Assembly: GCA_015065325.1 (NCBI GenBank) | Contig: SVQO01000008.1 | Location: 7,840-71,839 of the forward strand | Reading direction: 5' to 3' | Length of the DNA stretch: 64,000 nt | From: Oscillospiraceae bacterium | GTDB lineage: Bacteria > Bacillota > Clostridia > Oscillospirales > SIG627 | In this document: in pieces, positions 1-64,000 of the stretch | How the letters are laid out: the number at the start of each line of letters is the position of its first letter | Numbering within the stretch: position 1 is the first letter of the stretch | The notes under the pieces: generated by a model | The model's input: only the letters and a program-made list of their open reading frames with translations | The model's database searches: none | Told to the model about the DNA's origin: nothing | Translations under genes and position numbers: made by a program

Positions 1-450
1 TTCAATCCCTTCGGCGTTCTGATGGGCATTCTCTCGGGTCTGTCTTACAGCATTTACAGCATTATTGCCAAGGAGGAGGTGCTTCGCGGCTACCATTCTC
101 TGTCTGCCACCCTGTATCACTTTATGATTATGGGGCTGATCGGACTGTTTTTCTTGGATCTGCCCACCTATATCCCTTGCGTGGCAAAGGCACCTTTGCC
201 CGTGATCCCGCTTTTGATCGGCATTGGTCTTGTGACCTGTGTGATCCCTTACTTTATGTTTTCTCTGTCGCTCAAATACGTGCCCGTAGGTACCGCGGCG
301 GCGCTGGGAGTCATTGAGCCTATGTCCGCTACGATTTACAGCGTGACCTTCTTCCCCGAGAAGGAGCACCTGACCGTTCCCGCCGTAATCGGGATCGTGT
401 TGATCTTGGGTGCCTGTCTTGTGTTCAGTACCATTCGGGAGGACGCGTGA
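1..450 (+). CDS. EamA/DMT-family transporter, C-terminal part (5' end lies outside the window)
   Basis: Frame 1 is open from nt 1 to TGA at 448-450. The sequence is strongly hydrophobic and multi-TM, typical of the second EamA repeat. Its stop overlaps the next gene's ATG (TGATG). Confidence 0.55.
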   Translation, partial: FNPFGVLMGILSGLSYSIYSIIAKEEVLRGYHSLSATLYHFMIMGLIGLFFLDLPTYIPCVAKAPLPVIPLLIGIGLVTCVIPYFMFSLSLKYVPVGTAAALGVIEPMSATIYSVTFFPEKEHLTVPAVIGIVLILGACLVFSTIREDA

Positions 451-2507
451 TGGAGAATACTGCTTTTTTACACGGAAAATGGATCTGTCCCGCGGAATTT
501 GCGGATTTGGAGCCGATCGATCTGTTTCATAAGCAGCTGGACAAACGGAAGATCGAGCTCCCCCTTGCTCTGCAAAACCGTCATTTCCTTATGCGGGGAT
601 GCTTGAAGCTTGAAACGAAACGCGGAGCCTACCGCATCCGCATTACCGCGGATGACTACTACAAGCTTTGGATCAACGGGCGCTTCGTTTGCCAAGGCCC
701 TTCTCAGGGCTACTTTTTCAACTATTATTGGAACGAGGCGGATATTACCGAATATCTGACCGAGGGTGAAAACGAGATCGTGGCAGAGCTGTATTATCAA
801 GGCCTGATCAACCGCGCCTACAACAGCGGCGACCGACGGGTAGGTCTTATTGCGGAGGTGCACGGGGAAAACGGACTCTGCCTTGCTACTGACGAAACCT
901 GGGAGTGCGCGGCGATCCGCGCCTATTCCATTACCCACGCCATCGGTCACAAAACCACCTTTGCGGAAAATTTTGACAGCCGCATCCCCCGCGATCCATG
1001 GCAATCCTGCGCGGTAAAGGAAACGGATCACCGTTTTGCGCCAAAGCCCGTAAAGACCTTGCAGGTCTATACGAAAAAGCCGATCTCCTCTCAACCCTTG
1101 GAACGGGGGATCTTTTATGATTTCGGGCAGGAGCTTACCGCCGCCCTGCGGATCCGCGCCCGCGGAACGGACGGGGCAAGGATCCGTATCCTCTGCGGAG
1201 AGGAAACGGATGAGTCTGCCGAGAAGACCCGCTACCAAATGCGATGCGGCTGCCACTGCGAGGAGTGGTGGACCCTTGCAAACGGGGAATGTCTCTTGGA
1301 ACAATACGACTACCGCGCCTTCCGCTACGTGACCCTTATCCCCGACGAGGGGGTGGAGATCCTTTCCTTGGAGGCGATGGTGCGCCACTGGCCCTTTGAC
1401 GACGCTTACTGTACGCTGGAAACGAAGGACGAGGTGTTGCAGGCAGTTTGGCAAATTTGCAAAAACGGCGTAAAATTCGGCGCGCAGGAGGTTTTTGTGG
1501 ATTGCCCCATGCGTGAAAAGGGGCAATACGCGGGGGATCTGACCGTAACCAGCGCGGCGCATATCGTTTTGACGGGAGACCTTTCTCTTTTTGAAAAAGC
1601 ACTGGAAAATCAGATGCAGTCCGCCTTTATCTGCAAGGGTCTGATGGCGGTGACCCCCGGATCTCTGATGCAGGAGATCGCGGATTATTCTCTGCAGTTT
1701 CCCATTCTTGCACTGCGTCATTTCCGCTATACGGGTGACCGCGAGACCTTAGAGCGTTGCTACGAGACCTGCCTGGGGATCGTGGAGCACTTCCGCGGAT
1801 TTGAGGGAGAGGACGGACTACTCAGCGGTGTTTGGGACAAGTGGAATCTGGTGGATTGGCCGCAGAATTTGCGGGACGGATACGATTTCCCCTTGGAGTC
1901 TGTTATGCCCAAGGACAGCCCCGCGCACAACGTTCTCAACGCCTTTTATATCGGATGCGTCTTGCAGACCGAGGAGATCGCCGAGCTTCTTGGCAAGCCC
2001 TGCGAGAAGCGGGGAGACGCTTTAAAAAAAGCCTTTCACCGTGCCTTTTACCATGAGGAGACGGGACTTTTCACCGACTGTGCCGAAAGCGAGCACAGCT
2101 CTCTTCACGCCAACGTAATTCCCGCCTTTTACGGGATCCACCGACCTGAAAATGCCGCCGCCATCCGCGATCACATTATGAAAAAGGGACTTTCCTGCGG
2201 TGTGTATATGTCGTACTTTTTGCTGAAGGCTCTGTGCAGAATGGGCTTTTACGAGGATGCCTACCGCCTGATCGTCAACCAAAGCGAGCACTCCTGGTAC
2301 AATATGGTACGGGAGGGGGGAACCTGCTGCTTCGAGGCCTGGGGCAAGGATCAGAAGTGGAATACCAGCCTTTGCCACCCTTGGGCGTCGGCACCGATCT
2401 CCGTTTTGGCAGAGGATATTCTGCCCCGCCACCCCGAATACGGCAGGCTCGTTTATAAGGACGGTGAAGGATTGCGGGGTCTGCCCCGCACCCCGCAAGC
2501 TTTTTGA
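450..2507 (+). CDS. Glycoside hydrolase family 78 (alpha-L-rhamnosidase-like)
   Basis: The N-terminal region 'YRIRITADDYYKLWINGRFVCQGPS...NEIVAELYY' is rhamnosidase-like. 'VDCPMREKGQYAGD' and 'CFEAWG...SLCHPWASAP' match the six-hairpin catalytic-domain signatures. GGAGG lies 7 nt before the ATG at 450. Confidence 0.7.
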   Translation: MENTAFLHGKWICPAEFADLEPIDLFHKQLDKRKIELPLALQNRHFLMRGCLKLETKRGAYRIRITADDYYKLWINGRFVCQGPSQGYFFNYYWNEADITEYLTEGENEIVAELYYQGLINRAYNSGDRRVGLIAEVHGENGLCLATDETWECAAIRAYSITHAIGHKTTFAENFDSRIPRDPWQSCAVKETDHRFAPKPVKTLQVYTKKPISSQPLERGIFYDFGQELTAALRIRARGTDGARIRILCGEETDESAEKTRYQMRCGCHCEEWWTLANGECLLEQYDYRAFRYVTLIPDEGVEILSLEAMVRHWPFDDAYCTLETKDEVLQAVWQICKNGVKFGAQEVFVDCPMREKGQYAGDLTVTSAAHIVLTGDLSLFEKALENQMQSAFICKGLMAVTPGSLMQEIADYSLQFPILALRHFRYTGDRETLERCYETCLGIVEHFRGFEGEDGLLSGVWDKWNLVDWPQNLRDGYDFPLESVMPKDSPAHNVLNAFYIGCVLQTEEIAELLGKPCEKRGDALKKAFHRAFYHEETGLFTDCAESEHSSLHANVIPAFYGIHRPENAAAIRDHIMKKGLSCGVYMSYFLLKALCRMGFYEDAYRLIVNQSEHSWYNMVREGGTCCFEAWGKDQKWNTSLCHPWASAPISVLAEDILPRHPEYGRLVYKDGEGLRGLPRTPQAF

Positions 2508-2550
2508 AAAAAAGCTTGACCAAAAACTTTCCGCAAAAAACAGTTTTATG

Positions 2551-2583
2551 AAAAAAATCCCTCTGCTTCAATCGCAGAGGGAT
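2551..2583. terminator. Bidirectional intrinsic terminator hairpin, copy 1 of a perfect 33-bp direct repeat
   Basis: AAAAAAA-ATCCCTCTGC-TTCAATC-GCAGAGGGAT followed by TTTT. It is identical to 3523-3555. Confidence 0.75.
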
Positions 2584-2595
2584 TTTTGCTATTCT

Positions 2596-3144
2596 TTATT
2601 CGGGAAAACGGAGGATCGTTTTTTTCTTTTTTATGGCATAATCAAGAGCGATTTTTGTTCCGCTTTTACCGTTTTTGGGTTGATAGCTTTTTTCGTAGTA
2701 AACGATACAAAAATTGCTTCGGTCGATCATTTCGTAATTTCTCTTGATATAAGCGAAGCGATTGCTGCCAAGTACTTTTGGAGGATAATACGTTTCTTCA
2801 TAAAATTTAAGCAGGTATGATTGATAGTCATTGCTAATGAAAGGGTATTCAGCTCTGACGTATATTCTTTTTATTTTAGGATACTTTTCTCTTAAAACGC
2901 TTACCAATTCATAGCAGAGATCATTGAATTGACTTTTGCTGCCGAAAAGAAAAACGGTAACGTTTTCTGTATTGATCAATTCTTCGATTTTGTTATACAA
3001 ATTACGTTTTAGTTCTTCGGTTACGGATATTATCCGATGACCAAAAAAGCAACAAATGCTTTTTTCGATTTTTCTCACCTCCCTCTTGATGGAACAAATT
3101 TCTATACCACAGATTATTTTATATAATTTAATTCCATATGTCAA
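2596..3144 (-). CDS. SLOG-superfamily / DUF1273 (YpsA/YoqJ-like) protein; start codon uncertain
   Basis: 'CCFFGHR', 'VFLFGSKSQFNDLCYELVSVLREKYPKIKRIYV' and 'IKRNYEMIDRSNFCIVYY' match the DUF1273 layout. The ORF-track start is a TTG without an RBS. An AGGGAGG at about 3086-3092 suggests a shorter product. A spot count of one 60-nt line gives about 32% GC. Confidence 0.6.
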   Translation of the reverse strand: MTYGIKLYKIICGIEICSIKREVRKIEKSICCFFGHRIISVTEELKRNLYNKIEELINTENVTVFLFGSKSQFNDLCYELVSVLREKYPKIKRIYVRAEYPFISNDYQSYLLKFYEETYYPPKVLGSNRFAYIKRNYEMIDRSNFCIVYYEKSYQPKNGKSGTKIALDYAIKKKKTILRFPE

Positions 3145-3212
3145 TGAATATAAATAATTGAATTCCTCATTTTATATAACTGTATGGGCTACAATTATAT
3201 AAGAGGTGGTAA

Positions 3213-3524
3213 GTGATGTACGAAAAAAGATTTGTTAACCGTTTGACGGAATTGCGAATGCAAAAAGGCGTATCTGCACGCGATATGAGCTTAAGTATCG
3301 GTCAATCGGAATCTTATATCAACAAAATTGAAAACGGCGTTTCGCTTCCTTCCATGAGCACGTTTTTTTATATATGCGAATATCTGAATATAACGCCTGC
3401 GCAGTTTTTTGAAGATGAGATAGAATGCCCTGAAATGCTTACGAAGACTGTCGAAAATCTTAAGCAGTTATCTACGGATCAGCTTTCTCATATCAATACC
3501 ATTATCGAAGACATAAAAAGGTAA
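3213..3524 (+). CDS. XRE-family helix-turn-helix transcriptional regulator
   Basis: 'LTELRMQKGVSARDMSLSIGQSESYINKIENGVSLPSMSTFFYICEYLNITPAQFF' is a canonical Cro/C1 HTH. It is divergent from the SLOG gene. RBS is AGAGGTGG. Confidence 0.8.
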   Translation: MMYEKRFVNRLTELRMQKGVSARDMSLSIGQSESYINKIENGVSLPSMSTFFYICEYLNITPAQFFEDEIECPEMLTKTVENLKQLSTDQLSHINTIIEDIKR

Positions 3525-3555
3525 AAAAATCCCTCTGCTTCAATCGCAGAGGGAT
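3523..3555. terminator. Bidirectional terminator hairpin, copy 2 of the 33-bp direct repeat
   Basis: Identical to 2551-2583. It overlaps the XRE stop codon and lies 19 nt past the stop of the minus-strand ceramidase-like gene. Confidence 0.75.
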
Positions 3556-3574
3556 GATTTTTTTGGGGGAGCCT

Positions 3575-5065
3575 TTATCCTTGTGCCTTGCACTCTTTCA
3601 AAAGGCGGACCATTTCTACGGCGAAGTCGTCTCCGGTGGTTTCACAGAAGCGGCTGATGAATACCTCGTAAGCGCCGTGGGGGAAGGCGAGGGCGGAGGG
3701 CACGTAGCCGAAGCCGCCGTTGGAGTAGGAGCAGACGAAGGTCATTTTGAAGGGAGAGCCTTCGCGGACCTGAACGCCGTTGGTATCAAACATTTCGTAG
3801 GGAGCGGTGACAAAGCCGATATCGCCGAAGGAGATGGCGTAGAAGGGTACGTCCAGCGTTTCGCCGAGACTTGCGCGGCGAAGGATGCCTTCGATCTGGC
3901 GGGAGGAGGTAAAGCCGTTTTCTGCCAATGCCTTGGCGTAAGCCTCGGAGCCTTCCGCCTGCTTGTTGACGGTCTGCGCCTTTTCGATCGCCTCGGGGCT
4001 ATCCTGATAAACGGGCGCCTTGTACCAGTTGGAGGCGAAGCGCAGAGGACCGATTGCAACCTGCTCCTCCCCTGCAAGACAGCTTTCCGCGGTGGGGATC
4101 AAGCCTAGCTTGGTAGCATCGACAAAGGTGGAATATTTCCGTTCGCCGGGGATTGCGGAATTGAAGTTCAGATTTCCGGAGGCGCCGCTGTGATAAACGA
4201 AGTGGCAATCCCATTTCTTCTCGGCTTCTTCACGGAACACGTGAATAAAATCCGCGGAGTACTGGTTCTTATACATAGAGGTAGCGGAGCCGTAGTGAGT
4301 CTGATAGTTGACCATCAGAACGTCCTTTTTGTTTTTACGGTCGATGCGGATGGTACGCATCTGACAGTCTGCGTCGGATTCGTGTGCCACGGGGTTGCTG
4401 GATTGGGGGGCGTTGGTCTGGTAGGTTCCGTCTGCCAGCAGATAGCGGCGCACGAAGGTAATTCCCTCGGTATAGCCGGAGCCTACGTAAGCACCTTCGA
4501 CCGGATCCAGGTCGCGGAGTGCCGTGTTGATGGCGACAACCGCCTGGTTCAGCATCAGTACCTTCCATTTCAGAGCGGCGGTACTGTTAAAGGAGGAGTT
4601 GGGCGTGGAGTGAGAGTGGGTCACGTTCAGCACCACGCGGTCGGCGGGAACGTTGAATTCCTTTTGAATGCGGTCGGTAATGTCCTTGGAGAACTCCACG
4701 GTAATATTTTTAATATCCAGCGAGCAAAGCAAAGCCACGCTTCCCTCACCGTCGGAAATGGCGGTGCAGGTAAACATCAAGGGGTCGTGGGTGCTGTTGC
4801 CCGTTCCGTTGTAGATGGGCAGACCCGGCTCGGGGGTAATATCCGCTCTGCCGTAGCCTACGGAAAAGCCCTGGGGAAGCTCGTCGGGAATTTTGAAGTT
4901 TTCAACTTTCTGTGCAGGCTTTTTGCCGCTTTCCTGCTTAACGGAGGTTTTGGATTCTTCCTGCGCTGCGGTGGCTTGCGGTGCTGCCTGCTCCAAATCG
5001 GAAGCGCAGGAAGCAAAGGGGAGACAAAGCGCCAGCACGCAAAGAAGGGCGATCATTCTTTTCAT
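3575..5065 (-). CDS. Lipoprotein, neutral/alkaline non-lysosomal ceramidase-like hydrolase (paralog 0)
   Basis: The start was moved to MKRMIALLCVLALCLPFASC (lipobox, RBS AGGAGAA). Motifs are 'GFSVGYGRADITP', 'HDPLMFTCTAISDG', 'NVTHSHSTP', 'FVRRY', 'VNYQTHYGS', 'SGASGNLNFN', 'FGDIGFVTAPYEMFDTNG' and 'GAYEVF'. The C-terminus is ..CKAQG. Confidence 0.65.
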   Translation of the reverse strand: MKRMIALLCVLALCLPFASCASDLEQAAPQATAAQEESKTSVKQESGKKPAQKVENFKIPDELPQGFSVGYGRADITPEPGLPIYNGTGNSTHDPLMFTCTAISDGEGSVALLCSLDIKNITVEFSKDITDRIQKEFNVPADRVVLNVTHSHSTPNSSFNSTAALKWKVLMLNQAVVAINTALRDLDPVEGAYVGSGYTEGITFVRRYLLADGTYQTNAPQSSNPVAHESDADCQMRTIRIDRKNKKDVLMVNYQTHYGSATSMYKNQYSADFIHVFREEAEKKWDCHFVYHSGASGNLNFNSAIPGERKYSTFVDATKLGLIPTAESCLAGEEQVAIGPLRFASNWYKAPVYQDSPEAIEKAQTVNKQAEGSEAYAKALAENGFTSSRQIEGILRRASLGETLDVPFYAISFGDIGFVTAPYEMFDTNGVQVREGSPFKMTFVCSYSNGGFGYVPSALAFPHGAYEVFISRFCETTGDDFAVEMVRLLKECKAQG

Positions 5066-5332
5066 TTCGTTTTCTCCTGTAAACCCGCTTCTGTGCGGGG
5101 AATTTGACCCGTACATTTTATCACTTGCGCGGCATTCTGTCAAGAAATCGGGACACCGTCGGGCACGTTTTTTTCACGGAAATTTTGTAAAAGAATAAGC
5201 ACCCAAGCCGAAAAATAATCTCGGTTGGGTGCTTTTGTTATGCATCCGTATATAATTCATCCTCCCGCCATTTGAGAGGATTTTCGAAAATGTAACTGCA
5301 TACCTTTACGTATTCCTTTTCATCCCGAATGA

Positions 5333-5626
5333 CCCGATCGTAGAAAGAGCGTTGGAAAATCGGTTTTCCAATTTCCCGATGATTCTCTCGACTGGAAAGA
5401 TACCGCCACACCCGACAGTATTTGCGAACGGGTAACTAAAAAGGTTAAAAACGGTTCTATAGTACTTTTCCATAACGATGCCGACCATACACCCGCCGCC
5501 CTGCCGACAATACTCAAAACCCTAAAAGAACAGGGCTATGAATTCGTATTTATCGAGGACCTAATCTACAAAGAAAACTACGAAATAATCCACGATGGAA
5601 CACAGTGTAAAAAAGACGATGCGTAA
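5333..5626 (+). pseudogene. C-terminal fragment of a NodB-type polysaccharide deacetylase
   Basis: The frame opens only after a TGA at 5330-5332 and has no start codon. It reads '..DSLDWKDTATPDSICERVTKKVKNGSIVLFHNDADHTPAALPTILKTLKEQGYEFVFIEDL..', the typical CE4 C-terminus. A small hairpin plus T-run follows the stop. Confidence 0.55.
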
Positions 5627-5741
5627 TGCATCGCCTTTTTTAGTAAATAGTGAAAATGAAAAGTTTTGGTATGCTTTCGGCACAGATTTCAAACATAGAG
5701 AACCATCTACTATGCTGGTCAAAGCAGTTTTGAGATAGGAA

Positions 5742-5975
5742 CTAATTTAAAAAATTCGCAATATAGTCTTCTGGACCTACGTCAGAACAATCGCTGCACA
5801 AAACGCCGTTATCACCGCCGAGAGTTCCTGCTATTATTGCGGCTTTTTCGGAATGCATTTCGATTTCTACACCGCAATTAGCACACTTCACAACGTTTTT
5901 TGAGTTTTCATCACATCCACTACACAAAGCACATAGTATTATCACCAATAGAATGGATAGTATTTTTTTAGCCAT
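5742..5975 (-). CDS. Small Cys-rich lipoprotein, hypothetical
   Basis: MAKKILSILLVIILCALCSGC lipobox, RBS AAGGAGAA, and two CxxC pairs (CANCG, CSDCS). The region is AT-rich. Confidence 0.45.
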   Translation of the reverse strand: MAKKILSILLVIILCALCSGCDENSKNVVKCANCGVEIEMHSEKAAIIAGTLGGDNGVLCSDCSDVGPEDYIANFLN

Positions 5976-6213
5976 TTTTACTTTCTCCTTTCTTAAAAAA
6001 GTGTGTGTAACCGAAGTTACACACACGAAAAATGTGACTTCGATTTGCTACCACACAAAATCGAATGTTCCCCATCAAGAAATGGAAAAACTGAAGTCAG
6101 CATTTTTACCAAAAATAAAAATGCCACTTCTCGAAAAGGAACAATATTCGATTTTTGTGTGGTGCCCTTATTATAACATATTAATGCAAAATGCACAAGC
6201 CCTTATTTAAATA

Positions 6214-6534
6214 TTACTTTTGTTTCGTATGTTGACAAAACCGCTTGAACGTTGAGACCAAATGCGGAATTTTTGCGTTCGTAGGGGACGGCGCCCTCGA
6301 CGTCCCGCAATCCTCGCACAAAACAACAAAATGAATGTGATTCGGCATAATTACATATTGGTCAATCGTAATTCCTTTTATTTTGTTGGAGGAAAGAAGA
6401 TTTTTCTCCACAATCTTTCCGGTTTCGGTCAATTCAATGTTCGGGACGTCGTAGGCGCCGTCCCCTACGGATAAAACCCGAGACAGGATCGATTTCCGAC
6501 CTTCCGTGCAAACCGTAATAAAATACCTGCCCAC
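6214..6534 (-). pseudogene. Truncated IS200/RayT-like (COG1943, Y1) transposase-related gene
   Basis: 'GRYFITVCTEGRK...IDQYVIMPNHIHFVV' is the family core. The same frame upstream (to 6618) reads 'RWDKHDYSDV' without a canonical start. The C-terminal ~60 aa expected for the family are missing. Confidence 0.5.
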
Positions 6535-6703
6535 GTCCGAATAATCGTGTTTGTCCCAACGAATAGGCTTTCTTTTCTCTTCTCTTTTCCCTCTTACCTT
6601 TTCTCCGGAAAAGCCGCATCATTTTTGGAGAAGAGAGAAAAACGAAAAGTGAAAAGTGAAAAGTACAAAAAGAAAAAGCCACACATTCGTGCGGCTTTCA
6701 TTT

Positions 6704-6779
6704 TGGTGATTCATCGGAGATTCGAACTCCGGACCCCTTGATTAAAAGTCAAGTGCTCTACCGGCTGAGCTAATGAATC
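6704..6779 (-). tRNA. tRNA-Lys (anticodon UUU)
   Basis: I folded the cloverleaf by hand: GATTCAT/ATGAATC acceptor stem, GCTC..GAGC D arm, CTTGA-CTTTTAA-TCAAG anticodon arm, CGGAG-TTCGAAT-CTCCG T arm, and an encoded CCA. A hairpin plus T-run follows at about 6678-6700. Confidence 0.9.
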
Positions 6780-6911
6780 AGGCGCTCTTTCAAGCGTGCC
6801 ATTTATAATATCACAATTTTTTTTCTTTGTCAAGAGATTTTTGCGAAAGTATGGAAAAGAGGATTTTTTTGTGATATACTGATGAAAACACGAGGGAAAG
6901 GGGGCTTTGGA

Positions 6912-7838
6912 ATGGAGATCCTGATAGGAAAGGATCTGGCGGGACTGACCGTCAAGAAGGTATTGTTCGACCGATTGAAGTTTTCCAGAGCCGCCATTAC
7001 GAGTCTGAAGACCCGCGAAATGGGGATCACGGTGAACGGAGAACATAAAACGGTGCGGTACGTGCTCTGTGAGGGGGACGTGCTGCGGCTTGCGGTGGAG
7101 GACACCGAGCCCTCTCCCCGCATTCGGGAAAGCCGCGGGGACATCGACGTGCTGTTTGAGGACGATGCGATCCTTGCGGTGAATAAGCCTGCGGGGATGG
7201 CGGTGCATCCCTCCAAAAAGCTGCAGGATGATACTCTGGCAGGCCGCATCCTTTACCACCGCTACCCCATGGTGTTCCGTGCGGAGGGCAGGCTGGATAA
7301 GAACACCAGCGGCGTGGTGATCTGTGCCAAAAACCAGGTGATCTCCGCCAAGTTTTTCCATATGATAAAGGATCACGGGATCCGCAAGGAATATCTGGTT
7401 CTGACCGAAAGTGAAAGGACTCCTCCCGAAAAGGGGGAGATCGACCTTTGCATCCGTCGGGACGAGATCAGCTATATCAAGCGGGTCTGCTTTGAAGCGG
7501 ACGGAACGGAAAAGGACAGCGAAACGGCTCTGACCACCTTCCGCCTTTTGGCAAGCCGTCCCCCCTACCACCTGTTCCTGGCAAGTCCCGTCACGGGAAG
7601 GACCCATCAGCTCCGCGCCCACTTTTCCGCCATCGGCTTTCCCTTGGCGGGGGATACCCTGTACGGGCGTGAATCCGAGATCATCCCCCGACAGGCGCTC
7701 CACGCCCTGCGTCTCAGCTTCGACCACCCTGCCACGGGTCAGCCTCTGACCGTGACCGCGCCCCTCCACGAGGATTTCAAAAAGGCATTGCTCTCCGCCT
7801 TCGGCGATTCCGTAACGGAAGCAATCTCCAAACTTTGA
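6912..7838 (+). CDS. RluA-family 23S rRNA pseudouridine synthase (RluD-like, S4 domain + catalytic domain)
   Basis: 'ILAVNKPAGMAVHPS', 'GRLDKNTSGVVICAKN' and 'HQLRAHFSAIGFPLAGDTLYG'. The ATG at 6912 follows a GGGGG RBS. The ATG at 6882 sits inside a TGtGATATACT extended -10. Confidence 0.85.
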   Translation: MEILIGKDLAGLTVKKVLFDRLKFSRAAITSLKTREMGITVNGEHKTVRYVLCEGDVLRLAVEDTEPSPRIRESRGDIDVLFEDDAILAVNKPAGMAVHPSKKLQDDTLAGRILYHRYPMVFRAEGRLDKNTSGVVICAKNQVISAKFFHMIKDHGIRKEYLVLTESERTPPEKGEIDLCIRRDEISYIKRVCFEADGTEKDSETALTTFRLLASRPPYHLFLASPVTGRTHQLRAHFSAIGFPLAGDTLYGRESEIIPRQALHALRLSFDHPATGQPLTVTAPLHEDFKKALLSAFGDSVTEAISKL

Positions 7839-7847
7839 GGTATCACT

Positions 7848-9167
7848 ATGAAAAAAATACTCTGTTTGTTCCTGACCTTCGTTCTGCTTCTGCCGTTGAT
7901 CTCTTGCGGAAATGATCTTCCATCTTCCGAAAGCAAAACCGAAGAAGCTCTTCCCAAAACACAAGAAAAAGAAACCGAAGAAGCTCTTCCCAAAACACAA
8001 GAAAAAGAAATCGAAGAAACAAAACCCGAATATCCCACCGTGCATCAGCCTCTTACGTGGGAAAAGATCGACGCCATCCCCGTAGCAAAGGAGGGGATGA
8101 CAAGCGAGCAGCTTCGGCAGATCTGCCTGGATCTGTTCCGTTTGAGTCTGACCTTTCAGTGGACTCCCGCGCAGGATTACAGCTACAAAATTTCCGAGAA
8201 AAACGTAGTGCTGAAAACGGGCAATGTCTATGCAGGCGTTCCCTACGTTGCAGAAAATGCAGGCGGCAGCTTTTACGCCTTTCTGCGCTGTTACGACCCC
8301 GAAACGGGGATCCTGGATCTTGGCAGTGCCAAAAGCGCGGGCGTCATCCCCACCCTGGGAACCCACTGCTCCTCCGGTGCCTTCTGGGGCTGGGCAAGGG
8401 TAGTCAATTCCATTCCCTCCAGATACAGCACCGTTATGTATCACCACGAGCAAGGCTTTTTACGCGTGGGTCCCTATCAGTATTTTACGCCCGGTGACCG
8501 CTGGGACAGAGAAGACAATTCCACCAAAAACTGCTGTACGGCAAACGGGCAGGACGTGATGTTCCGCTCCTACGCCGCCATTGAGCCTGCCGACGGACTG
8601 CTTTTGGTAATGCCCTTCGGTATGCACGTGAGAATGGCGGTGAGCGTGACCGTGGTAAAAAATGAAGACGGCACCATCAACGGTGACAAGAGCTACGTGA
8701 CCTACCTGGATCAGGGCTCCTCCTGGGACGAAAAGGATCTGGGCGAGGAAGGCTCCGTTTCCTTCCAGGGCGGTGTGGACGAAAAGGAAAGCTTCTCAAA
8801 GCTCTACAAAACCGGCTACGTCCCCTTTACCTTTGGGGAGTTTTTGGGAACCGATCCCATTGAAAAGGCAGAGGCCACCCTCAAGCCGGAGGGCGACGTG
8901 ACCTTGACACAGCTGAAGGACGCCAAGCTTACCTCCAATTACTTTTTGGCAGATATCAACCTGACCGCCTACGATGCCGAGGGCAAGGTCCGCTTTACCA
9001 CCGCCTGCAATCCGGGCAACACCTTCTGTGTCAAGACCATGGAGATGGATCGCCTTTTGATGTCAGCCAAAACCCAAAAAGAAGTAAAGGCGGCGGAACG
9101 CGTCGTCATCAAAGCTTATCTTGCAAACGGAGAAACCGTAACCGTATTTGATGGAAAGGTGCTGTAA
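7848..9167 (+). CDS. Lipoprotein, hypothetical (possible Cys-peptidase-like 'GTHCSSGAFWGW' motif)
   Basis: MKKILCLFLTFVLLLPLISC lipobox, a charged repeat linker, then a globular domain. I recognise no family with confidence. Confidence 0.55.
   Translation: MKKILCLFLTFVLLLPLISCGNDLPSSESKTEEALPKTQEKETEEALPKTQEKEIEETKPEYPTVHQPLTWEKIDAIPVAKEGMTSEQLRQICLDLFRLSLTFQWTPAQDYSYKISEKNVVLKTGNVYAGVPYVAENAGGSFYAFLRCYDPETGILDLGSAKSAGVIPTLGTHCSSGAFWGWARVVNSIPSRYSTVMYHHEQGFLRVGPYQYFTPGDRWDREDNSTKNCCTANGQDVMFRSYAAIEPADGLLLVMPFGMHVRMAVSVTVVKNEDGTINGDKSYVTYLDQGSSWDEKDLGEEGSVSFQGGVDEKESFSKLYKTGYVPFTFGEFLGTDPIEKAEATLKPEGDVTLTQLKDAKLTSNYFLADINLTAYDAEGKVRFTTACNPGNTFCVKTMEMDRLLMSAKTQKEVKAAERVVIKAYLANGETVTVFDGKVL
7938..8009 (+). 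repeat. Perfect 36-bp tandem duplication inside the lipoprotein linker (TEEALPKTQEKE x2)
   Basis: 7938-7973 is identical to 7974-8009, read directly from the sequence. Confidence 0.9.
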
Positions 9168-9169
9168 AT

Positions 9170-9625
9170 ATGAAAACCATTCAAAGCTTTACCGTGGACC
9201 ACACCAAGCTCCGCCCGGGACTGTATATTTCCCGCAAGGACGGGGACGTGACCACCTTTGATCTGCGCACCCGTACTCCCAATGCAGGGGATTATATGTC
9301 AAATCTCGTGATGCACTCCGTGGAACATTTGTTTGCCACCGCGGTGCGCAACGGTCCTTTGGGGGAAGGAGTTCTGTATTTCGGTCCCATGGGCTGTCAG
9401 ACCGGCTTTTACCTGCTGACACGCGGACTTGCGCCCGAAGCGGTTCGGGATGAGATCCTTCGCGTGCTGGAGGAGATCTGCGCCTGGACGGAGGAAATGC
9501 CCGGGGGTCGGGAGATCGAGTGCGGCAATTACCGCAATCTGGATCTTGCGGCGGCAAAAGAGGAATGTGCCCGCTATTTGGCGATTTTGAAGGAAAGAGA
9601 GATCGATTTTGAATATGAAGTATAA
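9170..9625 (+). CDS. luxS: S-ribosylhomocysteine lyase
   Basis: 'FTVDHTKL', metal motif 'HSVEHL' and 'GPMGCQTGFY'. Length 151 aa. Confidence 0.9.
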   Translation: MKTIQSFTVDHTKLRPGLYISRKDGDVTTFDLRTRTPNAGDYMSNLVMHSVEHLFATAVRNGPLGEGVLYFGPMGCQTGFYLLTRGLAPEAVRDEILRVLEEICAWTEEMPGGREIECGNYRNLDLAAAKEECARYLAILKEREIDFEYEV

Positions 9626-10310
9626 AAGAGTTGGCGTGATCTGCGCCATGGCAAGTGAAGCGGATCGGATCCTTGCCGCCATGACGGAAAAGGAGACGAG
9701 ATCCGTGGGCTCTATGACCTTTTCTACGGGAAGGATCGGGGAACGGGAGGTGGTTTTATGCGTATGCGGCATCGGCAAGGTCTTTGCCGCTATGTGTGCC
9801 CAGACGATGATCCTGACCTTTTCCCCCGATTGCATCATCAATTCCGGTGTGGCGGGCTCCTTGTCCGAGGAGCTTGAGATTTTGGATATTGCCGTTGCCG
9901 AGGAGCTGGTTCAGCACGATATGGATACTTCGCCTCTGGGTGATCCTGTGGGAATGATCTCAGGGATCAACCGCGTCCGGCTTCCTGCCGATTCGGAATT
10001 GGCAGAGTGCATTTGCACCGCCGCCAAAGCCCTTGGCTTTACGACGAAAAAAGGCAGGATCGCTTCGGGAGACCAGTTTATTGCCACCGCGGAGCAGAAG
10101 GAGAGGATCAAGACGCTGTTTGATCCCATTGCCTGCGAAATGGAGGGCGCCGCCATTGCACAGGTTGCTTTCGTTGCGGGCGTGCCCTTTGCCTGCATCC
10201 GTGCCATTTCCGACTCGTATTCCGGAAAAAATGAAATGGACTATGCAAAATTTGCCGCGAAAGCGGCAAGCCGCGGAGCGGAGCTTCTCATACGCGCCTT
10301 GACGGAATAA
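9609..10310 (+). CDS. mtnN: 5'-methylthioadenosine/S-adenosylhomocysteine nucleosidase
   Basis: 'VGVICAMASEA', 'CGIGKVFAAMCAQTMI', 'INSGVAGS' and 'EMEGAAIAQVAF..PFACIRAISD'. It overlaps the luxS end. Confidence 0.85.
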   Translation: MNMKYKRVGVICAMASEADRILAAMTEKETRSVGSMTFSTGRIGEREVVLCVCGIGKVFAAMCAQTMILTFSPDCIINSGVAGSLSEELEILDIAVAEELVQHDMDTSPLGDPVGMISGINRVRLPADSELAECICTAAKALGFTTKKGRIASGDQFIATAEQKERIKTLFDPIACEMEGAAIAQVAFVAGVPFACIRAISDSYSGKNEMDYAKFAAKAASRGAELLIRALTE

Positions 10311-10392
10311 ACTTTTTTGTTCAAAAAATATTTCTTGTTTTTTCATGGATTCTATGATAGAATAAGAAAAATATCTCATAAGGAGAAACGTT

Positions 10393-11910
10393 ATGAAAAG
10401 ATTGATCGCATTGATCCTTGCCGCGATGATGCTGTTTTCTTTGGCAGCGTGTGGCAGCTCGTCACTTGAAAGCGAACCCGTCGCTCCCAAGCAGACCGAA
10501 GAAAAGAAGACCGTACAGAGCACTCCTCCTGCCGCGACTCAGGACGAGATCGTTTTGGAAACCGGTCCCATTACGTTGCCCGAGGGCTTTTCCGTGGGCT
10601 ATGCCCGCGTAGATATTACCCCTACTGCCTGGCCGACCCTGTTCTACAACGGTGAATACGCCAAAAATGCGCACGACCCCTTGCAGTTTACGGTCGTTGC
10701 TCTTTCCGACGGTGCAACCGTTGCACTCATCTGCTCGATCGATATGCGCGGTATGAACACCGAGCTGGTCGAGAAAACCAAGGATCTTTTGGTGAAGGGC
10801 GTTGAGAAAAACTCGGACATCAAGATCGCTCCCGAGAATATCTTTATCAACAACTCCCACTCTCACTCCGCGGTTGACTGCAATATGGAGGATCCCACCG
10901 TCGTACGCTGGAAATCTCAGGTTTACTACAAGAAGCTTCCTATCGTAGGCGAGGCCGCAGTCCGCGACCTGACCTCCGCCGAGCCTTATGCGGGCAAGAG
11001 CCATACCGAGGGTCTGACCTTCGTGCGCCGCTACTTCCGCGAGGACGGGACTTTTACCAGCATCCATTACAGAGACACCTCCAGCTCTCCCATCGTTCGT
11101 CACGAGTCTGATCCCGATACGGAAATGCGTACCCTTCGCTTTGACCGTGCCGGAGACGCCAAGGACGTTCTGATGGTCAACTATCAGACCCACTACGGCT
11201 CTGCGGAAAGCATTTGGCCCGACCAGATCTCTGCGGACTTCGTCCACCAGTTCCGTGAAAGAGCAGAGAAGGATCTGAACTGCCACTTCTCCTATATTGC
11301 GGGAGCAGGCGGAAACCTGGTATTCAACACCCGTATCGCAGGGGAGAGAAAGTATCCCACCATCGTGGAGGGCTCTGTTCATATGCTGGACGTTGCCAAG
11401 GAGGCGATTGCTGTCGAGGAAAAGGTTGCGACCGGCGCCATCCGTTCTTCCTACGTGATGTACAAGGGTACCCACAATCACGACTACGATCCGGACATCG
11501 TTAACAAGGCAAAAAGCATTGCCAATGCAGGCGCGCGCACGAAGGAACAGCAGGAGCTGATCGATCTGTACGGCTTCCATTCCCGCTATCAGGCAAGCGG
11601 AATCATTGCAGGCATGAGTGCCGATTACACCGAATTCCCCTTGGCTGCCATCTCCTGCGGCGATATTGTGTTCTGTGCTTTCCCCTATGAAATGTGGGAT
11701 ACCAACGGCAAGGAATGCCGCGATGCTTCCCCCTTTAAAGTGACCTTTATTTCTTCCCTGACCAACGGCGGAGTAGGCTATATTCCTGCCGCACATGCCT
11801 TCCCCAACGGTGGCTACGAGGTTTATTCCTGCCGCTTTAAGCCCGGCTGCGGTGAGGAATTCGTGGCAGAGATGCTGCGCTTGCTGGCAGACTGCAAGGC
11901 GCAGGGCTAA
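10393..11910 (+). CDS. Lipoprotein, ceramidase-like hydrolase (tandem paralog 1)
   Basis: Lipobox LFSLAAC. Motifs are 'GFSVGYARVDITP', 'HDPLQFTVVALSDG', 'NNSHSHSA', 'LTFVRRYFREDG', 'VNYQTHYGS', 'GAGGNLVFN', 'CGDIVFCAFPYEMWDTNG' and 'GGYEVYSCRF'. It ends LLADCKAQG. Confidence 0.65.
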   Translation: MKRLIALILAAMMLFSLAACGSSSLESEPVAPKQTEEKKTVQSTPPAATQDEIVLETGPITLPEGFSVGYARVDITPTAWPTLFYNGEYAKNAHDPLQFTVVALSDGATVALICSIDMRGMNTELVEKTKDLLVKGVEKNSDIKIAPENIFINNSHSHSAVDCNMEDPTVVRWKSQVYYKKLPIVGEAAVRDLTSAEPYAGKSHTEGLTFVRRYFREDGTFTSIHYRDTSSSPIVRHESDPDTEMRTLRFDRAGDAKDVLMVNYQTHYGSAESIWPDQISADFVHQFRERAEKDLNCHFSYIAGAGGNLVFNTRIAGERKYPTIVEGSVHMLDVAKEAIAVEEKVATGAIRSSYVMYKGTHNHDYDPDIVNKAKSIANAGARTKEQQELIDLYGFHSRYQASGIIAGMSADYTEFPLAAISCGDIVFCAFPYEMWDTNGKECRDASPFKVTFISSLTNGGVGYIPAAHAFPNGGYEVYSCRFKPGCGEEFVAEMLRLLADCKAQG

Positions 11911-11926
11911 ATTTAAAAAAGCAAAA

Positions 11927-11954
11927 AATGCTATGGTTTCCATAGCATTTTTTC
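11927..11954 (+). terminator. Intrinsic terminator after paralog 1
   Basis: AATGCTATGG-TTT-CCATAGCATT followed by TTTTT. A near-identical copy lies after paralog 2. Confidence 0.75.
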
Positions 11955-11983
11955 TTGTATTTCGGAAAAAAGCGTGTTATACT
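11955..11983 (+). promoter_or_regulatory. Sigma-A-like promoter for paralog 2
   Basis: TTGTAT-N17-TATACT with TG at -15/-14 (TGtTATACT). Confidence 0.5.
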
Positions 11984-12013
11984 GATGATACCGAAAAGGA
12001 AAGGAAATTTGCT

Positions 12014-13498
12014 GTGAAACGGATTCTTGCACTACTGCTTTTGCTGACAAGCCTTTTTTCTCTGTTTTCCTGTACCGCCGCGCTTCCGGAAGAAAAGATC
12101 CCTGTGCAGACGGCGGAGACTACGGAAAAACAGACTTCCGAGAATAAAGCGGAAAAGGGACCCATTACCTTGCCCGAGGGCTTTTCCGTGGGCTATGCCC
12201 GTGAAGATATTACCCCCATTACCTGGCCCGTATTTTTAACCGAAAACGGCGGTTACGCCGAAAAAGCCCACGATCCCTTGCAACTTACCTGCGTTGCGCT
12301 TTCCGACGGGAAAAACGTGGCGCTGATCTTGACCGTGGATATTATCAATATGAATCTGGAGCTGACGGAAATGTCCAAGAAGCTTCTGACCAAGGATCTG
12401 GATATCGAGATCCCGTCGGAGAATATTTTCCTCAACTGCTCCCATACCCATACCTCTGCGGATTACAAGGCAAAATCCGAGCCCAGCATCGCTGCCTGGA
12501 AGTCCCAGGTTTACTATAAGAAGCTTCCCTTGGTGTCGGAGGCGGCGCTCCGCGACCTAACCCCTGCCAAGGCGTTTACGGGAACAAGCCATACCGAGGG
12601 CTTGACCTTTGTGCGCCGCTACTTCCGCGAGGACGGAAGTTTTGAAGGTATTTTGCACAAGAATTCTTCCAATTCCCCCATTGTCCGTCATGAGTCTGAG
12701 CCGGATACGGAGCTCCGTACCATCCGCTTTGAACGTGAAGGGGAGAAAAAGGACGTCTTGATGGTCAACTATCAGACCCATTACGGCTCTGCAAGTGCGC
12801 TGTATCCCCAACAGATCTCTGCCGACTTCGTTCATCCCTTTCGCCAAGCGGCGGAGAAACAGCTGAATTGTCACTTTTCTTACTGCAACGGTGCGGGAGG
12901 AAATTTGGCGTTCAACAGCAGAATTCCCGGGGAGAGAAAGTACCCCACCTTTGAGGATGCCATTCCCCATTTGATGGACGTGACAAAAAGCGCCCTTGCC
13001 GCCGAGGAAGCGGCTGAGGTAGGTGAGCTTCGAGTTGCCCACAGTGATTACCGGGGGATCTGCAACAACACCTACGACGAGGAGACGGTGGCTTTGGCAA
13101 AAGCGATCATCAACGCTCCCGCAGAGAGTGAAGAACGTGCCGCTCTGGTTGCAAGCTCTGATTTTTACGATGCTTTCCACGCAAGCTGTGTGTATATTGC
13201 CGCCACCACGGGAAGCATCAACGTTCCTTTGACTGCCATTACCTGCGGAGATCTTGCCTTTTGTGCCTTCCCTTACGAAATGTTCGATACCAACGGCAAG
13301 GAGTGCCGCGAGTCTTCTCCCTTTAAGATGACCTTTATTTGCTCACTTACGGGAGATGCGTTGCGCTACGTCGCTTCTGCCGAGTCTTATAAAAACGGTG
13401 GCTACGAGGTGTATTCCGGCCGTTTCCGTCCGGGCAGCGGCGAGGAATTCGTGGCAGAAATGCTGCGCTTGCTGGCAGATTGCAAGGCACAGGGATAA
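12014..13498 (+). CDS. Lipoprotein, ceramidase-like hydrolase (tandem paralog 2)
   Basis: A GTG start follows AAGGAAAGGAAA. The signal is VKRILALLLLLTSLFSLFSC. It carries the same motif set as paralog 1 (NCSHTHTSAD etc.) and ends LLADCKAQG. The longer ORF-track start at 11795 would read through the terminator and promoter. Confidence 0.65.
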   Translation: MKRILALLLLLTSLFSLFSCTAALPEEKIPVQTAETTEKQTSENKAEKGPITLPEGFSVGYAREDITPITWPVFLTENGGYAEKAHDPLQLTCVALSDGKNVALILTVDIINMNLELTEMSKKLLTKDLDIEIPSENIFLNCSHTHTSADYKAKSEPSIAAWKSQVYYKKLPLVSEAALRDLTPAKAFTGTSHTEGLTFVRRYFREDGSFEGILHKNSSNSPIVRHESEPDTELRTIRFEREGEKKDVLMVNYQTHYGSASALYPQQISADFVHPFRQAAEKQLNCHFSYCNGAGGNLAFNSRIPGERKYPTFEDAIPHLMDVTKSALAAEEAAEVGELRVAHSDYRGICNNTYDEETVALAKAIINAPAESEERAALVASSDFYDAFHASCVYIAATTGSINVPLTAITCGDLAFCAFPYEMFDTNGKECRESSPFKMTFICSLTGDALRYVASAESYKNGGYEVYSGRFRPGSGEEFVAEMLRLLADCKAQG

Positions 13499-13515
13499 AT
13501 TTAAAAAAGCAAAAA

Positions 13516-13544
13516 AATGCTATGGATTTTCCATAGCATTTTTC
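13516..13544 (+). terminator. Intrinsic terminator after paralog 2
   Basis: AATGCTATGG-ATTTT-CCATAGCATT followed by TTTT. Confidence 0.75.
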
Positions 13545-13573
13545 TTGTGTTTTGGGAAAAACCGTGTTATACT
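13545..13573 (+). promoter_or_regulatory. Sigma-A-like promoter for paralog 3
   Basis: TTGTGT-N17-TATACT (TGtTATACT), homologous to 11955-11983. Confidence 0.5.
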
Positions 13574-13603
13574 AACGGTACTGAAAACGAAAGGAAAACT
13601 GCT

Positions 13604-15070
13604 ATGAAACGATTTTTTGCGACGGTGCTTGCGCTGGTAAGTCTTCTGTCCTTGGGCTCCTGCTCCTCCTCTTTGGAGACCGGAGAAGTGAAAACGGCGG
13701 AGGAAGTGAAGGAAAGCGTGGAAAAGACCCCTGAAAAAGAAGCGGAAACGGGTCCTTTCGTTCCGCCAGAGGGCTTTTCCGTGGGCTACGCCAGACTGGA
13801 TATGACCCCCTCCAATTTTCCCATTCTTTCCTATGACGACGGCTATGCCAACGGCGCGCACGATCCGATTCAGATGACCTGCGTTGCCGTTTCAGACGGT
13901 GAGACCACCGCCCTTCTGATCACCCTTGATCTGAGAAATATGGGCGTGACCCTGGCGACCCGTTGCCGCGAGATCATTTCCAAGAACGTGGGGATTCCCG
14001 TTGAGAATATCTATATGAATTCCTCCCACACCCACTCCTCCGTGGATTGCAACTTCGACGAGGATTCCGTTACCATCTGGAAGACCAAGTTTTACAAGCT
14101 TCTGCCTCAGATGGCAGAGCAGGCGATTCGCGATCTGACTCCTGCCGACGCTTACGTGGGCGCCTCTCACACCGAGGGCCTCACCTTCGTGCGCCGCTAT
14201 ATCGGTGAGGACGGTTCCTTCAACGGAATCGGCGACGCCGCCACTTCCGTCAACCTCCGTCATGAATCCGAAGCGGATTCCGAAATGCGCGTGATTCGCT
14301 TTGATCGCGCAGGGGACGCCAAGGACGTTGTGATGGTCAACTATCAGACCCACTACGGCGGTGCTACCTCCCTGTGGCCTGAAAAGCTTTCCGCGGACTT
14401 CGTGCATTTTCTCCGTCAGAGCGCGGAAAAGGAGCTGAACTGCCACTTCTCCTACTTCAACGGCGGCTCGGGGAACCTTGCCTTCAACACCAAACTGGAG
14501 GGAGAATTGAAATATCCCACCTTTGTAGATGCCATCCCCCACATGATGGACGTGGTGAAGGATGCGATTAAAGGGGAGGAAAAGGTGCAAACGGGGAAGG
14601 TGCGTGTGGAAAACAACGACTTCGTCACCGAGTCCCGTAAATTTGACGAGGATACCGTTGCCAAGGCAAAGCAGGTGGTGGACGCGGGCAAGGATACCCA
14701 AGTCCAAAAGGATCTGATCCTTCAGTACGGCTTCCGCTCCCGCTATGAAGCCGCTGCCATTTGCAGAACCGCCGCCATGGCGGATCAGACTGCCGTGAAT
14801 TTCGGTGCGGTCAGCTTCGGTGATATCGCTCTGGCCTTCGCTCCTTACGAAATGTTCGACGCCAACGCCAAGGAAATTCGCGAGGCTTCTCCCTTTCAGA
14901 TGACCTTCGTTTGCGGCTACACCAACGGCGATTACAGCTACGTTCCCGCCGCCTACGCTTGGGAAAACGGCGGCTACGAGGTCTTCTCCTGCCGATTCCC
15001 CGAGGGCTGTGGCGAGGTCTTTGCCAACGAAATACTGCGTCTTCTGAACGCGTGCAAGGCACAAGGATAA
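13604..15070 (+). CDS. Lipoprotein, ceramidase-like hydrolase (tandem paralog 3)
   Basis: ATG at 13604 after AAAGGAAAA. Lipobox LLSLGSC. Motifs are 'GFSVGYARLDMTP', 'NSSHTHSSVD', 'FVRRYIGEDG', 'VNYQTHYGG', 'GGSGNLAFN', 'FGDIALAFAPYEMFDAN' and 'GGYEVFSCRF'. It ends LLNACKAQG. Confidence 0.65.
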   Translation: MKRFFATVLALVSLLSLGSCSSSLETGEVKTAEEVKESVEKTPEKEAETGPFVPPEGFSVGYARLDMTPSNFPILSYDDGYANGAHDPIQMTCVAVSDGETTALLITLDLRNMGVTLATRCREIISKNVGIPVENIYMNSSHTHSSVDCNFDEDSVTIWKTKFYKLLPQMAEQAIRDLTPADAYVGASHTEGLTFVRRYIGEDGSFNGIGDAATSVNLRHESEADSEMRVIRFDRAGDAKDVVMVNYQTHYGGATSLWPEKLSADFVHFLRQSAEKELNCHFSYFNGGSGNLAFNTKLEGELKYPTFVDAIPHMMDVVKDAIKGEEKVQTGKVRVENNDFVTESRKFDEDTVAKAKQVVDAGKDTQVQKDLILQYGFRSRYEAAAICRTAAMADQTAVNFGAVSFGDIALAFAPYEMFDANAKEIREASPFQMTFVCGYTNGDYSYVPAAYAWENGGYEVFSCRFPEGCGEVFANEILRLLNACKAQG

Positions 15071-15077
15071 AAATAAA

Positions 15078-15120
15078 ATGCTATACAAACACAAATTTTG
15101 TGCTTGTATAGCATTTTTTA
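15078..15120. terminator. Bidirectional terminator between paralog 3 and the patatin gene
   Basis: AATGCTATACAAACAC-AAATTTT-GTGCTTGTATAGCATT flanked by an A-run and a T-run. Confidence 0.7.
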
Positions 15121-15963
15121 TCTTAAAAATTCTTTGAGCCTTTCCGTTTGTTCCTTTCCCGCATCGTACCCGAGACGGTGTGCCAGACGAAGCTTTTCGG
15201 GATCCTTTTCCGTGCGGCTGACGGGTAAGGGCTCCGAGGGCATAATGACGAAGGCTTTTCCCTCTGCCTGCTTGCGGAAGATCTCCTCCCGCTGAGCGTT
15301 GTAACGGGTGTGGCGAGACTTCATACATTGGTACAGGGCGCTTTTTTTGCCGTAGCGCAAGCCCATCAGAGCAAGGGCGGAGGAGCTCTCCTTCCGATAA
15401 GAGGAGGGCTGAGTCAGGATTACCACGTTTTTCTCAAAACCTTGGTTCTCCATAAAGGAAAGGGGGATGGAATCCGCTACGCCGCCGTCCAAATAGGATT
15501 CCCCGTCGATCATCACTTTGCGGGATACCAGGGGCATAGAGGCGGAAGCGCGGAACAGGGACATCGTCCTTTCCCGATCCCCGTTGCAGAGAAAACTGCG
15601 GGCAGTGCCCGTTTCCACGTGCGTACAGGTGACGTAAAAGGGTGTGCCGTCCCGATCCCAGGCATCCCAGTCGAAGGGGTCCAGCTCCTCGGGCAGGGTC
15701 TTATAGCAGAATTCGGCACCGTACAGATCTCCGGTGGTAACCAGGGAAAACAGACTGCAATAGCGCTTGTCACGGCAAAAACGGGTGTTATAGCGGAGGG
15801 CTCTTCCTTTTTGAGCGGAACGAAAATTGCATCCGAAGGCGGCGCCTGCACTGACGCCGACGATTCCGTCAAAACGAATTCCTTCCTCCAAAAAGGCGTC
15901 CAATACTCCTGCGGTAAAGAGTCCCCGCATAGCGCCGCCTTCCAGTACCAGTCCCGTTTTCAT
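15118..15963 (-). CDS. Patatin-like phospholipase family protein
   Basis: Oxyanion 'LEGGAMRGLFTAGVL' and nucleophile elbow 'GVSAGA'. AAAGGAG lies 8 nt before the ATG at 15963. Confidence 0.8.
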   Translation of the reverse strand: MKTGLVLEGGAMRGLFTAGVLDAFLEEGIRFDGIVGVSAGAAFGCNFRSAQKGRALRYNTRFCRDKRYCSLFSLVTTGDLYGAEFCYKTLPEELDPFDWDAWDRDGTPFYVTCTHVETGTARSFLCNGDRERTMSLFRASASMPLVSRKVMIDGESYLDGGVADSIPLSFMENQGFEKNVVILTQPSSYRKESSSALALMGLRYGKKSALYQCMKSRHTRYNAQREEIFRKQAEGKAFVIMPSEPLPVSRTEKDPEKLRLAHRLGYDAGKEQTERLKEFLR

Positions 15964-16131
15964 CCTCACTGCTCCTTTGTGGATTTCCCCTATTCTAGCA
16001 AAAAAACTTCAATTTTGCAAGTTTTGGGCTCAAAAACCCTTTTTATGCAGGTACAAAGCGGGAAAAAGACTTGACGAATGGAATAAAAGACGATAAAATA
16101 TAGAAAACTAAAGTGAAAATGGAGGTTTATT

Positions 16132-16434
16132 ATGAGCGAAAAAGAATTGGAACTGGACGAACTCGAGCCCGATCGCGTAACTCTTACCGACGAAGAAGGC
16201 GTTGAAAGAGAATTTGATATTATCAGCACTTTGGAATTGGACGGAAACGAATACTTTGCACTGGTTGCCGTAGAGGGTGACGAGGACGAGTATATCATTC
16301 TCAAGGTTGTTGAAGAAGACGGCGAGGAGGTTCTCATCACCATTGACGATGACGATGAATTTGACCGCGTTGCCGATGCTTTCGACAATGAAATGATGGA
16401 AGAGATCGACCTGGACGAGACTGACAAAAACTGA
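16132..16434 (+). CDS. DUF1292-family acidic protein
   Basis: 'VTLTDEEGVEREFDIISTLELDGNEYFALV...DEYIILKVVEEDGEEVL..IDDDDEFDRVADAF' is the typical DUF1292 pattern. Confidence 0.75.
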   Translation: MSEKELELDELEPDRVTLTDEEGVEREFDIISTLELDGNEYFALVAVEGDEDEYIILKVVEEDGEEVLITIDDDDEFDRVADAFDNEMMEEIDLDETDKN

Positions 16435-16439
16435 TCTTT

Positions 16440-16656
16440 TTTCCTGCCCTTCCCGTGATGAAGACGACAAGAAACCTACGAATTGAAATTGGAGCCCGGC
16501 TTCTCAAAACGGCTGCAGACCTCCCTGCTTTACGCGAGGACGTTGGGAGCACATAAGTTCGAGAGAGGGCACCGCCCCTGGCTAAGTGGGGTTTTCAAGA
16601 ATCTTCACACGGTCGCGGCGGGGTTAGAAAAAAGCACTCCTTTGGGAGTGCTTTTT
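16440..16656 (+). ncRNA. Candidate structured RNA or structured 3' UTR ending in a strong terminator (identity unknown)
   Basis: A non-coding, GC-rich stretch of about 190 nt. Long-range pairing links CCGTG(A)TGAAG (16453-16463) with CTTCACACGG (16603-12), and GAAACC with GGTTTT. The terminator is AAAAAAGCACTCC-TTTG-GGAGTGCTTTTTT at 16627-16656. Confidence 0.25.
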
Positions 16657-16666
16657 TCAGTGAGGT

Positions 16667-16789
16667 TTGCCTTCGGCAAGTGATGCGCCTTACGGCGTGA
16701 TGCTGCCCCTTGCGGGGCAAGTGATGTGTTTTCCCCAAAGGGAAAACGTTGCGGTAGGAATTTGTTCCGCGGAACAAATTCCGTTTTTT
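16667..16789. repeat. Array of five consecutive short GC-rich stem-loops (REP-like)
   Basis: The hairpins are TTGCC-TTC-GGCAA, GCGCC-TTA-CGGCG, TGCCCC-TTGC-GGGGCA, GTTTTCCC-CAAA-GGGAAAAC and GGAATTTGTTCC-GC-GGAACAAATTCC plus a T-run. The first three are each followed by (AAG)TGATG. Confidence 0.6.
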
Positions 16790-16812
16790 CGTTTTAAAAG
16801 GGAAAAAGGAAT

Positions 16813-17685
16813 TTACAACAGGTCGGCGGGCTTGTAATCGGGGACTGCGGCGGTTTGGGAAACCACGAAGCCCGCTACGGCAGAGGCGGTTTGCAGGCAG
16901 GAGAGCAGATCCTTTCCCGACAGATACTCGCTGACGAATGCCGCGCCGAAGCTATCTCCTGCACCGACGGTAGATTTTACCGAGACCTTTTTTGCCGGGC
17001 AGAAAGCGCCCTTTTCGTCCTCACAGCTCAGCGCATAGGCTCCTTCGCCGCCTAAGGTGATGATGATACACCGCAAATTGGAAAAGGCTTTTGCCAGATG
17101 CGCGGCAAAGGCACGGGGCTCCGTTTCCTTCGTCCCGAGAAGCCTTGCTACGGTGGGAAGCTCCTCGTCGCTGATCTTCAGGACCGTGGCGCGGGAAACG
17201 GCAAAGCGGACCGTCTTTTCCGAATAGAAGGGGGGGCGGATATTCATGTCCACGAAGATCTCACCAAAGCTTTTTTGCTTCAGAAGCTCGGTGAGGGAGG
17301 CAAAATTGTATTCGCTTCTCAGAGCGAGGGTACCGAAATAAAGCAGATCAAAATCCTCCCGTATTCCTTCGCAGGAGATACAGTCGTATGCCACGTCCTT
17401 TAAAAGGTTATAGGAAGGGATGGAGTTTTCGTCCAGGGTCACAAGACAGGCACCGGTTTCCCGGCCTGCCAGCGCAGGTACGAAGCGGTCGCCCAGATTC
17501 CAGTCGCGAAGCTGTGCCCGTGCCTCCTCGCCCAAAGAGTCCGCGCCCAGGGCGGAAAGCATATCTACCCGATGGCCGAATTTTGCCAGATGGGCGGCAA
17601 AGTTCAGGCTGGCACCGCCCAGATGCTTTTCATTGGGATAAATATCCCAAAGGATCTCTCCGAAGGATAGAATTTTTGCACTCAT
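16813..17685 (-). CDS. PfkB-family sugar kinase (fructokinase-like)
   Basis: 'FGEILWDIYP..HLGGASLNFAAHLAKFG' and the C-terminal 'GAGDSFGAAFV' ATP motif. Confidence 0.8.
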   Translation of the reverse strand: MSAKILSFGEILWDIYPNEKHLGGASLNFAAHLAKFGHRVDMLSALGADSLGEEARAQLRDWNLGDRFVPALAGRETGACLVTLDENSIPSYNLLKDVAYDCISCEGIREDFDLLYFGTLALRSEYNFASLTELLKQKSFGEIFVDMNIRPPFYSEKTVRFAVSRATVLKISDEELPTVARLLGTKETEPRAFAAHLAKAFSNLRCIIITLGGEGAYALSCEDEKGAFCPAKKVSVKSTVGAGDSFGAAFVSEYLSGKDLLSCLQTASAVAGFVVSQTAAVPDYKPADLL

Positions 17686-17686
17686 A

Positions 17687-18721
17687 TTATTGCTCCTTTT
17701 CGTGAGGGAGGATAATGAATTTTCCCTTGGCGCGCAAAGCGGCGTCGGAAAGGATCTCGGGAAGCTTTTCCATTTCCACGCGGTCGTAAACGATATCGGT
17801 CACGTTGATCTTTCCGCTTTCGATCAGCTCCAGCGCGCGTTTTTGGGTGTAGGGGTTGATGAAGGAGGCTTTCAGAGTGATCTCCTTTTTGAAGATTTCA
17901 AAGGGCTTGACGGGGATGGTATCGTCGGGGGCAGTGAGCCCGAACATCATCACCACGCTTTTTTTGCCTGCAAGGTCGATCGCCTGCGACATAGTGGCAG
18001 GCTTTCCTACGCACTCAATGACGCAGGAAATGCGGTGGATTCCGTTTGCTTCAAGAATCTCCTTGGCGTTTTCGGAGATGGGATCGATGACGAGATCTGC
18101 ACCAAGCTTTACCGCGATCTCCCGCTTTTCGGCAACGGGCTCCAGCATGATCAGCTTTCCTGCCCCGGAGAGCTTGGCAAGCTGCAGCATGATCATACCG
18201 ATCATACCTCCGCCGATGACGGCTACGGTATCGCCGCAGGAGATGTCGCACAGATCGATTCCGTGCATACAGCATGCCACGGGCTCGGTCATTGCCGCCG
18301 CTTCAAAGCTTGTTTTCTCGCTGAACCGATATGCCTGTGACTGAGGCACCGCGCAGTACTCGGCAAAACCGCCGTTGACTCCCGTTCCGATGCCGCGCAT
18401 CTCTTCGCAAAAGTGGCCGATGCCGCTTCTGCAATAGTAGCACTTTCCGCAAAGCTGGTTGGGATCCACGCAAACGCGGTCTCCGGGACGAAGCCCCTTT
18501 ACCTCTGCGCCGACTTCTTCCACGACGCCCGCAAATTCGTGACCCAGCACCGTTCCTTCGGGTGTGGGAAAGCAACCCTCATCCCCGCAGAAAATATGTA
18601 CGTCCGTACCGCATACGCCGCAAGCCATAACCTTGATCAGCACTTCGTCGGCACCGGGGGTGGGCTTTTCGATCTCGGTTACTCTCAGATCGTTTTTTCC
18701 GTAAAAACAGCAAGCTTTCAT
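17687..18721 (-). CDS. Zinc-dependent polyol/alcohol dehydrogenase (sorbitol/threonine dehydrogenase-like MDR)
   Basis: 'CGVCGTDVH', 'GHEFAGVVEEVG', the structural-zinc Cys cluster 'CGKCYYCRSG' and the 'VIGGGMIG' Rossmann motif. Confidence 0.8.
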   Translation of the reverse strand: MKACCFYGKNDLRVTEIEKPTPGADEVLIKVMACGVCGTDVHIFCGDEGCFPTPEGTVLGHEFAGVVEEVGAEVKGLRPGDRVCVDPNQLCGKCYYCRSGIGHFCEEMRGIGTGVNGGFAEYCAVPQSQAYRFSEKTSFEAAAMTEPVACCMHGIDLCDISCGDTVAVIGGGMIGMIMLQLAKLSGAGKLIMLEPVAEKREIAVKLGADLVIDPISENAKEILEANGIHRISCVIECVGKPATMSQAIDLAGKKSVVMMFGLTAPDDTIPVKPFEIFKKEITLKASFINPYTQKRALELIESGKINVTDIVYDRVEMEKLPEILSDAALRAKGKFIILPHEKEQ

Positions 18722-18732
18722 AATCGTCTCCT

Positions 18733-20307
18733 TTAAAGCGAAATTTGTTGAGGAATTCTGTTTTCGTAAAAGAACAGGTTTCGAAATCCGATTTCTTTCA
18801 GAGTCAGCAAAGCTTTGTCGTAATTCTTTCCCGCATCCTGCGGGGCGTGGGCATCGGTACCCACGGTGACAAGGTAGCCGCCCATTTCGTGATAACGCTT
18901 CAGGATCTCTCTGTCGGGCAGGAAGTCACCCAAAATACGGTAGGAGGAAACGTTGACCTCCAGTGCAATGCCTTTTTTGATGATCTTCTGCAAGATCAGA
19001 TCGATCTTTTCATCGTATTTGGCTCGGTCGATGCCAATGCCGAATTTTCCGTTGATGTAACGCAGTGGGCAGGTCAGGTGGCAGAGCACGTCAAATTCCA
19101 CGCAGTCGATCATCGTCAGCATATCGGTAAAATACCGATCCAGATACTCCTCGATCACCTCTCGGGAAAGGGAGGGAAAGTCCAGCGCGGAATAAGCGCG
19201 AGTCAGATCCTTGTACTGAACAAGATGCACCGAGCCCAGGATCACGTCGTAATCGGTCAGACGTCTTACCTGCTCGTAAATTTCGGGGTGCCAGAATCCC
19301 TCGCTGATCTCTACACCCGTCAGCACGCGGAACCTGTCACCGAGCTTTTCGTTTAGTGCCCGTGCCTCCTCCGCCGCTTTTCCGATGGGGGTGACCACGT
19401 CGTAGCGCAGGTAGGAATGGGTATCGAAGTGATCGGTGACCGCAAAGCCGTCCATTCCCTTTTCCATTTGCGCGTCTGCCATATCCCGAATTTTGCACAC
19501 CGAGTCGTGGGAGTGCTCGGAATGGGTGTGCATATCGATTCGCAGACCCTTGTTTTTCGGCGGCTTGATCTGCCCGTTGGTTTCAATAATATCGGCTCCC
19601 AAGGCTTCGGCATCTGCCAGATCCCGATAGCTCGACAGGATCCATACCCCGAGAGAGGCGTAGGGCTTGATCATTTCCGCCAGTCGGGGATTGGCAAATT
19701 CTACCTTGACCCAAGTGGTTTTGGGATTTTGGTGGGGAAGCCAGACGGTGAGACGCTCCTTGGGTAAAAGCGTTCCCAGCTCCTCCAAAGCTTCGGGAGT
19801 GACGGCTCCGTCATAATGCAAGTGCATTTCGGGAAAGGCGCTTACCGCTTCCGTAATGGCTTCAAGATTGGAGCAGGTGAGGCTTGCTACCGTTTGATAG
19901 GGAGCAAGGAGCTTGAAAAAGGCTTCCTTTTGTTCCGGGGTGTAGCGCTGATACTTGTTGTCGATCTTCAGGCGGATCCCTTTTTTCTCTGCAAGGGCAA
20001 GCACGTCGTCAAACAAGGCGATCTTCGTACCGCGGAACTTCTCGGAGAACCATACGCCGAAATCGTATTCCAGCGCCTTTTCGTAGGGAATGTCGGTAAT
20101 ACGGATCTCCTCGGCAATAGGGGAACCGTCGGGGTTTCGACCGGTTCGGTTTAAGGTGGCGTCGTGGATCAGGACAAAACGTAGATCCTGCGTGGGGGCA
20201 ACGTCCAGCTCAATAATATCGTACCCCTGCTCCATTGCCGCCAGAAATGCGGGCATGGTGTTTTCGGGATGCTCGGTGCTGACGCCTTTATGTGCTTGGA
20301 ACTGCAT
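18733..20307 (-). CDS. Fusion protein: N-terminal glycerophosphodiester phosphodiesterase (GDPD) + C-terminal PHP phosphoesterase domain
   Basis: GDPD: 'AHKGVSTEHPENTMPAFLAAMEQGYDIIELDV...LIHDATLNRT'. PHP: 'IDMHTHSEHSHDS...AVTDH...GSVH...VGTDAH'. The ATG at 20307 follows AAAGGAG. Confidence 0.7.
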   Translation of the reverse strand: MQFQAHKGVSTEHPENTMPAFLAAMEQGYDIIELDVAPTQDLRFVLIHDATLNRTGRNPDGSPIAEEIRITDIPYEKALEYDFGVWFSEKFRGTKIALFDDVLALAEKKGIRLKIDNKYQRYTPEQKEAFFKLLAPYQTVASLTCSNLEAITEAVSAFPEMHLHYDGAVTPEALEELGTLLPKERLTVWLPHQNPKTTWVKVEFANPRLAEMIKPYASLGVWILSSYRDLADAEALGADIIETNGQIKPPKNKGLRIDMHTHSEHSHDSVCKIRDMADAQMEKGMDGFAVTDHFDTHSYLRYDVVTPIGKAAEEARALNEKLGDRFRVLTGVEISEGFWHPEIYEQVRRLTDYDVILGSVHLVQYKDLTRAYSALDFPSLSREVIEEYLDRYFTDMLTMIDCVEFDVLCHLTCPLRYINGKFGIGIDRAKYDEKIDLILQKIIKKGIALEVNVSSYRILGDFLPDREILKRYHEMGGYLVTVGTDAHAPQDAGKNYDKALLTLKEIGFRNLFFYENRIPQQISL

Positions 20308-20442
20308 TGGGGCTCCTTTCTTGTTGACAGTGGTAGCATCTGATGCTATTATAAAGGAAACGATCAGAATGTTCAACTCTCGCCAACAAATTTGAGCAAA
20401 TGATCGTGATTTTGAGCAAACGAAGGGGAAAACGGTGGTTTT

Positions 20443-21144
20443 ATGAGCGCGGAGAGAGAAAAAAAGATTCTGGAGATCCTTTTAAAGGAAAAGAAATGCA
20501 CCGTGAAGGAGCTGGCAAAGACCCTTTACATCAGTCAGCCCTCCGTCCGTCGGGATCTGCAAAGCCTGGAACAGCAGCATCTTATCAAGCGTGTGCACGG
20601 CGGCGCAATGCTGGAGGAGAGCGCTTTATCCAAAAACAAGATCCCCTTTCTGATTCGGGAATACGAGCAGAGCAGTGCCAAGGCACTGATCGCCCGCAAG
20701 GCAGCGGAACTGATCAGAGACGGGGATGTAGTCTTTCTGGATGCCTCTACCAGCTGTTATTATATGATCCCCTATTTTGCCGCCAAAAAGGGAATTACCG
20801 TGGTGACAAGCGGTGTAAAGGCCCTGTCCAAGCTTGCCGAATACGACGTGCGCACCGTTTCTACGGGGGGAGCTCTTATCAACAGCTGTCTTGCCCTGGT
20901 GGGGGAGGAGGCGTACGCCACCTTGGAGTCCTTCAATGCCGACGTAGCGTTTTTCTCCTGCCGAGGGATTTCCGACGACGGGTATCTTACGGATATTTCT
21001 CCCGAGGAAAACAACGTGCGCAAGAAGATGATCCGTCACGCCAAGCGCTCCTATCTCCTTTGCGCCACGGAAAAATTCGGGAAGAGCTATTTTCACAACC
21101 TGTGCCACAAAGATGAGCTTGACGGCATCATCACCGAAGAATGA
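20443..21144 (+). CDS. DeoR/GlpR-family transcriptional regulator
   Basis: 'REKKILEILLKEKKCTVKELAKTLYISQPSVRRDLQSLEQQHLIKRVHGGA' plus a sugar-binding C-domain. It is divergent from the GDPD operon. Confidence 0.85.
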   Translation: MSAEREKKILEILLKEKKCTVKELAKTLYISQPSVRRDLQSLEQQHLIKRVHGGAMLEESALSKNKIPFLIREYEQSSAKALIARKAAELIRDGDVVFLDASTSCYYMIPYFAAKKGITVVTSGVKALSKLAEYDVRTVSTGGALINSCLALVGEEAYATLESFNADVAFFSCRGISDDGYLTDISPEENNVRKKMIRHAKRSYLLCATEKFGKSYFHNLCHKDELDGIITEE

Positions 21145-21205
21145 ACTAAAATTGCACCCTCAAAGCACTGTGCCTTGGGGGTGCAATCGTATTTTTCGGA
21201 AGTAT

Positions 21206-22180
21206 TTATATCACCTTCAGGACGACCTTGCCTACGTTTTCACAGCGCTGCAGGATCCCGTGGGCTTCCTCTGCCTGTTCCATAGGCAGAACCTTATAAA
21301 TGGAGGGACGGATGGCACCGCTTTCGATCTTCGGCCATACCTTTTCCACAAGCTCTGCCAGAAGGGCTGCCTTGAATGCGGGGGTACGGTTGCGCAGCAT
21401 AGAGCCTACCAGATGCAGACCCTTGGTCAAAAGGGGGCGGAGCTGAACGGTGGTTTCGATTCCCGCAAGGGTGGAGATCACGACCCAATAACCGCCGCGT
21501 GCCATATAGGGCAGGCTCTTGCCCAGGGTCTCACCGGAAAGGCAGTCCATGGAAACGGCAACGGGAGTTCCGTTTTCCTCCTCCTGCTTCAAGACCTCCT
21601 CCACTGCTTCCTTGGCGGAATTGATAATGAGGTCTGCCCCCAAAGGCCTGATCTTTTCGGCGATCTCATCGGATAGGACCGAGGTGATGACCCGTGCACC
21701 GAATGCCTTTGCCATAGGGATTGCCACGGATGCCAGACCGCTGGCACCTGCGGGGATGAAAGCGGTCTTCCCCGCTTCCAGATGACCCTCGATAAATAAA
21801 TTCAGATAAGAGGTGGCGTATGCCTCGGGGAGCGCGGAGGCCTCCTCCATCGTCAGACCCTTGGGTACGGGCATCAGCATATCCTCCTTGACCGCTACGT
21901 ATTCTGCGTAGCCGCCACCGCCCAGCAGAGCGCAGACCTTGTCGCCCGCCTGCCATTTGCTGACCCGTTCGCCGATTTCAACGATCTCTCCCGCGATCTC
22001 TAGACCCATCCATTCGGGACAGCCGGGAGGAGAGGGGTATTTTCCCTCTCTTTGCAGAAGGTCGGCGCGGTTCAGTGCGGCGGCGTGGATCCTGACGATC
22101 ACGTCCTCCTCCCCCATTTTCGGGTAGGGAACCTCACTCCAAACGAGCTTTTTATTTTCATCGATCAGCATTGCTTTCAT
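21206..22180 (-). CDS. NAD(P)H:quinone oxidoreductase-like MDR (zeta-crystallin family)
   Basis: 'VRIHAAALNRADLLQREGKYP', 'GLEIAGEIVEIG' and 'AGASGLASVAI'. Confidence 0.75.
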   Translation of the reverse strand: MKAMLIDENKKLVWSEVPYPKMGEEDVIVRIHAAALNRADLLQREGKYPSPPGCPEWMGLEIAGEIVEIGERVSKWQAGDKVCALLGGGGYAEYVAVKEDMLMPVPKGLTMEEASALPEAYATSYLNLFIEGHLEAGKTAFIPAGASGLASVAIPMAKAFGARVITSVLSDEIAEKIRPLGADLIINSAKEAVEEVLKQEEENGTPVAVSMDCLSGETLGKSLPYMARGGYWVVISTLAGIETTVQLRPLLTKGLHLVGSMLRNRTPAFKAALLAELVEKVWPKIESGAIRPSIYKVLPMEQAEEAHGILQRCENVGKVVLKVI

Positions 22181-23214
22181 TTTGCTTCCTCCTGCTTTTT
22201 GGCAAAGTATTCGTCCATTCGCTCGTTGACCCTTGCACGGATCTTATCCACACGAAGATTGTCAAGAGAGAGTTTTGCAAGCTCCATCTTCATTGCGTCG
22301 TAAAAGGGCATCAGCTCCTCCTGCTTCATACCCGTAATGGCGAGAATTTTGGAATTGTCGGTGATGCGGTCGAAGAGTCTGGCGTATTCCAGCTGCCACC
22401 GCACGAAGGGAGAGATCGCGTTCCGATCCTTGGACATGATCTGCAGATACTCCTCCTGATCCACCCACTCGTATTTCAGACCGATCAGATCCCGATAGAT
22501 CTCGGCGAGCTCACCCCATGTATGGTATTCTGCGGTGGAAGCGATGAATTTCTCTCCCAGCGCCTCCTTCTTTCCCGCAAGGCGGGCGATCATCACGCCT
22601 ACGTCTCCCGCCCAGGACATGGTGGCGGGCTTGTCCTTTGCTTGAATTGGAATCACCACCGGCTTTCCTTGAAGGGCACGGTAAACGAAGGTGCCCGCCT
22701 CCAGCGTTACAAGCTGTGCTCTGCCGGTGGAAAAGGTGGTGGCGGGGAGGATAATGGTCCAGTTTTTCTTTCCCGATTTGGTGAGAAGATCCTCCTCTGC
22801 CGCCTTGAAAAGGGAATATTCCTTTTCCACGTATTGTAAATACTCCTTGTTTTTGGAAACGTCGATGAGGCGGGGGGAGGATTCCCGAACAGGCACCTCC
22901 TCATTGGCGTACACCCGACAGCTGGAAAGGAACATATACTGATCCGTATTTTCCAAAAATAGGGGGGCGCGTACCCGAAATTGAGGCAGAGTATAGCTCA
23001 TAAAGTCCAGGATCACGTCAAAGTGCGTTTTCGTGATCTTTTCCGTCAGCCACGCATCGTCCATGGCGTTGGCAATGCTTGCCGTCAGGTGTTCGTGGGT
23101 AATTGCGGGCTCGTCCAGTGCGACTACGTCCACGGAAAAACCCAGGCGTAAAAGCTCGGGAACCGCATATCTGCCCATAGCACCCGTGCCGCCCAAAACC
23201 AAAATTTTTTTCAT
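22177..23214 (-). CDS. NAD-dependent epimerase/dehydratase-like SDR (NmrA-like)
   Basis: 'MKKILVLGGTGAMGRY' Rossmann motif. Its stop overlaps the next ATG (ATGA at 22177-22180). Confidence 0.65.
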   Translation of the reverse strand: MKKILVLGGTGAMGRYAVPELLRLGFSVDVVALDEPAITHEHLTASIANAMDDAWLTEKITKTHFDVILDFMSYTLPQFRVRAPLFLENTDQYMFLSSCRVYANEEVPVRESSPRLIDVSKNKEYLQYVEKEYSLFKAAEEDLLTKSGKKNWTIILPATTFSTGRAQLVTLEAGTFVYRALQGKPVVIPIQAKDKPATMSWAGDVGVMIARLAGKKEALGEKFIASTAEYHTWGELAEIYRDLIGLKYEWVDQEEYLQIMSKDRNAISPFVRWQLEYARLFDRITDNSKILAITGMKQEELMPFYDAMKMELAKLSLDNLRVDKIRARVNERMDEYFAKKQEEAK

Positions 23215-23229
23215 AGGGAAAGCTCCTTT

Positions 23230-24243
23230 TCAGTCAATATTTTTGCCATTGAAGCCAACCCCTCCTACGATCTCGTCAAGGACCTTTTGCACCAAAAAGT
23301 CGTGCTCGTAGGTAAAGGGGTTTTGCTTTTCGCCCAAAATGTAGGCGTGGAAATCCTGCATCATCTCGTCGTATCTTCCTCCCGCCGTATGATCCTCGAA
23401 GGGGAGGGTGACCTTGCGGTCCTCGTAGGTTTTGTCTGCAATTTCAAGGTCCGACCAGGTCATGGTAATAGGCCGCTCCAAGGGACAGATATTTGCCGTT
23501 CCAAGGCTTCCTCCCACCATAAACTGCCGTCTGCCGAAGCCGTTGACCTCCACGGAGGAAACGAAAACGCGGGCAAGAGCCTTATCGAATTCCAGAACGG
23601 CGAGATTGTTGTCCTCCAGATCCACTCCGTCCAGTCTCGTGCGGGAGACGAAGGAGCTGATCTTTTTCGGCTCACCCAAGAGATATACGATCAGATCCAC
23701 CAGATGGCTTCCGAAAATATACATACCGCCGCCGCGGAAGTTGGTCAGCCATTTTCGCGTATCCGTGGGATGCAAGGTGCTCATTTCCGCGTGAATGGAA
23801 TGAATTTCTCCGAGTTCACCCTTTTTGATCCTTTCAAAGCATTCCAGCACGGCGGGGTTGTAGCGGTACATATAGCCCAGCTGGACCACCAGATTCTTTT
23901 CCTTTGCAGTGTCGAGAAGCGCCTTGTATTCCTCCAAGGTTCCGCTTGCGGGCTTATCCATGTGGATATGCTTGCCCGCATCCACGCACATTTTGGCGTA
24001 TTTGGTCAGATCCCATACGTCGCTTTCCACCAAAACCGCGTCGGCGCCATCGATGACCTCCTTTACGCTCAGGCGTGGGAGACCCTCGTAGCCCTTCCGA
24101 TCTCCTCTTTTTTCGATCCAGCGCCGGTTTTCCTCGGCGTAGCCGATGACCTCGAACAGTTCGGGAAACTTCCTTGCTGCCTTCATTTTCGATTCGCCGT
24201 GATTGTGTCCGATGCCGATCTGTCCGATCTTGATTTTTTTCAT
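23230..24243 (-). CDS. Gfo/Idh/MocA-family oxidoreductase
   Basis: The N-terminus 'KIGQIGIGHNHG' and 'HIHMDKPAS' are typical of the family. Confidence 0.75.
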   Translation of the reverse strand: MKKIKIGQIGIGHNHGESKMKAARKFPELFEVIGYAEENRRWIEKRGDRKGYEGLPRLSVKEVIDGADAVLVESDVWDLTKYAKMCVDAGKHIHMDKPASGTLEEYKALLDTAKEKNLVVQLGYMYRYNPAVLECFERIKKGELGEIHSIHAEMSTLHPTDTRKWLTNFRGGGMYIFGSHLVDLIVYLLGEPKKISSFVSRTRLDGVDLEDNNLAVLEFDKALARVFVSSVEVNGFGRRQFMVGGSLGTANICPLERPITMTWSDLEIADKTYEDRKVTLPFEDHTAGGRYDEMMQDFHAYILGEKQNPFTYEHDFLVQKVLDEIVGGVGFNGKNID

Positions 24244-24409
24244 TCCGATCCACTCCCATCCAAGACGGCTGCAAGCTCGCTCTTATAATTTGATTATAAA
24301 GCTTTCCCCATATTCGTAAATGGAGATTGTGATAGTTTTGTCGATTTTGATACAAAATTTCTTGCAAAAATTAAATTTTTGTGCTAAAATCAAGGAGAGA
24401 GGTGATCTT

Positions 24410-25180
24410 GTGTTTGTCGATTTTACGCCTGTTCAGGTGGTTTCCGTCACCCGAAAGCTGAAATCTTCCGTGGGTGTTACGGTGCGAAACCGTCGGCGAA
24501 AGTATTGGGGGATCGCTTATAAAAAAGAAGGCGAGACCTACTATTATCAGAACGGAAAGCAATTTCTTTCCGACAAAAATCACGTGTTGCTTTTGCCCAA
24601 GGACGGAAATTACGCCTGGGAATGCAAAAAGGCGGGGGAGTGCATCCTCGTCGATTTTGAGGCGACGGGTGCCCGTGAGGAGATCCAAAGCATTTTTATC
24701 GGCGACGGAGGAGAGCTTTTGACCGCTTTTTCCAAAATGGAGCGCTGTATGAGCCCCGATAATCCTGCGGGAGAGCTGGAGGCAATGCAACAGCTGTACG
24801 GGATCTTGGTGATCCTGACGAAGGCGGAAAATAAAAAGTACGCTCCCAAGGACAAGCAACGCCGATTGGAGCCCGCTATGGACGCGATTTTGGCGCATTA
24901 CTCCGAACCCGACATCACCAACGAAAGCCTTGCCCGCCTTTGCGGGATGAGCGTGGTGTATTTTCGCAAGTGCTTTGAGTCGGTGTACGGGGTCTCGCCC
25001 ATTCGTTATCTGCACCATTTGCGGATGGATAAGGCGAAGGGAATGCTTCTGAGCGACTACGATTCCATTACCCAGATCGCCCAAAGCGTGGGCTACGGAA
25101 GTATTTATCACTTTTCCAAAATGTTTCGTGCCTACACCGGCGTAAGCCCCTCCGAATATGCAAAATCCTCCCGATCGTGA
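24410..25180 (+). CDS. AraC-family transcriptional regulator (AraC-1)
   Basis: A GTG start follows AAGGAGAGAGG. The C-terminal double HTH reads 'LARLCGMSVVYFRKCFESVYGVSPIRYLHHLRMDKAKGMLL...IAQSVGYGSIYHFSKMFRAYTGVSPSEY'. Confidence 0.8.
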   Translation: MFVDFTPVQVVSVTRKLKSSVGVTVRNRRRKYWGIAYKKEGETYYYQNGKQFLSDKNHVLLLPKDGNYAWECKKAGECILVDFEATGAREEIQSIFIGDGGELLTAFSKMERCMSPDNPAGELEAMQQLYGILVILTKAENKKYAPKDKQRRLEPAMDAILAHYSEPDITNESLARLCGMSVVYFRKCFESVYGVSPIRYLHHLRMDKAKGMLLSDYDSITQIAQSVGYGSIYHFSKMFRAYTGVSPSEYAKSSRS

Positions 25181-25195
25181 TCGGGAGGATTTTTT
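25157..25195 (+). repeat. 39-bp direct repeat, copy A (last codons of AraC-1 + its terminator hairpin)
   Basis: TATGCAAAATCCTCCCGAtcgTGATCGGGAGGATTTTTT. It matches 30870-30908 except for 3 loop bases. The stop codon sits in the hairpin loop. Confidence 0.85.
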
Positions 25196-25370
25196 CCGGT
25201 ACCATTTGAGGAAGATCCCCTATATCAAAATTTGGAGCCGAGGGATCGGAAGCACCGCAAGAGGTGCATTTCCAGTTGCTGTAATTGTGAGGGAGAGGGG
25301 CTCCTTCGGTGATTCCGCAACTGCTGCAGTTTTTTCTTTTGCAAGAGAAAAAAGGAAAAGCACCGATTTT

Positions 25371-25389
25371 TTTCGGTGCTTTGGGATGA
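25371..25389. repeat. 19-bp direct repeat, left copy (part of the original GRE-operon terminator)
   Basis: TTTCGGTGCTTTGGGATGA is identical to 26967-26985. Here it forms the right arm of the hairpin AGCACCGA-TTTTTTT-TCGGTGCT. Confidence 0.85.
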
Positions 25390-25411
25390 GGGGGAGTTGC
25401 AATGCTTTTTA

Positions 25412-26776
25412 TCATTCAATGCTCATGGTACCGTCAGCAAGATCCTTTGCTACAAACGGGATAAAGTAAAACGGTATCGTGAGCAATTTTTGTTCGGGAT
25501 TGTAACCGTAATTGTTTTTGGAAACCTTGATAGCATATTCAAATTTGTTGTGATTTGAAAACTTTTCCAGAGAATGAAGTGTTCCGCGACCTTTCTTGAC
25601 GTCCATCGGGTAAAGCTTGTTGTCTGACTCAATGATGAATTCAAGCTCAGATGATGCTTTTCCGCGCCAATAAAAGAGCTTGTGTCCTTTAGCGACCATC
25701 TCATTTGCCACAAAATTTTCAAAGAAAATACCTGATAAGGTGTTTTCTCTTTCGCCGGATATGAACGATGCCGCGTTAATTCCGCTTTGGTAAGAAAACA
25801 TACCGATATCACCAAGGAACAGACGAAAATTACTTTCATTGTCCGGCATAAGCGGCGTTGTTACGTGCTCCTTTAATTGGAAAGACTGATTGACGACATG
25901 CGCCATCATAAGCCACTGAATAGAAGTTGCAAAATCTCTTGTTTTGCTCTTTTCCTCAATTAGTCCCGGAGAGAAGTTTTTGGATTCCTTGTTTAGCTCC
26001 CGGTAAATATTTTGGAACAAGATTCTAGAACGTAAAACGGCTTCTGGGCTTGCTTGATACAACTCCATATCTGCAAGGTAATTGTCATATAAAACCTTGA
26101 GAATTTCTCTTGCTTCAAGGATATTGTTGCCGTCAATATAGGCTTCTACAGCTTCCGGCATTCCTCCTATGAGAAGATACTTATATACTTGTTCCATTGC
26201 CAATTCGTGGATCTTGCCATCCAACGGTTTTTTGCTGTCATAGGCTTTTTTTATGGCGCTGTAGAGCATCTTGTTGCTATTCATCAAAAACTCGTCTAGG
26301 GTCATGGGATAAACGGTTATTTGGTTGATCTTGCCTACAGGAAAGAGAAATTTACCGTTATCTTTAGAACCTCGCTTGTGAAGCTCTCTTTGAAGTTTGA
26401 TGCGCACCATTGAGCCGGTTGCAATCACGGGAATGTTTCTGAAATCCTGACAGAAGTATTTGAGCGAGGAAATAATATTGGGACACTCCTGTACTTCATC
26501 GAAGATCAGAAGGGTTTTTTCGTCAATCTGTTTTCCCTTGCGTAGGGAAATATATTCGATGATTTTCTCTGCATTTGCTGTTTCGGAACAGAAATTTCGG
26601 ATTTCATCTTCTTTTTTGCAATCCACATAGACGTAGTTATTTGCGTAATAGCGTTTGGCAAAGAGCTCTTGAATAAGATAGGTTTTACCAACCTGCCTTG
26701 CGCCCCAAATGATCAAAGGCTTTTTGCGTTCGTTGTTATTCCATTCTACTAATTTTTGCAATGCAATTCGTTCCAT
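25412..26776 (-). CDS. AAA+ ATPase with C-terminal DUF4143-like region (AAA_14 family)
   Basis: Walker A 'IIWGARQVGKTYL' and Walker B-like 'LLIFDEVQ'. Start at MERIAL after GGAGG. A spot count of one 60-nt line gives about 43% GC. Confidence 0.7.
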   Translation of the reverse strand: MERIALQKLVEWNNNERKKPLIIWGARQVGKTYLIQELFAKRYYANNYVYVDCKKEDEIRNFCSETANAEKIIEYISLRKGKQIDEKTLLIFDEVQECPNIISSLKYFCQDFRNIPVIATGSMVRIKLQRELHKRGSKDNGKFLFPVGKINQITVYPMTLDEFLMNSNKMLYSAIKKAYDSKKPLDGKIHELAMEQVYKYLLIGGMPEAVEAYIDGNNILEAREILKVLYDNYLADMELYQASPEAVLRSRILFQNIYRELNKESKNFSPGLIEEKSKTRDFATSIQWLMMAHVVNQSFQLKEHVTTPLMPDNESNFRLFLGDIGMFSYQSGINAASFISGERENTLSGIFFENFVANEMVAKGHKLFYWRGKASSELEFIIESDNKLYPMDVKKGRGTLHSLEKFSNHNKFEYAIKVSKNNYGYNPEQKLLTIPFYFIPFVAKDLADGTMSIE

Positions 26777-26805
26777 AAATGAACCTCCAAGCAACTTGTA
26801 TATAT

Positions 26806-26834
26806 ATTATAGAACAACTTGCACCATTTTACAA
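26806..26834 (-). promoter_or_regulatory. Sigma-A-like promoter of the ATPase cassette
   Basis: On the minus strand, TTGTAA-N17-TATAAT about 30 nt upstream of the RBS. Confidence 0.5.
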
Positions 26835-26966
26835 TAGAAAAAATGAGTTATTTGCACCTTTTTTTACTCTGTTTCATCTATTATTTGCACCTTTTGTCGA
26901 TTCGGAGCGGAAAAGCAGGTAAAACGCGCTTTTTTCGGAAACATGAAAACGTCTCATCGAGGGCGC

Positions 26967-26985
26967 TTTCGGTGCTTTGGGATGA
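26967..26985. repeat. 19-bp direct repeat, right copy (abuts the activase stop codon)
   Basis: Identical to 25371-25389. The second hairpin arm is absent here. Confidence 0.85.
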
Positions 26986-27777
26986 TCAGGAGAAAAGCGA
27001 TTGCACTCGGTTGATCTCTTCCTCGGTGGGGATTTGACGGGGCAGGGTGTTTTCCATTCCCAGTGCCTTGTACTTGGAGCCTGCCAGATCGTGATAGGGG
27101 AGGACCTTTACCTTTTCGATACAAGTAAGAGGACGGAGAAATTCTGCCAGTTTTTCCATCTGGTCGTCGTTGTGCCCGGGTACGTAGGGAATGCGGATCT
27201 CTACCTTTGCCCCCACGGAATTTAAGTAAAGAAGGTTTTCCAGAATTTGCTCGTTGCTTTGCCCCGTGCAGCGGATATGCACCTTTTCGTCAAAGGCTTT
27301 CAGATCGTATAGGAACAGGTCGGTATAGGGCAAGACCTTCGTCAAGGTTTCCCGCGGCACGAAGCCGCAGGTATCTACGGCGGTATGGATCCCCTCCTCC
27401 TTCAGCCGCTTTAAAAGCTCGGCGGCAAAGGGTGCCTGAGAAAGACATTCTCCCCCCGAAAGGGTCACACCGCCTCCGTTTTCGTAAAAGGGGCGATCCT
27501 CCAGCAAAAGGGGCATCAGCTCCTCGACGGTCATTTCCTTTCCGTAGAGGATGCGGGCTTCCCCGAGACAGTCGCGGGGGTGAAAGTCCTTGCTTTGACA
27601 GGCGCCGCAGCCGATACATTTGTTTTCGAAAAAGGCGGTCTGCTCCTCAAAGGAGATGCCCTCGGGATTGTGACACCAGATACATTTTAAGGGGCACCCC
27701 TTGAAAAAGACCGTGGTGCGGATGCCGGGGCCGTCGTGGACGGCAAAGCGCTTCAGGTCGGTAATTTTTGCTTTCAT
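26986..27777 (-). CDS. Glycyl-radical enzyme activating enzyme (radical SAM)
   Basis: 'FAVHDGPGIRTTVFFKGCPLKCIWCHNPE' (CxxxCxxC) plus a ferredoxin-like 'CIGCGACQ'. The ATG at 27777 overlaps the GRE stop (ATGA). Confidence 0.85.
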   Translation of the reverse strand: MKAKITDLKRFAVHDGPGIRTTVFFKGCPLKCIWCHNPEGISFEEQTAFFENKCIGCGACQSKDFHPRDCLGEARILYGKEMTVEELMPLLLEDRPFYENGGGVTLSGGECLSQAPFAAELLKRLKEEGIHTAVDTCGFVPRETLTKVLPYTDLFLYDLKAFDEKVHIRCTGQSNEQILENLLYLNSVGAKVEIRIPYVPGHNDDQMEKLAEFLRPLTCIEKVKVLPYHDLAGSKYKALGMENTLPRQIPTEEEINRVQSLFS

Positions 27778-30008
27778 CGGGCGATATTCTCCGCTCTCAG
27801 AATGTAGGCGTCCTGCTCCGCCTTTGACATATTGTTCCAAAGGGTGTTCCAGCCGCAGACGCGCACCTGCAGATTGCGGTACTTCTCCGGATGCTCCTGT
27901 GCGTCCCGCAGGGTTTCGGAACGGAAAACGTTGAACTGGATGGATTGTCCGCCGCCCTTTAAATAGGTGGTCAAAAGATTGTTCCAGACCGCAAAGCCTT
28001 CCTCCCCCGAAAGGGTACTGGGATGGAGCATTATGTCTAGGCAGAAGGACTCGTGGTAATTGGAGGGACAAAGCTTCAGAGCCGAGGAGATCAGCGCAGT
28101 GACGCCTTGTTTATCCATTCCCGCCACGGGGGAAGCGTTTTTGGAAAGCTCCTCTCCGCTTTTTCTTCCGTCGGGGAGGGCACCGGTCAAAGCGCCGTGT
28201 CGGATGAAGCCGCGTGCCGAATGGAGGATGGCTTTATACACACCGCCCTTTTCGTTGGGCACGTTGTTTACCTTTTGGGCGAAAAAGTCTGCCATTGCCG
28301 CCGCATAGGTGTCGGCAAGAGGGTCGCCGTTGCCGTATTTGTGGGGAGATTTTTTGATCTTTGCCCGCAAAAGCTCGCTTCCCTCCCAGTTGTTTTTCAA
28401 CACTTGGGCAAGCTCGGTCAGGGTCAGTTCCTTTTGATCGTAAACGAATTCCTTTACCGCAAGGATGCTGTCCACTGCACTGGCAAAGGAGCAGTTCAGC
28501 ATTCCGTTATTGCAGAATTTTACACCGCCGCCGTAGCCGTCCTTACCTTTTTTCAAGGCGCTTTCCACGGTTGCGGAGTACATGGTGGAGGGATTGACGA
28601 AGGCAAGGTATTTTTCCGCGTCGTTGGTGATACGGATCCCGATCTCCACAAGGTTTTCCCACTGCTTGAGAAAGGCAAAATAAAAATCCTCGAAGGTGAC
28701 AAGGCTTTCGAGCTCGCCCGTTTGCACGCCGATCTGCTTGTTTAACGCAGTGTCAAAGCCGTTGGAGAATACGTATTCCACGGCTTTTGCGGCGTTGATA
28801 TAGCCGGAGGTGGAGCATGCCTCGTTGCCGCGGACGCCCGTTTCGTAGCAACCGCGGATATCGAAATTCAGCGCTTCCTCGTAGGTGGCGCCGTATCCCA
28901 TCACCGCCTTGATCATTCCCGGCTCACAGCAGAATACAAGGCTTGCGTTTTTGCGCCGCACCATATCGAAGGCTTTTCTTAAAATGGATTCGGGCGTGTT
29001 TTCGTTGATCTTTAATTGGATCTTGGGGTTGTAGATCTCAAGGCCGTCGTAAACCTCCAGGATCAGGTGAGAAAGCGCGTTATATTTGCTGCTGCCGTCG
29101 GAATTGGTTCCGCCCAAATAAAAGGGCTGACCCCAATAGTTGCCGATGGCGGACCACTGCATCAAAAAGTAGGAGAGAAAATGTCCCAGCTCCTCCTCGG
29201 TGTATCTGCCGCTTTCCAGATCCGTCTTATAAAAGGGATAAAGCGTGCCGTCCAGACCATTGCCGAGAGAACGGACCTGATAACGGTCGATGCACTCCGA
29301 GATGATAAAGTAGAGATAGATCAGCTGGAGTGCCTCGTAGAAGGTGGTGGGAGGACCGTGGCGCAGATGCTCCAGACAGACGGTGATCTCCTTTGCTTTT
29401 TCAAAGCTTTGCTTCTCGGCAAGGGCGATCATTCGGTCGAGCAGATGCAGGATCGCCGTATATTGAAGCTCGATCCCCTCGAAAAAGGCGTCTGCTTCTT
29501 CGGTTAGGGTTCCTGCCGTCCGATGCATTTTGCGATATTTGCGGGCGCGCTCAATGATCCCCGTAAAGCCAAGCTTCATCAGGGAGTCCCAATCGGGAAC
29601 CACATGGTCGTAATCCACCCAGTACATCATAGCGCCGCAGGCGTTGACGTCCTCGGAAAGCCGTACCAGCTCGGGGTCGCGAAGCGCAAGGGATTCCTCC
29701 GCCCATTTGCTGAAGGTGACGCATTTTGCAAGACGGTCCAGGGAATACAGACCCACGAAATAATCGTGCTCGTTGAGATAGATCCGCTGGTGCTGCAAAA
29801 GGTACTCGATTGCCCGCGCCTTTGCCACGGGATGGGGAAGGTTATCCAGGGGAAGGGCTTTCAGTCCCTCCAGAAGTTCCTCGTCGTCAAGTCCGCTTTC
29901 CTCCAAATAGCCGATGCCGTGGTACGCCATTCGCTTGAAGGGATTGAATTCTTTTTCGGGATCGTGGTATTTCCGTTCCACGAAATAACGGTCCGAAGAA
30001 TGGATCAT
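27774..30008 (-). CDS. Glycyl-radical enzyme, PFL2/dehydratase-lyase clade, substrate unknown (744 aa)
   Basis: Gly-radical motif 'RVCGWN' (Gly codon 27852-27854). Cys loop 'RGCYETG' (Cys codon 28848-28850), 332 residues upstream. The ATG at 30008 follows AAAGGAG. The longer ORF-track N-terminus overlaps the divergent AraC gene. Confidence 0.8.
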   Translation of the reverse strand: MIHSSDRYFVERKYHDPEKEFNPFKRMAYHGIGYLEESGLDDEELLEGLKALPLDNLPHPVAKARAIEYLLQHQRIYLNEHDYFVGLYSLDRLAKCVTFSKWAEESLALRDPELVRLSEDVNACGAMMYWVDYDHVVPDWDSLMKLGFTGIIERARKYRKMHRTAGTLTEEADAFFEGIELQYTAILHLLDRMIALAEKQSFEKAKEITVCLEHLRHGPPTTFYEALQLIYLYFIISECIDRYQVRSLGNGLDGTLYPFYKTDLESGRYTEEELGHFLSYFLMQWSAIGNYWGQPFYLGGTNSDGSSKYNALSHLILEVYDGLEIYNPKIQLKINENTPESILRKAFDMVRRKNASLVFCCEPGMIKAVMGYGATYEEALNFDIRGCYETGVRGNEACSTSGYINAAKAVEYVFSNGFDTALNKQIGVQTGELESLVTFEDFYFAFLKQWENLVEIGIRITNDAEKYLAFVNPSTMYSATVESALKKGKDGYGGGVKFCNNGMLNCSFASAVDSILAVKEFVYDQKELTLTELAQVLKNNWEGSELLRAKIKKSPHKYGNGDPLADTYAAAMADFFAQKVNNVPNEKGGVYKAILHSARGFIRHGALTGALPDGRKSGEELSKNASPVAGMDKQGVTALISSALKLCPSNYHESFCLDIMLHPSTLSGEEGFAVWNNLLTTYLKGGGQSIQFNVFRSETLRDAQEHPEKYRNLQVRVCGWNTLWNNMSKAEQDAYILRAENIAR

Positions 30009-30122
30009 CGCATTCACTCCTTTTCCCCGATTATAGGACGAAAAATAATAAATTTGAATAGATAAAAGAAAAATACTTGACTGTTTCGAAACAAAACCGT
30101 AAAATATCCTTGAGGTGATGAA

Positions 30123-30893
30123 ATGCAGGAATTTATGAAACGGGATCTTACCGTTGAAAAAATCGAGCTTGCCTGCCTTGTGGAGGCGGGGAAGGCTGCC
30201 CCCGTTCACAAAAACAGAAAAAGCCACGGTCTTGCTTTGTTCCCCGGAGGAGAGAGGATCATTTCCTTCGAGGGGAAAAAGCTTCTCGTGGGCAAGGATA
30301 CCGTGGTATATTTCCCAAAGGGCTCCGATTATACGGTGCGCGATCGGATCCCCTTCGAATGCTACGCCATCAATTTTCAGCTGGCGGGGGACGAGGTCTT
30401 CGAGCCTTTTGCCGTTGGGGTAAAAAACGTGAACGCGGTCTTGCAAAGCTTTCGGGAAAGCCAGAGGATCTGGAGAAAAAAGAGCGTCGGCTATTCGTCG
30501 AAGATCAAAGCCGAGCTGTACAGCATCATTTATCAGCTGCAAAGCGAAAACCGGATCCCCTACGCCAAGACCTCCGTCATCGAGCCTGCTGTCCGCTATA
30601 TTCATTCCCATTACGACAAGGAGGAGATCCGTGTTTCCGACCTTGCCGAGCTTTGCGGGATCAGTCAGGTATATTTGCGCTCTCTGTTTCAAAAGCGCTT
30701 TGCCACCACTCCCGTAGGGTATATCGAGCACCTGAGAATGAGTCGCGCCGAGGAGCTCCTGAGCTCCCAGATGTACGCGGTCCGCGACGTATGCTTTCTC
30801 TCGGGCTTCCGTGATGAAAGCTACTTCTCCCGCCGTTTCAAAAAGCAGTTTGGAGTCCCTCCCGGGGACTATGCAAAATCCTCCCGAGCTTGA
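30123..30893 (+). CDS. AraC-family transcriptional regulator (AraC-2, cupin + HTH)
   Basis: 'LAELCGISQVYLRSLFQKRFATTPVGYIEHLRMSRAEELL...FLSGFRDESYFSRRFKKQFGVPPGDY'. It is divergent from the GRE. Confidence 0.8.
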   Translation: MQEFMKRDLTVEKIELACLVEAGKAAPVHKNRKSHGLALFPGGERIISFEGKKLLVGKDTVVYFPKGSDYTVRDRIPFECYAINFQLAGDEVFEPFAVGVKNVNAVLQSFRESQRIWRKKSVGYSSKIKAELYSIIYQLQSENRIPYAKTSVIEPAVRYIHSHYDKEEIRVSDLAELCGISQVYLRSLFQKRFATTPVGYIEHLRMSRAEELLSSQMYAVRDVCFLSGFRDESYFSRRFKKQFGVPPGDYAKSSRA

Positions 30894-30908
30894 TCGGGAG
30901 GATTTTTT
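30870..30908 (+). repeat. 39-bp direct repeat, copy B (last codons of AraC-2 + terminator)
   Basis: TATGCAAAATCCTCCCGAgctTGATCGGGAGGATTTTTT. See 25157-25195. Confidence 0.85.
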
Positions 30909-30911
30909 GTA

Positions 30912-31036
30912 TTATTCCGGCATGTTGGAGAGCATATTTTCGATAAAGATTCCGTAGCCGCGGGTGGGGTCGCCCACCAAAACGTGGGTCACCGCACCCA
31001 CCAGCTTGCCGTTTTGAATGATGGGGGACCCGCTCA
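30912..31036 (-). pseudogene. Displaced copy of the spoIVB 3' end (last ~41 codons + stop)
   Basis: It matches 38873-38997 over 125 bp with 5 mismatches and encodes ..[40 protein letters not shown]. No start codon, and a stop lies upstream in frame. Confidence 0.85.
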
Positions 31037-31309
31037 CGCTGATGTCAAGTAGGGGACAAAAGAATTTTGTGTTTTTCTGCGGTTTTTATGCGTTTTTGCA
31101 GGTAAAAGGCAGGTTTTGGCACACCTCAACCGCGATCCCTAAGTTGACATAGATGAATTGTCGAAACCAGTCGCTTTTAAATTTTCTCTCACTTTCGACA
31201 AATTCTGATATTTGCCGGACCGTCGGTTTTTCCTCCTAAATAGTCAAAGCCTCCGGACAACCGGAGGCTTTGCTTGTTATGTGCTATTTTTTACGATTAA
31301 GATCGCGTT

Positions 31310-32230
31310 TTAGCTGTGCTCCAAAACGCGCCTTGCCGTGTATTCGTCGGTGATCAGCGTGTCGATCATTTTTGTTCGCAGCGCTCCCGCGATTGCTTCT
31401 GCCTTTTCTTTTCCACAGGCGATGGCAACGGATTCCCTTGCGTTCTTGATATTGTCCACGGAGGCGCACAATGTGTTGCTATACAGATTGACGAACGTTC
31501 CGTTTTGATCGAAAAAGTGTGTGGCTATGTCACCGATGGCTTGGCAGTGGATATCGCTGTACCCAAATGTTTTGCCGAAGATATCCAGGATTTCCGTGTT
31601 TCCTATTCCCAAAATGGCAAGATCGGCGGTATTCCACATATCCTGCATTCTCTTGTAATAGCCAAGCTGCTTCAGTAACACAGAATCTTCATCGCTGTCA
31701 GCAAGATAGGGAAACCATGCGCATTTGGGCGTGGCATCCAGCTTATCTGCCATCTTCCGGGCTAACTCGTTAGAGGAAAAATAAGAATGTTCAGTATCGG
31801 TAGCGCCAAATAACGGGAATACGGTGTTACCGGCGGTAGAGAGCTTGGGAAGGTTTTGAATCAATTCTTGAATCGTCCGTCCCCAGGATAGGGCAATCTT
31901 TTGGTTGCCCTTTTGGACAATTGGCAGGATATATTCAACCGCCGCCTTAACCGTCATAAGCCGATGCACCGACTCATTTCTGCCGCTGACACTGCATACA
32001 ACACAGTCCCGAATGCCAAAGATAGCACAAATCTGCTCTTCTAGCTCTTTGCAGTCCTTTGGCGGATCGTGTATGATGATTTCTACTATTTTTTCTTCTA
32101 TGGCATCGCTTAAAAGCTTGGAAACCGTTTGCCGGGACAGATGCAAAGTTTCTGCGATTTCCTGTTGGGTCAGGTTTTCCTTATAGTAAAGGGTCGCGAC
32201 TTCGGACATCAGTATTTTTTCTGTATTCAT
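31310..32230 (-). CDS. SorC/DeoR-type sugar-binding transcriptional regulator
   Basis: 'VATLYYKENLTQQEIAETLHLSRQTVSKLLSDA' HTH plus a CggR-like sugar-phosphate-binding domain. Start at MNTEKIL. Confidence 0.75.
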   Translation of the reverse strand: MNTEKILMSEVATLYYKENLTQQEIAETLHLSRQTVSKLLSDAIEEKIVEIIIHDPPKDCKELEEQICAIFGIRDCVVCSVSGRNESVHRLMTVKAAVEYILPIVQKGNQKIALSWGRTIQELIQNLPKLSTAGNTVFPLFGATDTEHSYFSSNELARKMADKLDATPKCAWFPYLADSDEDSVLLKQLGYYKRMQDMWNTADLAILGIGNTEILDIFGKTFGYSDIHCQAIGDIATHFFDQNGTFVNLYSNTLCASVDNIKNARESVAIACGKEKAEAIAGALRTKMIDTLITDEYTARRVLEHS

Positions 32231-32362
32231 AGACTTGCTCCTAAGTGTTGGTGACTTAATTCTACAATGAAATGCGTAGTTTGTCAATTATTTAACATTT
32301 GTAATTGACAAATGTTAAATAAAAGGGTATAATGTTTCTGCAAAAACAAAGGAGGGAACAAA

Positions 32363-33232
32363 ATGCTCGTTTCAATGAAAGAAATGCTGGAAGATGCCCG
32401 TAAGAACCATTACGCCCTTCCTGCATTTGATGTTAGCAATTACGATATGATGAAAGCTGTTTTGGAAGCCTGCGAGGAGGAGCGGTCTCCGGCACTGCTT
32501 ATGGCACTGGGTGTGGATCTGCAGGGCAGAGATATGAACCTGCTGGCATCCATGATCCGCAGCGCATCGGACCATTTCAATATTCCTGTTTGCCTGCATC
32601 TGGATCACGCAACAGATTTTACCATGATCGCAAAGGCTATTGATGCAGGCTTTAGTTCCGTTATGTACGACGGCTCCGTCCTGGATTTTGCCAGCAACGC
32701 GAAAAATACCGCTCAGGTGGTAAAGCTCGCACACGCCCACGGCATCACTGTGGAAGCAGAGCTTGGCCATGTGGGTAACGGCAGTGTGGGGTCAATCAGT
32801 GAAACCGGCACGGATACCGATCCCGGCGAGAGCCTGACTGTCCCGGAGGAGGTCGCAAAATTTGTGGAGATCACCGATGTGGATGCCCTTGCGGTAGCTA
32901 TTGGTACCGCCCACGGTGTATATCAGAAGACACCCGAGCTGCGAATTGACCGGCTGGACGAGATCACAGCTGTTTGTCAAAGGCCCTTAGTGTTGCATGG
33001 CGGTAGCGGCACACCTGATGAGCAAATGCAAGAGGCCATCCGACACGGCATCACTAAGATCAACATCTATTCCGATGTGGTAGCCGCTATGAACAAGGGT
33101 CTGAAAGAAAAGCTCAACGCTATGGATAACCCCGCCACCTGGCCTTTTCTGGTGTTTGCCGATGCCCGGGAGGAGATGAAGGAAGTAGTCCGGAACAAGC
33201 TGCGTATCTTTGGCAGCGCCGACCGTCTGTAA
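32363..33232 (+). CDS. Class II ketose/fructose-bisphosphate aldolase family
   Basis: 'YALPAFDVSNYDMMKAVLEACEEERSPALL', 'HLDHA', 'EAELGHVG' and 'LVLHGGSG'. Confidence 0.8.
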   Translation: MLVSMKEMLEDARKNHYALPAFDVSNYDMMKAVLEACEEERSPALLMALGVDLQGRDMNLLASMIRSASDHFNIPVCLHLDHATDFTMIAKAIDAGFSSVMYDGSVLDFASNAKNTAQVVKLAHAHGITVEAELGHVGNGSVGSISETGTDTDPGESLTVPEEVAKFVEITDVDALAVAIGTAHGVYQKTPELRIDRLDEITAVCQRPLVLHGGSGTPDEQMQEAIRHGITKINIYSDVVAAMNKGLKEKLNAMDNPATWPFLVFADAREEMKEVVRNKLRIFGSADRL

Positions 33233-33244
33233 GGAGGAAACAGG

Positions 33245-34486
33245 ATGAAAACAAAAGCAGTTCGCCTTTATGGTGAAAATGATTTGCGTTTGGAAGAATT
33301 TGAATTGCCGGAACTGAAAAACGGCGAGATTCTCATCAAGATCATTTCCGACAGCGTTTGTATGTCTACCTACAAGACTGTGAAACAGGGCGCAAAACAT
33401 TTGCGTGTACCGGACAATGTAGCAGAAAAGCCTGTGATCATCGGCCACGAATTCTGCGCGGAAGTTGTGGAAGTTACGGATAAATGGAAAGATCAATTTC
33501 ACGTGGGAGATAAGGTGGCTATGCCTCCTGTGCTGTCCTATCTTGGCGGTATGCAGACCGTTGGTTATTCCTTCGGCGAGATCGGCGGCGTTTCTACATA
33601 TTCTATTGTTTATGAGCACATCATTGAAAACGGATATCTGATGAAGCTGGATAGTGACTGTTTCTTCAAGGGATCGCTGATCGAGCCTGCTTCCTGCGTA
33701 CTCCGGGGTTATAAGGGGAGTATGCATTTAGATACCGACGGCGTTCCTTATACAAATCTCAGATCCGGCGGCAAGGTGGCCATTCTGGCAGGCTGCGGTC
33801 CTATGGGCCTTGTAGCCATCGACCTGGCTATCCACGGCACCGTGAAGCCCTCCGTTGTGGTGGTCACCGATCTGGACGAGAATCGTCTTGCCAGAGCGGA
33901 GGAAATCTTCTGTCCTGAAAAGGCTGCACAGGACGGCATCAACCTGATCTTCAGCAATTCCACCCATGCCGATGAGCTGATTGCGCTGGCGGGCGGAGAA
34001 TTTGATGATGTGTTTGTGTATGCCCCTGTTCCGGCGGTTGTGGAACTGGGTGATGAAATTCTGGGCTTTGACGGCTGCCTAAATTTCTTTGCAGGTCCGC
34101 TGGATCAGAGGTTCAGCGCAAAGTTCAATTTCTACAATGTCCACTACAAGCAGCATCATGTGTCCGGAACCAGCGGCAGCACCATAGAGGATATGCAGGA
34201 TATTGTACGCCTGATTAGCCAGCAGAAGATTGATCCTGCGGTAATGATTACCCATATCGGCGGTATCGATGCAGCGATTGATACTACCATACATCTGCCC
34301 CAGATCCCCGGCGGCAAAAAGCTGATCTATACCCATATCAACTTGCCCCTGACTGCCATTGCTGATTTTGCTGCTTTGGGAGAAACAGATGACCGGTTCA
34401 AGGCCCTCGATACCCTTGTAAAGGAAGGTAACGGCTTGTGGAATGCAAGAGCCGAAAAATATTTCCTGGAGAATTTTGGAGGTTAA
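33245..34486 (+). CDS. Zinc-binding dehydrogenase, sorbose-1-phosphate-reductase-like MDR (413 aa)
   Basis: 'ISDSVCMSTYK', 'IGHEFCAEVVEV' and 'ILAGCGPMG'. Confidence 0.6.
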   Translation: MKTKAVRLYGENDLRLEEFELPELKNGEILIKIISDSVCMSTYKTVKQGAKHLRVPDNVAEKPVIIGHEFCAEVVEVTDKWKDQFHVGDKVAMPPVLSYLGGMQTVGYSFGEIGGVSTYSIVYEHIIENGYLMKLDSDCFFKGSLIEPASCVLRGYKGSMHLDTDGVPYTNLRSGGKVAILAGCGPMGLVAIDLAIHGTVKPSVVVVTDLDENRLARAEEIFCPEKAAQDGINLIFSNSTHADELIALAGGEFDDVFVYAPVPAVVELGDEILGFDGCLNFFAGPLDQRFSAKFNFYNVHYKQHHVSGTSGSTIEDMQDIVRLISQQKIDPAVMITHIGGIDAAIDTTIHLPQIPGGKKLIYTHINLPLTAIADFAALGETDDRFKALDTLVKEGNGLWNARAEKYFLENFGG

Positions 34487-34488
34487 CT

Positions 34489-35568
34489 ATGAATTTACCG
34501 AATCATATTTTCAGCGGAAATTGGAAAGAGGGACATGTGCAGGGAATTGCCGTGGATACGCAGCGGGGTTTTGTATATTACTCGTTCACCACGATCCTTT
34601 TGAAGACTGATTTGCAGGGAAATCCTCTTGCCAGCGTTAAGAATATCATTGGTCATCTTGGCTGCATTGCCTTTGACAAGGAAGCAAACCGAGTGTATGG
34701 CTCTCTGGAATTGAAACATGATATTATCGGCAGAGGAATTATGGAGCGGACCGGCATAGAATTGGCGGAGGAAGATGCCTTCTATTTAGTGTCTTTTGAC
34801 TTGAGCAAGCTGGATCGCATGGAGATGGATGCAGAAAAGGACGGCATTATGCAGGCGGTCTATGTACGGGATGTGGTCCGGGATTACAGTGAAAAGGACG
34901 ACCTGACCGGACTGCCGGGACGCTATGGCTGTGGCGGTATGGACGGCGTTTCCATTGGACCGATCTTTGGTGCAGATGCGGATAGTCCCAGAAAACTGTT
35001 CCTTGCGGAAGGAATTAAAAAAGAGCTTGACCGCAGCGACAACGATCATCAGGTGTTGCTGCAGTACGATCTTTCTATCTTTGATACCTATGGTCAGCCC
35101 CTGACTCAGCTGCAACCCCATCATAACGGACCAGAAAGCTGCGAAGAGAGATATTTCTTCTACACAGGCAATACCAATTGGGGAATTCAAAACTTAGAAT
35201 ATGATCCCTATACTCGCTACTGGTTTACAGCCGTTTATCCGGGCGCAAAGCCGGAATTTGAAAACTTCCGTATGTTTGCCATTGATGGTGCAATCCCTGC
35301 AAAGAAAGCACCCCTAGAAGGCAGACCGGGAGAAACGGGATTGCTTCTGACTTCTGCCAAAATCGGAGAGGGACAGAAAGACGGCAGGATCTACGGCTCT
35401 CACCTGAAATGGGGTTCTACAGGAATTGCATCCCTTGGAAACGGAGAATTCTACATCTCCCATCACGGAATGATCAAGGAGCAAGCGCTGCATTTCTCCA
35501 ATCTGAAGCTGTATTACTTTGATCCTGAACACCCTGAGTGGTTCCGCAAAAAATATGAAGTTTTGTGA
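34489..35568 (+). CDS. Hypothetical protein (possible beta-propeller), 359 aa
   Basis: ATG at 34489 after GGAGG, 2 nt past the previous stop. I recognise no family. Confidence 0.5.
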   Translation: MNLPNHIFSGNWKEGHVQGIAVDTQRGFVYYSFTTILLKTDLQGNPLASVKNIIGHLGCIAFDKEANRVYGSLELKHDIIGRGIMERTGIELAEEDAFYLVSFDLSKLDRMEMDAEKDGIMQAVYVRDVVRDYSEKDDLTGLPGRYGCGGMDGVSIGPIFGADADSPRKLFLAEGIKKELDRSDNDHQVLLQYDLSIFDTYGQPLTQLQPHHNGPESCEERYFFYTGNTNWGIQNLEYDPYTRYWFTAVYPGAKPEFENFRMFAIDGAIPAKKAPLEGRPGETGLLLTSAKIGEGQKDGRIYGSHLKWGSTGIASLGNGEFYISHHGMIKEQALHFSNLKLYYFDPEHPEWFRKKYEVL

Positions 35569-35640
35569 TAATAACAACAACCGGGTTCAGGCATTTTGCC
35601 TGAGCCCGGCTTTCTGTATTTTACGGATAGCATTTGTATA

Positions 35641-35760
35641 TTATGCTGCAGCATCTAACATATTTTCAATAAAAATACCATACCCGGTAGTCGGATCGTT
35701 CACAAGGACATGGGTCACGGCGCCCACCAGCTTTCCGTCTTGGAGAATGGGGCTGCCGCA
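35641..35760 (-). pseudogene. Second, diverged copy of the spoIVB 3' end
   Basis: It encodes ..[38 protein letters not shown]. No start codon. It lies between the two AT-richer islets. Confidence 0.75.
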
Positions 35761-35789
35761 CACACACGTGTCAATATAGGACCAACCAT

Positions 35790-37820
35790 TCAGAATTGAA
35801 CGAAAAATTCATCCGTTACATCTATACCGTTTCGTAAAATCACGCAGTTTACCAATTTCTCGTTTTTGATCTCGGCTTCAACCGTGATTCCGCCTTTTGC
35901 CGCTAATTTAAAGGAGACGTCGGTGGTGTGGGGGAATGCGGGCAATAGATGAATGGTATTACCCTCTGCTTGCAAAAGCATATCGTTTACGGCAGAGATG
36001 AAAATCCCTGCGGCGGTTGAAAACCAAGGGCGGTTCCGTCGGACCGGCTCATTGATTTCAAACAATTCGCCAAAAACTCCGGCAGATGGATAGACCTGCT
36101 TCAGGGCTTTGTAAGCGTTTTCTGCCATTTTTGCTCTGGCATATCCTAATGCTTTCCAACAGGCATACCACGGTGAAATGTTGTTCCCCACCGGATACAT
36201 ATTCCCGTAGGCGCGCCCATTTATTTCGAAATCTTCCCAGGCGCAGAGCATTTTCTCATCAGAATCATTTAAAAGGTCAAAGGGAAATTTGCCGGCGAAA
36301 ACTGCAATGCTTTTTTGCTTGCAGTTCAAGTGCGGAACATACATTCCGTTTTCTGCCGGCAAATTTTCATAAAGTTTTTTAGAGATATAGGCACACTCGG
36401 CTGAATATTTTTCGTCTGTTTCCAATATGTCGGCGGCTTTTTTGCAACATTGAAGGAGCTTAATGGCGCCGCAGGCAGTCATAAACGGATTTTGTATGGA
36501 GGAGCCAAGCCGTTCGAGATCGGTGCATTTTCCGATATAATATTGATCGCCGTCTTTATACAGCATATGCTTTGTGATAAATTTTGAACAAGCACGAATC
36601 ATGGGATAACAGTCTCTCAAAAAATCAACGTCTTTTGAATATTCATAGTATTCGAATGCGCCAATACCCACGAGAGGGATATGAAAAATATGATCCAACC
36701 AGTGCCCTTCCGCTGCCAGTTCAATTCGATCAATTTCTCCTGTTTGCCAATGAAAACGAGCCATATCTTCTGTCTCGGTGGTTCGATGGGAATCACTTGC
36801 CCGATGGATCGCCACATCCAAACAAACGTTCTTTCTGTATAGTGGCACTCTTTTGGCAAGCTCCAATCGGTTTGCACTCAATAGACCATAATAAGAGGTA
36901 TATTCATCAAACGCAAAGTAGCGCCCATCCCAACTTCCGTTATTGAACCCTACCGCGATGGATGCTTTCGTGGTGTTGCATTTAACCGAATAAAGCGACG
37001 TTTTATAAATGGAGTTAAGCTTTTCATCTGCGGTTTTTACATATCCAAGCTTGTAGAAGGAATCATAATGATCTGTGCATTCCTTTAGCAAACCCTCAAA
37101 GCCAAGCGCGTCAATGGTTTGTTTGTATTGATGGAGCACCTCTCTAAAATCGGCTTTTTCCATATCATCTTCAAGATAATAGTAAAAGGTTACGGTTTCG
37201 CCCGCAGATGCCGAAAAGGAAATTTGAGCACCGGTGTCGGTGAGATTTACAGAAAAATCTTTATCAACAAAGAAATGAATTTCGCCGGTAAAAACATCCA
37301 TTCCATACATTTTAAAGCCGATGCAACAAATGTTTTCATGCTTCTTCGTATATAAAACTTGCATATACCGGCTGATGCTTTCATTATATCCGCAAAGGGT
37401 TACTTCGTATGCGAATTCCCTTGTGCCGGAGATGTTTTCAAATGTTTTTTGAAGAGCATAGATATTATGAGAGGGGTGAATAAAGCCTTTTGAACGGATG
37501 GTTGCCCCACTTTCATATAAGCACTCGCTTTCAAAAAAGCCATTTTCAACGTTCAGCTCCTGTGTCCATTGCTCGAGGGAGCTTCCCTCGCGGAACGTAA
37601 ATTTTCCAAAGGGAAACAGCCGCGCCCGAACGTCGTTGCACATTGCGCTTCTTCTTCCGTAGTGAACAACGATTCCGTCGAAGGCTCGAACTCCTTTCTT
37701 TTTATAATCATCGAAGGTATAGCCGAGCATTCCTTCTGCATCCGCCGCAAAAGAAATATCGCCGTTGGAAAGCATTGGCGGGAAATAGCAATTTTTGTTT
37801 TCCTCACTATGATAAGTCAT
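35790..37820 (-). CDS. Hypothetical protein, putative (alpha/alpha)6-barrel glycoside hydrolase
   Basis: A large soluble protein paired with a divergent AraC regulator. Its C-terminal half has the helix-rich, W/Y-rich composition of six-hairpin glycosidases. No specific family motif was recognised. Confidence 0.35.
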
Positions 37821-37988
37821 AATATTTACCATCCTTTTCCGAGTTATCTTTTATTTTATGATAAAACGAAACTTTTAAGAAATCAATTGGTTAATTACTC
37901 AAAAGATTATTCAAATTACGCATTTTGATTGACTTATCGAAGAAAACAATATATGCTTTATATAAAGCTGTTTAGGGAGTGAAAAGCT

Positions 37989-38774
37989 ATGCCGATGTTT
38001 CTGAAGAAGTTTACAAATGCAGATAGAAATTTATTCGTAACGGAATTCGGGCACAGTATGTATACAGAATCCAAACGGGTAGGTCCGTGGTCCCGAGGAA
38101 TCTATATTTTACACTTTGTTTCAAGGGGATATTGCGAATTTTCGGGGTTCAAAGCGGAAGCAGGGCAGGCTTTTTTAATTGCAAAAGAACATCTGCATTC
38201 GTTTACCACCAGCGAGGATTATGAGCATTATTGGATTGGTATTTTAGGAGACTCATTGGAAAAAATCTTTGAAGGATTTAAGATAGGATATAAGAGCCAT
38301 CAGCTGTTTTGGGTAGAAAACATTGATTTTGTTAAAACACTCTTTGCTACCGCGTCCGAAAACCTGCAAAGCGGGGCGCCTGAGTTTGCCGATTCGTATG
38401 TGCTTTCTATATTTACCGCGGTTCTTCCGTTGTTAAAATCTGATGCTCAATCATCTATGCATTACAAAATCAACTATGCGGAAAGGGTGAAGATCTTTAT
38501 TGAAACCAATTACTCATATCCGATTAAAATGAGTGATATTGCAAAAGAGATGCATTTATCCGAAAAGCATATGTATCGTTTGTTTATGAATCGATTTGGT
38601 ATTTCGCCCCAAAAGTACCTTGTAAAAACCCGTATGGAGGCAGCGAAAGAATTGCTTTTGAAAAAGCAATTATCGGTAAAAGAGATTGCATATATCGTCG
38701 GATATACATCCCTGCCGACTTTCTCAAAAAAATATTCAGATTACTTTGGCGTTAGTCCATCCAAGTACCAATAA
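37989..38774 (+). CDS. AraC-family transcriptional regulator (AraC-3)
   Basis: 'IAKEMHLSEKHMYRLFMNRFGISPQKYLVKTRMEAAKELL...IAYIVGYTSLPTFSKKYSDYFGVSPSKY'. Confidence 0.8.
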   Translation: MPMFLKKFTNADRNLFVTEFGHSMYTESKRVGPWSRGIYILHFVSRGYCEFSGFKAEAGQAFLIAKEHLHSFTTSEDYEHYWIGILGDSLEKIFEGFKIGYKSHQLFWVENIDFVKTLFATASENLQSGAPEFADSYVLSIFTAVLPLLKSDAQSSMHYKINYAERVKIFIETNYSYPIKMSDIAKEMHLSEKHMYRLFMNRFGISPQKYLVKTRMEAAKELLLKKQLSVKEIAYIVGYTSLPTFSKKYSDYFGVSPSKYQ

Positions 38775-38872
38775 AATGCTCACCGCGAGATAGCGGTGAG
38801 CATTTTATTTCTTGTAGGGAACGTCACAAAGGCCGTTCCCTACCTTTTCGCAGCAATTTGCTGCTGTTTTTT

Positions 38873-40045
38873 TTATTCCGGCATATTGGAGAGCATATTT
38901 TCGATAAAGATTCCGTAGCCGCGGGTGGGGTCGCCCACCAAAACGTGGGTCACCGCACCGATGAGCTTGCCGTTTTGAATGATGGGGGACCCGCTCATTC
39001 CCTGAACGATGCCGCCCGTCATTTTTAGAAGTGCGGGATCGGTAATGCGAAGGACAAAGTTTTTGCTGTCCCGATCCTTTCCGATGATTTCTTCGATTTC
39101 GATTTCGTATTCTTTCTTGCCGCTGCCGTCCAGTGTGCAGAGGATGGACGCTTTCCCGGGCTTCACTTGATTTTTCAGGCCGATGGGAATGCTTTTTCCG
39201 CCCTTGGGCGTTTTTTCATCCAGGATGCCGTAGACGCCTTGAGGAGAGTTGGAGGTCAGGACGCCTACGTTGGACTGCTCCAGACTTCCTTTCAACTCTC
39301 CCGGTGAGCCTTCGCCACCCTTGGTGATGCTTTCCACCTGTGCGTGGCAAACACTGCCCGACCCAAAGGGAAAGGGAATTCCCGTTTCCGAGTCGCAGAC
39401 GGGATGGCCGAGTCCGCCGAAGGCACCCGTTTTCGGGTCTATGAAGGTAACGGTGCCGATGCCTGCCGCACCGTCCCGTACCCAAAGCCCTGCCCGATAC
39501 CCTGCCGCGTCCGCAGACAGAGCGGGCGTCAGAGTCAGCTCCAGGGCTTCCTCGCCCCGTTCCACCGTCAGACGAATGCTTTTTCCTTCGCTTTTCGCGA
39601 TAATCTTGGAAAAGGTGGCGGCACTTTTCAGCTCCATTCCGTCAGCCTTCAGGATTACGTCTCCCTTTTTCAGACCTGCATCCTTACCCGGGGAAACGCT
39701 TTTGTCCCCCGTTTTGATGCTGTCAATGCCCGTTACCAAAAGACCGCGGGTCTCCATACGGAGGCCGAACAGATCGCCTCCGCAGAGAAGCTCCGTTTTT
39801 TCATAGTAATTTAAGGAAACCTCCTTAACGGGAATGACCCCGAAGGCGAGGACCTGTCCCTGCGCGGGAATGGCTCCGTTTTCCTCACTTTCGCAGGAAA
39901 AGCAAAGCACGCTCTCCGGCGTTTCACCGGTAAAAAGGCTTACGGTGTCGGGGTAAAGGTAGTCTCCCAGCCCGACCAGATTTAAGAATACAAAGAAAAG
40001 AATCATCACAAAGGACAAAGAAGCTTTTGCGATTTTTCTGATCAT
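38873..40045 (-). CDS. spoIVB: Stage IV sporulation protein B, S55 signalling peptidase (PDZ + peptidase)
   Basis: N-terminal TM, PDZ domain 'GLKKGDVILKADGMEL', 'GIGTVTFIDPKTGAFGGLGH' and catalytic 'GMSGSPII'. The ATG at 40045 was chosen because the upstream extension has no support. Confidence 0.8.
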   Translation of the reverse strand: MIRKIAKASLSFVMILFFVFLNLVGLGDYLYPDTVSLFTGETPESVLCFSCESEENGAIPAQGQVLAFGVIPVKEVSLNYYEKTELLCGGDLFGLRMETRGLLVTGIDSIKTGDKSVSPGKDAGLKKGDVILKADGMELKSAATFSKIIAKSEGKSIRLTVERGEEALELTLTPALSADAAGYRAGLWVRDGAAGIGTVTFIDPKTGAFGGLGHPVCDSETGIPFPFGSGSVCHAQVESITKGGEGSPGELKGSLEQSNVGVLTSNSPQGVYGILDEKTPKGGKSIPIGLKNQVKPGKASILCTLDGSGKKEYEIEIEEIIGKDRDSKNFVLRITDPALLKMTGGIVQGMSGSPIIQNGKLIGAVTHVLVGDPTRGYGIFIENMLSNMPE

Positions 40046-40241
40046 GATGTGCTCCCGGTTGTTTTTGTCTTTTTCAGACAGGTTTAATTTGCGCAAAATA
40101 AGAGAAAATATGTTGTAATAAAATCGGTTTTGCAAAGAGTTTCTTCCAAAGAATCTGACGGGAAAATTTGGATTGTTATTGAAATGCGTTTCGATATGTG
40201 ATACAATAAATAAAAGTATTCGTTTGATGTGCGGAGGAAAT

Positions 40242-40793
40242 ATGGCAAATAACGGAAATGAATTTTTACCCAATTACGTAGAGCATTTGGTTCCTTTGCA
40301 GGAAAAGAAATACGTCACTCCCAAAAAGCTGGGGATCATTGCTCTTGCCATTGTTTTGACTCTGGGAGTGATCGCCGCCACCATTTTGTCCAATTTGCAG
40401 CTCCTGGGCGGTTTGATCTTCTTCTTGCTTTTGGGCATTGCGGTCCTGGTCTGGTACTTGTGGCGCTTCGTATCCATTGAGTATGAATATACCATTCTGG
40501 GCGGAGAGATCTCCTTTGAAGCCATTTACGGCAGAAGACAGAGAAAGCCCTATTACAGTGCCCAGCTCAAGCGCATCGAGAAGCTTGCCCCCGTTGGCGG
40601 AAAGTTCGTTTCGAAGGCGGATTTTCAGGGTGTTACCCGCGAGGTGTTCTGTGCGGCGAAAATGAATAACCCGAAAACCTGGTACGCCATTGTTAAAGAG
40701 GAAAACGGGGATAAGACCCTTTTATTCTTTGAGGTGACGGAAAAGGCGGAGAAAGCCCTCCGTTTTTACAACGGCAGAGCCTTCTTCGGATAA
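40242..40793 (+). CDS. Hypothetical two-TM membrane protein
   Basis: GGAGG lies 5 nt before the ATG. Two hydrophobic helices are followed by a soluble domain. Confidence 0.55.
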   Translation: MANNGNEFLPNYVEHLVPLQEKKYVTPKKLGIIALAIVLTLGVIAATILSNLQLLGGLIFFLLLGIAVLVWYLWRFVSIEYEYTILGGEISFEAIYGRRQRKPYYSAQLKRIEKLAPVGGKFVSKADFQGVTREVFCAAKMNNPKTWYAIVKEENGDKTLLFFEVTEKAEKALRFYNGRAFFG

Positions 40794-40870
40794 TTTTTTC
40801 AGTTAATTTTCACACAGTATTCATTTTTAATCGTTATAATCGAAGCAGTTTCAAGAAAGGAGACTCTTTT

Positions 40871-42262
40871 ATGTTTGATAATAATCCCTTCCCCGGCTCC
40901 GATCAGAAGCCTGAGGGAATGAATGACAATCCCGTACAGCAGGAAAACGGTTCCGCTCAGCCCGAGCCCGAGCAGCAGGCAACGTATCAGCAGACGTCCT
41001 ATCAGCAGACGCCTCCTCCCAATTTCGGAGCACCTTACGGAATGCCCCCCACGCCGCCCCAGCCTCCCAAAAAGCCTAAGAATAAGCTGGTCGGCTGGAT
41101 CATTGCGCTGGCAGTTTTGTATTTTCTGATGCTGGCGGGCATTTTCGTTGCCATCGGAACGGGCGTGCTGAACTCTGCCGATAGCGGCAAGGAAACGGAG
41201 AAGAACGCGGCTCAGGGAAATGCCGATGCCGATGACAATGGCAAAAAGACCTCGGAAAAGAACGAGGGCGAAAAAACGAAAGAAGACAAGAAGGATAATC
41301 CTCCTCTTGAGCCAAATACGCTGAAGGAGGATCCCGAGGCGATGACCGCCACGGAGCTTTATAAAGAAAACGTTGAAAGTGTCGTATTCGTAGAAGCCAA
41401 TTATGCCAGAGGTCAAGCAACCGGCTCAGGCTTTGTCATCGATGCGAAGAACGGCTATATTCTCACCAACTATCACGTGGTGGAGGAGAGCGATGATATT
41501 GCCGTCACCTTCTCTAACTCCGACAGCTACGACGCGGAGCTGATCGCAGGCGACGAGATCAACGACGTTGCCGTATTGCAGATCAAGGCAGAGGATCTGA
41601 CCGCCGTTTATATCGGCGATTCCGACTCTATTTTGATCGGTGATGACGTTCTGGTCATCGGTAATCCTCTGGGAGATCTGACCTTTACTTTGACCCGCGG
41701 TGTTGTTTCCGGCACGGAGCGTGATATCAATACGGGCGAATACACCATCAATACCTTCCAGACCGACGCTGCCATCAACTCAGGCAACTCCGGCGGTCCT
41801 GCATTCAACGCCACCGGCGAGGTGATCGGTATTGCTTCCGCGAAATACGCCGCCACCGGCGTAGAGGGAATCGGCTTCTGCATTCCCATCAACGATGCTA
41901 TGGCAATCGCCGAGGATCTGATCGAGTTCGGCTACGTGAAGGGAAGACCTAACTTCGGTATTTCCGTTTCCGACTCTCCCGGATATGAATACGTCACCGA
42001 CGAGCGCGGCAGACGCGTTTTGGTGGAGACCGCTTACGGTGCCCGCATCGAAGAAGTGGGTAAGGATTCCTGTGCCGCCGATGCCGGTCTGAAGCCCGGT
42101 GACATCGTAACCAAGCTGGATAAAACCAAAATTGAAAATGCCAACGATCTGATCAACGCCAAAAACCAGCACAAGGCAGGCGATACCGTAACCCTTGAGG
42201 TTTACCGTGACGGTGAGACCATCGAGCTGGAAGTTACTCTGGACGAATATTCCCCCGAATAA
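40871..42262 (+). CDS. HtrA/DegP-family S1C serine protease with C-terminal PDZ
   Basis: A Q/P-rich N-terminus and a TM, then 'TNYHVV', 'NDVAVLQI', 'NSGNSGGPAFN' and the PDZ motif 'GLKPGDIVTKLD'. Confidence 0.85.
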   Translation: MFDNNPFPGSDQKPEGMNDNPVQQENGSAQPEPEQQATYQQTSYQQTPPPNFGAPYGMPPTPPQPPKKPKNKLVGWIIALAVLYFLMLAGIFVAIGTGVLNSADSGKETEKNAAQGNADADDNGKKTSEKNEGEKTKEDKKDNPPLEPNTLKEDPEAMTATELYKENVESVVFVEANYARGQATGSGFVIDAKNGYILTNYHVVEESDDIAVTFSNSDSYDAELIAGDEINDVAVLQIKAEDLTAVYIGDSDSILIGDDVLVIGNPLGDLTFTLTRGVVSGTERDINTGEYTINTFQTDAAINSGNSGGPAFNATGEVIGIASAKYAATGVEGIGFCIPINDAMAIAEDLIEFGYVKGRPNFGISVSDSPGYEYVTDERGRRVLVETAYGARIEEVGKDSCAADAGLKPGDIVTKLDKTKIENANDLINAKNQHKAGDTVTLEVYRDGETIELEVTLDEYSPE

Positions 42263-42348
42263 TTGCTTTGTAAAATCCGCTGCAGCTTCGTCAAGGTGCG
42301 ATAAATTGCTCAGTCATTTACAGTAGTAAACTCCTTCGCAATTTTCTT

Positions 42349-42510
42349 CCTTTCCTCGCTTCGCAGGATTTTACTTCGCAATTCGGCTGCGGCTTTGTCA
42401 GGACATCGAAAAAAACTCGGTTATTTGCGTTTAGCAAACGCCCTCGTTTTTTTCTCGCCTTCCTCGTCTCGCACAAATTTACTTCGCAATTCGGCTACGG
42501 CTTTGTCAAG
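42349..42510. repeat. Two ~55-bp direct repeats in the htrA/GH2 convergent spacer
   Basis: 42349-42402 matches 42456-42510. The core TTTACTTCGCAATTCGGCT(G/A)CGGCTTTGTCA (42370-42400 and 42478-42508) differs at 1 base. A partial inverted match, GTAAAATCC, is at 42270. Confidence 0.8.
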
Positions 42511-42566
42511 CCTTGGAGCAAAAGTTTTTCGCTTCCTTTTTTCAAAAAGGAAGGAGACCAAAAAAC

Positions 42567-42598
42567 AAAAGAGACCTTCGGGAGAAGGTCTCTTTTTT
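42567..42598. terminator. Bidirectional intrinsic terminator
   Basis: AAAA-GAGACCTTC-GGGA-GAAGGTCTC-TTTTTT, 3 nt from the GH2 stop. Confidence 0.8.
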
Positions 42599-42601
42599 CG
42601 T

Positions 42602-44320
42602 TTATTCTTCGGATTCGTAAGCGGCTTTGCGTGCAAAGATGTTGTGGATCACCGAGGGGTCGAATTTTGGCTTTCGGTCGTAGGTGTAGAGTCCGTTTTG
42701 CTCCTGCTCCACATCGGTCAGCTGGGTATAGCAGAGACCGAACATCAAAGGATTGTCCAGCAGAACGTCGGTCAGACCCTTCAGACGGCTTAAGAATTCT
42801 TCTTCGGTTTTTGGACCGTTGCCGTAGCCCCATCCGCTTTCATCCTCGGTCCAGCGGATTCCGCCGTATTCACTGACGAAAAAGGGCATTGATCCGTCGT
42901 AGGTCAGCTGGCGGTCCATAAAGGCGGTGCGGAAATTAAATTCATTGGTCTTGCCCAAAGGCTCGTAGTGCTCCGCAAAGACTGCGGGATCTTGCATATA
43001 GTCGTGGAGATCGTAAACGTCGGTTACCACGTGGAAGTTGCCGCTGGTGTCGATGCAGGGACGGGTAGGATCGGCGGCTTTCGTTGCCTGATAGACCAGC
43101 GCCAGAAGGGGATCGTATTGCTTACGGAAGTTTTTGTCCCAAGTCTCGTTGAAGGGGCACCAGCCGATGATGGCGGGGTGATTGAAGTCGCGCTCTACCT
43201 CCTCCAGCCACTCGGGAAGAATGCCGTAGATGCTGTCCGAATAGCTGTGATCCAGACCCCAGTTGGGAAATTCTCCCCAGACGATATAGCCCAGTCTGTC
43301 GCAATGGTAGAGGAAGCGTTCCTCAAATACCTTCTCGTGGAGACGGGCGCCGTTGAAGCCCATGGCAACACTGCGCTCAATATCGGCAATGAGCTCCTTA
43401 TCGTCGGGAGCGGTGTAGATGCCGTCGGGGTAGAAGCCCTGATCCAAAATCAGTCTCTGGAAGATCTTTTCGTCGTTGATGAGGAATTTTTCCTTTTCCA
43501 AACGGATATCGCGCATGCCGAAATAGCTCTTGACGCGGTCTTCGCCGAAGGTCAGCTCCAGATCGTACAGACCGCCCTTGCCAACCTGCCACAAATGGCA
43601 TTCCTCCAGCAGGATGTTCAGGGTCACGGTGCCGCCCTTTGCGCAGATCTCGGTGCAGCCCATTTCTTTGCCCTCAAAATATGCGGTGGCGGAAAGCGTG
43701 CCTTCACCCTGCAAGGTGGCGATGACGGTCAGGCTCTGATCCTGCACGGAGGGATAGTATTTTACCTTTTGGATATACGCCTTGGGGACGAATTCCAGCC
43801 ATACGCTTTGCCAGATACCCGTGGTGCGGGTATAGTAGCACTTGAAGGATTCGTATTTAAAGGACTGCTTGCCCGAAGGGATCAGACGGTCTCTGCTGTC
43901 ATCCTCGGCGTAGAGAGCGATCTGGTTTTTCCCAACCTTGGCGTATTCTGTGATATCAAAGGAGAAGGAGACGTAGCCGCCGCGGTGCGTGCCCACCTTC
44001 TTTCCGTTGACGTAAACGGTGGCGTCGTAATCTACTGCGCCGAAATGGAGCAGGATGCGGCCGCTGAATTCCTTTTCGCTTAATTCAAACTCTTTTTTAT
44101 ACCATACGGCACGGATGAAATCCGTATAGCCGATACCGGAAAGACGGCTTTCGGGGCAGAAGGGGACGTTGATCTCGGAGGAAAGCTTTACCTCCGGCTT
44201 GTAAAGACCTCTTGCTTCTCCCGATGCTCCGTGGTCCATCTCAAACTGCCAGATGCCGTTCAAGGTGCGCCAGGTTGCTCTTTCAAATTGGGGCTTGGGG
44301 TGTTCGGTACGGTAGATCAT
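42602..44320 (-). CDS. Glycoside hydrolase family 2 (beta-glucuronidase/beta-galactosidase-like)
   Basis: Sugar-binding N-domain 'WQFEMD..', 'VYVNGKKVGTHRGGYVSFSFDIT', and a TIM barrel with 'FNGARLHEKV' and 'NHPAIIGWCPFNE'. Confidence 0.75.
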   Translation of the reverse strand: MIYRTEHPKPQFERATWRTLNGIWQFEMDHGASGEARGLYKPEVKLSSEINVPFCPESRLSGIGYTDFIRAVWYKKEFELSEKEFSGRILLHFGAVDYDATVYVNGKKVGTHRGGYVSFSFDITEYAKVGKNQIALYAEDDSRDRLIPSGKQSFKYESFKCYYTRTTGIWQSVWLEFVPKAYIQKVKYYPSVQDQSLTVIATLQGEGTLSATAYFEGKEMGCTEICAKGGTVTLNILLEECHLWQVGKGGLYDLELTFGEDRVKSYFGMRDIRLEKEKFLINDEKIFQRLILDQGFYPDGIYTAPDDKELIADIERSVAMGFNGARLHEKVFEERFLYHCDRLGYIVWGEFPNWGLDHSYSDSIYGILPEWLEEVERDFNHPAIIGWCPFNETWDKNFRKQYDPLLALVYQATKAADPTRPCIDTSGNFHVVTDVYDLHDYMQDPAVFAEHYEPLGKTNEFNFRTAFMDRQLTYDGSMPFFVSEYGGIRWTEDESGWGYGNGPKTEEEFLSRLKGLTDVLLDNPLMFGLCYTQLTDVEQEQNGLYTYDRKPKFDPSVIHNIFARKAAYESEE

Positions 44321-44461
44321 AATGCTCTCCTTTCAAAATACGCTTCTCGAACGCGAGAAAAGAAACGAAAACTACTTTTATTTTTATTGCTGAAAAACTT
44401 GATATATATGTATCATAGCAGAAAAAACAAGCCTTGAACAGAGCATTTTCTACCGATTTGA

Positions 44462-44489
44462 TTGACATATCCTACTGTTTTGATATAAT
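44462..44489 (+). promoter_or_regulatory. Sigma-A promoter of AraC-4
   Basis: TTGACA-N16-TGaTATAAT (extended -10), about 27 nt upstream of the ATG. Confidence 0.55.
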
Positions 44490-44515
44490 AAAGAAAAAGG
44501 GAAAGGAGAAACGGT

Positions 44516-45310
44516 ATGTTTCAGATCACGGGCGTTCGACATATGTACCCCGAGCCGGCGGGGTTTTTCATTGATCGCAAAAAGGGGCATCCCCACTACA
44601 CCTTCCTCCATTTTCACAACAGCGTTCGTCTGCGCATCGGAGAGCGGGAGATCGTCACACAGCCCCACGCGGTGATCCTGTTCCCCCCCGACGAGCCGCA
44701 GTTTTTCCAAAGTGAGGAAGTGCTGCTTCACGATTGGTTTCATTTCGTGGGTGATTTTTCCGCCTTGCCCCTGGAGCATATTCGTCCGTGTCGGGTCTAT
44801 TATCCCGCGTCTCACGAGGGGATCACCCGACGGGTAGCGGAGCTGGAGACGGAATTTTTTGCAGGAAAGGCATCCTCCCCGCTTTTGTCCGACTGCAAAC
44901 TCAAGGAGCTTTTTATTATTCTGGATCGGGAAATGCGGCAAAAGGAGCCGATCTCGGTAAATAGCAGTACCGTAGAAAAATTTCGCTATTTGCGCGGGGA
45001 AATGTTTTCCTCTCCGGAGGAGCATCACACCATCGACTCCTTGTCCCGCAAGGTTTGTCTCAGCCCCTCCCGCTTTTTTGCTCTGTATCGGAAGATCTAC
45101 GGAACCTCCCCTCTGGCAGATCTGATCGCCTGCAGAATTCGCAGTGCAAAGAATAAACTGGCGTATTCCGACGACAGCGTGGAGGCCATCGCCGCCTCCC
45201 TTGCCTACGACAATACCACCCACTTTATCCGCCAATTCAAATCTCGGGTGGGAATGACTCCCGGAGAGTACCGCCGCCGCACAAGACCGGAGGAGAAAAA
45301 AGAAAAATAG
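44516..45310 (+). CDS. AraC-family transcriptional regulator (AraC-4)
   Basis: 'LSRKVCLSPSRFFALYRKIYGTSPLADLIACRIRSAKNKL...IAASLAYDNTTHFIRQFKSRVGMTPGEYRR'. Confidence 0.8.
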   Translation: MFQITGVRHMYPEPAGFFIDRKKGHPHYTFLHFHNSVRLRIGEREIVTQPHAVILFPPDEPQFFQSEEVLLHDWFHFVGDFSALPLEHIRPCRVYYPASHEGITRRVAELETEFFAGKASSPLLSDCKLKELFIILDREMRQKEPISVNSSTVEKFRYLRGEMFSSPEEHHTIDSLSRKVCLSPSRFFALYRKIYGTSPLADLIACRIRSAKNKLAYSDDSVEAIAASLAYDNTTHFIRQFKSRVGMTPGEYRRRTRPEEKKEK

Positions 45311-45373
45311 AGAAAAAAGGTGGACAAACCTTGAACATTTTGTTACAATGAGGAAAAAAGAAAGGTGATCTTT

Positions 45374-46492
45374 ATGTTTTGCACAAAATGTGGAGCGGAT
45401 AAAGGAAATTTGTCCTATTGTCCGAATTGCGGTGCCGGAGTAAAAAAAGACGTGCTTTATGCACAATCTGAAACGAATTTTCCTGTATTTGCAGTTGTTT
45501 TTTCCGTAGTGATCTTGATTATAATGGGAATAGACGTTTTTCAAACCATAAAATACTATACCCGTCTGGATGCTTCGTTTGCCGAAATGTTTCTTGTTTA
45601 TTATGCCGAGATTCTTGCCGTCGGGCTGGTGGTTGGGTTGATGGTTCAGTTGATCCTCAAAAAAAGAAAAGGATTATTTGCTCTTTTTTTGTGTTATTCC
45701 CTATTTCTTTTGCTTGGAAGTTTGGGAAAAATCACCGGGAACGTCGGGGCGATCGAGGAGGCTTTCGATCATTCGTATTTTGAAGATTATTATAGTGATT
45801 ACAGCGTTTTGAGTTCTTTGAATACATATATTCAGGGATTCGTAGCTTTGCTTTGCGATTCTTTTGTTTTGCTTTGGATTGGAATTTTGACCTTTTCCCG
45901 ACAAAGGTCAAAGAAGTTTCTCAGAGATGCGCCGTTTCTTGTTGCCGGTGTATATTTCATTGAAAGACTGCTGATCTTTTTGGGCAATCATGGGCTGATT
46001 TGGTTTGCAACGCTAAACCATCCGGGAAGTTATGACTCTTCTTCCTATTTACCGTTTTGGAAAATTGTGGATATTTTGGTATGGGTCGGGTTTTATTTCT
46101 TCTTAACAAGATTCTTTGCAAAGTTTTTTGTTTCCCCGCCTGTATATTATTCTGCTGAAGAAACCGAATACACGCCGTCTTCGGAGTATAATTCTTCTTC
46201 GGATTTTACCTATAATTCTACTGCCTCTTCTGAGACGGAAGCTGTGGAGGAGGAAGAATCGGCGGATGAGTCGATTACCGAGTCCTTTGGCGAAGCTGAA
46301 AAATCGCCTCTGAAGTCGGAAATGGAAAATGAAGCTGAAAAAGCCGAACCGACAGTTCAGGAAAGTGCTAGATCAAGTCAACTGAGCGATAAAGAAATCA
46401 TTGAGGCGTTGAAACAGTACAAGGAGCTTTTGGATCTTGGTGTGATCACACAGGAAGAATTCGACAGGAAAAAGCTCCGTTTATTGGGATAA
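45374..46492 (+). CDS. Membrane protein: N-terminal zinc ribbon + multi-TM core + acidic linker + C-terminal SHOCT domain
   Basis: 'MFCTKCGADKGNLSYCPNCG', at least 5 hydrophobic segments, and the C-terminal 'EIIEALKQYKELLDLGVITQEEFDRKKLRLLG'. Confidence 0.65.
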   Translation: MFCTKCGADKGNLSYCPNCGAGVKKDVLYAQSETNFPVFAVVFSVVILIIMGIDVFQTIKYYTRLDASFAEMFLVYYAEILAVGLVVGLMVQLILKKRKGLFALFLCYSLFLLLGSLGKITGNVGAIEEAFDHSYFEDYYSDYSVLSSLNTYIQGFVALLCDSFVLLWIGILTFSRQRSKKFLRDAPFLVAGVYFIERLLIFLGNHGLIWFATLNHPGSYDSSSYLPFWKIVDILVWVGFYFFLTRFFAKFFVSPPVYYSAEETEYTPSSEYNSSSDFTYNSTASSETEAVEEEESADESITESFGEAEKSPLKSEMENEAEKAEPTVQESARSSQLSDKEIIEALKQYKELLDLGVITQEEFDRKKLRLLG

Positions 46493-46515
46493 TCGGACGA
46501 AACGGAGGGATATTT

Positions 46516-47457
46516 ATGTTTTGCACAAAGTGCGGAAAAGAGAAGGGGACGGAGGCTTTTTGCCCCTATTGCGGAGCAAAGGGAGGGAAGATCGTGCTTT
46601 CCGTAAAAGATCCCGAGCGATTTCCGATTTTTGCAATTATCTTTGCATTTTTGGCGTTTTTTGTTTTGGTAATGGATACGATCTCGGCTTCTACCTTGAT
46701 GTTTTGGTCGGGCGCGATTCAAACAACGATGGAAATCGTAGAATTTTATTCTAATTATATTTTCCTATTTCCTTTTCTCGTGATTGCAATGGACTTGTTC
46801 TCCAAGAGCCGAAGCTGGGTTTTTTCGGGAATCGTATGCTTCTATATCGATTTTTGCCGCACTCTTCTTATGCAGATCAGTATGAACCCGGAGTGGGCTC
46901 TGCTTTTCTTTTTCATATTGCTTTGCTGGACCTTTCTTTTGATATGGTGTGGGATTTTTACCTTTTCAGCTTCAAAAAAAAGGGGCTTTGTCACAGCGGC
47001 ACCTTACATTGCTGCCGGAGTTCAGCTCATTTCTGCACCTCTTTGCGCATGGTTCAATCTGAGGATTCATGAAAGTTTGGATGTATTAGGCTTTGGCGGC
47101 ATTATTCCGGAATTTTTCGGCAGTACTGCGTGGATGATCTTGACCGTGGTGATCTGGGGCGGATTTGCCTTCTTTATTACCAAGTTCTTTGCAGATTTTT
47201 ATTCGGTGGAGACTGCAATTGTAGCCCCCTCTGTACCTGCTCCCAAGATAGAGCTTGACCCCGAGGAGGAGACTTTCCAAGAGGAACAAACCGAAAAAAC
47301 GGAGCAAAACGGTTTTGCTTTCGTTCCGAACGAAGAAAAGAGAGAAAGGAGCGAGAAAGAGATTGTGGAGACTCTGCTTGAATACAAGGCTCTTTTGGAC
47401 AGCGGCATCATTACACAAGAGGAATTTGACCGAAAAAAGGCTCAGCTTTTGAAATAA
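46516..47457 (+). CDS. Paralogous zinc-ribbon / multi-TM / SHOCT membrane protein
   Basis: 'MFCTKCGKEKGTEAFCPYCG' ... 'EIVETLLEYKALLDSGIITQEEFDRKKAQLLK'. Confidence 0.65.
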   Translation: MFCTKCGKEKGTEAFCPYCGAKGGKIVLSVKDPERFPIFAIIFAFLAFFVLVMDTISASTLMFWSGAIQTTMEIVEFYSNYIFLFPFLVIAMDLFSKSRSWVFSGIVCFYIDFCRTLLMQISMNPEWALLFFFILLCWTFLLIWCGIFTFSASKKRGFVTAAPYIAAGVQLISAPLCAWFNLRIHESLDVLGFGGIIPEFFGSTAWMILTVVIWGGFAFFITKFFADFYSVETAIVAPSVPAPKIELDPEEETFQEEQTEKTEQNGFAFVPNEEKRERSEKEIVETLLEYKALLDSGIITQEEFDRKKAQLLK

Positions 47458-47461
47458 GAAC

Positions 47462-47493
47462 AAAAGACTGCTGCAATTTGCAGCAGTCTTTTT
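47462..47493. terminator. Bidirectional intrinsic terminator
   Basis: AAAGACTGCTGCA-ATT-TGCAGCAGTCTTT flanked by an A-run and a T-run. Confidence 0.75.
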
Positions 47494-47553
47494 GTATGGA
47501 TTCAAATCTTTTTCGGGAAGCTTTCTTTGCCCACCTTTCTCGAAAGAAACCGA

Positions 47554-48417
47554 TTATTTATCCTCCAGAAAGAGGGTTTGACCGGGGGCAATGGCGTAAT
47601 CTGTGCCGTCGATGGCAAAATACAGGGTGTGAAGGGTGGGATTCATGATGCGTCTGCTGTCGGCACTGTAGATCAGGGATTCGTAAGCCTTTACGTATTC
47701 GTACAACTCAATATTCGTACAGTACCAGATATCCTCCTTGCCACCCAGGGCGACACAGATCTTGTCCAGAAGATCCCAGTTATCCTCGCGGTCGAATTCA
47801 AAGCTGTGTCCCCACAGATAAAAGAGACGGGGGAAGCGGTTTGCTTTGTAGCGGGAGTTTACATCCAGAGAGACGAATTCTTCGATCCAGTCCATCAGCT
47901 TCGGGTTGGTGTGATGGGCGGTGGGGATCCAGTTGTGCCAATCGCGGGGTAAGCGAAAGTCGTTGTTGTCTCCGCCCAGAGAACGGGAATAGACGATTCC
48001 GAGATCGGAAAGATAGTCCTTGATATCCTCGTAGGAGGAGGTGTTGGTCAGTTTGGTGATACCGCTGTCGGGATAAGCCATTCCGCGGATGATCCTGCCG
48101 TATTCCGCCTCCAGCTCCAGTCTGCAATCCAGTACCTCGCGAATGCCTTCGATGGGGCGCAGATGCCCCTCGGCGCGGTGTCCCCATCCGTGGACGGCAA
48201 CCTCGTGTCCGCGGGAGAAGATATATTCCTCGCAGGTCTCGGGGGAAAAGGATTTTTCGCCGCGGTAGGAAACGCCGTTTAAGTTAAAGGTGCACTTGAT
48301 ACCGTATTTGGTAATGACGTCGGAGAGGCGGAGGTCGGAGGGGTGACCGTCGTCGTAGCTGAAGGTGACTGCTTTTGGCTTTCCTTGGGGAAAGCGTAAA
48401 AACTGGTAGCGGATCAT
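47554..48417 (-). CDS. Polysaccharide deacetylase (CE4/NodB) family protein
   Basis: 'AVTFSYDDGHPSD' and 'HEVAVHGWGH'. Its ATG overlaps the PHP gene stop (ATGA at 48414-48417). Confidence 0.75.
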   Translation of the reverse strand: MIRYQFLRFPQGKPKAVTFSYDDGHPSDLRLSDVITKYGIKCTFNLNGVSYRGEKSFSPETCEEYIFSRGHEVAVHGWGHRAEGHLRPIEGIREVLDCRLELEAEYGRIIRGMAYPDSGITKLTNTSSYEDIKDYLSDLGIVYSRSLGGDNNDFRLPRDWHNWIPTAHHTNPKLMDWIEEFVSLDVNSRYKANRFPRLFYLWGHSFEFDREDNWDLLDKICVALGGKEDIWYCTNIELYEYVKAYESLIYSADSRRIMNPTLHTLYFAIDGTDYAIAPGQTLFLEDK

Positions 48418-49220
48418 AATGCCTCCTGTAAGGTGAATTTTTGTTCTTCGGTCAGTGCCAGTGCGTCGATGGCTTTTTCCCAGTGTTCTTTTTGGCGAAG
48501 GTAATCGGTGGGAGCGTGAATATCGGAGCCCAGATAAAAGCGGCATCCCTCGCGCTTTGCAATGCGGAACAGACGTAAAACTACGTCCTCCTCCTCGGGG
48601 AGGTAGTTCATATCGGAAGAATTCAGCTCGATTCCCATTCCTGCCTTTGCCGCCTTGGAAAAGAGGACAGAGAGAGCCGCTTCGGGCAGGGCGGATAAGG
48701 TATCCAGGTAACCCTCTCGGCTTTCCTTGTGAATGAGCGGGCAGGCGGGATGGGCGAGACCTACCTTGTAAAAGGGAAGCTTCAGGGACAGCAGACGGTC
48801 CAGACGGCGGATATAGGCATCCACCCGTTTTTCCACCGTGTCCTTTTCCTCTGCGGCAAGATTTGCCGACATATGAAAATGGGTGGTGGGAACGATAATA
48901 AAGTCAAAGCAATGGATTTTTTCCTCGGATAGACCGAGAGTGAGATCTCCGTTCAGCTCCGTTTCACAGCCAAAGAGAAAGGAAACTCCCTCTGCAGTGG
49001 GCAGAGGGAGGTCACCGCAAATATGGGGATAATTCTGCTCACTGTACCAGGCACTTGCACCCGGGACAGCTTCGTCCCAAAAGTGATTGGTCATACAGAG
49101 GGTAGTAAGCCCCGCTTGCCTTGCCCCGTCCAGAATCCGCTCGGGAGTCTGGTCGGGGTTTTTGGCACATTTTGACAGGAAGGAGTGAATATGAAGATCG
49201 TGATCGATCTGATACTTCAC
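48414..49220 (-). CDS. PHP-domain phosphoesterase (histidinol-phosphatase-like)
   Basis: 'DLHIHS', '..TNHFW' and 'VPTTHFHM'. The GTG start lies 7 nt after AAGGAG, which overlaps the TAA of the upstream giant gene. Confidence 0.65.
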   Translation of the reverse strand: MKYQIDHDLHIHSFLSKCAKNPDQTPERILDGARQAGLTTLCMTNHFWDEAVPGASAWYSEQNYPHICGDLPLPTAEGVSFLFGCETELNGDLTLGLSEEKIHCFDFIIVPTTHFHMSANLAAEEKDTVEKRVDAYIRRLDRLLSLKLPFYKVGLAHPACPLIHKESREGYLDTLSALPEAALSVLFSKAAKAGMGIELNSSDMNYLPEEEDVVLRLFRIAKREGCRFYLGSDIHAPTDYLRQKEHWEKAIDALALTEEQKFTLQEAL

Positions 49221-49231
49221 GTTTTTTCTCC

Positions 49232-52200
49232 TTAGTTTGATTCTTTCATTGCGCGCAGAGCAGCCGTAAGTGCTGCGGCAACGCCGTCGCCGGTTCCGTC
49301 TTCATAGCGGCAGGTGTAAACCTCGTATCCGCCGTAGTGCTCCTTTGCCGCCTCGTTTTCGATGGAGGAAAGGTTGGAGGGAACGTAGCTCTTGGTACCG
49401 TTGGTATAACCGCCGCTGAAGGTCATCTTGTACAGATCGGCTACACCGTCGCGCATCTGTTTGCCGTTGGTATCGAACTGCTCGTAGGGAACGAATCCCA
49501 TGGCAATATCACCGAAGGAGAATGCGAAGACGTCGATGATCAGGTGGGTGGTTCCGGCAGTCTTGTAGTTGTTACGGGTGATGATGCTGGACATATGGTA
49601 GGTAGACTGCAGGAAGGGAGCCTCGGTTGCGTGGTTGTTGAAAATGTAGTTTCTTTGCTGAGTGACGCTGGTCCAGGCACCGTTTTCCGCTGCGTATGCC
49701 TTGCAGGCTTCGTTGACTGCCAAAGCTTTTTCGCGGATATCGTCGGGATCTACCTTTACGGGTGCGTTGTACTCGATATGATTTACTTGGAATGCACCGG
49801 TTTTGACCTTTTCTTCAGCGGCAACAGCTTCTTTTACGGTTCCTACCAGGCTCTTGCCGACGCCTTCAAAGTACTGATTGGTGAAGTACTTTGCGGCGAT
49901 GTCTTCCGCCGTCTTAGGTGTGAAGTTTAGGTTACCGGAGGAACCGTTGCAGTAAACGAAGTGAACGTCCATGTCCTCCTGAACACCCTTGCGGAGCCAA
50001 TAAACGAAGTCTCCGGTGAACTGAGTCTTATAGAGGTTTGCACCGTGTGCGGCGTGTCCCTGCCAGTTCACGAAAACGATGTCCTTCTTATCTCCGCGCT
50101 CAAAGCGAATGGTACGAAGCTCCTTGTCTGCCTCGGATTCGTATCCGACGACGGGGGAAGAGGTATCAGTCTCGTAAACGTGGATACCGGTGTAGCTTCC
50201 GTCCTCACGCACGTAACGGCGGACGAAGTTGGTACCGGGGGCAGAGGTTGCTTTGCCCACGTACGTCTCTGCGGGAGCCAGGTCCAGAATTGCTTGCTTG
50301 GTAGAGGAGATCAAGCTGGGCTCGAAGATCTCGGCGTACCATCTGGGAACGTTTTCTTTTGTTCTGGAGGTGGCGTCGGGACTGGAATGGTTATGGGTCG
50401 CGTTGAAGAAGATCTTGTCGGGATCGACGCCGAAGGTTTCGGAGATCAACGCCTTGTAGGTCTTGGTAAAGGTATCGTCGCACTGACGAACGTCAACGGA
50501 ATAGTAAAGGGCAAGCTCACCGCCGTCCCACAGGGCAAGACAGGTGACGTAGCAGGGATCAATGTAGAATTGTCCTACCGCGTAGCTGTACATATGCATT
50601 TTGAAGCCGTAGGAGGAGATATCTGCCATGGCATATCCTGCGGAGAAGGTTTCGGGATACGTAAAGTCATCCGGAAGCTTTTGATCGGAATAGTACGCTA
50701 CGCTTGCCTGAACGTAGTACTGGAGGGTCGCACCCACGTCCTCGAAGCCTTCTACTGCGGAAAATTCTTCCGCCAGAGCGTCCAACTGATCGATGTGATC
50801 AATAACGAAGGTAGTGGAGTTGTTCAGGGTTGCCTGTTCGGTGACGTAGAATCGGACGTAATTGCCGATGGTAGAGGGGTACAGAGGGATATCCACAGTG
50901 ACCCGATAGTAACCTGCGGGGAAGATCAGGCTCTCATAGCCGTCGGAGACCCAAGTCTTGGTAATGGTTGAAGTAATGTCCTCGCAGCCGTACCAGAAAT
51001 GCAGGTTGTGTACTTTGGCACTGCTCTGGTTCATTTGCTTCATTCTCTGACCCTTCAGAGTGTAGCGAATGCGCATACCGTCATCCAAAATCAGCTGCTT
51101 GCTCTCCAGGATCAGGTGAGCAGTTTCAGTCAGAGTCATATAGCCTCTGCCGCGGTTTTCGGTAACGTTCATCCCCTCCTGCAGGGTTGCAAAATCGGTG
51201 GGAGTGACGGGGTTTTCATAGGGGAGCGCGGTGGATTTGCTGTTTTTATAGTTATCGGTTGCGATGGCGTAGTTGGAAAACGCTTTGAGTAGTGCACCGA
51301 GCTCCGGATTCTGTCCCGCCTTATCGTAGATCTTGATGCCGTTGGCGGCTACCTCCAGGAGCGTGAAGGACTGCTCGGGAAGATAGTTGCCGGAATAGGT
51401 GATCGCTTTGTTGTAGTTGACGGTATTGATGGGTTCGGAAACCAAGGTGTAGTAGCCGTCCGCCAGAGTCAAGTCTGCAAATTTGGCGGCGTTGACGATG
51501 GTCTCGGTTCCTGCTTTCGCGGTGAAGCTGAATGTGCTCTGAATGCTCTCGACCCACTCCTTATCAAAAGCAAAGCGGATGGAAACGTTGTCGGAGAAGA
51601 CGAAGGCGACGCCTGCCAGCGCAGAGGAAAGGCCCTTGACAACACCGTTTTTCACCTGGACGCGGCCAAAGACGGTATCCGTCTCGGTGATGACGATGGC
51701 GGTGCCTGCGGGGGAGGCAAAGTAGGTGTTTGCGGACCAAAGCTCGGTCTGATGAAGAGCTACGGTGCCTATGACCTCGCTTGCGGTAATTCTCGTTCTG
51801 GCGCCGATGTTAATGACTTCGCCCCTCGAATCCAGCTTGCCGATGTTTGCCGCACCGAAGATCTTGGGAGCGCCTGCGCCCTCCTCCACGGTAAAGCTTT
51901 CGGCGGTGAATTTCCCGTTGATGGTAAGCGCCTTGCTTCCGCGGGCAACGATATTTTTTGCGGTAAAGTCGGTGGTCAGTGTCAGATCAAATTTGTCGGA
52001 GGAGGCGCTGATGTCGTTGTATTCCGAACCTATGGAAATAGCAAGAGGCTCAAGACCCTTTTCGGTATCGATATTGAGAAGGGTTTCGCCGTTGTAGGAG
52101 CCCAGACGGCAGTTGGGGTCAACGGTGTTCAGGAAAGTACCGCCTGCAAGGGTCAGAACGGTGTTACCCACGTGCTCTTTTGCTTGGGATTCATCATTGG

Positions 52201-54130
52201 GGATAGAACCGCCTGCCACGTAGCCGGGGAAGGTACCGCCGCGGATCAAGGTGGTGACGTTGCCTTGGTGTTTTCCGTTGCGGCAGCCGCCTGCAAAGGA
52301 GTTGGTCTTGGAGGTATTGTAGTAATTGAAGGTGCCGCCGGAGATCTCGTTATAAATGTTGCCCTTGTGGGTGGAGCTTCCACCGCCGGAGCCGCCCCAA
52401 ACGCCCTTGAAGGAACCGCCCGAGATGTAGTTCTTTACGGCAAAATCCACAGAGGTATTGGTGATCTTACCTCCGCGGGTACCGCAGTACAGATAAAGGG
52501 TATCAAAGTTACCGCCGGAAACGTGGTTCTCGATCTGTCCTTTGATCTCCGGAGAGTAACCGCCCAGATAGACCTCCTGGAAGTAGGTGCCGCCCTGAAC
52601 GTAGTTGGTGACGTTACCCGTGACGACACCGTTGTTGCTGGCGCCGTAAACGTAGTGGTTGTAGGTGCCGCTCTTGATGGTGGAGGTAATATTACCGTTC
52701 ACGGTGCCGTGATAGGTGCCCATATACAGGTTCACGTTTTTACCCAGGGTCACGTTCTCCAGGGTGTTGATGAGGTTACCCTGGATGCGCGCGGTGTCTC
52801 CTGCGGTGGCGCCCATATAAACGTGCTGTGCGGAGTTCTGCTCGGGAATAACGACGTTTTTCCAGCTCGTAGTCAGGTTGCCGGTCAAGACGGGACATTC
52901 GTCGAGACCTCTGTAAAAGGGAGCCGTTACGTTTTCCAACGTGTTGGTCACGTTACCCGTAATGGGGGCGTTGCCAAAACCGGCGTAGATGAAGCGGCTG
53001 AATTCGCTGTCCTTGATGGTGAGGGATATGTCGCCGTTGATCCCGCTGCTTCCGGTGGAAAGACCGCCGTAGTAGCGGTCGGCTTTCACGTTTTCAAGGC
53101 GGACGCTCAGATCGCCGTTGATCGTAACGTTGCTGAAGCCGATCTGAATCATTTTACCGTTTTCGACGGTATTGTTCATCAGATCCACGTTCTTGATGGT
53201 AGCGCTTACGTCACCGTTGACGGTGACTTCACGGAAAAGGCGGGGGAAGTCGGTCAAGGTGCCGCCGTCTACCTGAACGGTGATGTTACCCGTCAGCGCA
53301 GTCTGAAGACCAAAGCCGCCTGCGTAAAGATGCTTGATGGTGCCGCTCTTGACGTGAAGAACGGAATCTGCCACGGGGTTTTTGCCGCTTCTCACCATGG
53401 TATTGGTGAGGATGGCTCCGTCGATCACCAGCTTGGGGCAGGTATCGTCCGCGGAAACGGTCTTGCTTCCAACCTTGGCAGAGAAGTCCGTGGAGGAGCC
53501 GACAGCAGCGTAGGGATAGGCAGAGGGGTTCTCATAAATGAAGCCGTTGCCCAGGGTCATAGAGGAGGTGAACAGACCGTTTTCGGTGTAAAGGGCAAGG
53601 TTGTCCTCAGTCCATCCCTCAAAGGCTTTCGCGGTGAAGTTGTCACCGTAAAAGCGGGACTTGTATTCCCCTGCGGTGCCGTTGACGTCCATGGTGATAT
53701 TTCCCAGGGTTACGTTACCGGTTCCTGCATACAACTTGGTCTGCACGTCGTCAAAGGGAATGGTGATTCCCGTGAAGGTGTAGTCGTTGGTACAAACCAC
53801 GCTTGCCGCGGGGAGGTTCAGCGTGCCGCCGGTAATGGTAATGGGCAGCTTCTTCCCGCCGGGCAGAAAAATGGTTTTTTGACCGAACAGAATGCTGTTT
53901 TGGCTGGTTGCGGTATGGGTGCCCGATAAAACGATTCGGACGCCTTTTGCGTTCAGCTCACCGTTTGCTGCCATGGTTTCCACGGCGGCAAGAGCATTTT
54001 CAACGGAGGTATAGTCTCCGCCGGTTACTGCAACGGTGATCTCCAATGCATCGTCTGCCTGTACGGAGAGTGCAAGCCCCGCAAAAACAAGACAAACGGA
54101 AAGGAGAATGACCCAAAGTGTCTTTTTCAT
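49232..54130 (-). CDS. Secreted 1,632-aa protein: Sec signal + beta-helix-like repeat region + C-terminal ceramidase-like domain
   Basis: Signal ..ALSVQA|DD. Residues ~280-670 (nt ~52120-53295) carry at least 14 units of G-[ND]-[IVL]-x-[NST]-x-[IVL]..GG-x-F. The last ~474 aa (nt ~49235-50656) carry FSAGYAMADIS, FNATHNHSSP, NFVRRYV, VNWQGH, CNGSSGNLNF, FGDIAMGFVPYEQFDTNG and GGYEVY. Confidence 0.7.
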   Translation of the reverse strand: MKKTLWVILLSVCLVFAGLALSVQADDALEITVAVTGGDYTSVENALAAVETMAANGELNAKGVRIVLSGTHTATSQNSILFGQKTIFLPGGKKLPITITGGTLNLPAASVVCTNDYTFTGITIPFDDVQTKLYAGTGNVTLGNITMDVNGTAGEYKSRFYGDNFTAKAFEGWTEDNLALYTENGLFTSSMTLGNGFIYENPSAYPYAAVGSSTDFSAKVGSKTVSADDTCPKLVIDGAILTNTMVRSGKNPVADSVLHVKSGTIKHLYAGGFGLQTALTGNITVQVDGGTLTDFPRLFREVTVNGDVSATIKNVDLMNNTVENGKMIQIGFSNVTINGDLSVRLENVKADRYYGGLSTGSSGINGDISLTIKDSEFSRFIYAGFGNAPITGNVTNTLENVTAPFYRGLDECPVLTGNLTTSWKNVVIPEQNSAQHVYMGATAGDTARIQGNLINTLENVTLGKNVNLYMGTYHGTVNGNITSTIKSGTYNHYVYGASNNGVVTGNVTNYVQGGTYFQEVYLGGYSPEIKGQIENHVSGGNFDTLYLYCGTRGGKITNTSVDFAVKNYISGGSFKGVWGGSGGGSSTHKGNIYNEISGGTFNYYNTSKTNSFAGGCRNGKHQGNVTTLIRGGTFPGYVAGGSIPNDESQAKEHVGNTVLTLAGGTFLNTVDPNCRLGSYNGETLLNIDTEKGLEPLAISIGSEYNDISASSDKFDLTLTTDFTAKNIVARGSKALTINGKFTAESFTVEEGAGAPKIFGAANIGKLDSRGEVINIGARTRITASEVIGTVALHQTELWSANTYFASPAGTAIVITETDTVFGRVQVKNGVVKGLSSALAGVAFVFSDNVSIRFAFDKEWVESIQSTFSFTAKAGTETIVNAAKFADLTLADGYYTLVSEPINTVNYNKAITYSGNYLPEQSFTLLEVAANGIKIYDKAGQNPELGALLKAFSNYAIATDNYKNSKSTALPYENPVTPTDFATLQEGMNVTENRGRGYMTLTETAHLILESKQLILDDGMRIRYTLKGQRMKQMNQSSAKVHNLHFWYGCEDITSTITKTWVSDGYESLIFPAGYYRVTVDIPLYPSTIGNYVRFYVTEQATLNNSTTFVIDHIDQLDALAEEFSAVEGFEDVGATLQYYVQASVAYYSDQKLPDDFTYPETFSAGYAMADISSYGFKMHMYSYAVGQFYIDPCYVTCLALWDGGELALYYSVDVRQCDDTFTKTYKALISETFGVDPDKIFFNATHNHSSPDATSRTKENVPRWYAEIFEPSLISSTKQAILDLAPAETYVGKATSAPGTNFVRRYVREDGSYTGIHVYETDTSSPVVGYESEADKELRTIRFERGDKKDIVFVNWQGHAAHGANLYKTQFTGDFVYWLRKGVQEDMDVHFVYCNGSSGNLNFTPKTAEDIAAKYFTNQYFEGVGKSLVGTVKEAVAAEEKVKTGAFQVNHIEYNAPVKVDPDDIREKALAVNEACKAYAAENGAWTSVTQQRNYIFNNHATEAPFLQSTYHMSSIITRNNYKTAGTTHLIIDVFAFSFGDIAMGFVPYEQFDTNGKQMRDGVADLYKMTFSGGYTNGTKSYVPSNLSSIENEAAKEHYGGYEVYTCRYEDGTGDGVAAALTAALRAMKESN

Positions 54131-54149
54131 GATCGAAGATCCTTTCTGC

Positions 54150-54215
54150 TTGGTTTTTGTATCTTTGATACAATCCTACATCTTATAGTATATCACAAAA
54201 TTTTATCGCTTGCAA
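54150..54215 (-). promoter_or_regulatory. Sigma-A-like promoter of the downstream giant gene
   Basis: The minus strand reads TTGCAA-N17-TATACT (..CATTGCAAGCGATAAAATTTTGTGATATACT..), upstream of RBS AAAGGA. Confidence 0.45.
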
Positions 54216-54292
54216 TGGTGAAAAAAGAACCTTGTTTTTTTCACTTTTTTGCACAAAATATGAATTGTTTTTTTGGTAAAAAAAGATAAAAA

Positions 54293-54324
54293 AACGAAGC
54301 AATGAAACGTTTCATTGCTTCGTT
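54293..54324 (-). terminator. Intrinsic terminator after the upstream giant gene
   Basis: A perfect 16+16 nt palindrome, AACGAAGCAATGAAAC/GTTTCATTGCTTCGTT, followed by a T-run on the minus strand. Confidence 0.8.
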
Positions 54325-54339
54325 TAAAAACATAGGTTC

Positions 54340-57300
54340 TCAGTTGTTTTTCATTGCTCTTAAAGCTTCTACCAGAGCAAAGGCAATATCGTCGCCGGTG
54401 GAATCCACGTAGCGGGATGAGTAAACCTCGTAGCCGCCGTGGGGGGCTGCATATGCGGAGGGAATGTAGCTGTGAGAGCCGTTGGAATAGGCGGCGGTAA
54501 AGGTTATCTCGTAAAGATCCTCCACGCCGTCACGGATCTGCATGGCGTTGGTATCGAACTGCTCGAAGGGAACGAAAGACATTGCTGCGTCGCCGAAGGA
54601 GAAAGCGTACAGACCGATGGTGTTTGTCTCACCCATGCCGGAACGGGTGATGATATGAGAGATCTCGTATTTGGATTGGAATCCCGTCTGGGTCTGGATT
54701 TGCTTTGCGGGCATATCGGTACCGTGCTCTGCTTTGTACGCTTTCAAAAGCTCGTTTGCCTCCTTTGCTCTTGTTACGGTATCCTCATCCTCGTGCTTGA
54801 CAGAAGCAAGGAAGGGAATGTAGGTGACCTTGAAGGCGTCCGTTTCGATCTGCTTTTCGGTGGCAACCGCCTTTTTCACCGTTCCCACAAGGCTCGTACC
54901 GATCTGGGAGAAGTAGGGGCTGGTAAAGTATTTTGCATCGATATCCGCCTGCACCTTGGGAGTAAAGTTGATATTGCCCGAGGCACCGTTGCAATAGATA
55001 AAGTGCACGCCCATATCCTCTTCCACTCCGCTGCGGAGCCAATTCACCAGATCTGCGGTGAACTGATATCTGTATGCCGCACCGTGGGCAACGTGTCCCT
55101 GCCAGTTGACGTATACGATGTCCGTCTTGCCCTCGCGTTCAAAGCGCATGGTGCGAAGCTCCTTGTCCGCCTCGGTTTCGTAGGCGACCACATTGGAGGC
55201 GGGGATAATATTGTGAATGCCCGTGACGGTGCCGTCCGCATTCACGTAGCGGCGCACGTAGTTGGTGCCGGGGTCGGAAAGTGCCGAGCCGGTATAAAGC
55301 CGGCTGGGAGCAAGGTCCAAAATAGCCTTTTTGGTCGCCATCATAAGGGCGTCGTCAAAAATGGTTTCGTACCAGACCTTTACGGTTGCGCTGTTCATGC
55401 TGGAGGCGTTGGGACCGGAATGGTCGTGGGTGGCGTTGAAAAAGATCTTGTCGGGGTCGATCAGTCCGCGAAGCTCGTTTTTCAGAACGTTTTTGTATTT
55501 TTTGGCGAAATCTGCACTGACACCGCGGAAGTCCAGGGAATAGATCAACGCCAGCTCGTCTCCGTCCCAAAGGGCAAGACAGGTCACGTACATCGGGTCC
55601 AGGACCACCTTGCCGTTTCTGCCGCTGTACATATCCATATCGTAGCCGTAAGGAGAGAAATCTTCTCTGCCGAAGCCCGCGGAAAACTCGGTGGGATAGG
55701 TGAAATCGGAAATATCGGGCTGGGTTTCGTAGTAGGCGGCACCGGCCTGCAGGTAATAAAGCAGGGCTGCACCGAGCTCTTCGGAGCCTGCGGTACCCGC
55801 AAGCTCCTCGGCAATGGAATCCAAACGATCAATGTAATCCTCAGATACGTAGGTGGTGTAGGGCTCAGTGGAATCTGCCGGAAGCGCGGTATGCAGATCG
55901 TCTTTTTCCGCTACGATAAAGCGGATGCGATCATCGCTCTTGGAGGGGGTAACGGGCAGATCCACCGTGATTTCAAAATATCCTTTTCGGGAACTGCTTG
56001 CCACCCAGGTTTTTTTGACGGAGTTCGTTACGTCGACACAGTTGTAAAAGTAATGAAGGCTGTTGACAGGAGACGAGTTTTTCATGGTGGTATTCATTTC
56101 ATCCGATTTCAGATAGTAACGGATGCGCATCCCGTCGTCCAGAACGAGCTGCTTATTTTGCAGCTGTACCAAAGGTGTATTCACGATGGGGACAAAACCC
56201 TTTTGACCCACAAAGCCTGTTTCCGCGGTCGCGTTTTCATAGGGCAGGGGGGTGTTTTTCCCGTTTTTGTAATTATCGGTGGCGACCGCGTAGTTGGAGA
56301 ATGCTTTCAGAAGCTCGCCCAACTCCTTGTTCTGAGAGTCTTTTCCGTAAAGATGAATGCCGGTCTCGGCAAGTTGGAGCAGAGTGAAGCTCCTGCTTTC
56401 CATCATGTTTCCGCTGACGATGACCGTGGCGCACAGCTCAGTGGCGGAAAGATAGTCGGATTGGACCGTGTAGTATCCGTTTTTGAGAACCAGGTCGTCA
56501 AAACGGACGTTTTCTGCCAAAGAACGATCTCCGCAAACAGCGTTGAACAGGAAAAGGTCCTTTTCATTTTCAACCGACGCTTTGTCGAAGAAGAAACGCA
56601 GAGAGATCTTATCGTCGAAGACGAAGGAAACGCCTGCAAAGGCGGAACTTGTGCCCTTGACCACACCGTTTACGGCGGTGGCTTCACCGCTGGCGCTTTC
56701 TGCCATAGAAAGGGTAATATCGGTTCCTGCGGGGGAGGTGAAGTAGGTTCTCGGCAGCCAGTACTCCGATTGGTACAGGTTTACGGTGCCGTCCGTTTGC
56801 TCTACGGTAAGTGTGCCTTTTGCCCCCAGAGTCAGCTTCTTGCCGCCGGAAAGGAGACTTTTTGCCTTGACGGTTCCGTAAATCTCGGGTACGGCGGCGT
56901 TTGTCTCTACGGTGAACACGTCGCAGATCACGGTGCCGAACACTTGCAAAGCACCCGTTCCGCGCGCGATCAGCTCTTTGCAGGTCACGGTCATCGTCTG
57001 CACGGAGGGGGCGGAGGAATGGGCGGCAATAAAGGACTCGCATTCCAAATCGTATCCGAAGGAAAGGGGCTCCAGCGCCTTTTCCGTATTGACGTAGAGG
57101 TGGCTTTCCTCAAAGGCACCCCAACGGCTGTCGGCGCCGATGATATAGCGAAATTCGCCGCCTGCAAGGGTGAGCGTGGAGACGCCTTTGTGGGTATGGC
57201 CCCAATCCGCCTGGTTAGGGATGGCTCCGCCGTACACGTAGCCCTCGAAGACACCGCCGCGGATCAGAGTATCCACGTTTGCGTTATGGGTACCGTTTCG

Positions 57301-59193
57301 CACGGAGCCCGCAAAGGAATTGATCTTATCTTGGTAGTTATAGACACCGAAATGACCGCCGGAGATCTCGTTGTAAACGTTTGCGGTCAGAACACTGTCT
57401 CTTCCGTTTCCGCCGCCGCCCCAAACGCCCTTGAAGGAACCGCCGGTAAAGTAGTTTTCAATGGGGTAGGGGATGCTTGCATTGCTGACCTTGCCGTTGC
57501 GGGTGCCGCAGAAAAGATACAGTGTGTCGAAATTTCCGCCTGAAATGTGGTTTTCAATCTTACCGGTAACCGTAGGCATATAGCCGCCAAGGTATACTTC
57601 TTGCAGGTAGGTGCCGCCTTGCACGTAGTTGAGCAGAGTGCCCTTTACGGTGCCGGAATAGGGGCCGCCGTAAAGGTAGTGAGAGAAGGTGCCGCTTTTA
57701 ACGGTGTTGGTGATGTTGCCGTTTACGGTACCGCCTTGATTGGCACAGTACAGAGAAAGCTTGCCTTGGACGGTTACGTTTTCCAAGGTATTGGTGATAT
57801 CTCCGGCTACCTCACAACTGACGCTTGCACCGAGATGTATCGTGTCCTCTTTGGCCGGCTCGGCAAAGGTAACGTTCTTTAAATGGTTGGTCAGGTTTCC
57901 GACGGAGGATTTGCTACCGGTATATTCTTCCTTGTTCCCCAACGTGGGGCACTCGTCCAGCCCGCGAAAGCGGGGGCCGATATTTACGTTTTCCAAGGTG
58001 TTTTCCACGTTTCCGTAAACGGCGGACTGTCCGAAGCCGCCGTAGAAAAAGCGGGTGAAGTCACAGTTTTTGACGGTTGTGCTTACGTCTCCCGTAACCT
58101 TGTAACCCTTTCCTCCCATAGCTCCGTAATAGCGGTCGGCTTTTACGTTTTCCATATAAACGGTGACGTTTCCTTTGACGGTGACGCCCGCAAAGCCGAT
58201 CTCGATCATCTGCCCGTCGTCCGTGGGATTGTTTTGTGTCAGATCCATGTTTTTCAGAAAAACGGACAGATTTCCGTTCAAGGTCGTCTTGTTCAGGATG
58301 CGGACGAAGTGACGGATGGAACCTCCCTCCACGAGGACGGTGATACTACCGGTGTGGGTGACGCCGTTGGTGCTGGAGGGAGTTGCGTACAGGTGATTGA
58401 CGGCACCGCTTTTGATCTGCAGAACGGAGTTTCCGACGGGGTTGAAGCCTACTCTCGACATGGTATTTGCCAGCGTTGCACCGTCAACGATCAGCTCGGT
58501 GCGGGTGTCGTCTGCGGAAAGGGTTTTGCTTCCGATCACTGCGGTAAAGTCCGTGGAGGATCCTACCGAGGCGAAGGCATAGGTGGAGGCGCTTTCATAG
58601 TTGAAGCCCTCTCCCAGGGTCATGGAGGAATAGAAGAGACCGTTTTTCATATAACCGTTCAGATTTTGCTCGGTCCAACCTTCAAAGACCTTTCCCGTAA
58701 AGGTGTCTGCGTAGAAGTAGCTTTTATACTGGGCAGTACCGTTCAGGTCAAGGGTGATATTCTTTAAAGTAACGTTACCGCTTCCCGCGTATAGCTTGGT
58801 GGCGATGTCGTCAAAGGGGATGGAAATATCCGTAAAGGTGTAGTCGTTGGTGCAGGCAACGTTGCCCGTTGGCAGGGTCAGGGTTCCGCCGCTGATGGTG
58901 ATGGGGAGCTTTTTGCCCGTGTACAGAAAGATGGTCTTCTGACCGAACAGGATTCCGTCTTTTGCCGTTGCGGTATGAGAGCCTGACAGGATCAGGTGAA
59001 CGCCTTTTGCGTTCAGCTCGCCCTTTTTCGCCATGGTCTCCACGGCGGCAAGAGCGCTTTCTACGGTGGTATAGTCCCCTCCGCTTGCCGCTACGGTAAG
59101 CTCCAGGGCAGTATCTGCCTGCACGGACAGTGCCAGGGCGGCAAAGGTCAGGCAGAAGGTGAAGAACAAAGCGATCATCGTTTTCTTCATCAT
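54340..59193 (-). CDS. Secreted ~1,617-aa paralog: Sec signal + beta-helix-like repeats + C-terminal ceramidase-like domain
   Basis: Start at MMKKTMIAL after AGGAAC. Signal ..ALSVQA|D. It has the same repeat grammar (GNVTVYMENVKA, GNITNTVKSGTF, GKIENHISGGNF, NVYNEISGGHF). The C-domain (nt ~54343-55697) carries FSAGFGREDFS, FNATHDHSGP, NYVRRYV, VNWQGH, CNGASGNINF, FGDAAMSFVPFEQFDTN and GGYEVY. Confidence 0.7.
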   Translation of the reverse strand: MMKKTMIALFFTFCLTFAALALSVQADTALELTVAASGGDYTTVESALAAVETMAKKGELNAKGVHLILSGSHTATAKDGILFGQKTIFLYTGKKLPITISGGTLTLPTGNVACTNDYTFTDISIPFDDIATKLYAGSGNVTLKNITLDLNGTAQYKSYFYADTFTGKVFEGWTEQNLNGYMKNGLFYSSMTLGEGFNYESASTYAFASVGSSTDFTAVIGSKTLSADDTRTELIVDGATLANTMSRVGFNPVGNSVLQIKSGAVNHLYATPSSTNGVTHTGSITVLVEGGSIRHFVRILNKTTLNGNLSVFLKNMDLTQNNPTDDGQMIEIGFAGVTVKGNVTVYMENVKADRYYGAMGGKGYKVTGDVSTTVKNCDFTRFFYGGFGQSAVYGNVENTLENVNIGPRFRGLDECPTLGNKEEYTGSKSSVGNLTNHLKNVTFAEPAKEDTIHLGASVSCEVAGDITNTLENVTVQGKLSLYCANQGGTVNGNITNTVKSGTFSHYLYGGPYSGTVKGTLLNYVQGGTYLQEVYLGGYMPTVTGKIENHISGGNFDTLYLFCGTRNGKVSNASIPYPIENYFTGGSFKGVWGGGGNGRDSVLTANVYNEISGGHFGVYNYQDKINSFAGSVRNGTHNANVDTLIRGGVFEGYVYGGAIPNQADWGHTHKGVSTLTLAGGEFRYIIGADSRWGAFEESHLYVNTEKALEPLSFGYDLECESFIAAHSSAPSVQTMTVTCKELIARGTGALQVFGTVICDVFTVETNAAVPEIYGTVKAKSLLSGGKKLTLGAKGTLTVEQTDGTVNLYQSEYWLPRTYFTSPAGTDITLSMAESASGEATAVNGVVKGTSSAFAGVSFVFDDKISLRFFFDKASVENEKDLFLFNAVCGDRSLAENVRFDDLVLKNGYYTVQSDYLSATELCATVIVSGNMMESRSFTLLQLAETGIHLYGKDSQNKELGELLKAFSNYAVATDNYKNGKNTPLPYENATAETGFVGQKGFVPIVNTPLVQLQNKQLVLDDGMRIRYYLKSDEMNTTMKNSSPVNSLHYFYNCVDVTNSVKKTWVASSSRKGYFEITVDLPVTPSKSDDRIRFIVAEKDDLHTALPADSTEPYTTYVSEDYIDRLDSIAEELAGTAGSEELGAALLYYLQAGAAYYETQPDISDFTYPTEFSAGFGREDFSPYGYDMDMYSGRNGKVVLDPMYVTCLALWDGDELALIYSLDFRGVSADFAKKYKNVLKNELRGLIDPDKIFFNATHDHSGPNASSMNSATVKVWYETIFDDALMMATKKAILDLAPSRLYTGSALSDPGTNYVRRYVNADGTVTGIHNIIPASNVVAYETEADKELRTMRFEREGKTDIVYVNWQGHVAHGAAYRYQFTADLVNWLRSGVEEDMGVHFIYCNGASGNINFTPKVQADIDAKYFTSPYFSQIGTSLVGTVKKAVATEKQIETDAFKVTYIPFLASVKHEDEDTVTRAKEANELLKAYKAEHGTDMPAKQIQTQTGFQSKYEISHIITRSGMGETNTIGLYAFSFGDAAMSFVPFEQFDTNAMQIRDGVEDLYEITFTAAYSNGSHSYIPSAYAAPHGGYEVYSSRYVDSTGDDIAFALVEALRAMKNN

Positions 59194-59257
59194 AGAGTTC
59201 CTTTCGATTCCGATCATTTATGAAAATTAAGGCGAAACAGATAAAAATACATAATAA

Positions 59258-59285
59258 ATTATATCATAGGTGAAGACCGTTGCAA
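59258..59285 (-). promoter_or_regulatory. Sigma-A-like promoter of the upstream giant gene
   Basis: The minus strand reads TTGCAA-N16-TATAAT. Confidence 0.5.
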
Positions 59286-59372
59286 ATACCTTGAATTGAA
59301 CAAAAATGAGCACGTTGTTTTGTGCAAAAAGCAAAAGAAAAAATGCGGCGAGAATTTTCTCGTCGCAAAGTT

Positions 59373-60260
59373 TTATCGTTTCCACCGCAGAGTGTTGCCT
59401 ACCTCCTCCAAAGGAAGCAGGATCACCCGTTCCTCGGTGCCGTCCTCGGCGGGCTTGTTGGGGGAGTGGATTGCCAGGGTCATCTCTCCTTCAAGAGAGG
59501 TGAAGATCATTCCGTGTCCTCCGTCGTAATCCCCCGAAAACAGGCGGGAATAAAGCAGATCACCGTGCTTCCAGGGACCCGTTACCAGACCGCTTTCGCT
59601 CTCGGAAATGCCTACGCAGTAGCCGTTGTCGGAATAATTGGACCAGATCATCAAAAGCTTTCCGCCTTCGGTTTTGTGCATAAAGCAGCCGTCCGTGACC
59701 TTTCTGCCCTTTGCCCATTCGGGCTCGGGTGCGGAAAACAGCTCCGTGATCTCTCCCTCCAGTCGGGTCAGATCCTCGGAGAGGCGGCAAGCCATCATCC
59801 TGCCCATTCCGTCCTCGGTGCACTTCCACTCCTTTACGAAGACAAGCCAGGGCTTGCCGCTTTCATCAACGTAGAGGGTTCCGTCCAGACATTCCCACTC
59901 GGCAGGAGTCAGGTGCCCGTCGGAGATCTCGCGAAAGGGTCCCTCGGGAGAATCTGCGGCAAGGACCGTGCAGCCCTTTCGTCCCGTCTTGGAGGAAAAA
60001 TAGGTGGTGAGCATATACCATTTTCCTCGGTAAAGCCAGACCTCGGGTGCCCAGAAGTTCTTCTCGGCGTATTTCGGAAGCTCGGCAACGTTTTCCACCT
60101 TTTCCCAATCCCCTGCAAGATCTCCGCAGGTATTTTTGTAAAGGGTCCAGCGGGTATTTGCCCAGTCGGTTCCGACAACGCCCGTTCCGTAGGCGTAATA
60201 GATCCCCTCGTGGACGACGATGAAGGGGTCGCGTAATTTATTTATTTTGGTGACGATCAT
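59373..60260 (-). CDS. Glycoside hydrolase family 43 protein
   Basis: 'LRDPFIVVHEGIYYAYGT', 'FWAPEVWLYRGKWYM' and a five-bladed-propeller-like repeat pattern. A terminator hairpin lies at about 59345-59368. Confidence 0.7.
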   Translation of the reverse strand: MIVTKINKLRDPFIVVHEGIYYAYGTGVVGTDWANTRWTLYKNTCGDLAGDWEKVENVAELPKYAEKNFWAPEVWLYRGKWYMLTTYFSSKTGRKGCTVLAADSPEGPFREISDGHLTPAEWECLDGTLYVDESGKPWLVFVKEWKCTEDGMGRMMACRLSEDLTRLEGEITELFSAPEPEWAKGRKVTDGCFMHKTEGGKLLMIWSNYSDNGYCVGISESESGLVTGPWKHGDLLYSRLFSGDYDGGHGMIFTSLEGEMTLAIHSPNKPAEDGTEERVILLPLEEVGNTLRWKR

Positions 60261-60296
60261 TGTTTCTCCTTTTTTCGATCCTGTTTTGTGGTAGGA

Positions 60297-61721
60297 TCAA
60301 AGGGATCTTGCGTAAACGCGGTTCATCTCTGCAAATTTTTCGGTATTCAGAGAGGCAATCTGCTCTGCAGTAAAGCGCATTTGCCAATTTCCCTCGGCAA
60401 CGCCGGGGGTGTTGATGCGGGTGTCGGCGCCGTAGCCCAAAAGATCCTGCAGGGGGAAGATGACCCGCTCTGCACGGCTCCGCAAAAGGGCGCGAAGGAT
60501 CCCCTCCACGGCGTCCCGCGGTTCGCCCAAATAACGGCTTGCCTGTTCCCGAACGGAGTCCTCCAGCTCGAACCAAAAACCGAGCAGAGTATTGTTGTCG
60601 TGGGTGCCGGAATATGCTACCAGATTTTCGGGATAATTATGAGGCAGATGGGGGGAGAGGGGATTGGAGTCGAAGCCGAACTGGAATACCGCCATTCCGG
60701 GATAGCCTGCATAAGAAAGCAGATCGCGGGTCTTTTCATCGATGGTACCCAGGTCCTCCGCCAGAAGGAATTTTCCTTCGGAAACCTCGGCAAAGGCATC
60801 AATGAGCTTTTTTCCCGGTCCGGGCAGCCAGGTGCCCTCCAAAGCGTTTTCCGCCTCGGCGGGGATGGCAAAATATCCGCTTGCGGCGCGGAAGTGATCG
60901 AAACGAACTCCGTCAAACAGGCGAAGCTGATAGGAAAGCCGCGCCTTCCAGTAGGAAAAACCGTCCTTTGCCATCGCGTCCCAATCGTACAGAGGATTGC
61001 CCCACTTTTGTCCAAGGGGAGAGAAGTAATCCGGGGGGACGCCCGCGACCTTGACGGGAGCAAAATTCCGATCCAACCAAAAGGAATCGGGACGGGAAAG
61101 GACGTCGTAGCTGTCGTGAGAAACGTAAAAGGGAAGGTCTCCGATGACCTCTACGCCGTGATCGGCGCAAAAGCGGTGGAGCTTGTCCCACTGGCCGTGA
61201 AAGAGCTGCTGCATAAAGCCGTAGGCGGAAAGCAGCTCCTCATCGGGTTCCCGGATCTTCCATTGGGTCCAGGGACGAAGCCCGTTCTGCTCCCGCAGGG
61301 CAAGAAAACGGCAGGTTCCCGCGATCTCGGGATTTTCCGCAAGAAAGGCGGTAACGGCTTTTTCGTTTCCTGCCCGCTTTGCCGCTTTTTTCAGAAAGGG
61401 AAGCCGCTTTTCCTCCAGAAAGGCGTAGTGGCACTTGTAGGGGTCCGACACCTTTTGTTCTTCCAGCTCCCCGCGGGTTACAAGACCCAGCTCGAAAAGC
61501 TCCTCGGGATCGATGAGCCACGGATTTCCTCCGAAGGAGGAGAGGGACATATAGGGGGAATGGTAGGAGTCGGTAATCCCGAAGGGAAGCACCTGCCAAA
61601 GAGAAAAGCCGCCGTCGGCGATGTGCTTGACGAACTCTCTTGCGTGGCGGGAAAAGGTGCCGCAGCCGAATTCGCCGGGCAGGGAAAATACGGGGAGTAA
61701 AACTCCGCTTTGTCGTTTCAT
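60297..61721 (-). CDS. malQ: 4-alpha-glucanotransferase (amylomaltase, GH77)
   Basis: 'SGVLLPVFSLPGEFGCGTF', 'WQVLPFG', 'GDLPFYVSHDSYDV' and 'GVPPDYFSPLGQKWGNPLYDW'. Confidence 0.85.
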   Translation of the reverse strand: MKRQSGVLLPVFSLPGEFGCGTFSRHAREFVKHIADGGFSLWQVLPFGITDSYHSPYMSLSSFGGNPWLIDPEELFELGLVTRGELEEQKVSDPYKCHYAFLEEKRLPFLKKAAKRAGNEKAVTAFLAENPEIAGTCRFLALREQNGLRPWTQWKIREPDEELLSAYGFMQQLFHGQWDKLHRFCADHGVEVIGDLPFYVSHDSYDVLSRPDSFWLDRNFAPVKVAGVPPDYFSPLGQKWGNPLYDWDAMAKDGFSYWKARLSYQLRLFDGVRFDHFRAASGYFAIPAEAENALEGTWLPGPGKKLIDAFAEVSEGKFLLAEDLGTIDEKTRDLLSYAGYPGMAVFQFGFDSNPLSPHLPHNYPENLVAYSGTHDNNTLLGFWFELEDSVREQASRYLGEPRDAVEGILRALLRSRAERVIFPLQDLLGYGADTRINTPGVAEGNWQMRFTAEQIASLNTEKFAEMNRVYARSL

Positions 61722-61929
61722 AAAAATACCTCGTTTTTATACTTTTTTTATCATACACCCGAAACGGAAAAAGTGCAAGAGCGAAAAAAAGAAAAAGAGA
61801 GTAAAGAAAAATGCACATTAATTTATATATGTTCCGTTTTGCACTTTACAAAACTAAAATTTCGTTGTATAATGTTCATACAAAATACATATTTTTGAAG
61901 TTTAAAACGGGAAAGGAAGGGATCGTGCT

Positions 61930-63789
61930 GTGATTCGCGAAAAAATGGAACGCTTTTATCGCGGGGAAAGTGACGATGCCTATACCTTTATGGGTGCGCA
62001 TCCTTTGGAGGGAAAAAAGGGTTTTTCCTTCCGTGTTTGGGCGCCCCGAGCCGAAAGTGTCCACGTAGTGGGAGATTTTAACTTCTGGAACAGAACCGAG
62101 ATCCCTATGGTAAAGGATGCTCACGGTTCCTGGTATGCCGAGGCGACGGGTGCCCGTGAGGGTCAGCGGTATCAGTATCTGATCTGCGGGGCAAACGGAA
62201 AAGAGATCTACAAGACCGATCCCTATGCCCGCGCCGTGGCACCGCTTCCCGATACTGCCGGTATTTTGTGCGGAGAAAAGGCGTTCCCTTGGAGGGACGG
62301 GTCTTATCGCGAGAATAAGAAGAATCCTCTGAATGCTCCTATGAGCATTTACGAGGTACATCTGGGCTCCTGGCGCCGTCACCCGGACGGCAGATTTTAT
62401 ACCTACACGGAGTTGAAGGAGCACTTGGTACCCTACGTGAAGGAAATGGGCTATACCCACGTGGAGTTTTTGCCCCTGACCGAGTACCCTTACGAGGGCT
62501 CCTGGGGCTATCAGGTCACGGGATATTACGCTCCCACGCATCGCTACGGCTCTCCCGAGGAGCTGAAGGGACTGGTGGATGCCTTCCACCGTGCGGGGAT
62601 CGGTGTGATCCTGGACTGGGTGCCCGCCCATTTTCCCAAGGATGAATCGGGTCTGTACGAATTCGACGGCTCCTTCTGCTATGAGAAGCGTGATCCCGTG
62701 ATGAACGAGCATCGCGGATGGGGAACCCGCGTTTTCGATTGGGGCAGGTTTGAGGTGCGCAGCTTTCTGATCTCCTCGGCTCTGTTTTGGTTGAGGGAAT
62801 ATCACTTCGACGGGTTGCGCGTGGATGCGGTGGCGTCTATGCTCTACCTTGATTATTGCCGCGAGGAGTTTACGCCCAACGCCGACGGCGGGAATTACGA
62901 TCCGGATGCCATTGAGTTTTTCAAGCGTCTGAACCTTGCCGCCTTCCGTCACGACCCCTCCGCTTTAATGGTGGCAGAGGAGTCCACCGCCTTTCCTATG
63001 GTGACCAAGCCTCCCGAAATGGGCGGTCTGGGCTTTAATCTGAAGTGGAATATGGGATGGATGAACGATATTCTGGATTATATGGAGACCGATCCTCTGT
63101 TCCGCAAGGGCAAGCACAATACCCTGACCTTTTCACTGATGTACGCCTTCTCGGAGAATTACGTTCTTCCTCTGTCTCACGACGAGGTGGTGCATCTGAA
63201 AAAGTCTATGATGGAGAAGATGCCCGGCTCTTACGAGGAGCGCTTTGCCAATCTGCGCCTTTTGTACGGATATATGTTTGCCCACCCCGGCGGCAAGCTG
63301 AACTTTATGGGAAGCGAGCTTGGGCAATTCGGTGAGTGGAACGAAAAACGGGAGCTGGATTGGATGCTCTTGACCTTCCCCTCCCATATCGGACTGCGCC
63401 GCTACCTTGGCGAGCTGAACCGTTTTTACCGCAAGGAAAAGCTGCTTTGGGAAAACGGATTTTCCTCCGACAGCTTCCGCTGGATCTCTGCGGACGACAG
63501 AGACAACGGCGTTATCGCTTTTTTGCGGCAAAACGAAAGGGGCGAAAAGCTCCTTTGCATTTTTAATTTCTGTCCCGTGGAGAGAAGGGGATACCGTATC
63601 GGCGTTCCCGAGCACGGCGTTTATATCCCCGTTTTCCACTCCGACCGACGCCGTTACGGCGGCGAAGGAAGGATTTTGAAGCGCTTTACCCCCGAACAAA
63701 TCCCCATGCACGGCTTTGCATATTCCCGTGAATTTACGATCCCCCCCTTGTCGGCAAGCTTTTACAAGTTGCAAAACAGTGAGAACTGA
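61930..63789 (+). CDS. glgB: 1,4-alpha-glucan branching enzyme (GH13)
   Basis: 'FRVWAPRAESVHVVGDFNFWN', 'SWGYQVTGYYAP', 'GIGVILDWVPAHF', 'DGLRVDAVASMLY' and 'AEESTAFP'. The GTG start is uncertain; an alternative ATG is at 61945. Confidence 0.85.
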   Translation: MIREKMERFYRGESDDAYTFMGAHPLEGKKGFSFRVWAPRAESVHVVGDFNFWNRTEIPMVKDAHGSWYAEATGAREGQRYQYLICGANGKEIYKTDPYARAVAPLPDTAGILCGEKAFPWRDGSYRENKKNPLNAPMSIYEVHLGSWRRHPDGRFYTYTELKEHLVPYVKEMGYTHVEFLPLTEYPYEGSWGYQVTGYYAPTHRYGSPEELKGLVDAFHRAGIGVILDWVPAHFPKDESGLYEFDGSFCYEKRDPVMNEHRGWGTRVFDWGRFEVRSFLISSALFWLREYHFDGLRVDAVASMLYLDYCREEFTPNADGGNYDPDAIEFFKRLNLAAFRHDPSALMVAEESTAFPMVTKPPEMGGLGFNLKWNMGWMNDILDYMETDPLFRKGKHNTLTFSLMYAFSENYVLPLSHDEVVHLKKSMMEKMPGSYEERFANLRLLYGYMFAHPGGKLNFMGSELGQFGEWNEKRELDWMLLTFPSHIGLRRYLGELNRFYRKEKLLWENGFSSDSFRWISADDRDNGVIAFLRQNERGEKLLCIFNFCPVERRGYRIGVPEHGVYIPVFHSDRRRYGGEGRILKRFTPEQIPMHGFAYSREFTIPPLSASFYKLQNSEN

Positions 63790-63810
63790 TCAAATTTCAG
63801 GAGGCATATT

Positions 63811-64000
63811 ATGGTTTTTCGCAAAAAAGAGTGTGTGGCTATGATTCTGGCAGGCGGTCAGGGCAGCAGACTGATGGTGCTGACCGAAAATACGGCAAAG
63901 CCCGCCGTTCCCTTCGGCGGAAAGTATCGTCTCATTGACTTTCCTCTGTCCAACTGTGTAAACTCGGGAATCGATACCGTTGGTATTCTGACTCAGTATC
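63811..64000 (+). CDS. glgC: Glucose-1-phosphate adenylyltransferase, N-terminal part (3' end lies outside the window)
   Basis: '[45 protein letters not shown]'. RBS is AGGAGG. Confidence 0.85.

Follow-up and report, generated by a model that had tools for sequence, protein, structure and literature searches.

The stretch of 64,000 nucleotides analysed here (the window), from an Oscillospiraceae bacterium, raises the question of why two islets of regulators and sugar-metabolism enzymes lie directly behind the sporulation gene spoIVB, each accompanied by a further copy of the end of that gene. The intact spoIVB occupies positions 38873..40045 on the minus strand and encodes 390 residues with PDZ and S55 peptidase domains (PF05580, 9e-79); its reading frame is intact, and the product scores 366 bits with the NCBIfam SpoIVB model TIGR02860, whose cutoff is 305. 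The exact SpoIVB protein is present in at least 23 metagenome contigs. Its upstream neighbours are orf183 and a gene for an HtrA-like protease.

The initial annotation had described three spoIVB 3' ends on one strand, each closed by a stop codon, and repeat search, alignment and tblastn all confirm this. A family of three direct repeats lies at 30906-31036, 35632-35762 (65% identity) and 38867-38997 (95%), with a common strand and a TAA stop at the end of each copy. The current end of the gene (e_B; 38873..38997, minus strand) comprises 41 codons, including that of the catalytic-type serine. Its reported recurrence at 30912, as 125 bp with five mismatches, is correct: copy 1 (e_0; 30912..31037, minus strand) is a displaced, GTG-initiated relic of 41 codons that is 96% identical to the intact end over +1..+126 of the coding (minus) strand, with 5 mismatches. 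The diverged copy noticed near 35641-35760 is also genuine. This displaced end, copy 2 (e_A; 35641..35763, minus strand; about 65% nucleotide and 85% amino acid identity), shares 64-67% of its nucleotides with the intact end or copy 1, and a tblastn search with the last 44 residues of SpoIVB recovers it with E=5e-16, and copy 1 with E=6e-23. Gene callers have annotated copy 1 as a 41-residue Peptidase_S55 coding sequence (L103 10790-10915). A hairpin terminator with a 13-bp stem followed by a T run (30875..30906) directly follows copy 1 and is probably the original spoIVB terminator; no Rfam families were found in 27000-42500.

Homology had been said to cease at the catalytic-serine codons, and the boundary indeed falls at the Met codon just before the catalytic-type serine: it starts at the Met350 equivalent (..QGMSGSP), which is ATG in the gene and GTG in both displaced copies. 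Upstream of this point tblastn finds no SpoIVB similarity in the displaced copies, which carry in-frame stops instead. Both adjoin an arm of about 26 nt (tGTTGtCC..TTGACA..), which in junction alignments is conserved across -25..-1 and is absent from intact spoIVB genes. The TTGACA hexamer, rightly noted just upstream of the two displaced copies and not in the intact gene, belongs to this conserved, element-borne arm; its distance of only 5-6 nt to the GTG rules it out as the -35 box of the relic open reading frame. The (L/I)-D-x-x-V motif proposed for the same place is no more than a translation of this non-coding arm. Element arm P_A lies at 31038..31064 (minus strand; TTCTTTTGTCCCCTACTTGACATCAGC). 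Element arm P_B, at 35764..35789 (minus strand; tgGTTGGTCCTATATTGACACGTGT), comes directly after the stop codon (35790-35792) of a GH95-like gene and is of the subtype found in the related loci L003, L050 and L063.

By Pfam and NCBIfam, the gene content of both islets is as first described. Islet A (cargo 31213..35640) holds a SorC/DeoR-type regulator (31310-32230, minus strand), a class II ketose-bisphosphate aldolase (32363-33232, plus), an MDR dehydrogenase (33245-34486, plus) and an unknown protein (34489-35568, plus), with a terminator at 31245-31272; upstream of arm P_A is a non-coding element-end module (31065..31212, minus) with a homologue at the end of another element, in L127. Islet B (cargo 35790..38872) consists of an AraC regulator (37989-38774, plus) and a GH95-like or kojibiose-hydrolase-like protein (35790-37832, minus), the latter a weak match, with a terminator at 38850-38864. 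Only regulators and sugar-metabolism enzymes were recognised in the islets, with no recombination or transfer module. Searching the window by tblastn (E<1e-4) gave no homologue of large serine recombinases (LSRs), which bears out the earlier statement that no integrase is left. An AT-rich composition had been claimed for both islets against flanks of 55-58% GC. This holds for islet B, whose 41% is the lowest level of all 3.1-kb windows in the 64 kb, but islet A is ordinary, its 48% being no outlier against a mean of 50.5% (sd 2.8%), and the flanks have 52-54%. Beyond copy 1, the putative original downstream flank (27774..30893) carries AraC-2 (30123-30893, plus) and a PFL-like glycyl-radical enzyme (27774-30008, minus), both identified with Pfam.

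Comparison with related genomes places these junctions in a wider family. Among 80 species-representative spoIVB loci, nine carry arm-type junctions (10 in total) at the same nucleotide, and the same arm is found at more than 120 metagenome junctions. The one-nucleotide boundary recurs in the window and at the 10 genomic, 9 viral and at least 120 metagenome junctions. The cargo at the genomic loci is unrelated (AraC, aminotransferase, OCD and MBL; HTH proteins; GH32; an SLH protein); the extra fragments of relatives bound their own, different islets. The fragments in the window do not prove to be parts of unrelated S55-domain pseudogenes. Copy 2 is 80-81% identical to the fragments in L003, L050, L081, L127 and L129, and is thus nearer to foreign spoIVB ends than to those of its own host (64-67%). 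Arm P_A matches the L127 arm at 27/27 positions with both flanks diverged (~70-75% identical), and in blastn the end of islet A with its arm aligns to L127 over 178 nt at 75% identity, with unrelated cargo. A diverged unit of GH95-like gene, arm and fragment, like that of islet B, is present in L135. The arms of L006 and L046 are degenerate. From -35 onward L204 and L230 agree at 99.9%, but their upstream sequences are unrelated, which shows cassette turnover at one host locus. No identical cassettes in different hosts were found among the loci compared, which provide only the L204/L230 polymorphism and two diverged pairs.

A search for relatives with spoIVB next to AraC-2, suggested by the initial annotation, found two: in L074 and L079 an AraC-2-like and a PFL-like gene come immediately after spoIVB, oriented as in the window. 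The order spoIVB, AraC, PFL is that predicted for the empty site, with the orthology of the AraC-2 and PFL genes resting on only 32-41% identity.

No LSR was detected in the 10-kb flanks of the 80 genomic spoIVB loci, nor in the window, so that it is homologous junctions at other places which tie the arm to a recombinase. In all nine viral (IMG/VR) contigs with the fragment only, three LSR genes with Resolvase, Recombinase and Zn ribbon domains end about 45 nt before the arm. A pattern scan of metagenomes yielded at least 120 junctions, 94 of them evaluable; 70 of the 94 have an LSR within 400 nt, in four others a small gene or spacer precedes the triplet, and the remaining 20 loci are without an LSR. 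These LSRs, with the motif Y-x-R-L-S-x-E/D-D, were missed by a strict serine/tyrosine recombinase regex, and tblastn and Pfam were used instead. One complete element of 8.6 kb (L219) has the order spoIVB, ParA, ParB, an AAA_14/DUF4143 gene, three LSRs, arm and fragment. No conjugation module was seen in the available parts of LSR-triplet elements. In L127 a truncated LSR and a Y-family polymerase are still present; LSR-bearing elements do decay in place. The phage-database matches are unannotated human-gut scaffolds. One of them, MT836038.1, was rejected as a circular or excised form, as it has no terminal redundancy and continues from an integrated copy into host cobalamin genes; MT835737.1 carries a full spoIVB. 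Three of the plasmid matches lie under annotated spoIVB genes, and the other two, including an 83% identical match in Subdoligranulum variabile, have no annotated feature. Neither a circle nor an excised element with a true attP turned up.

The islets would then owe their place behind spoIVB to a family of LSR elements that dock at the last 41 codons of the gene. Serial site-specific insertion at the spoIVB 3' end, as first proposed, is supported by the shared boundary, the arm, the LSR triplets, the affinity of copy 2 and the empty-site order, and we consider it probable that the Met350/Ser351 region is the attB of triplet-LSR elements and that the window contains two stacked recombinase-less units. 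Triplet-LSR elements that use the last 41 spoIVB codons are a widespread family in gut Clostridia. Since the arm stands at the junctions and the LSR triplets end just before it, the Ser-codon region of spoIVB is the predicted attB and the arm the predicted element half of attP. The complete attP would be the ~26-nt arm fused to a copy of the last 41 spoIVB codons. Recombination, for which the TG in the Met codon is the likeliest point, would join the gene body to the element's own 3'-end copy, so that SpoIVB stays intact, and the resident 3' end would come to lie beyond the arm, where the element ends. Since the new end is a mimic of the old, insertion would recreate an attB-like junction next to the gene, and elements could stack. 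The reconstituted attB-like (attL-type) site in the window would be 38972..39023 (minus strand), comprising the gene-body arm, TG (38996-38997) and the start of the replacement end, with an extent of +/-25 nt estimated from the length that LSR att sites commonly have. In L050 and L006 the TG at +2/+3 is all that the proximal and distal junctions have in common, with differing flanking bases, as expected for a 2-bp serine-recombinase crossover. Scanning the junction profiles for dyad symmetry revealed no distinct centre, which leaves this within-locus attL/attR comparison as the basis of the crossover call; the crossover is probably at the TG of the Met codon.

We infer the order of arrival and the mode of delivery. 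Islet B, proximal to the gene, would be the later arrival and islet A, distal, the earlier; copy 1 would be the original chromosomal spoIVB end and, as follows from the integration model, the current end would have arrived with islet B. Because the LSR triplet is absent here and present at homologous junctions, the islets would be derivatives or dependants of the element family, not members of it: non-autonomous, att-flanked cassettes reduced from LSR-triplet elements or mobilised by them in trans. The current end is GC-rich and 96% like copy 1, while islet B has 41% GC, a combination that calls either for a donor from within the species or for gene conversion among the repeats at a later time. 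Both islets appear to be fixed in this species. None of its at least 23 contigs is islet-free, and the insertion is therefore deduced by comparison and not seen as a polymorphism. An exact search of the metagenome collection for the predicted empty junction, the gene body with a copy-1- or copy-2-type end, gave no match, a weak negative because the scan tolerates no SNPs.

Other origins for the repeats can be weighed against this. Were the extra copies relics of tandem duplication or pseudogenised spoIVB paralogues, the genes between them need never have been mobile, and one copy in L064 (16073), which extends into the gene body, indicates that segmental duplication happens at the spoIVB locus. 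The copies in the window, however, have their boundary at a nucleotide that more than 100 other junctions share, after a conserved arm that is not genic, with no SpoIVB similarity upstream of the boundary, and copy 2 has its foreign affinity; we regard this origin as extremely improbable. Tyrosine-integrase islands typically have long repeats that restore the 3' end of a gene, and the locus might on that pattern be a classical tRNA- or guaA-type island whose integrase was later lost. That, too, is very improbable, since a tyrosine-recombinase signature regex gave two matches, neither adjoining a junction, LSR triplets adjoin the arm in 70-74 of the 94 evaluable junctions, and L050 and L006 lack a 6-8-bp identical overlap at the boundary. 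Campbell-type, RecA-mediated homologous recombination through the 125-nt end might have brought in both islets, or islet B at a minimum: over 125 nt the current end matches copy 1 at 96%, and in several loci the mismatches between proximal and distal ends are concentrated at the margins of the repeat, the pattern to be expected from gene conversion or homologous exchange. Copy 2, at only ~65% identity, is too diverged for efficient homologous recombination, and this route, which we think unlikely, leaves the conserved arm, the invariant boundary and the LSR adjacency unexplained and still needs a circular donor already bearing the arm and fragment.

A further reading concerns the present state of the islets, which would be active cassettes on an integron-like platform, equipped with a working arm-and-fragment attP and routinely excised and inserted in trans by LSR triplets elsewhere, and not dead remnants. 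All 12 arm-type junctions of the genome loci and the window are without LSRs; in many independent cassettes the cargo genes end 1-60 nt before the arm; and the identity of arm P_A to that of L127 between diverged flanks, the unit kept in L135 and the differing cassette content of L204 and L230 at one host locus all favour it. Against it, neither a circular cassette nor an identical one shared by two different hosts came to light, every contig of this species has the islets fixed in place, some arms (L006, L046) are degenerate, and L127 shows decay in place. We see it as a possibility with appreciably less than an even chance.

Stacked insertion at an LSR attB, the reading we prefer, is a process of a known kind, and our literature search on spoIVB with serine recombinases, attB or integration found no description of spoIVB as its target. 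It yields a naturally occurring attB/attP pair, with a probable 2-bp crossover, of widespread, uncharacterised three-subunit serine recombinases in gut Clostridia, which have few genetic tools. It also marks a recurrent hotspot where Oscillospirales genomes take up accessory operons, among them those for carbohydrate utilisation, and explains stray 41-residue 'Peptidase_S55' annotations such as copy 1 in L103. How directionality is controlled by serine recombinases with a gene-restoring arm, when attL resembles attB, is a testable question. More tentatively, and with less than an even chance in our view, the spoIVB end in gut Clostridia might be an integron-like platform for tradable recombinase-less cassettes moved in trans by heteromeric LSR triplets. 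As the P' arm has to encode the conserved SGSPI(I/L)Q.. peptide in every element, attL would effectively be attB and attR effectively attP, which would make the reaction inherently reversible and the site reusable without limit. The cassette of arm, gene end and metabolic operon would be its stable currency, and the three LSR paralogues might each read one half-site: the gene-body arm, the element arm and the shared gene-end arm.

Several known systems share parts of this arrangement. In staphylococci, SCCmec and other SCC elements use the LSR paralogues CcrA and CcrB to insert at the 3' end of rlmH (orfX), leaving the gene intact; they stack in tandem between gene-end direct repeats of ~15-18 nt, and ccr-less cassettes depend on a recombinase in trans. 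The spoIVB elements likewise combine several LSR paralogues, an intact conserved gene's 3' end as target, tandem stacking and recombinase-less cassettes, but differ in the target, the host clade, the number of recombinases (three) and the repeat of ~125 nt (41 codons including the active-site serine). With the CcrA, CcrB and CcrC models (cutoffs 700-900 bits) LSR3 reaches only 53-71 bits, and it is therefore not a Ccr orthologue. CIMEs accrete in tandem at the fda 3' end beside ICESt1/ICESt3 of Streptococcus thermophilus, where the integrase is of the tyrosine type; decay is their presumed origin, and accretion with an element that comes in their presumed way of moving. The islets resemble them in being att-flanked, devoid of recombination and transfer genes and in tandem at the integration site of an autonomous family, and are bounded by arm-and-fragment junctions identical in structure to those of LSR-bearing elements. 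They differ in the serine-type recombinases and in being small metabolic units whose last gene adjoins the att arm. Integron arrays show the same promoter-proximal stacking of small recombinase-less cassettes with a conserved end site, the newest adjoining the platform. Here, by contrast, there is no IntI beside the site and apparently no attC-type site, with no R''/R' core-site pattern to be seen in the arm by eye, and the partner is a coding sequence regenerated by each cassette.

Streptococcus ICEs with a serine-integrase triplet insert inside mutT, traG or hsdM, disrupting the target gene between 2-8 bp direct repeats (Ambroset et al. 2016, PMC4701971). The likeness lies in three tandem LSRs (Resolvase and Recombinase, with or without Zn ribbon) at the extremity of the element, in one orientation relative to the target gene, and in site-specific insertion. 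The elements described here differ in carrying a replacement end of ~123 nt (repeat ~125 nt) that leaves spoIVB intact and in their small size (8.6 kb in L219, with ParA/ParB), and the islets in the window lack any recombinase. Skin-type elements also place a large-serine-recombinase element in a Firmicutes sporulation gene: they split genes such as sigK, and excision in the mother cell by a spoIVCA-type LSR is needed for restoration (e.g. PMC5025042). At spoIVB, in contrast, the gene would be restored on insertion itself, with no need for developmental excision.

The intact spoIVB gene (40045->38873, minus strand) encodes a protein with PDZ and S55 domains (NCBIfam TIGR02860, 366 bits against a cutoff of 305). 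Its 3' end is the third member of a direct-repeat family found in a repeat search of the window (30906-31036, 35632-35762 and 38867-38997). Displaced copy 1 (30912-31037) is 96% identical to the end of the gene (38873-38997) over positions +1 to +126, with 5 mismatches, and the first 32 nt past the boundary are the same in both. Displaced copy 2 (35641-35763) shares 64-67% DNA identity and 85% protein identity with either of the others. Both displaced copies begin at the codon equivalent to M350 (..GIVQG-M-SGSP..), 5' of which the window has in-frame stops and no SpoIVB similarity detectable by tblastn. The serine that follows M350 is presumably the active-site residue, as in the comparable GDSGGP motif of chymotrypsin-like proteases. 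The three copies described in the initial annotation are real; they form one repeat family, have a common boundary and all end in TAA. In public gene calls copy 1 appears as a 41-aa Peptidase_S55 CDS (10790-10915 of contig L103); mini-ORFs of this type are att relics, not genes.

Domain searches (Pfam, NCBIfam) gave the gene content previously described between the copies. Islet A, between copies 1 and 2, carries a SorC/DeoR-type regulator, a class II ketose-bisphosphate aldolase, an MDR dehydrogenase and one protein with no family match, and islet B, between copy 2 and the intact gene, carries a weakly GH95-like or kojibiose-hydrolase-like protein and an AraC regulator. Both islets had been called AT-rich. 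This holds for islet B, whose 41% GC is the lowest among all 3.1-kb windows of the 64 kb, but not for islet A (48%, where the window averages 50.5%), so that composition clearly backs a foreign origin for islet B only. Despite the low GC of islet B, the current gene end matches copy 1 at 96%, which calls for a donor within the species or for gene conversion; the positions at which proximal and distal copies differ are, at several loci, concentrated at the repeat edges, the pattern expected from gene conversion. Elsewhere in the window, the stretch 25250-27000 has 38-41% GC, well under the mean, and includes an AAA_14/DUF4143 ATPase gene (L103 5290-6654, about window 25412-26776). It may be a separate acquired segment; the complete element described below has cargo of the same protein family.

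Taking one genome per species gave 80 spoIVB loci, all from uncultured Eubacteriales or Oscillospirales-type MAGs of animal and human guts, with SpoIVB proteins 39-76% identical to that of the window. With the last 44 residues as tblastn query, nine of the 80 loci showed additional fragments on the same strand, 3' of the intact gene, and nearly all of these fragments start at the same residue. When all junctions were aligned on the boundary codon, a conserved arm of ~26 nt, tGTTG(T/G)(C/T)CC..TA..TTGACA....C, was seen 5' of every full-length displaced fragment, usually with an A-rich tract upstream of it; in intact spoIVB genes this position is occupied by coding sequence. The TTGACA and (L/I)-D-x-x-V motifs previously noted upstream of the displaced copies are present and are now read as this element arm. 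The DNA enclosed by the repeats differs in every species (AraC, aminotransferase, ornithine cyclodeaminase and MBL hydrolase genes in one case; HTH proteins, a GH32 enzyme or an SLH protein in others), and the last cargo gene often stops 1-60 nt short of the arm, the GH95-like stop codon in the window (35790-35792) directly adjoining arm P_B (35764-35789, minus strand). The enclosed DNA of the relatives contains no recombinase, and no homologue of a large serine recombinase (LSR) was found in the window or in the 10-kb flanks of the 80 genomic loci, which bears out the reported absence of an integrase. Very often the gene next to the spoIVB stop is a convergent AraC-family regulator, as in the window (37989-38774) and in relatives L001, L003, L008, L034, L037, L064, L071, L073 and L075, with or without a detected array.

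Recombinases do adjoin the same arm elsewhere. Searching IMG/VR with the fragment alignment returned 22 contigs, nine of which have the fragment alone, starting at residue 349/350 behind the same arm. All nine carry three tandem genes (~550, ~568 and ~530 aa) ending ~45 nt before the arm, each with Resolvase, Recombinase and usually Zn-ribbon domains, and therefore LSRs. At least 120 metagenome contigs, most of them from human gut, contain a match to an IUPAC pattern of the arm and fragment start. Among the matches listed, 94 junctions with at least 600 nt upstream were evaluated: an LSR gene ends within 400 nt of the junction in 70, the triplet lies behind a small gene or spacer in a further 4, and the loci of the other 20 lack an LSR. 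One contig (L219) holds a whole element of ~8.6 kb, in the order spoIVB, ParA, ParB-like, AAA_14/DUF4143 ATPase, three LSRs, arm and displaced fragment. A further serine recombinase gene lies directly past the displaced fragment in L085 (6843-7873, complete) and in L127 (oriented, 1068-2276, lacking the catalytic domain), so a second recombinase-bearing or decaying element is possible downstream in arrays. Several 'viral' IMG/VR contigs among L088-L099 terminate no more than a few hundred nt from the 3' end of a full-length spoIVB, in keeping with provirus boundaries called, or assemblies broken, at a repeated site.

These junctions fit the following scheme. The attB site would comprise the gene-body arm, a core and the gene end, and attP the element arm, core and gene-end copy. 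Integration by a serine recombinase would join the gene body to the element-borne end, restoring spoIVB, and the element arm to the resident end, leaving a displaced relic. Comparison of the proximal with the distal junction in two relatives (L050 and L006) shows TG at +2/+3 as the only sequence in common: they have different bases at +1, and the Ser codon alternates between TCG and AGY. The pattern fits exchange over 2 bp at the TG of the Met codon, and an overlap of 6-8 bp such as a tyrosine recombinase would need is absent. The arm spans -25 to -1, as long as attP half-sites of LSRs usually are; a dyad-symmetry scan of the junction gave no clear centre. Because the element end mimics the host end, the proximal junction would again be attB-like and further elements could stack there. 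On this scheme copy 1 would be the original spoIVB end, copy 2 would have arrived with islet A, and the current gene end with islet B, the last arrival. The proposal of serial insertion at the spoIVB 3' end is supported by the common boundary, the conserved arm and the LSR triplets at homologous junctions elsewhere.

Copy 2 shares 80-81% identity with the fragments of five other loci (L003, L050, L081, L127 and L129), against 64-67% with the other copies in the window, and its 19-aa protein tail is that of L081 and L127. A unit like islet B exists in diverged form in L135, where a GH95-like gene end (65% aa identity) adjoins an arm and a copy-2-like fragment. A pair of loci, L204 and L230, match at 99.9% from a point 35 nt 5' of the boundary through arm, fragment and flank, and are unrelated before that point; the L204 cassette (47% GC) has an XRE-HTH gene and a gene that is HipA-like by eye, and that of L230 a 61%-GC gene, NADAR-like by eye. 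The pair represents a genuine polymorphism in cassette content at a single host locus. As for relatives with spoIVB next to AraC-2, in L074 and L079 the gene directly adjoins a convergent AraC-2-like gene, with a PFL-like gene after it, the order predicted for an empty site; at 32-41% identity, orthology of these genes is not certain. The predicted empty junction had no exact match in the metagenome collection. The exact SpoIVB and AraC-2 proteins each occur in at least 23 contigs, and contigs of the window's species are colinear with the window, with the sole exception of L110 (18742-21173). This is 98.8% identical to the window until 5 nt beyond the SorC stop (window 31305) and then continues into an unknown gene, Cyclase and Amidohydrolase genes, with no arm and no copy 1, which may reflect a rearrangement in this strain or a join made in assembly.

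How the islets came to lack a recombinase can be read in two ways, with evidence for each. Delivery in trans, as recombinase-less cassettes, is consistent with the conservation of the arms and the compactness of the cassettes. That the islets are instead the reduced remains of autonomous elements is suggested by the degeneration of some arms and by L127, whose element carries a truncated LSR with no catalytic domain, a Y-family polymerase and small ORFs, and which indicates that decay intermediates exist. The distal end of islet A, 176 nt including its arm P_A (31038-31064, minus strand), is homologous to the end of the L127 element, the two arms being identical at 27 of 27 positions, and islet A therefore carries a piece of element backbone. 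No excised circle of the islets or elements was found in the phage-database follow-up.

Some spoIVB ends have other structures. Fragments in L120 (oriented, 5396+) and L193 (5920+) stop after ..AVTHV (CATGTG) and continue into a common sequence, TG(T/A)GTACGCCCATGATACC, and a partial fragment in L021 (5246-5311) begins at the same CATGTG. From these breaks there may be a second insertion point within the spoIVB end, suggesting another element type aimed at the T-H-V codons. An extra copy in L064 (16064-16180) includes the gene-body arm, with the active-site motif mutated to MSDRP; it was rejected as an arm-type junction and is a segmental duplication of the gene end. In L144 (oriented, 2884 onward) the fragment can be read for 13 residues before it jumps into ..ISVTDPDLIAATGGIVQGMSGS.., a piece of the spoIVB body, which suggests a nested or rearranged junction.

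The evidence supports a recombinase-less tandem accretion at a widely used, newly recognised serine-recombinase attachment site. What is newly recognised is the spoIVB end as a serine-recombinase target; the kind of process is already known. In an incomplete coverage of the literature, no publication connected spoIVB with such elements, and the target may already be described. In streptococcal ICEs, serine integrase triplets lie at the element extremities and the insertions disrupt mutT, traG or hsdM, leaving 2-8 bp repeats (PMC4701971). Skin-type elements differ because they split their gene, and integrons have another type of recombinase and of site. In function, the nearest parallel is the staphylococcal cassette chromosome: it employs several serine recombinases, targets a conserved gene at its 3' end, builds tandem composite islands and includes ccr-less cassettes. 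For the islets in the window the closest concept is the CIME, an att-flanked island with no recombinase of its own.

Follow-up and report, generated by a model that had tools for sequence, protein, structure and literature searches.

The DNA analysed here, a window of 64,000 nucleotides from an uncultured animal-gut Clostridia bacterium, carries two adjacent giant genes on the minus strand whose products, predicted to be secreted, have about 1,600 residues each. Gene A (49232..54130) encodes 1632 amino acids, 100% identical to P0001. Gene B (54340..59193) lies within an open reading frame spanning 54340-59217, with 59193 as its probable start, and encodes a 1617-residue protein that is identical to P0008 and present on 23 contigs. 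An earlier note, made from the letters of this DNA, had described them as tandem paralogs with Sec signals, and this holds: both open reading frames were found, their products share 52% identity over the full length, and both have hydrophobic, signal-like N-termini that end in ALSVQA followed by D. The predicted signal peptide of A comprises residues 1-25 (54056..54130), with cleavage predicted after SVQA, low pLDDT in the AlphaFold2 (AF2) model and a helix at residues 3-19; that of B would lie at 59116-59193. The remainder of A divides into a beta-solenoid-like scaffold (residues 26-700, 52031..54055; AF2 model and repeat HMM), which contains a repeat core (residues 281-655, 52166-53290), a beta-sandwich and helical unit (residues 701-1150, 50681..52030; structure model and scaffold-family comparison) and a Zn-amidase domain of the neutral-ceramidase superfamily (residues 1151-1632, 49235..50680; profile, fold and active-site residues). 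In B, the beta scaffold occupies 55720-59115 and the ceramidase-like Zn-amidase domain 54343-55719.

Two smaller genes follow A on the same strand, one for a PHP-family phosphoesterase (48414..49220, 268 aa) and one for a CE4/NodB-type deacetylase (47554..48417, 287 aa). As had been noted, the stop codon of A lies inside the PHP ribosome-binding site (TAAGGAG, then a 7-nt spacer and a GTG start, 11 nt past the stop), and the PHP and CE4 genes overlap by ATGA. The predicted PF01522 match on CE4 was obtained (39.6 bits against a cutoff of 23.1), while PF02811 on PHP stayed under its cutoff (21.8 against 26.4 bits). Promoter-like sites with a TG-extended -10 are present on the minus strand upstream of B (59258..59286, TTGCAA-16-TATAAT) and of the A-PHP-CE4 unit (54187..54215, TTGCAA-17-TATACT), with the sequences previously given; since shuffled sequence yields as many sites as the promoter scan overall, they are to be read as consensus matches only. 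An intrinsic-terminator-like hairpin between B and A (54292..54325, minus strand; 15 bp stem, then a T run) would close the B transcript, and another with a 14 bp stem lies 3' of CE4 (47462..47492, minus strand). The proposed transcription units are thereby flanked by promoter-like sites and terminators; B would be transcribed on its own, and A together with the two enzyme genes.

The order A-type giant, PHP and, where the sequence continues, CE4 recurs in all six genomes with downstream DNA, and across these conserved loci the PHP and CE4 orthologs are 78-93% identical. One genome has a giant without PHP or CE4. The proposed coupling of the three genes thus stands as conserved gene order, but is loosened by the PHP family being large, widespread and mostly found without giants. 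Inspection of the PHP and CE4 sequences found no signal peptide, and their catalytic motifs begin as early as residues 10 and 23, respectively, so that both enzymes appear to be cytoplasmic. Such enzymes cannot share an extracellular substrate with a secreted one, and the suggestion that they act jointly with the amidase is not sustained.

The last ~480 residues of A and B had been assigned to the neutral ceramidases, with a direct Pfam match expected. That match was not obtained: PF04734 gave nothing at E<=0.1 on either giant, and neither protein had a direct Pfam or NCBIfam match. The relation itself is borne out by profile and fold. A profile of 57 family members searched against the PDB retrieved human neutral ceramidase (4wgk, E=3.3e-17) and 2zws (E=1.7e-8), and an AF2 model of the domain (pLDDT 91.2, pTM 0.92) had neutral ceramidases as its sole strong Foldseek matches in the PDB (2zws, 2zxc and 4wgk, with E-values from about 2e-23 up to 9e-23, TMq 0.64-0.66 and 13-14% identity). 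Many ~480-aa homologs of the domain also bear precomputed PF04734. The columns aligned to human H194, H196, R257, H303, E540, Y579 and Y591 are invariant in the 57 family members, and all seven Zn-binding or catalytic positions, including the histidine and other metal ligands, are kept in both giants (H1246, H1248, R1304, H1359, E1550, Y1582 and Y1602 in A). Active-site roles have been described for H196, R257, Y579 and Y591 of the human enzyme (PMC6952831). By analogy with it, zinc would be held by H1246, H1359, E1550 and Y1582, with H1248, R1304 and Y1602 assisting hydrolysis of an N-acyl amide bond.

Compared with human ASAH2 (PDB 4WGK) and Pseudomonas aeruginosa CerN (PDB 2ZWS/2ZXC), which are covered by PF04734 and PF17048, the giants have in common the fold, the THxHS, R, H, E and two Y active-site positions and an extracytoplasmic location (predicted for the giants). 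In contrast, their sequences have diverged below Pfam reporting, their amidase domain is fused behind a scaffold of ~1,120 residues, the amidase motif GDVSPN is replaced by G[AS][SA]GN[LI]N in 57/57 family members, and the C-terminal Ig-like domain is not present in the family. Because these last two hallmarks are missing, the domain is a divergent member of the superfamily rather than a proven ceramidase, and its substrate, even its reaction type, could differ from ceramide hydrolysis.

Four stand-alone proteins in the window align with the last ~480 residues of A and B at 33-36% identity, as the earlier note had claimed. One (3575..5065, minus strand) lies outside the operon and matches PF04734 below threshold (E=7e-4); the others form a tandem triplet on the plus strand (10393-11910, 12014-13498 and 13604-15070). 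All four are single-domain proteins with lipobox-like N-termini, suggestive of lipoproteins. They are examples of uncharacterised ~480-aa lipoproteins of Clostridia, some annotated as 'neutral/alkaline non-lysosomal ceramidase N-terminal domain-containing protein', which are lipid-anchored, are encoded in tandem by at least three adjacent genes and belong to the same subfamily as the C-terminal domain of the giants (33-43% identity, same invariant residues), whereas the giants have a predicted type-I signal peptide and a scaffold. A gene for a patatin-like phospholipase (15118-15969) and one for a GDPD-PHP fusion (18733-20376) lie near the triplet. At related loci a CN_hydrolase-GDPD gene adjoins a ceramidase-like gene (L010) or a PHP homolog (L031/L032), and a ZIP metal transporter flanks the lipoprotein arrays of L011 and L012.

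These neighbours, together with a complete active site and structural and profile relatives that are all ceramide-hydrolysing enzymes, would fit true sphingolipid ceramidases. The six paralogs of the window (two giants and four lipoproteins) would then deacylate dietary, host or Bacteroidota sphingolipids, allowing an anaerobic gut Firmicute to release fatty acids or sphingoid bases, and PHP would act on the phosphorylated head group or base following uptake. Taken as a whole, we find this possible but doubtful, given the two missing hallmarks, the low identity to neutral ceramidases and neighbourhood links that are sparse and loose; no sphingolipid kinase, lyase or glucosylceramidase gene was seen in the window. 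Of the earlier proposal of a secreted N-acyl amidase acting on ceramide, sphingolipid or an envelope polymer, the ceramidase relation and the active site thus persist, and the substrate part is conjecture.

The first ~1,150 residues are modelled with a pLDDT of 87 and are almost entirely beta, an ordered and repetitive structure. A signature block of the family (LFGQKTIF...ACxNDYTF) occurs in A at about residues 80-120, and an N-terminal strand-helix cap is predicted for the scaffold. The repeat is genuine, although the count is 13 clear units of 25-34 aa rather than the 'at least 14' put forward before: an HMM built from the A units detected 11 units in B (6-29 bits) and many in distant relatives, and nothing above 0 bits in 20 shuffles. 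Its proposed identity as a parallel beta-helix was not confirmed. The scaffold has coils of similar length, short strands and a predicted cap in common with right-handed parallel beta-helix proteins (pectin-lyase fold, autotransporter passengers, phage tailspikes), and Foldseek gave marginal matches to viral proteins of AidA-like, autotransporter, 'beta helix' and pectinesterase type (E 7.5e-4 to 0.06), which lend the idea weak support. However, TM-scores were <=0.17 and no Pfam model matched, including Beta_helix and Pectate_lyase. Nor did any PDB fold match at E<1e-3, so that the putative solenoid geometry depends on a single AF2 model together with the secondary structure and the spacing of the repeats. 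Presentation on a stalk was not upheld either, since the giants were found to lack a C-terminal TM segment as well as LPXTG, SLH and any further domain that binds the cell wall.

The scaffold family is small, with 229 cluster representatives at E<=1e-3. Most members stop at profile positions ~1120-1130, and the unit equivalent to A residues 701-1150 is the C-terminal end of the family in most relatives. The amidase is present in only 8 of the best 150 scaffold relatives, in three different arrangements; the fusion of a beta scaffold and a ceramidase-like amidase in one secreted protein is rare and without existing annotation, as the earlier note had supposed. Other relatives bear DUF4886, GDSL, CE2_N, Cadherin-like or Big_2 domains. 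P0164, the P0024 locus and others follow the modular plan of A and B, with a common N-terminal block, solenoid repeats, a C-terminal beta unit and an attached hydrolase, which in P0164 is a GDSL domain at the position of A's amidase. In the SGNH/GDSL, DUF4886 and CE2_N relatives the attached enzyme is of the SGNH-fold esterase type, or missing, and many have an additional N-terminal domain and a Cadherin-like domain. One relative has a sub-threshold DUF1565 match at the scaffold N-cap.

Adhesin-type domains among the relatives (Cadherin-like, Big_2, Sgo0707_N2), the large size and beta repeats of the giants, their occurrence in tandem arrays of 2-3 and a scaffold that evolves faster than the catalytic domain (63-66% against 76-89% identity among orthologs) could also indicate surface proteins that serve mainly as adhesins or weapons against the envelopes of neighbouring bacteria, for example N-acylated Bacteroidota lipids, with tandem paralogs as diversification and PHP/CE4 as functionally unrelated passengers. 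We regard this as quite improbable: PHP and CE4 are tightly linked and strongly conserved, no conserved immunity-like small gene adjoins the giants, and no anchor motif was found. Some scaffold relatives bear SGNH/GDSL, CE2_N and DUF4886 domains, and most characterised SGNH families include carbohydrate-active members (PMC9487903). In parallel with relatives bearing carbohydrate esterases, the C-terminal domain might de-N-acylate a polysaccharide or glycoconjugate, with the scaffold as a carbohydrate-binding, even catalytic, beta-helix; CE4 and PHP would finish degrading, in the cytoplasm, the amino-sugar or sugar-phosphate fragments taken up. Retention of CE4 in the operon, the DUF1565 match and abundant glycoside hydrolases nearby (GH43, GH77, GH2, GH95-like, rhamnosidase) would agree with this. 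We nevertheless judge it unlikely, since no CBM, PL or GH model matched the scaffold and the glycoside hydrolase neighbours lie in separate units (an AraC gene and GH2 form a divergent pair, and the glycogen genes are unrelated). To our knowledge, no member of the neutral ceramidase fold acts on glycans.

The reading that we consider probable makes A and B modular hydrolases exported through the Sec pathway, in which a scaffold delivers de-acylating enzymes and here carries a zinc amidohydrolase of the neutral-ceramidase superfamily. After export and signal peptide cleavage, the mature proteins would consist of a long, rigid, near-all-beta scaffold of about 1,120 residues, running from the conserved N-terminal block through about 13 solenoid coils to the beta-sandwich/helical unit and ending in the ~480-residue enzyme. 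Most scaffold relatives are without the amidase, and some carry SGNH/GDSL-type esterases or DUF4886, which argues that the scaffold is a delivery module, a carrier or targeting unit separate from the amidase; since the searches revealed neither an anchor nor a recognised binding domain, the targeting role is assigned purely by inference. PHP and CE4 would at most process imported products, and the scaffold would bring its enzymes to an acylated lipid or glycoconjugate of the gut that is insoluble or bound to a surface.

The evidence gathered here makes it rather likely that the two giant genes encode modular zinc amidases of the neutral ceramidase (nCDase) superfamily that are exported on a scaffold serving as carrier or for targeting, and that the downstream one is expressed together with two hydrolases of the cytoplasm. 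The downstream gene, A, occupies 49232-54130 on the minus strand and encodes 1632 residues; the second giant ORF extends at its longest over 54340-59217 on the same strand, and the start chosen for it, 59193, which is preceded by GAAAGGA and agrees with database protein P0008, gives B, with 1617 residues. A and B are 52% identical over their full length, and both have a basic, hydrophobic N-terminus that ends in ALSVQA/D. A Cys conserved at position 13 raised the possibility that the giants are lipoproteins, which was rejected: the residues that precede it (LSV, FTF) are not those of a lipobox, and SVQA/D suits cleavage of type I well. That the minus strand is the coding one is backed by all the evidence from homology, structure and databases. 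Long antisense ORFs run within both genes (54439-57543 (+), 1034 aa; 51752-53929 (+), 725 aa) and probably arise from the repeat-rich codon composition.

With the last 482 residues of A as a tblastn query, six copies of the catalytic domain were found in the window: A itself, B (55%) and four stand-alone genes (33-36%). The earlier note had predicted a PF04734 match on this domain, and the prediction failed, as the Pfam scan gave no match of that model to A or B at E<=0.1, short of the gathering score, and neither Pfam nor NCBIfam matched the giants with any model at the same limit. A lipoprotein paralog (3575-5143) does match PF04734 below threshold (E=7e-4, 18.7 bits vs a cutoff of 32.1), and the family is precomputed on many homologs of about 480 aa. 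The kinship to neutral ceramidase that lay behind the prediction is borne out by the family profile and by the fold. A profile built from the six window copies matches the human enzyme (4WGK) with E=4e-7, and for a 57-sequence family profile the values are E=3.3e-17 with 4WGK and E=1.7e-8 with 2ZWS, the Pseudomonas enzyme. The AlphaFold (AF2) model of the C-terminal domain (pLDDT 91.2, pTM 0.92) places the nCDase structures 2ZWS, 4WGK and 2ZXC at ranks 1-4 of a Foldseek search of the PDB (E~2e-23, TMq 0.64-0.66); the next match has E=1.6e-4 and TM 0.13, and no other rises above TM 0.15.

The active site appears to be complete. In the HMM alignment to 4WGK, the human residues H194, H196, R257, H303, E540, Y579 and Y591 (numbered as the chain index plus 98, the construct beginning at residue 99) fall in columns that are invariant in 57/57 family sequences; their equivalents in A are H1246, H1248, R1304, H1359, E1550, Y1582 and Y1602, and B has the same motifs. 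In nCDase, H194, H303, E540 and Y579 are the zinc ligands and H196, R257 and Y591 the catalytic residues, so that the giants keep all of these positions; part of this assignment of roles is reportedly the work of Airola et al. in 2015. The other part is taken from a published account of the enzyme, which also describes an amidase motif, NLGDVSPNxLGPxC, to which Ser354 of the active site belongs (PMC6952831). Unlike bona fide nCDases, the giants lack both the GDVSPN motif and the C-terminal Ig-like domain. GDVSPN occurs in neither A nor B nor any of the 57 family members, where G[AS][SA]GN[LI]N is presumed to be its counterpart in an equivalent position; Pfam found no Ig-like domain (PF17048) in the giants or in the lipoprotein paralog, and in the giants the final catalytic Tyr is followed by some 30 residues. 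Taken together, alignment and model suggest a Zn-amidase that has diverged within the nCDase superfamily and is probably active. Membership in that superfamily does not make the giants demonstrated ceramidases of EC 3.5.1.23, which split ceramide into a sphingoid base and a fatty acid, and their proposed function derives from remote homology. The catalytic fold is not new, and the stand-alone proteins make up a common, uncharacterised subfamily; it is the fusion and the scaffold family that are undescribed and rare.

The four stand-alone paralogs lie at 10393-15070 (+), three in tandem, and at 3575-5065 (-), with likely starts at 5065(-), 10393, 12014 and 13604 and lipobox-like N-termini (...SLAAC, ...SLFSC, ...SLGSC, ...PFASC). 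Tandem arrays of such lipoprotein genes also occur in two of the other genomic loci fetched, L011 (6001-10666, three genes) and L012 (4334-13455, up to six tblastn matches), in both of which they adjoin a gene for a ZIP-family metal transporter, and these arrays suggest a lineage-specific expansion of a zinc enzyme family. In the window, the triplet is abutted by a patatin-like phospholipase gene with DUF6363 (15118-15969, -), and a GDPD-PHP fusion lies 3 kb beyond the latter (18733-20376, -). The PHP domain of this fusion was considered as a member of the same subfamily as the PHP protein encoded downstream of A and rejected, the two being only 24% identical over 131 aa. A CN_hydrolase-GDPD fusion adjoins a ceramidase-like gene in locus L010 (7371-8990) and a homolog of the downstream PHP gene in loci L031/L032 (7840-9465). 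The neighbourhood link among ceramidase-like, GDPD and PHP genes is thus loose but recurring. The lipid-type genes found near the lipoprotein paralogs (patatin, GDPD-PHP, CN_hydrolase-GDPD and ZIP), together with the fact that the sole known relatives of the C-terminal domain are nCDases, speak for a sphingolipid or another N-acyl lipid as the substrate of the giants, which we consider possible, if doubtful.

The first 1,150 or so residues of the giants form a scaffold, for which the earlier note had proposed a beta-helix. Modelled with 24 homologs, it gives an AlphaFold prediction with a pLDDT of 87.1 that is not disordered and consists almost entirely of short beta strands, with few helices (residues 43-55, 942-962 and 1116-1149). 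Within it, A has 13 repeat units of 25-34 aa (residues 281-655) with the pattern G-[ND]-[ILV]-x-x-x-[ILV]-x-[GN]-[GV]-x-[FL]...Y-x-G, and DSSP analysis of the AF2 scaffold model places short strands at the repeat period, mostly at pLDDT >90. An HMM of the unit derived from A finds 11 units in B, at 6-29 bits, and many in the distant relatives P0024, P0152 and P0159, with no score >0 bits in 20 shuffles. The repeat is real, its period fits a solenoid, and short-stranded coils in tandem are what a right-handed parallel beta-helix calls for, at about 22-35 residues per coil. What stands of the proposal is the tandem repeat and its ordered beta strands; these do not suffice to identify a classical beta-helix, since Foldseek of the whole 1150-aa scaffold against the PDB gave no match at E<1e-3 and only weak Ig-domain alignments, in a multi-domain query that may mask local matches. 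In BFVD, the same search retrieved proteins of AidA-like, autotransporter, 'beta helix' and pectinesterase type, though only marginally (E from 7.5e-4 to 0.06, at low TM), and one scaffold relative has a sub-threshold DUF1565 match at its N-cap. Pfam searches with three N-terminal sub-regions and the distant relatives P0023 and P0024 returned nothing useful, those with members of the C-terminal scaffold unit (A7) only chance-level matches; PDB sequence profiles found no relatives of the repeat region (A4) or of A7, and PHROGs no match for either scaffold. The best-conserved part of the scaffold lies outside the repeats, in the block LFGQKTIF...GKKLPITI..GG...ACxNDYTF (A residues ~80-120, ~53771-53893, -), which could be a binding or catalytic site; the relatives are 23-30% identical.

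An exhaustive HMMER search of 1.84 billion representatives recovered 229 scaffold proteins at E<=1e-3, mostly of 1,100-2,300 aa, most of which stop at the end of the scaffold. Among the best 150 relatives, no more than 8 have a ceramidase-like domain: it is C-terminal in P0013, P0146, P0150 and P0245, N-terminal in P0235, and preceded by nothing but the last scaffold unit in P0236 and P0248, proteins of about 800 aa. The reversed order in P0235 (1969 aa; ceramidase-like domain 11-602, scaffold 608-1481) points to independent fusion events. Two further loci, each from a different MAG, L020 (44-7450 and 10246-11406) and L024 (9-8152 and 9838-10461), have a scaffold gene without the amidase 2-3 kb upstream of a separate ceramidase-like gene, a neighbourhood link that adds to the fusions. 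Other relatives carry DUF4886, an SGNH-clan family of unknown function (PMC9487903), Lipase_GDSL/GDSL_2, CE2_N, Cadherin-like, Big_2 or Sgo0707_N2 domains, and in P0164 a GDSL domain takes the position of the amidase. This variety of enzyme domains argues for the scaffold as a carrier for different de-acylating heads; in the giants, such a head would be attached to a carrier or targeting scaffold and exported with it. The picture of a stalk, as first drawn, is not borne out, because no anchor was detected in the giants, neither LPXTG nor an SLH or other wall-binding Pfam domain. That the giants serve as adhesins or in antagonism, a reading for which the architecture is the sole basis, seems very improbable. 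The esterases on scaffold relatives, together with the CE4 gene and the GH-rich surroundings, favour a de-N-acylase of glycans, which we judge unlikely. The surroundings include a GH77 amylomaltase and a GH43 upstream of the giants (59373-61721, -), separate genes in the window that are called as one 783-aa fusion in locus L008 (7452-9803). Farther away, and unrelated to the giants, a glycyl-radical enzyme (PFL-like plus Gly_radical) lies beside a radical-SAM activase (26986-30731, -).

To return to the proposed carrier-borne amidases, their genetic context separates A from B. Promoter-like sites with TG before the -10 were found at the positions claimed for them, upstream of B (TTGCAA-16-TATAAT, 59285-59258, -) and of A (TTGCAA-17-TATACT, 54215-54187, -), and are consensus matches only, since a scan found sites in numbers no higher than in shuffles. 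Strong terminator-like hairpins lie between B and the promoter of A (54325-54292, 15-bp stem) and downstream of CE4 (47492-47462, 14-bp stem), so that B looks monocistronic and A-PHP-CE4 tricistronic. Both junctions reported previously were confirmed: the stop codon of A is inside TAAGGAG, 7 nt upstream of the GTG start of PHP, and PHP and CE4 share an ATGA overlap. A further terminator-like hairpin within the PHP coding sequence (49010-48986, -; 10-bp stem with 7 G-C pairs, T-rich tail, ~210 nt past the start) may be chance or an internal attenuator. PHP (48414-49220, -) scores 21.8 bits against PF02811, under the cutoff of 26.4; NCBIfam PHP-domain and HisJ-family models match it (E~1e-7), homologs at 52-59% identity carry PF02811, and the metal motifs HIH (residues 10-12) and DIH (233-235) are present, all of which assigns it to the PHP phosphoesterase superfamily. 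CE4 (47554-48417, -) is likewise assigned to carbohydrate esterase family 4/NodB, with 39.6 bits against PF01522 (cutoff 23.1), YDDG and HGWGH motifs and weak PDB similarity to SpPgdA.

Across all fetched loci, tblastn and gene tables show the giants in tandem arrays of 2-3 with the A-type ortholog (scaffold 63-66% identical, C-terminal domain 76-89%) always last. PHP (78-83%) directly follows it in 6/6 genomes with downstream sequence, and CE4 (86-93%) comes next in the 5/5 loci that continue (L001, the window as L004/L005, L007, L009 and L014), the sequence of the sixth, L013, stopping inside PHP. The B-type singleton (L002/L015) is without either; in L002 (7186-9509, -) it is preceded on the opposite strand by genes for NAGPA (a phosphodiester glycosidase), an unknown protein and a PAP2 phosphatase, another phosphoester theme. 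The PHP family has 2,344 matches at E<=1e-5, which elsewhere occur without giants or CE4. An AraC gene (44516-45310), divergently paired with GH2 in the window and in L007/L009, was considered as the operon's regulator and, because of that pairing, set aside as unproven. It is separated from CE4 by two zinc-ribbon/SHOCT-domain genes (45365-46492 and 46516-47457, both +), which are missing there in L007 and L009; in these loci AraC comes straight after CE4. Neither PHP (HIH at 10-12) nor CE4 (DD at 23-24) has a signal peptide, and both are cytoplasmic, which conflicts with the extracellular coupling of three enzymes proposed in the earlier note; if they are coupled to the secreted enzyme, it must be through product uptake. 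A would thus be made together with cytoplasmic PHP and CE4 and linked to them only through imported products.

Full-length giants form about 22 clusters in 5.8 billion, all unnamed or 'hypothetical', in keeping with a rare and unannotated architecture. The genome matches are all uncultured Eubacteriales/Clostridia MAGs, one from sheep colon; a metagenome scan with the C-terminal domain of A gave no match, one with the scaffold profile only 5 further loci, and no literature was found on the A/B family. Our search of the literature likewise found no characterised neutral-ceramidase-superfamily enzyme from an anaerobic gut Firmicute, and we know of none. A more speculative view, which we hold to be improbable, is that the scaffold defines an undescribed class of modular secreted 'de-acylase carriers' (a new beta-solenoid module for targeting, on which heads that are SGNH esterases or ceramidase-fold amidases can be exchanged) in uncultured animal-gut Clostridia, and that, with at least 6 ceramidase-like genes in 64 kb, the locus would be the first gut-Firmicute system for harvesting sphingolipids or N-acyl lipids. 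It would act on sphingolipids from Bacteroidota, the diet or the host, and their head-group products would be imported and then processed by PHP and CE4. The locus offers testable candidates, with a compact, confidently modelled catalytic domain, a complete active site and six paralogs, which are either lipoproteins or giant secreted fusions. With them comes a scaffold predicted to be a new, confidently folded family, some members of which bear esterases. Should the substrate prove to be a sphingolipid or a new N-acyl compound, the known chemistry and ecology of the ceramidase fold would be extended; if it is otherwise, the giants would still bring to light a new domain family, in a modular architecture.
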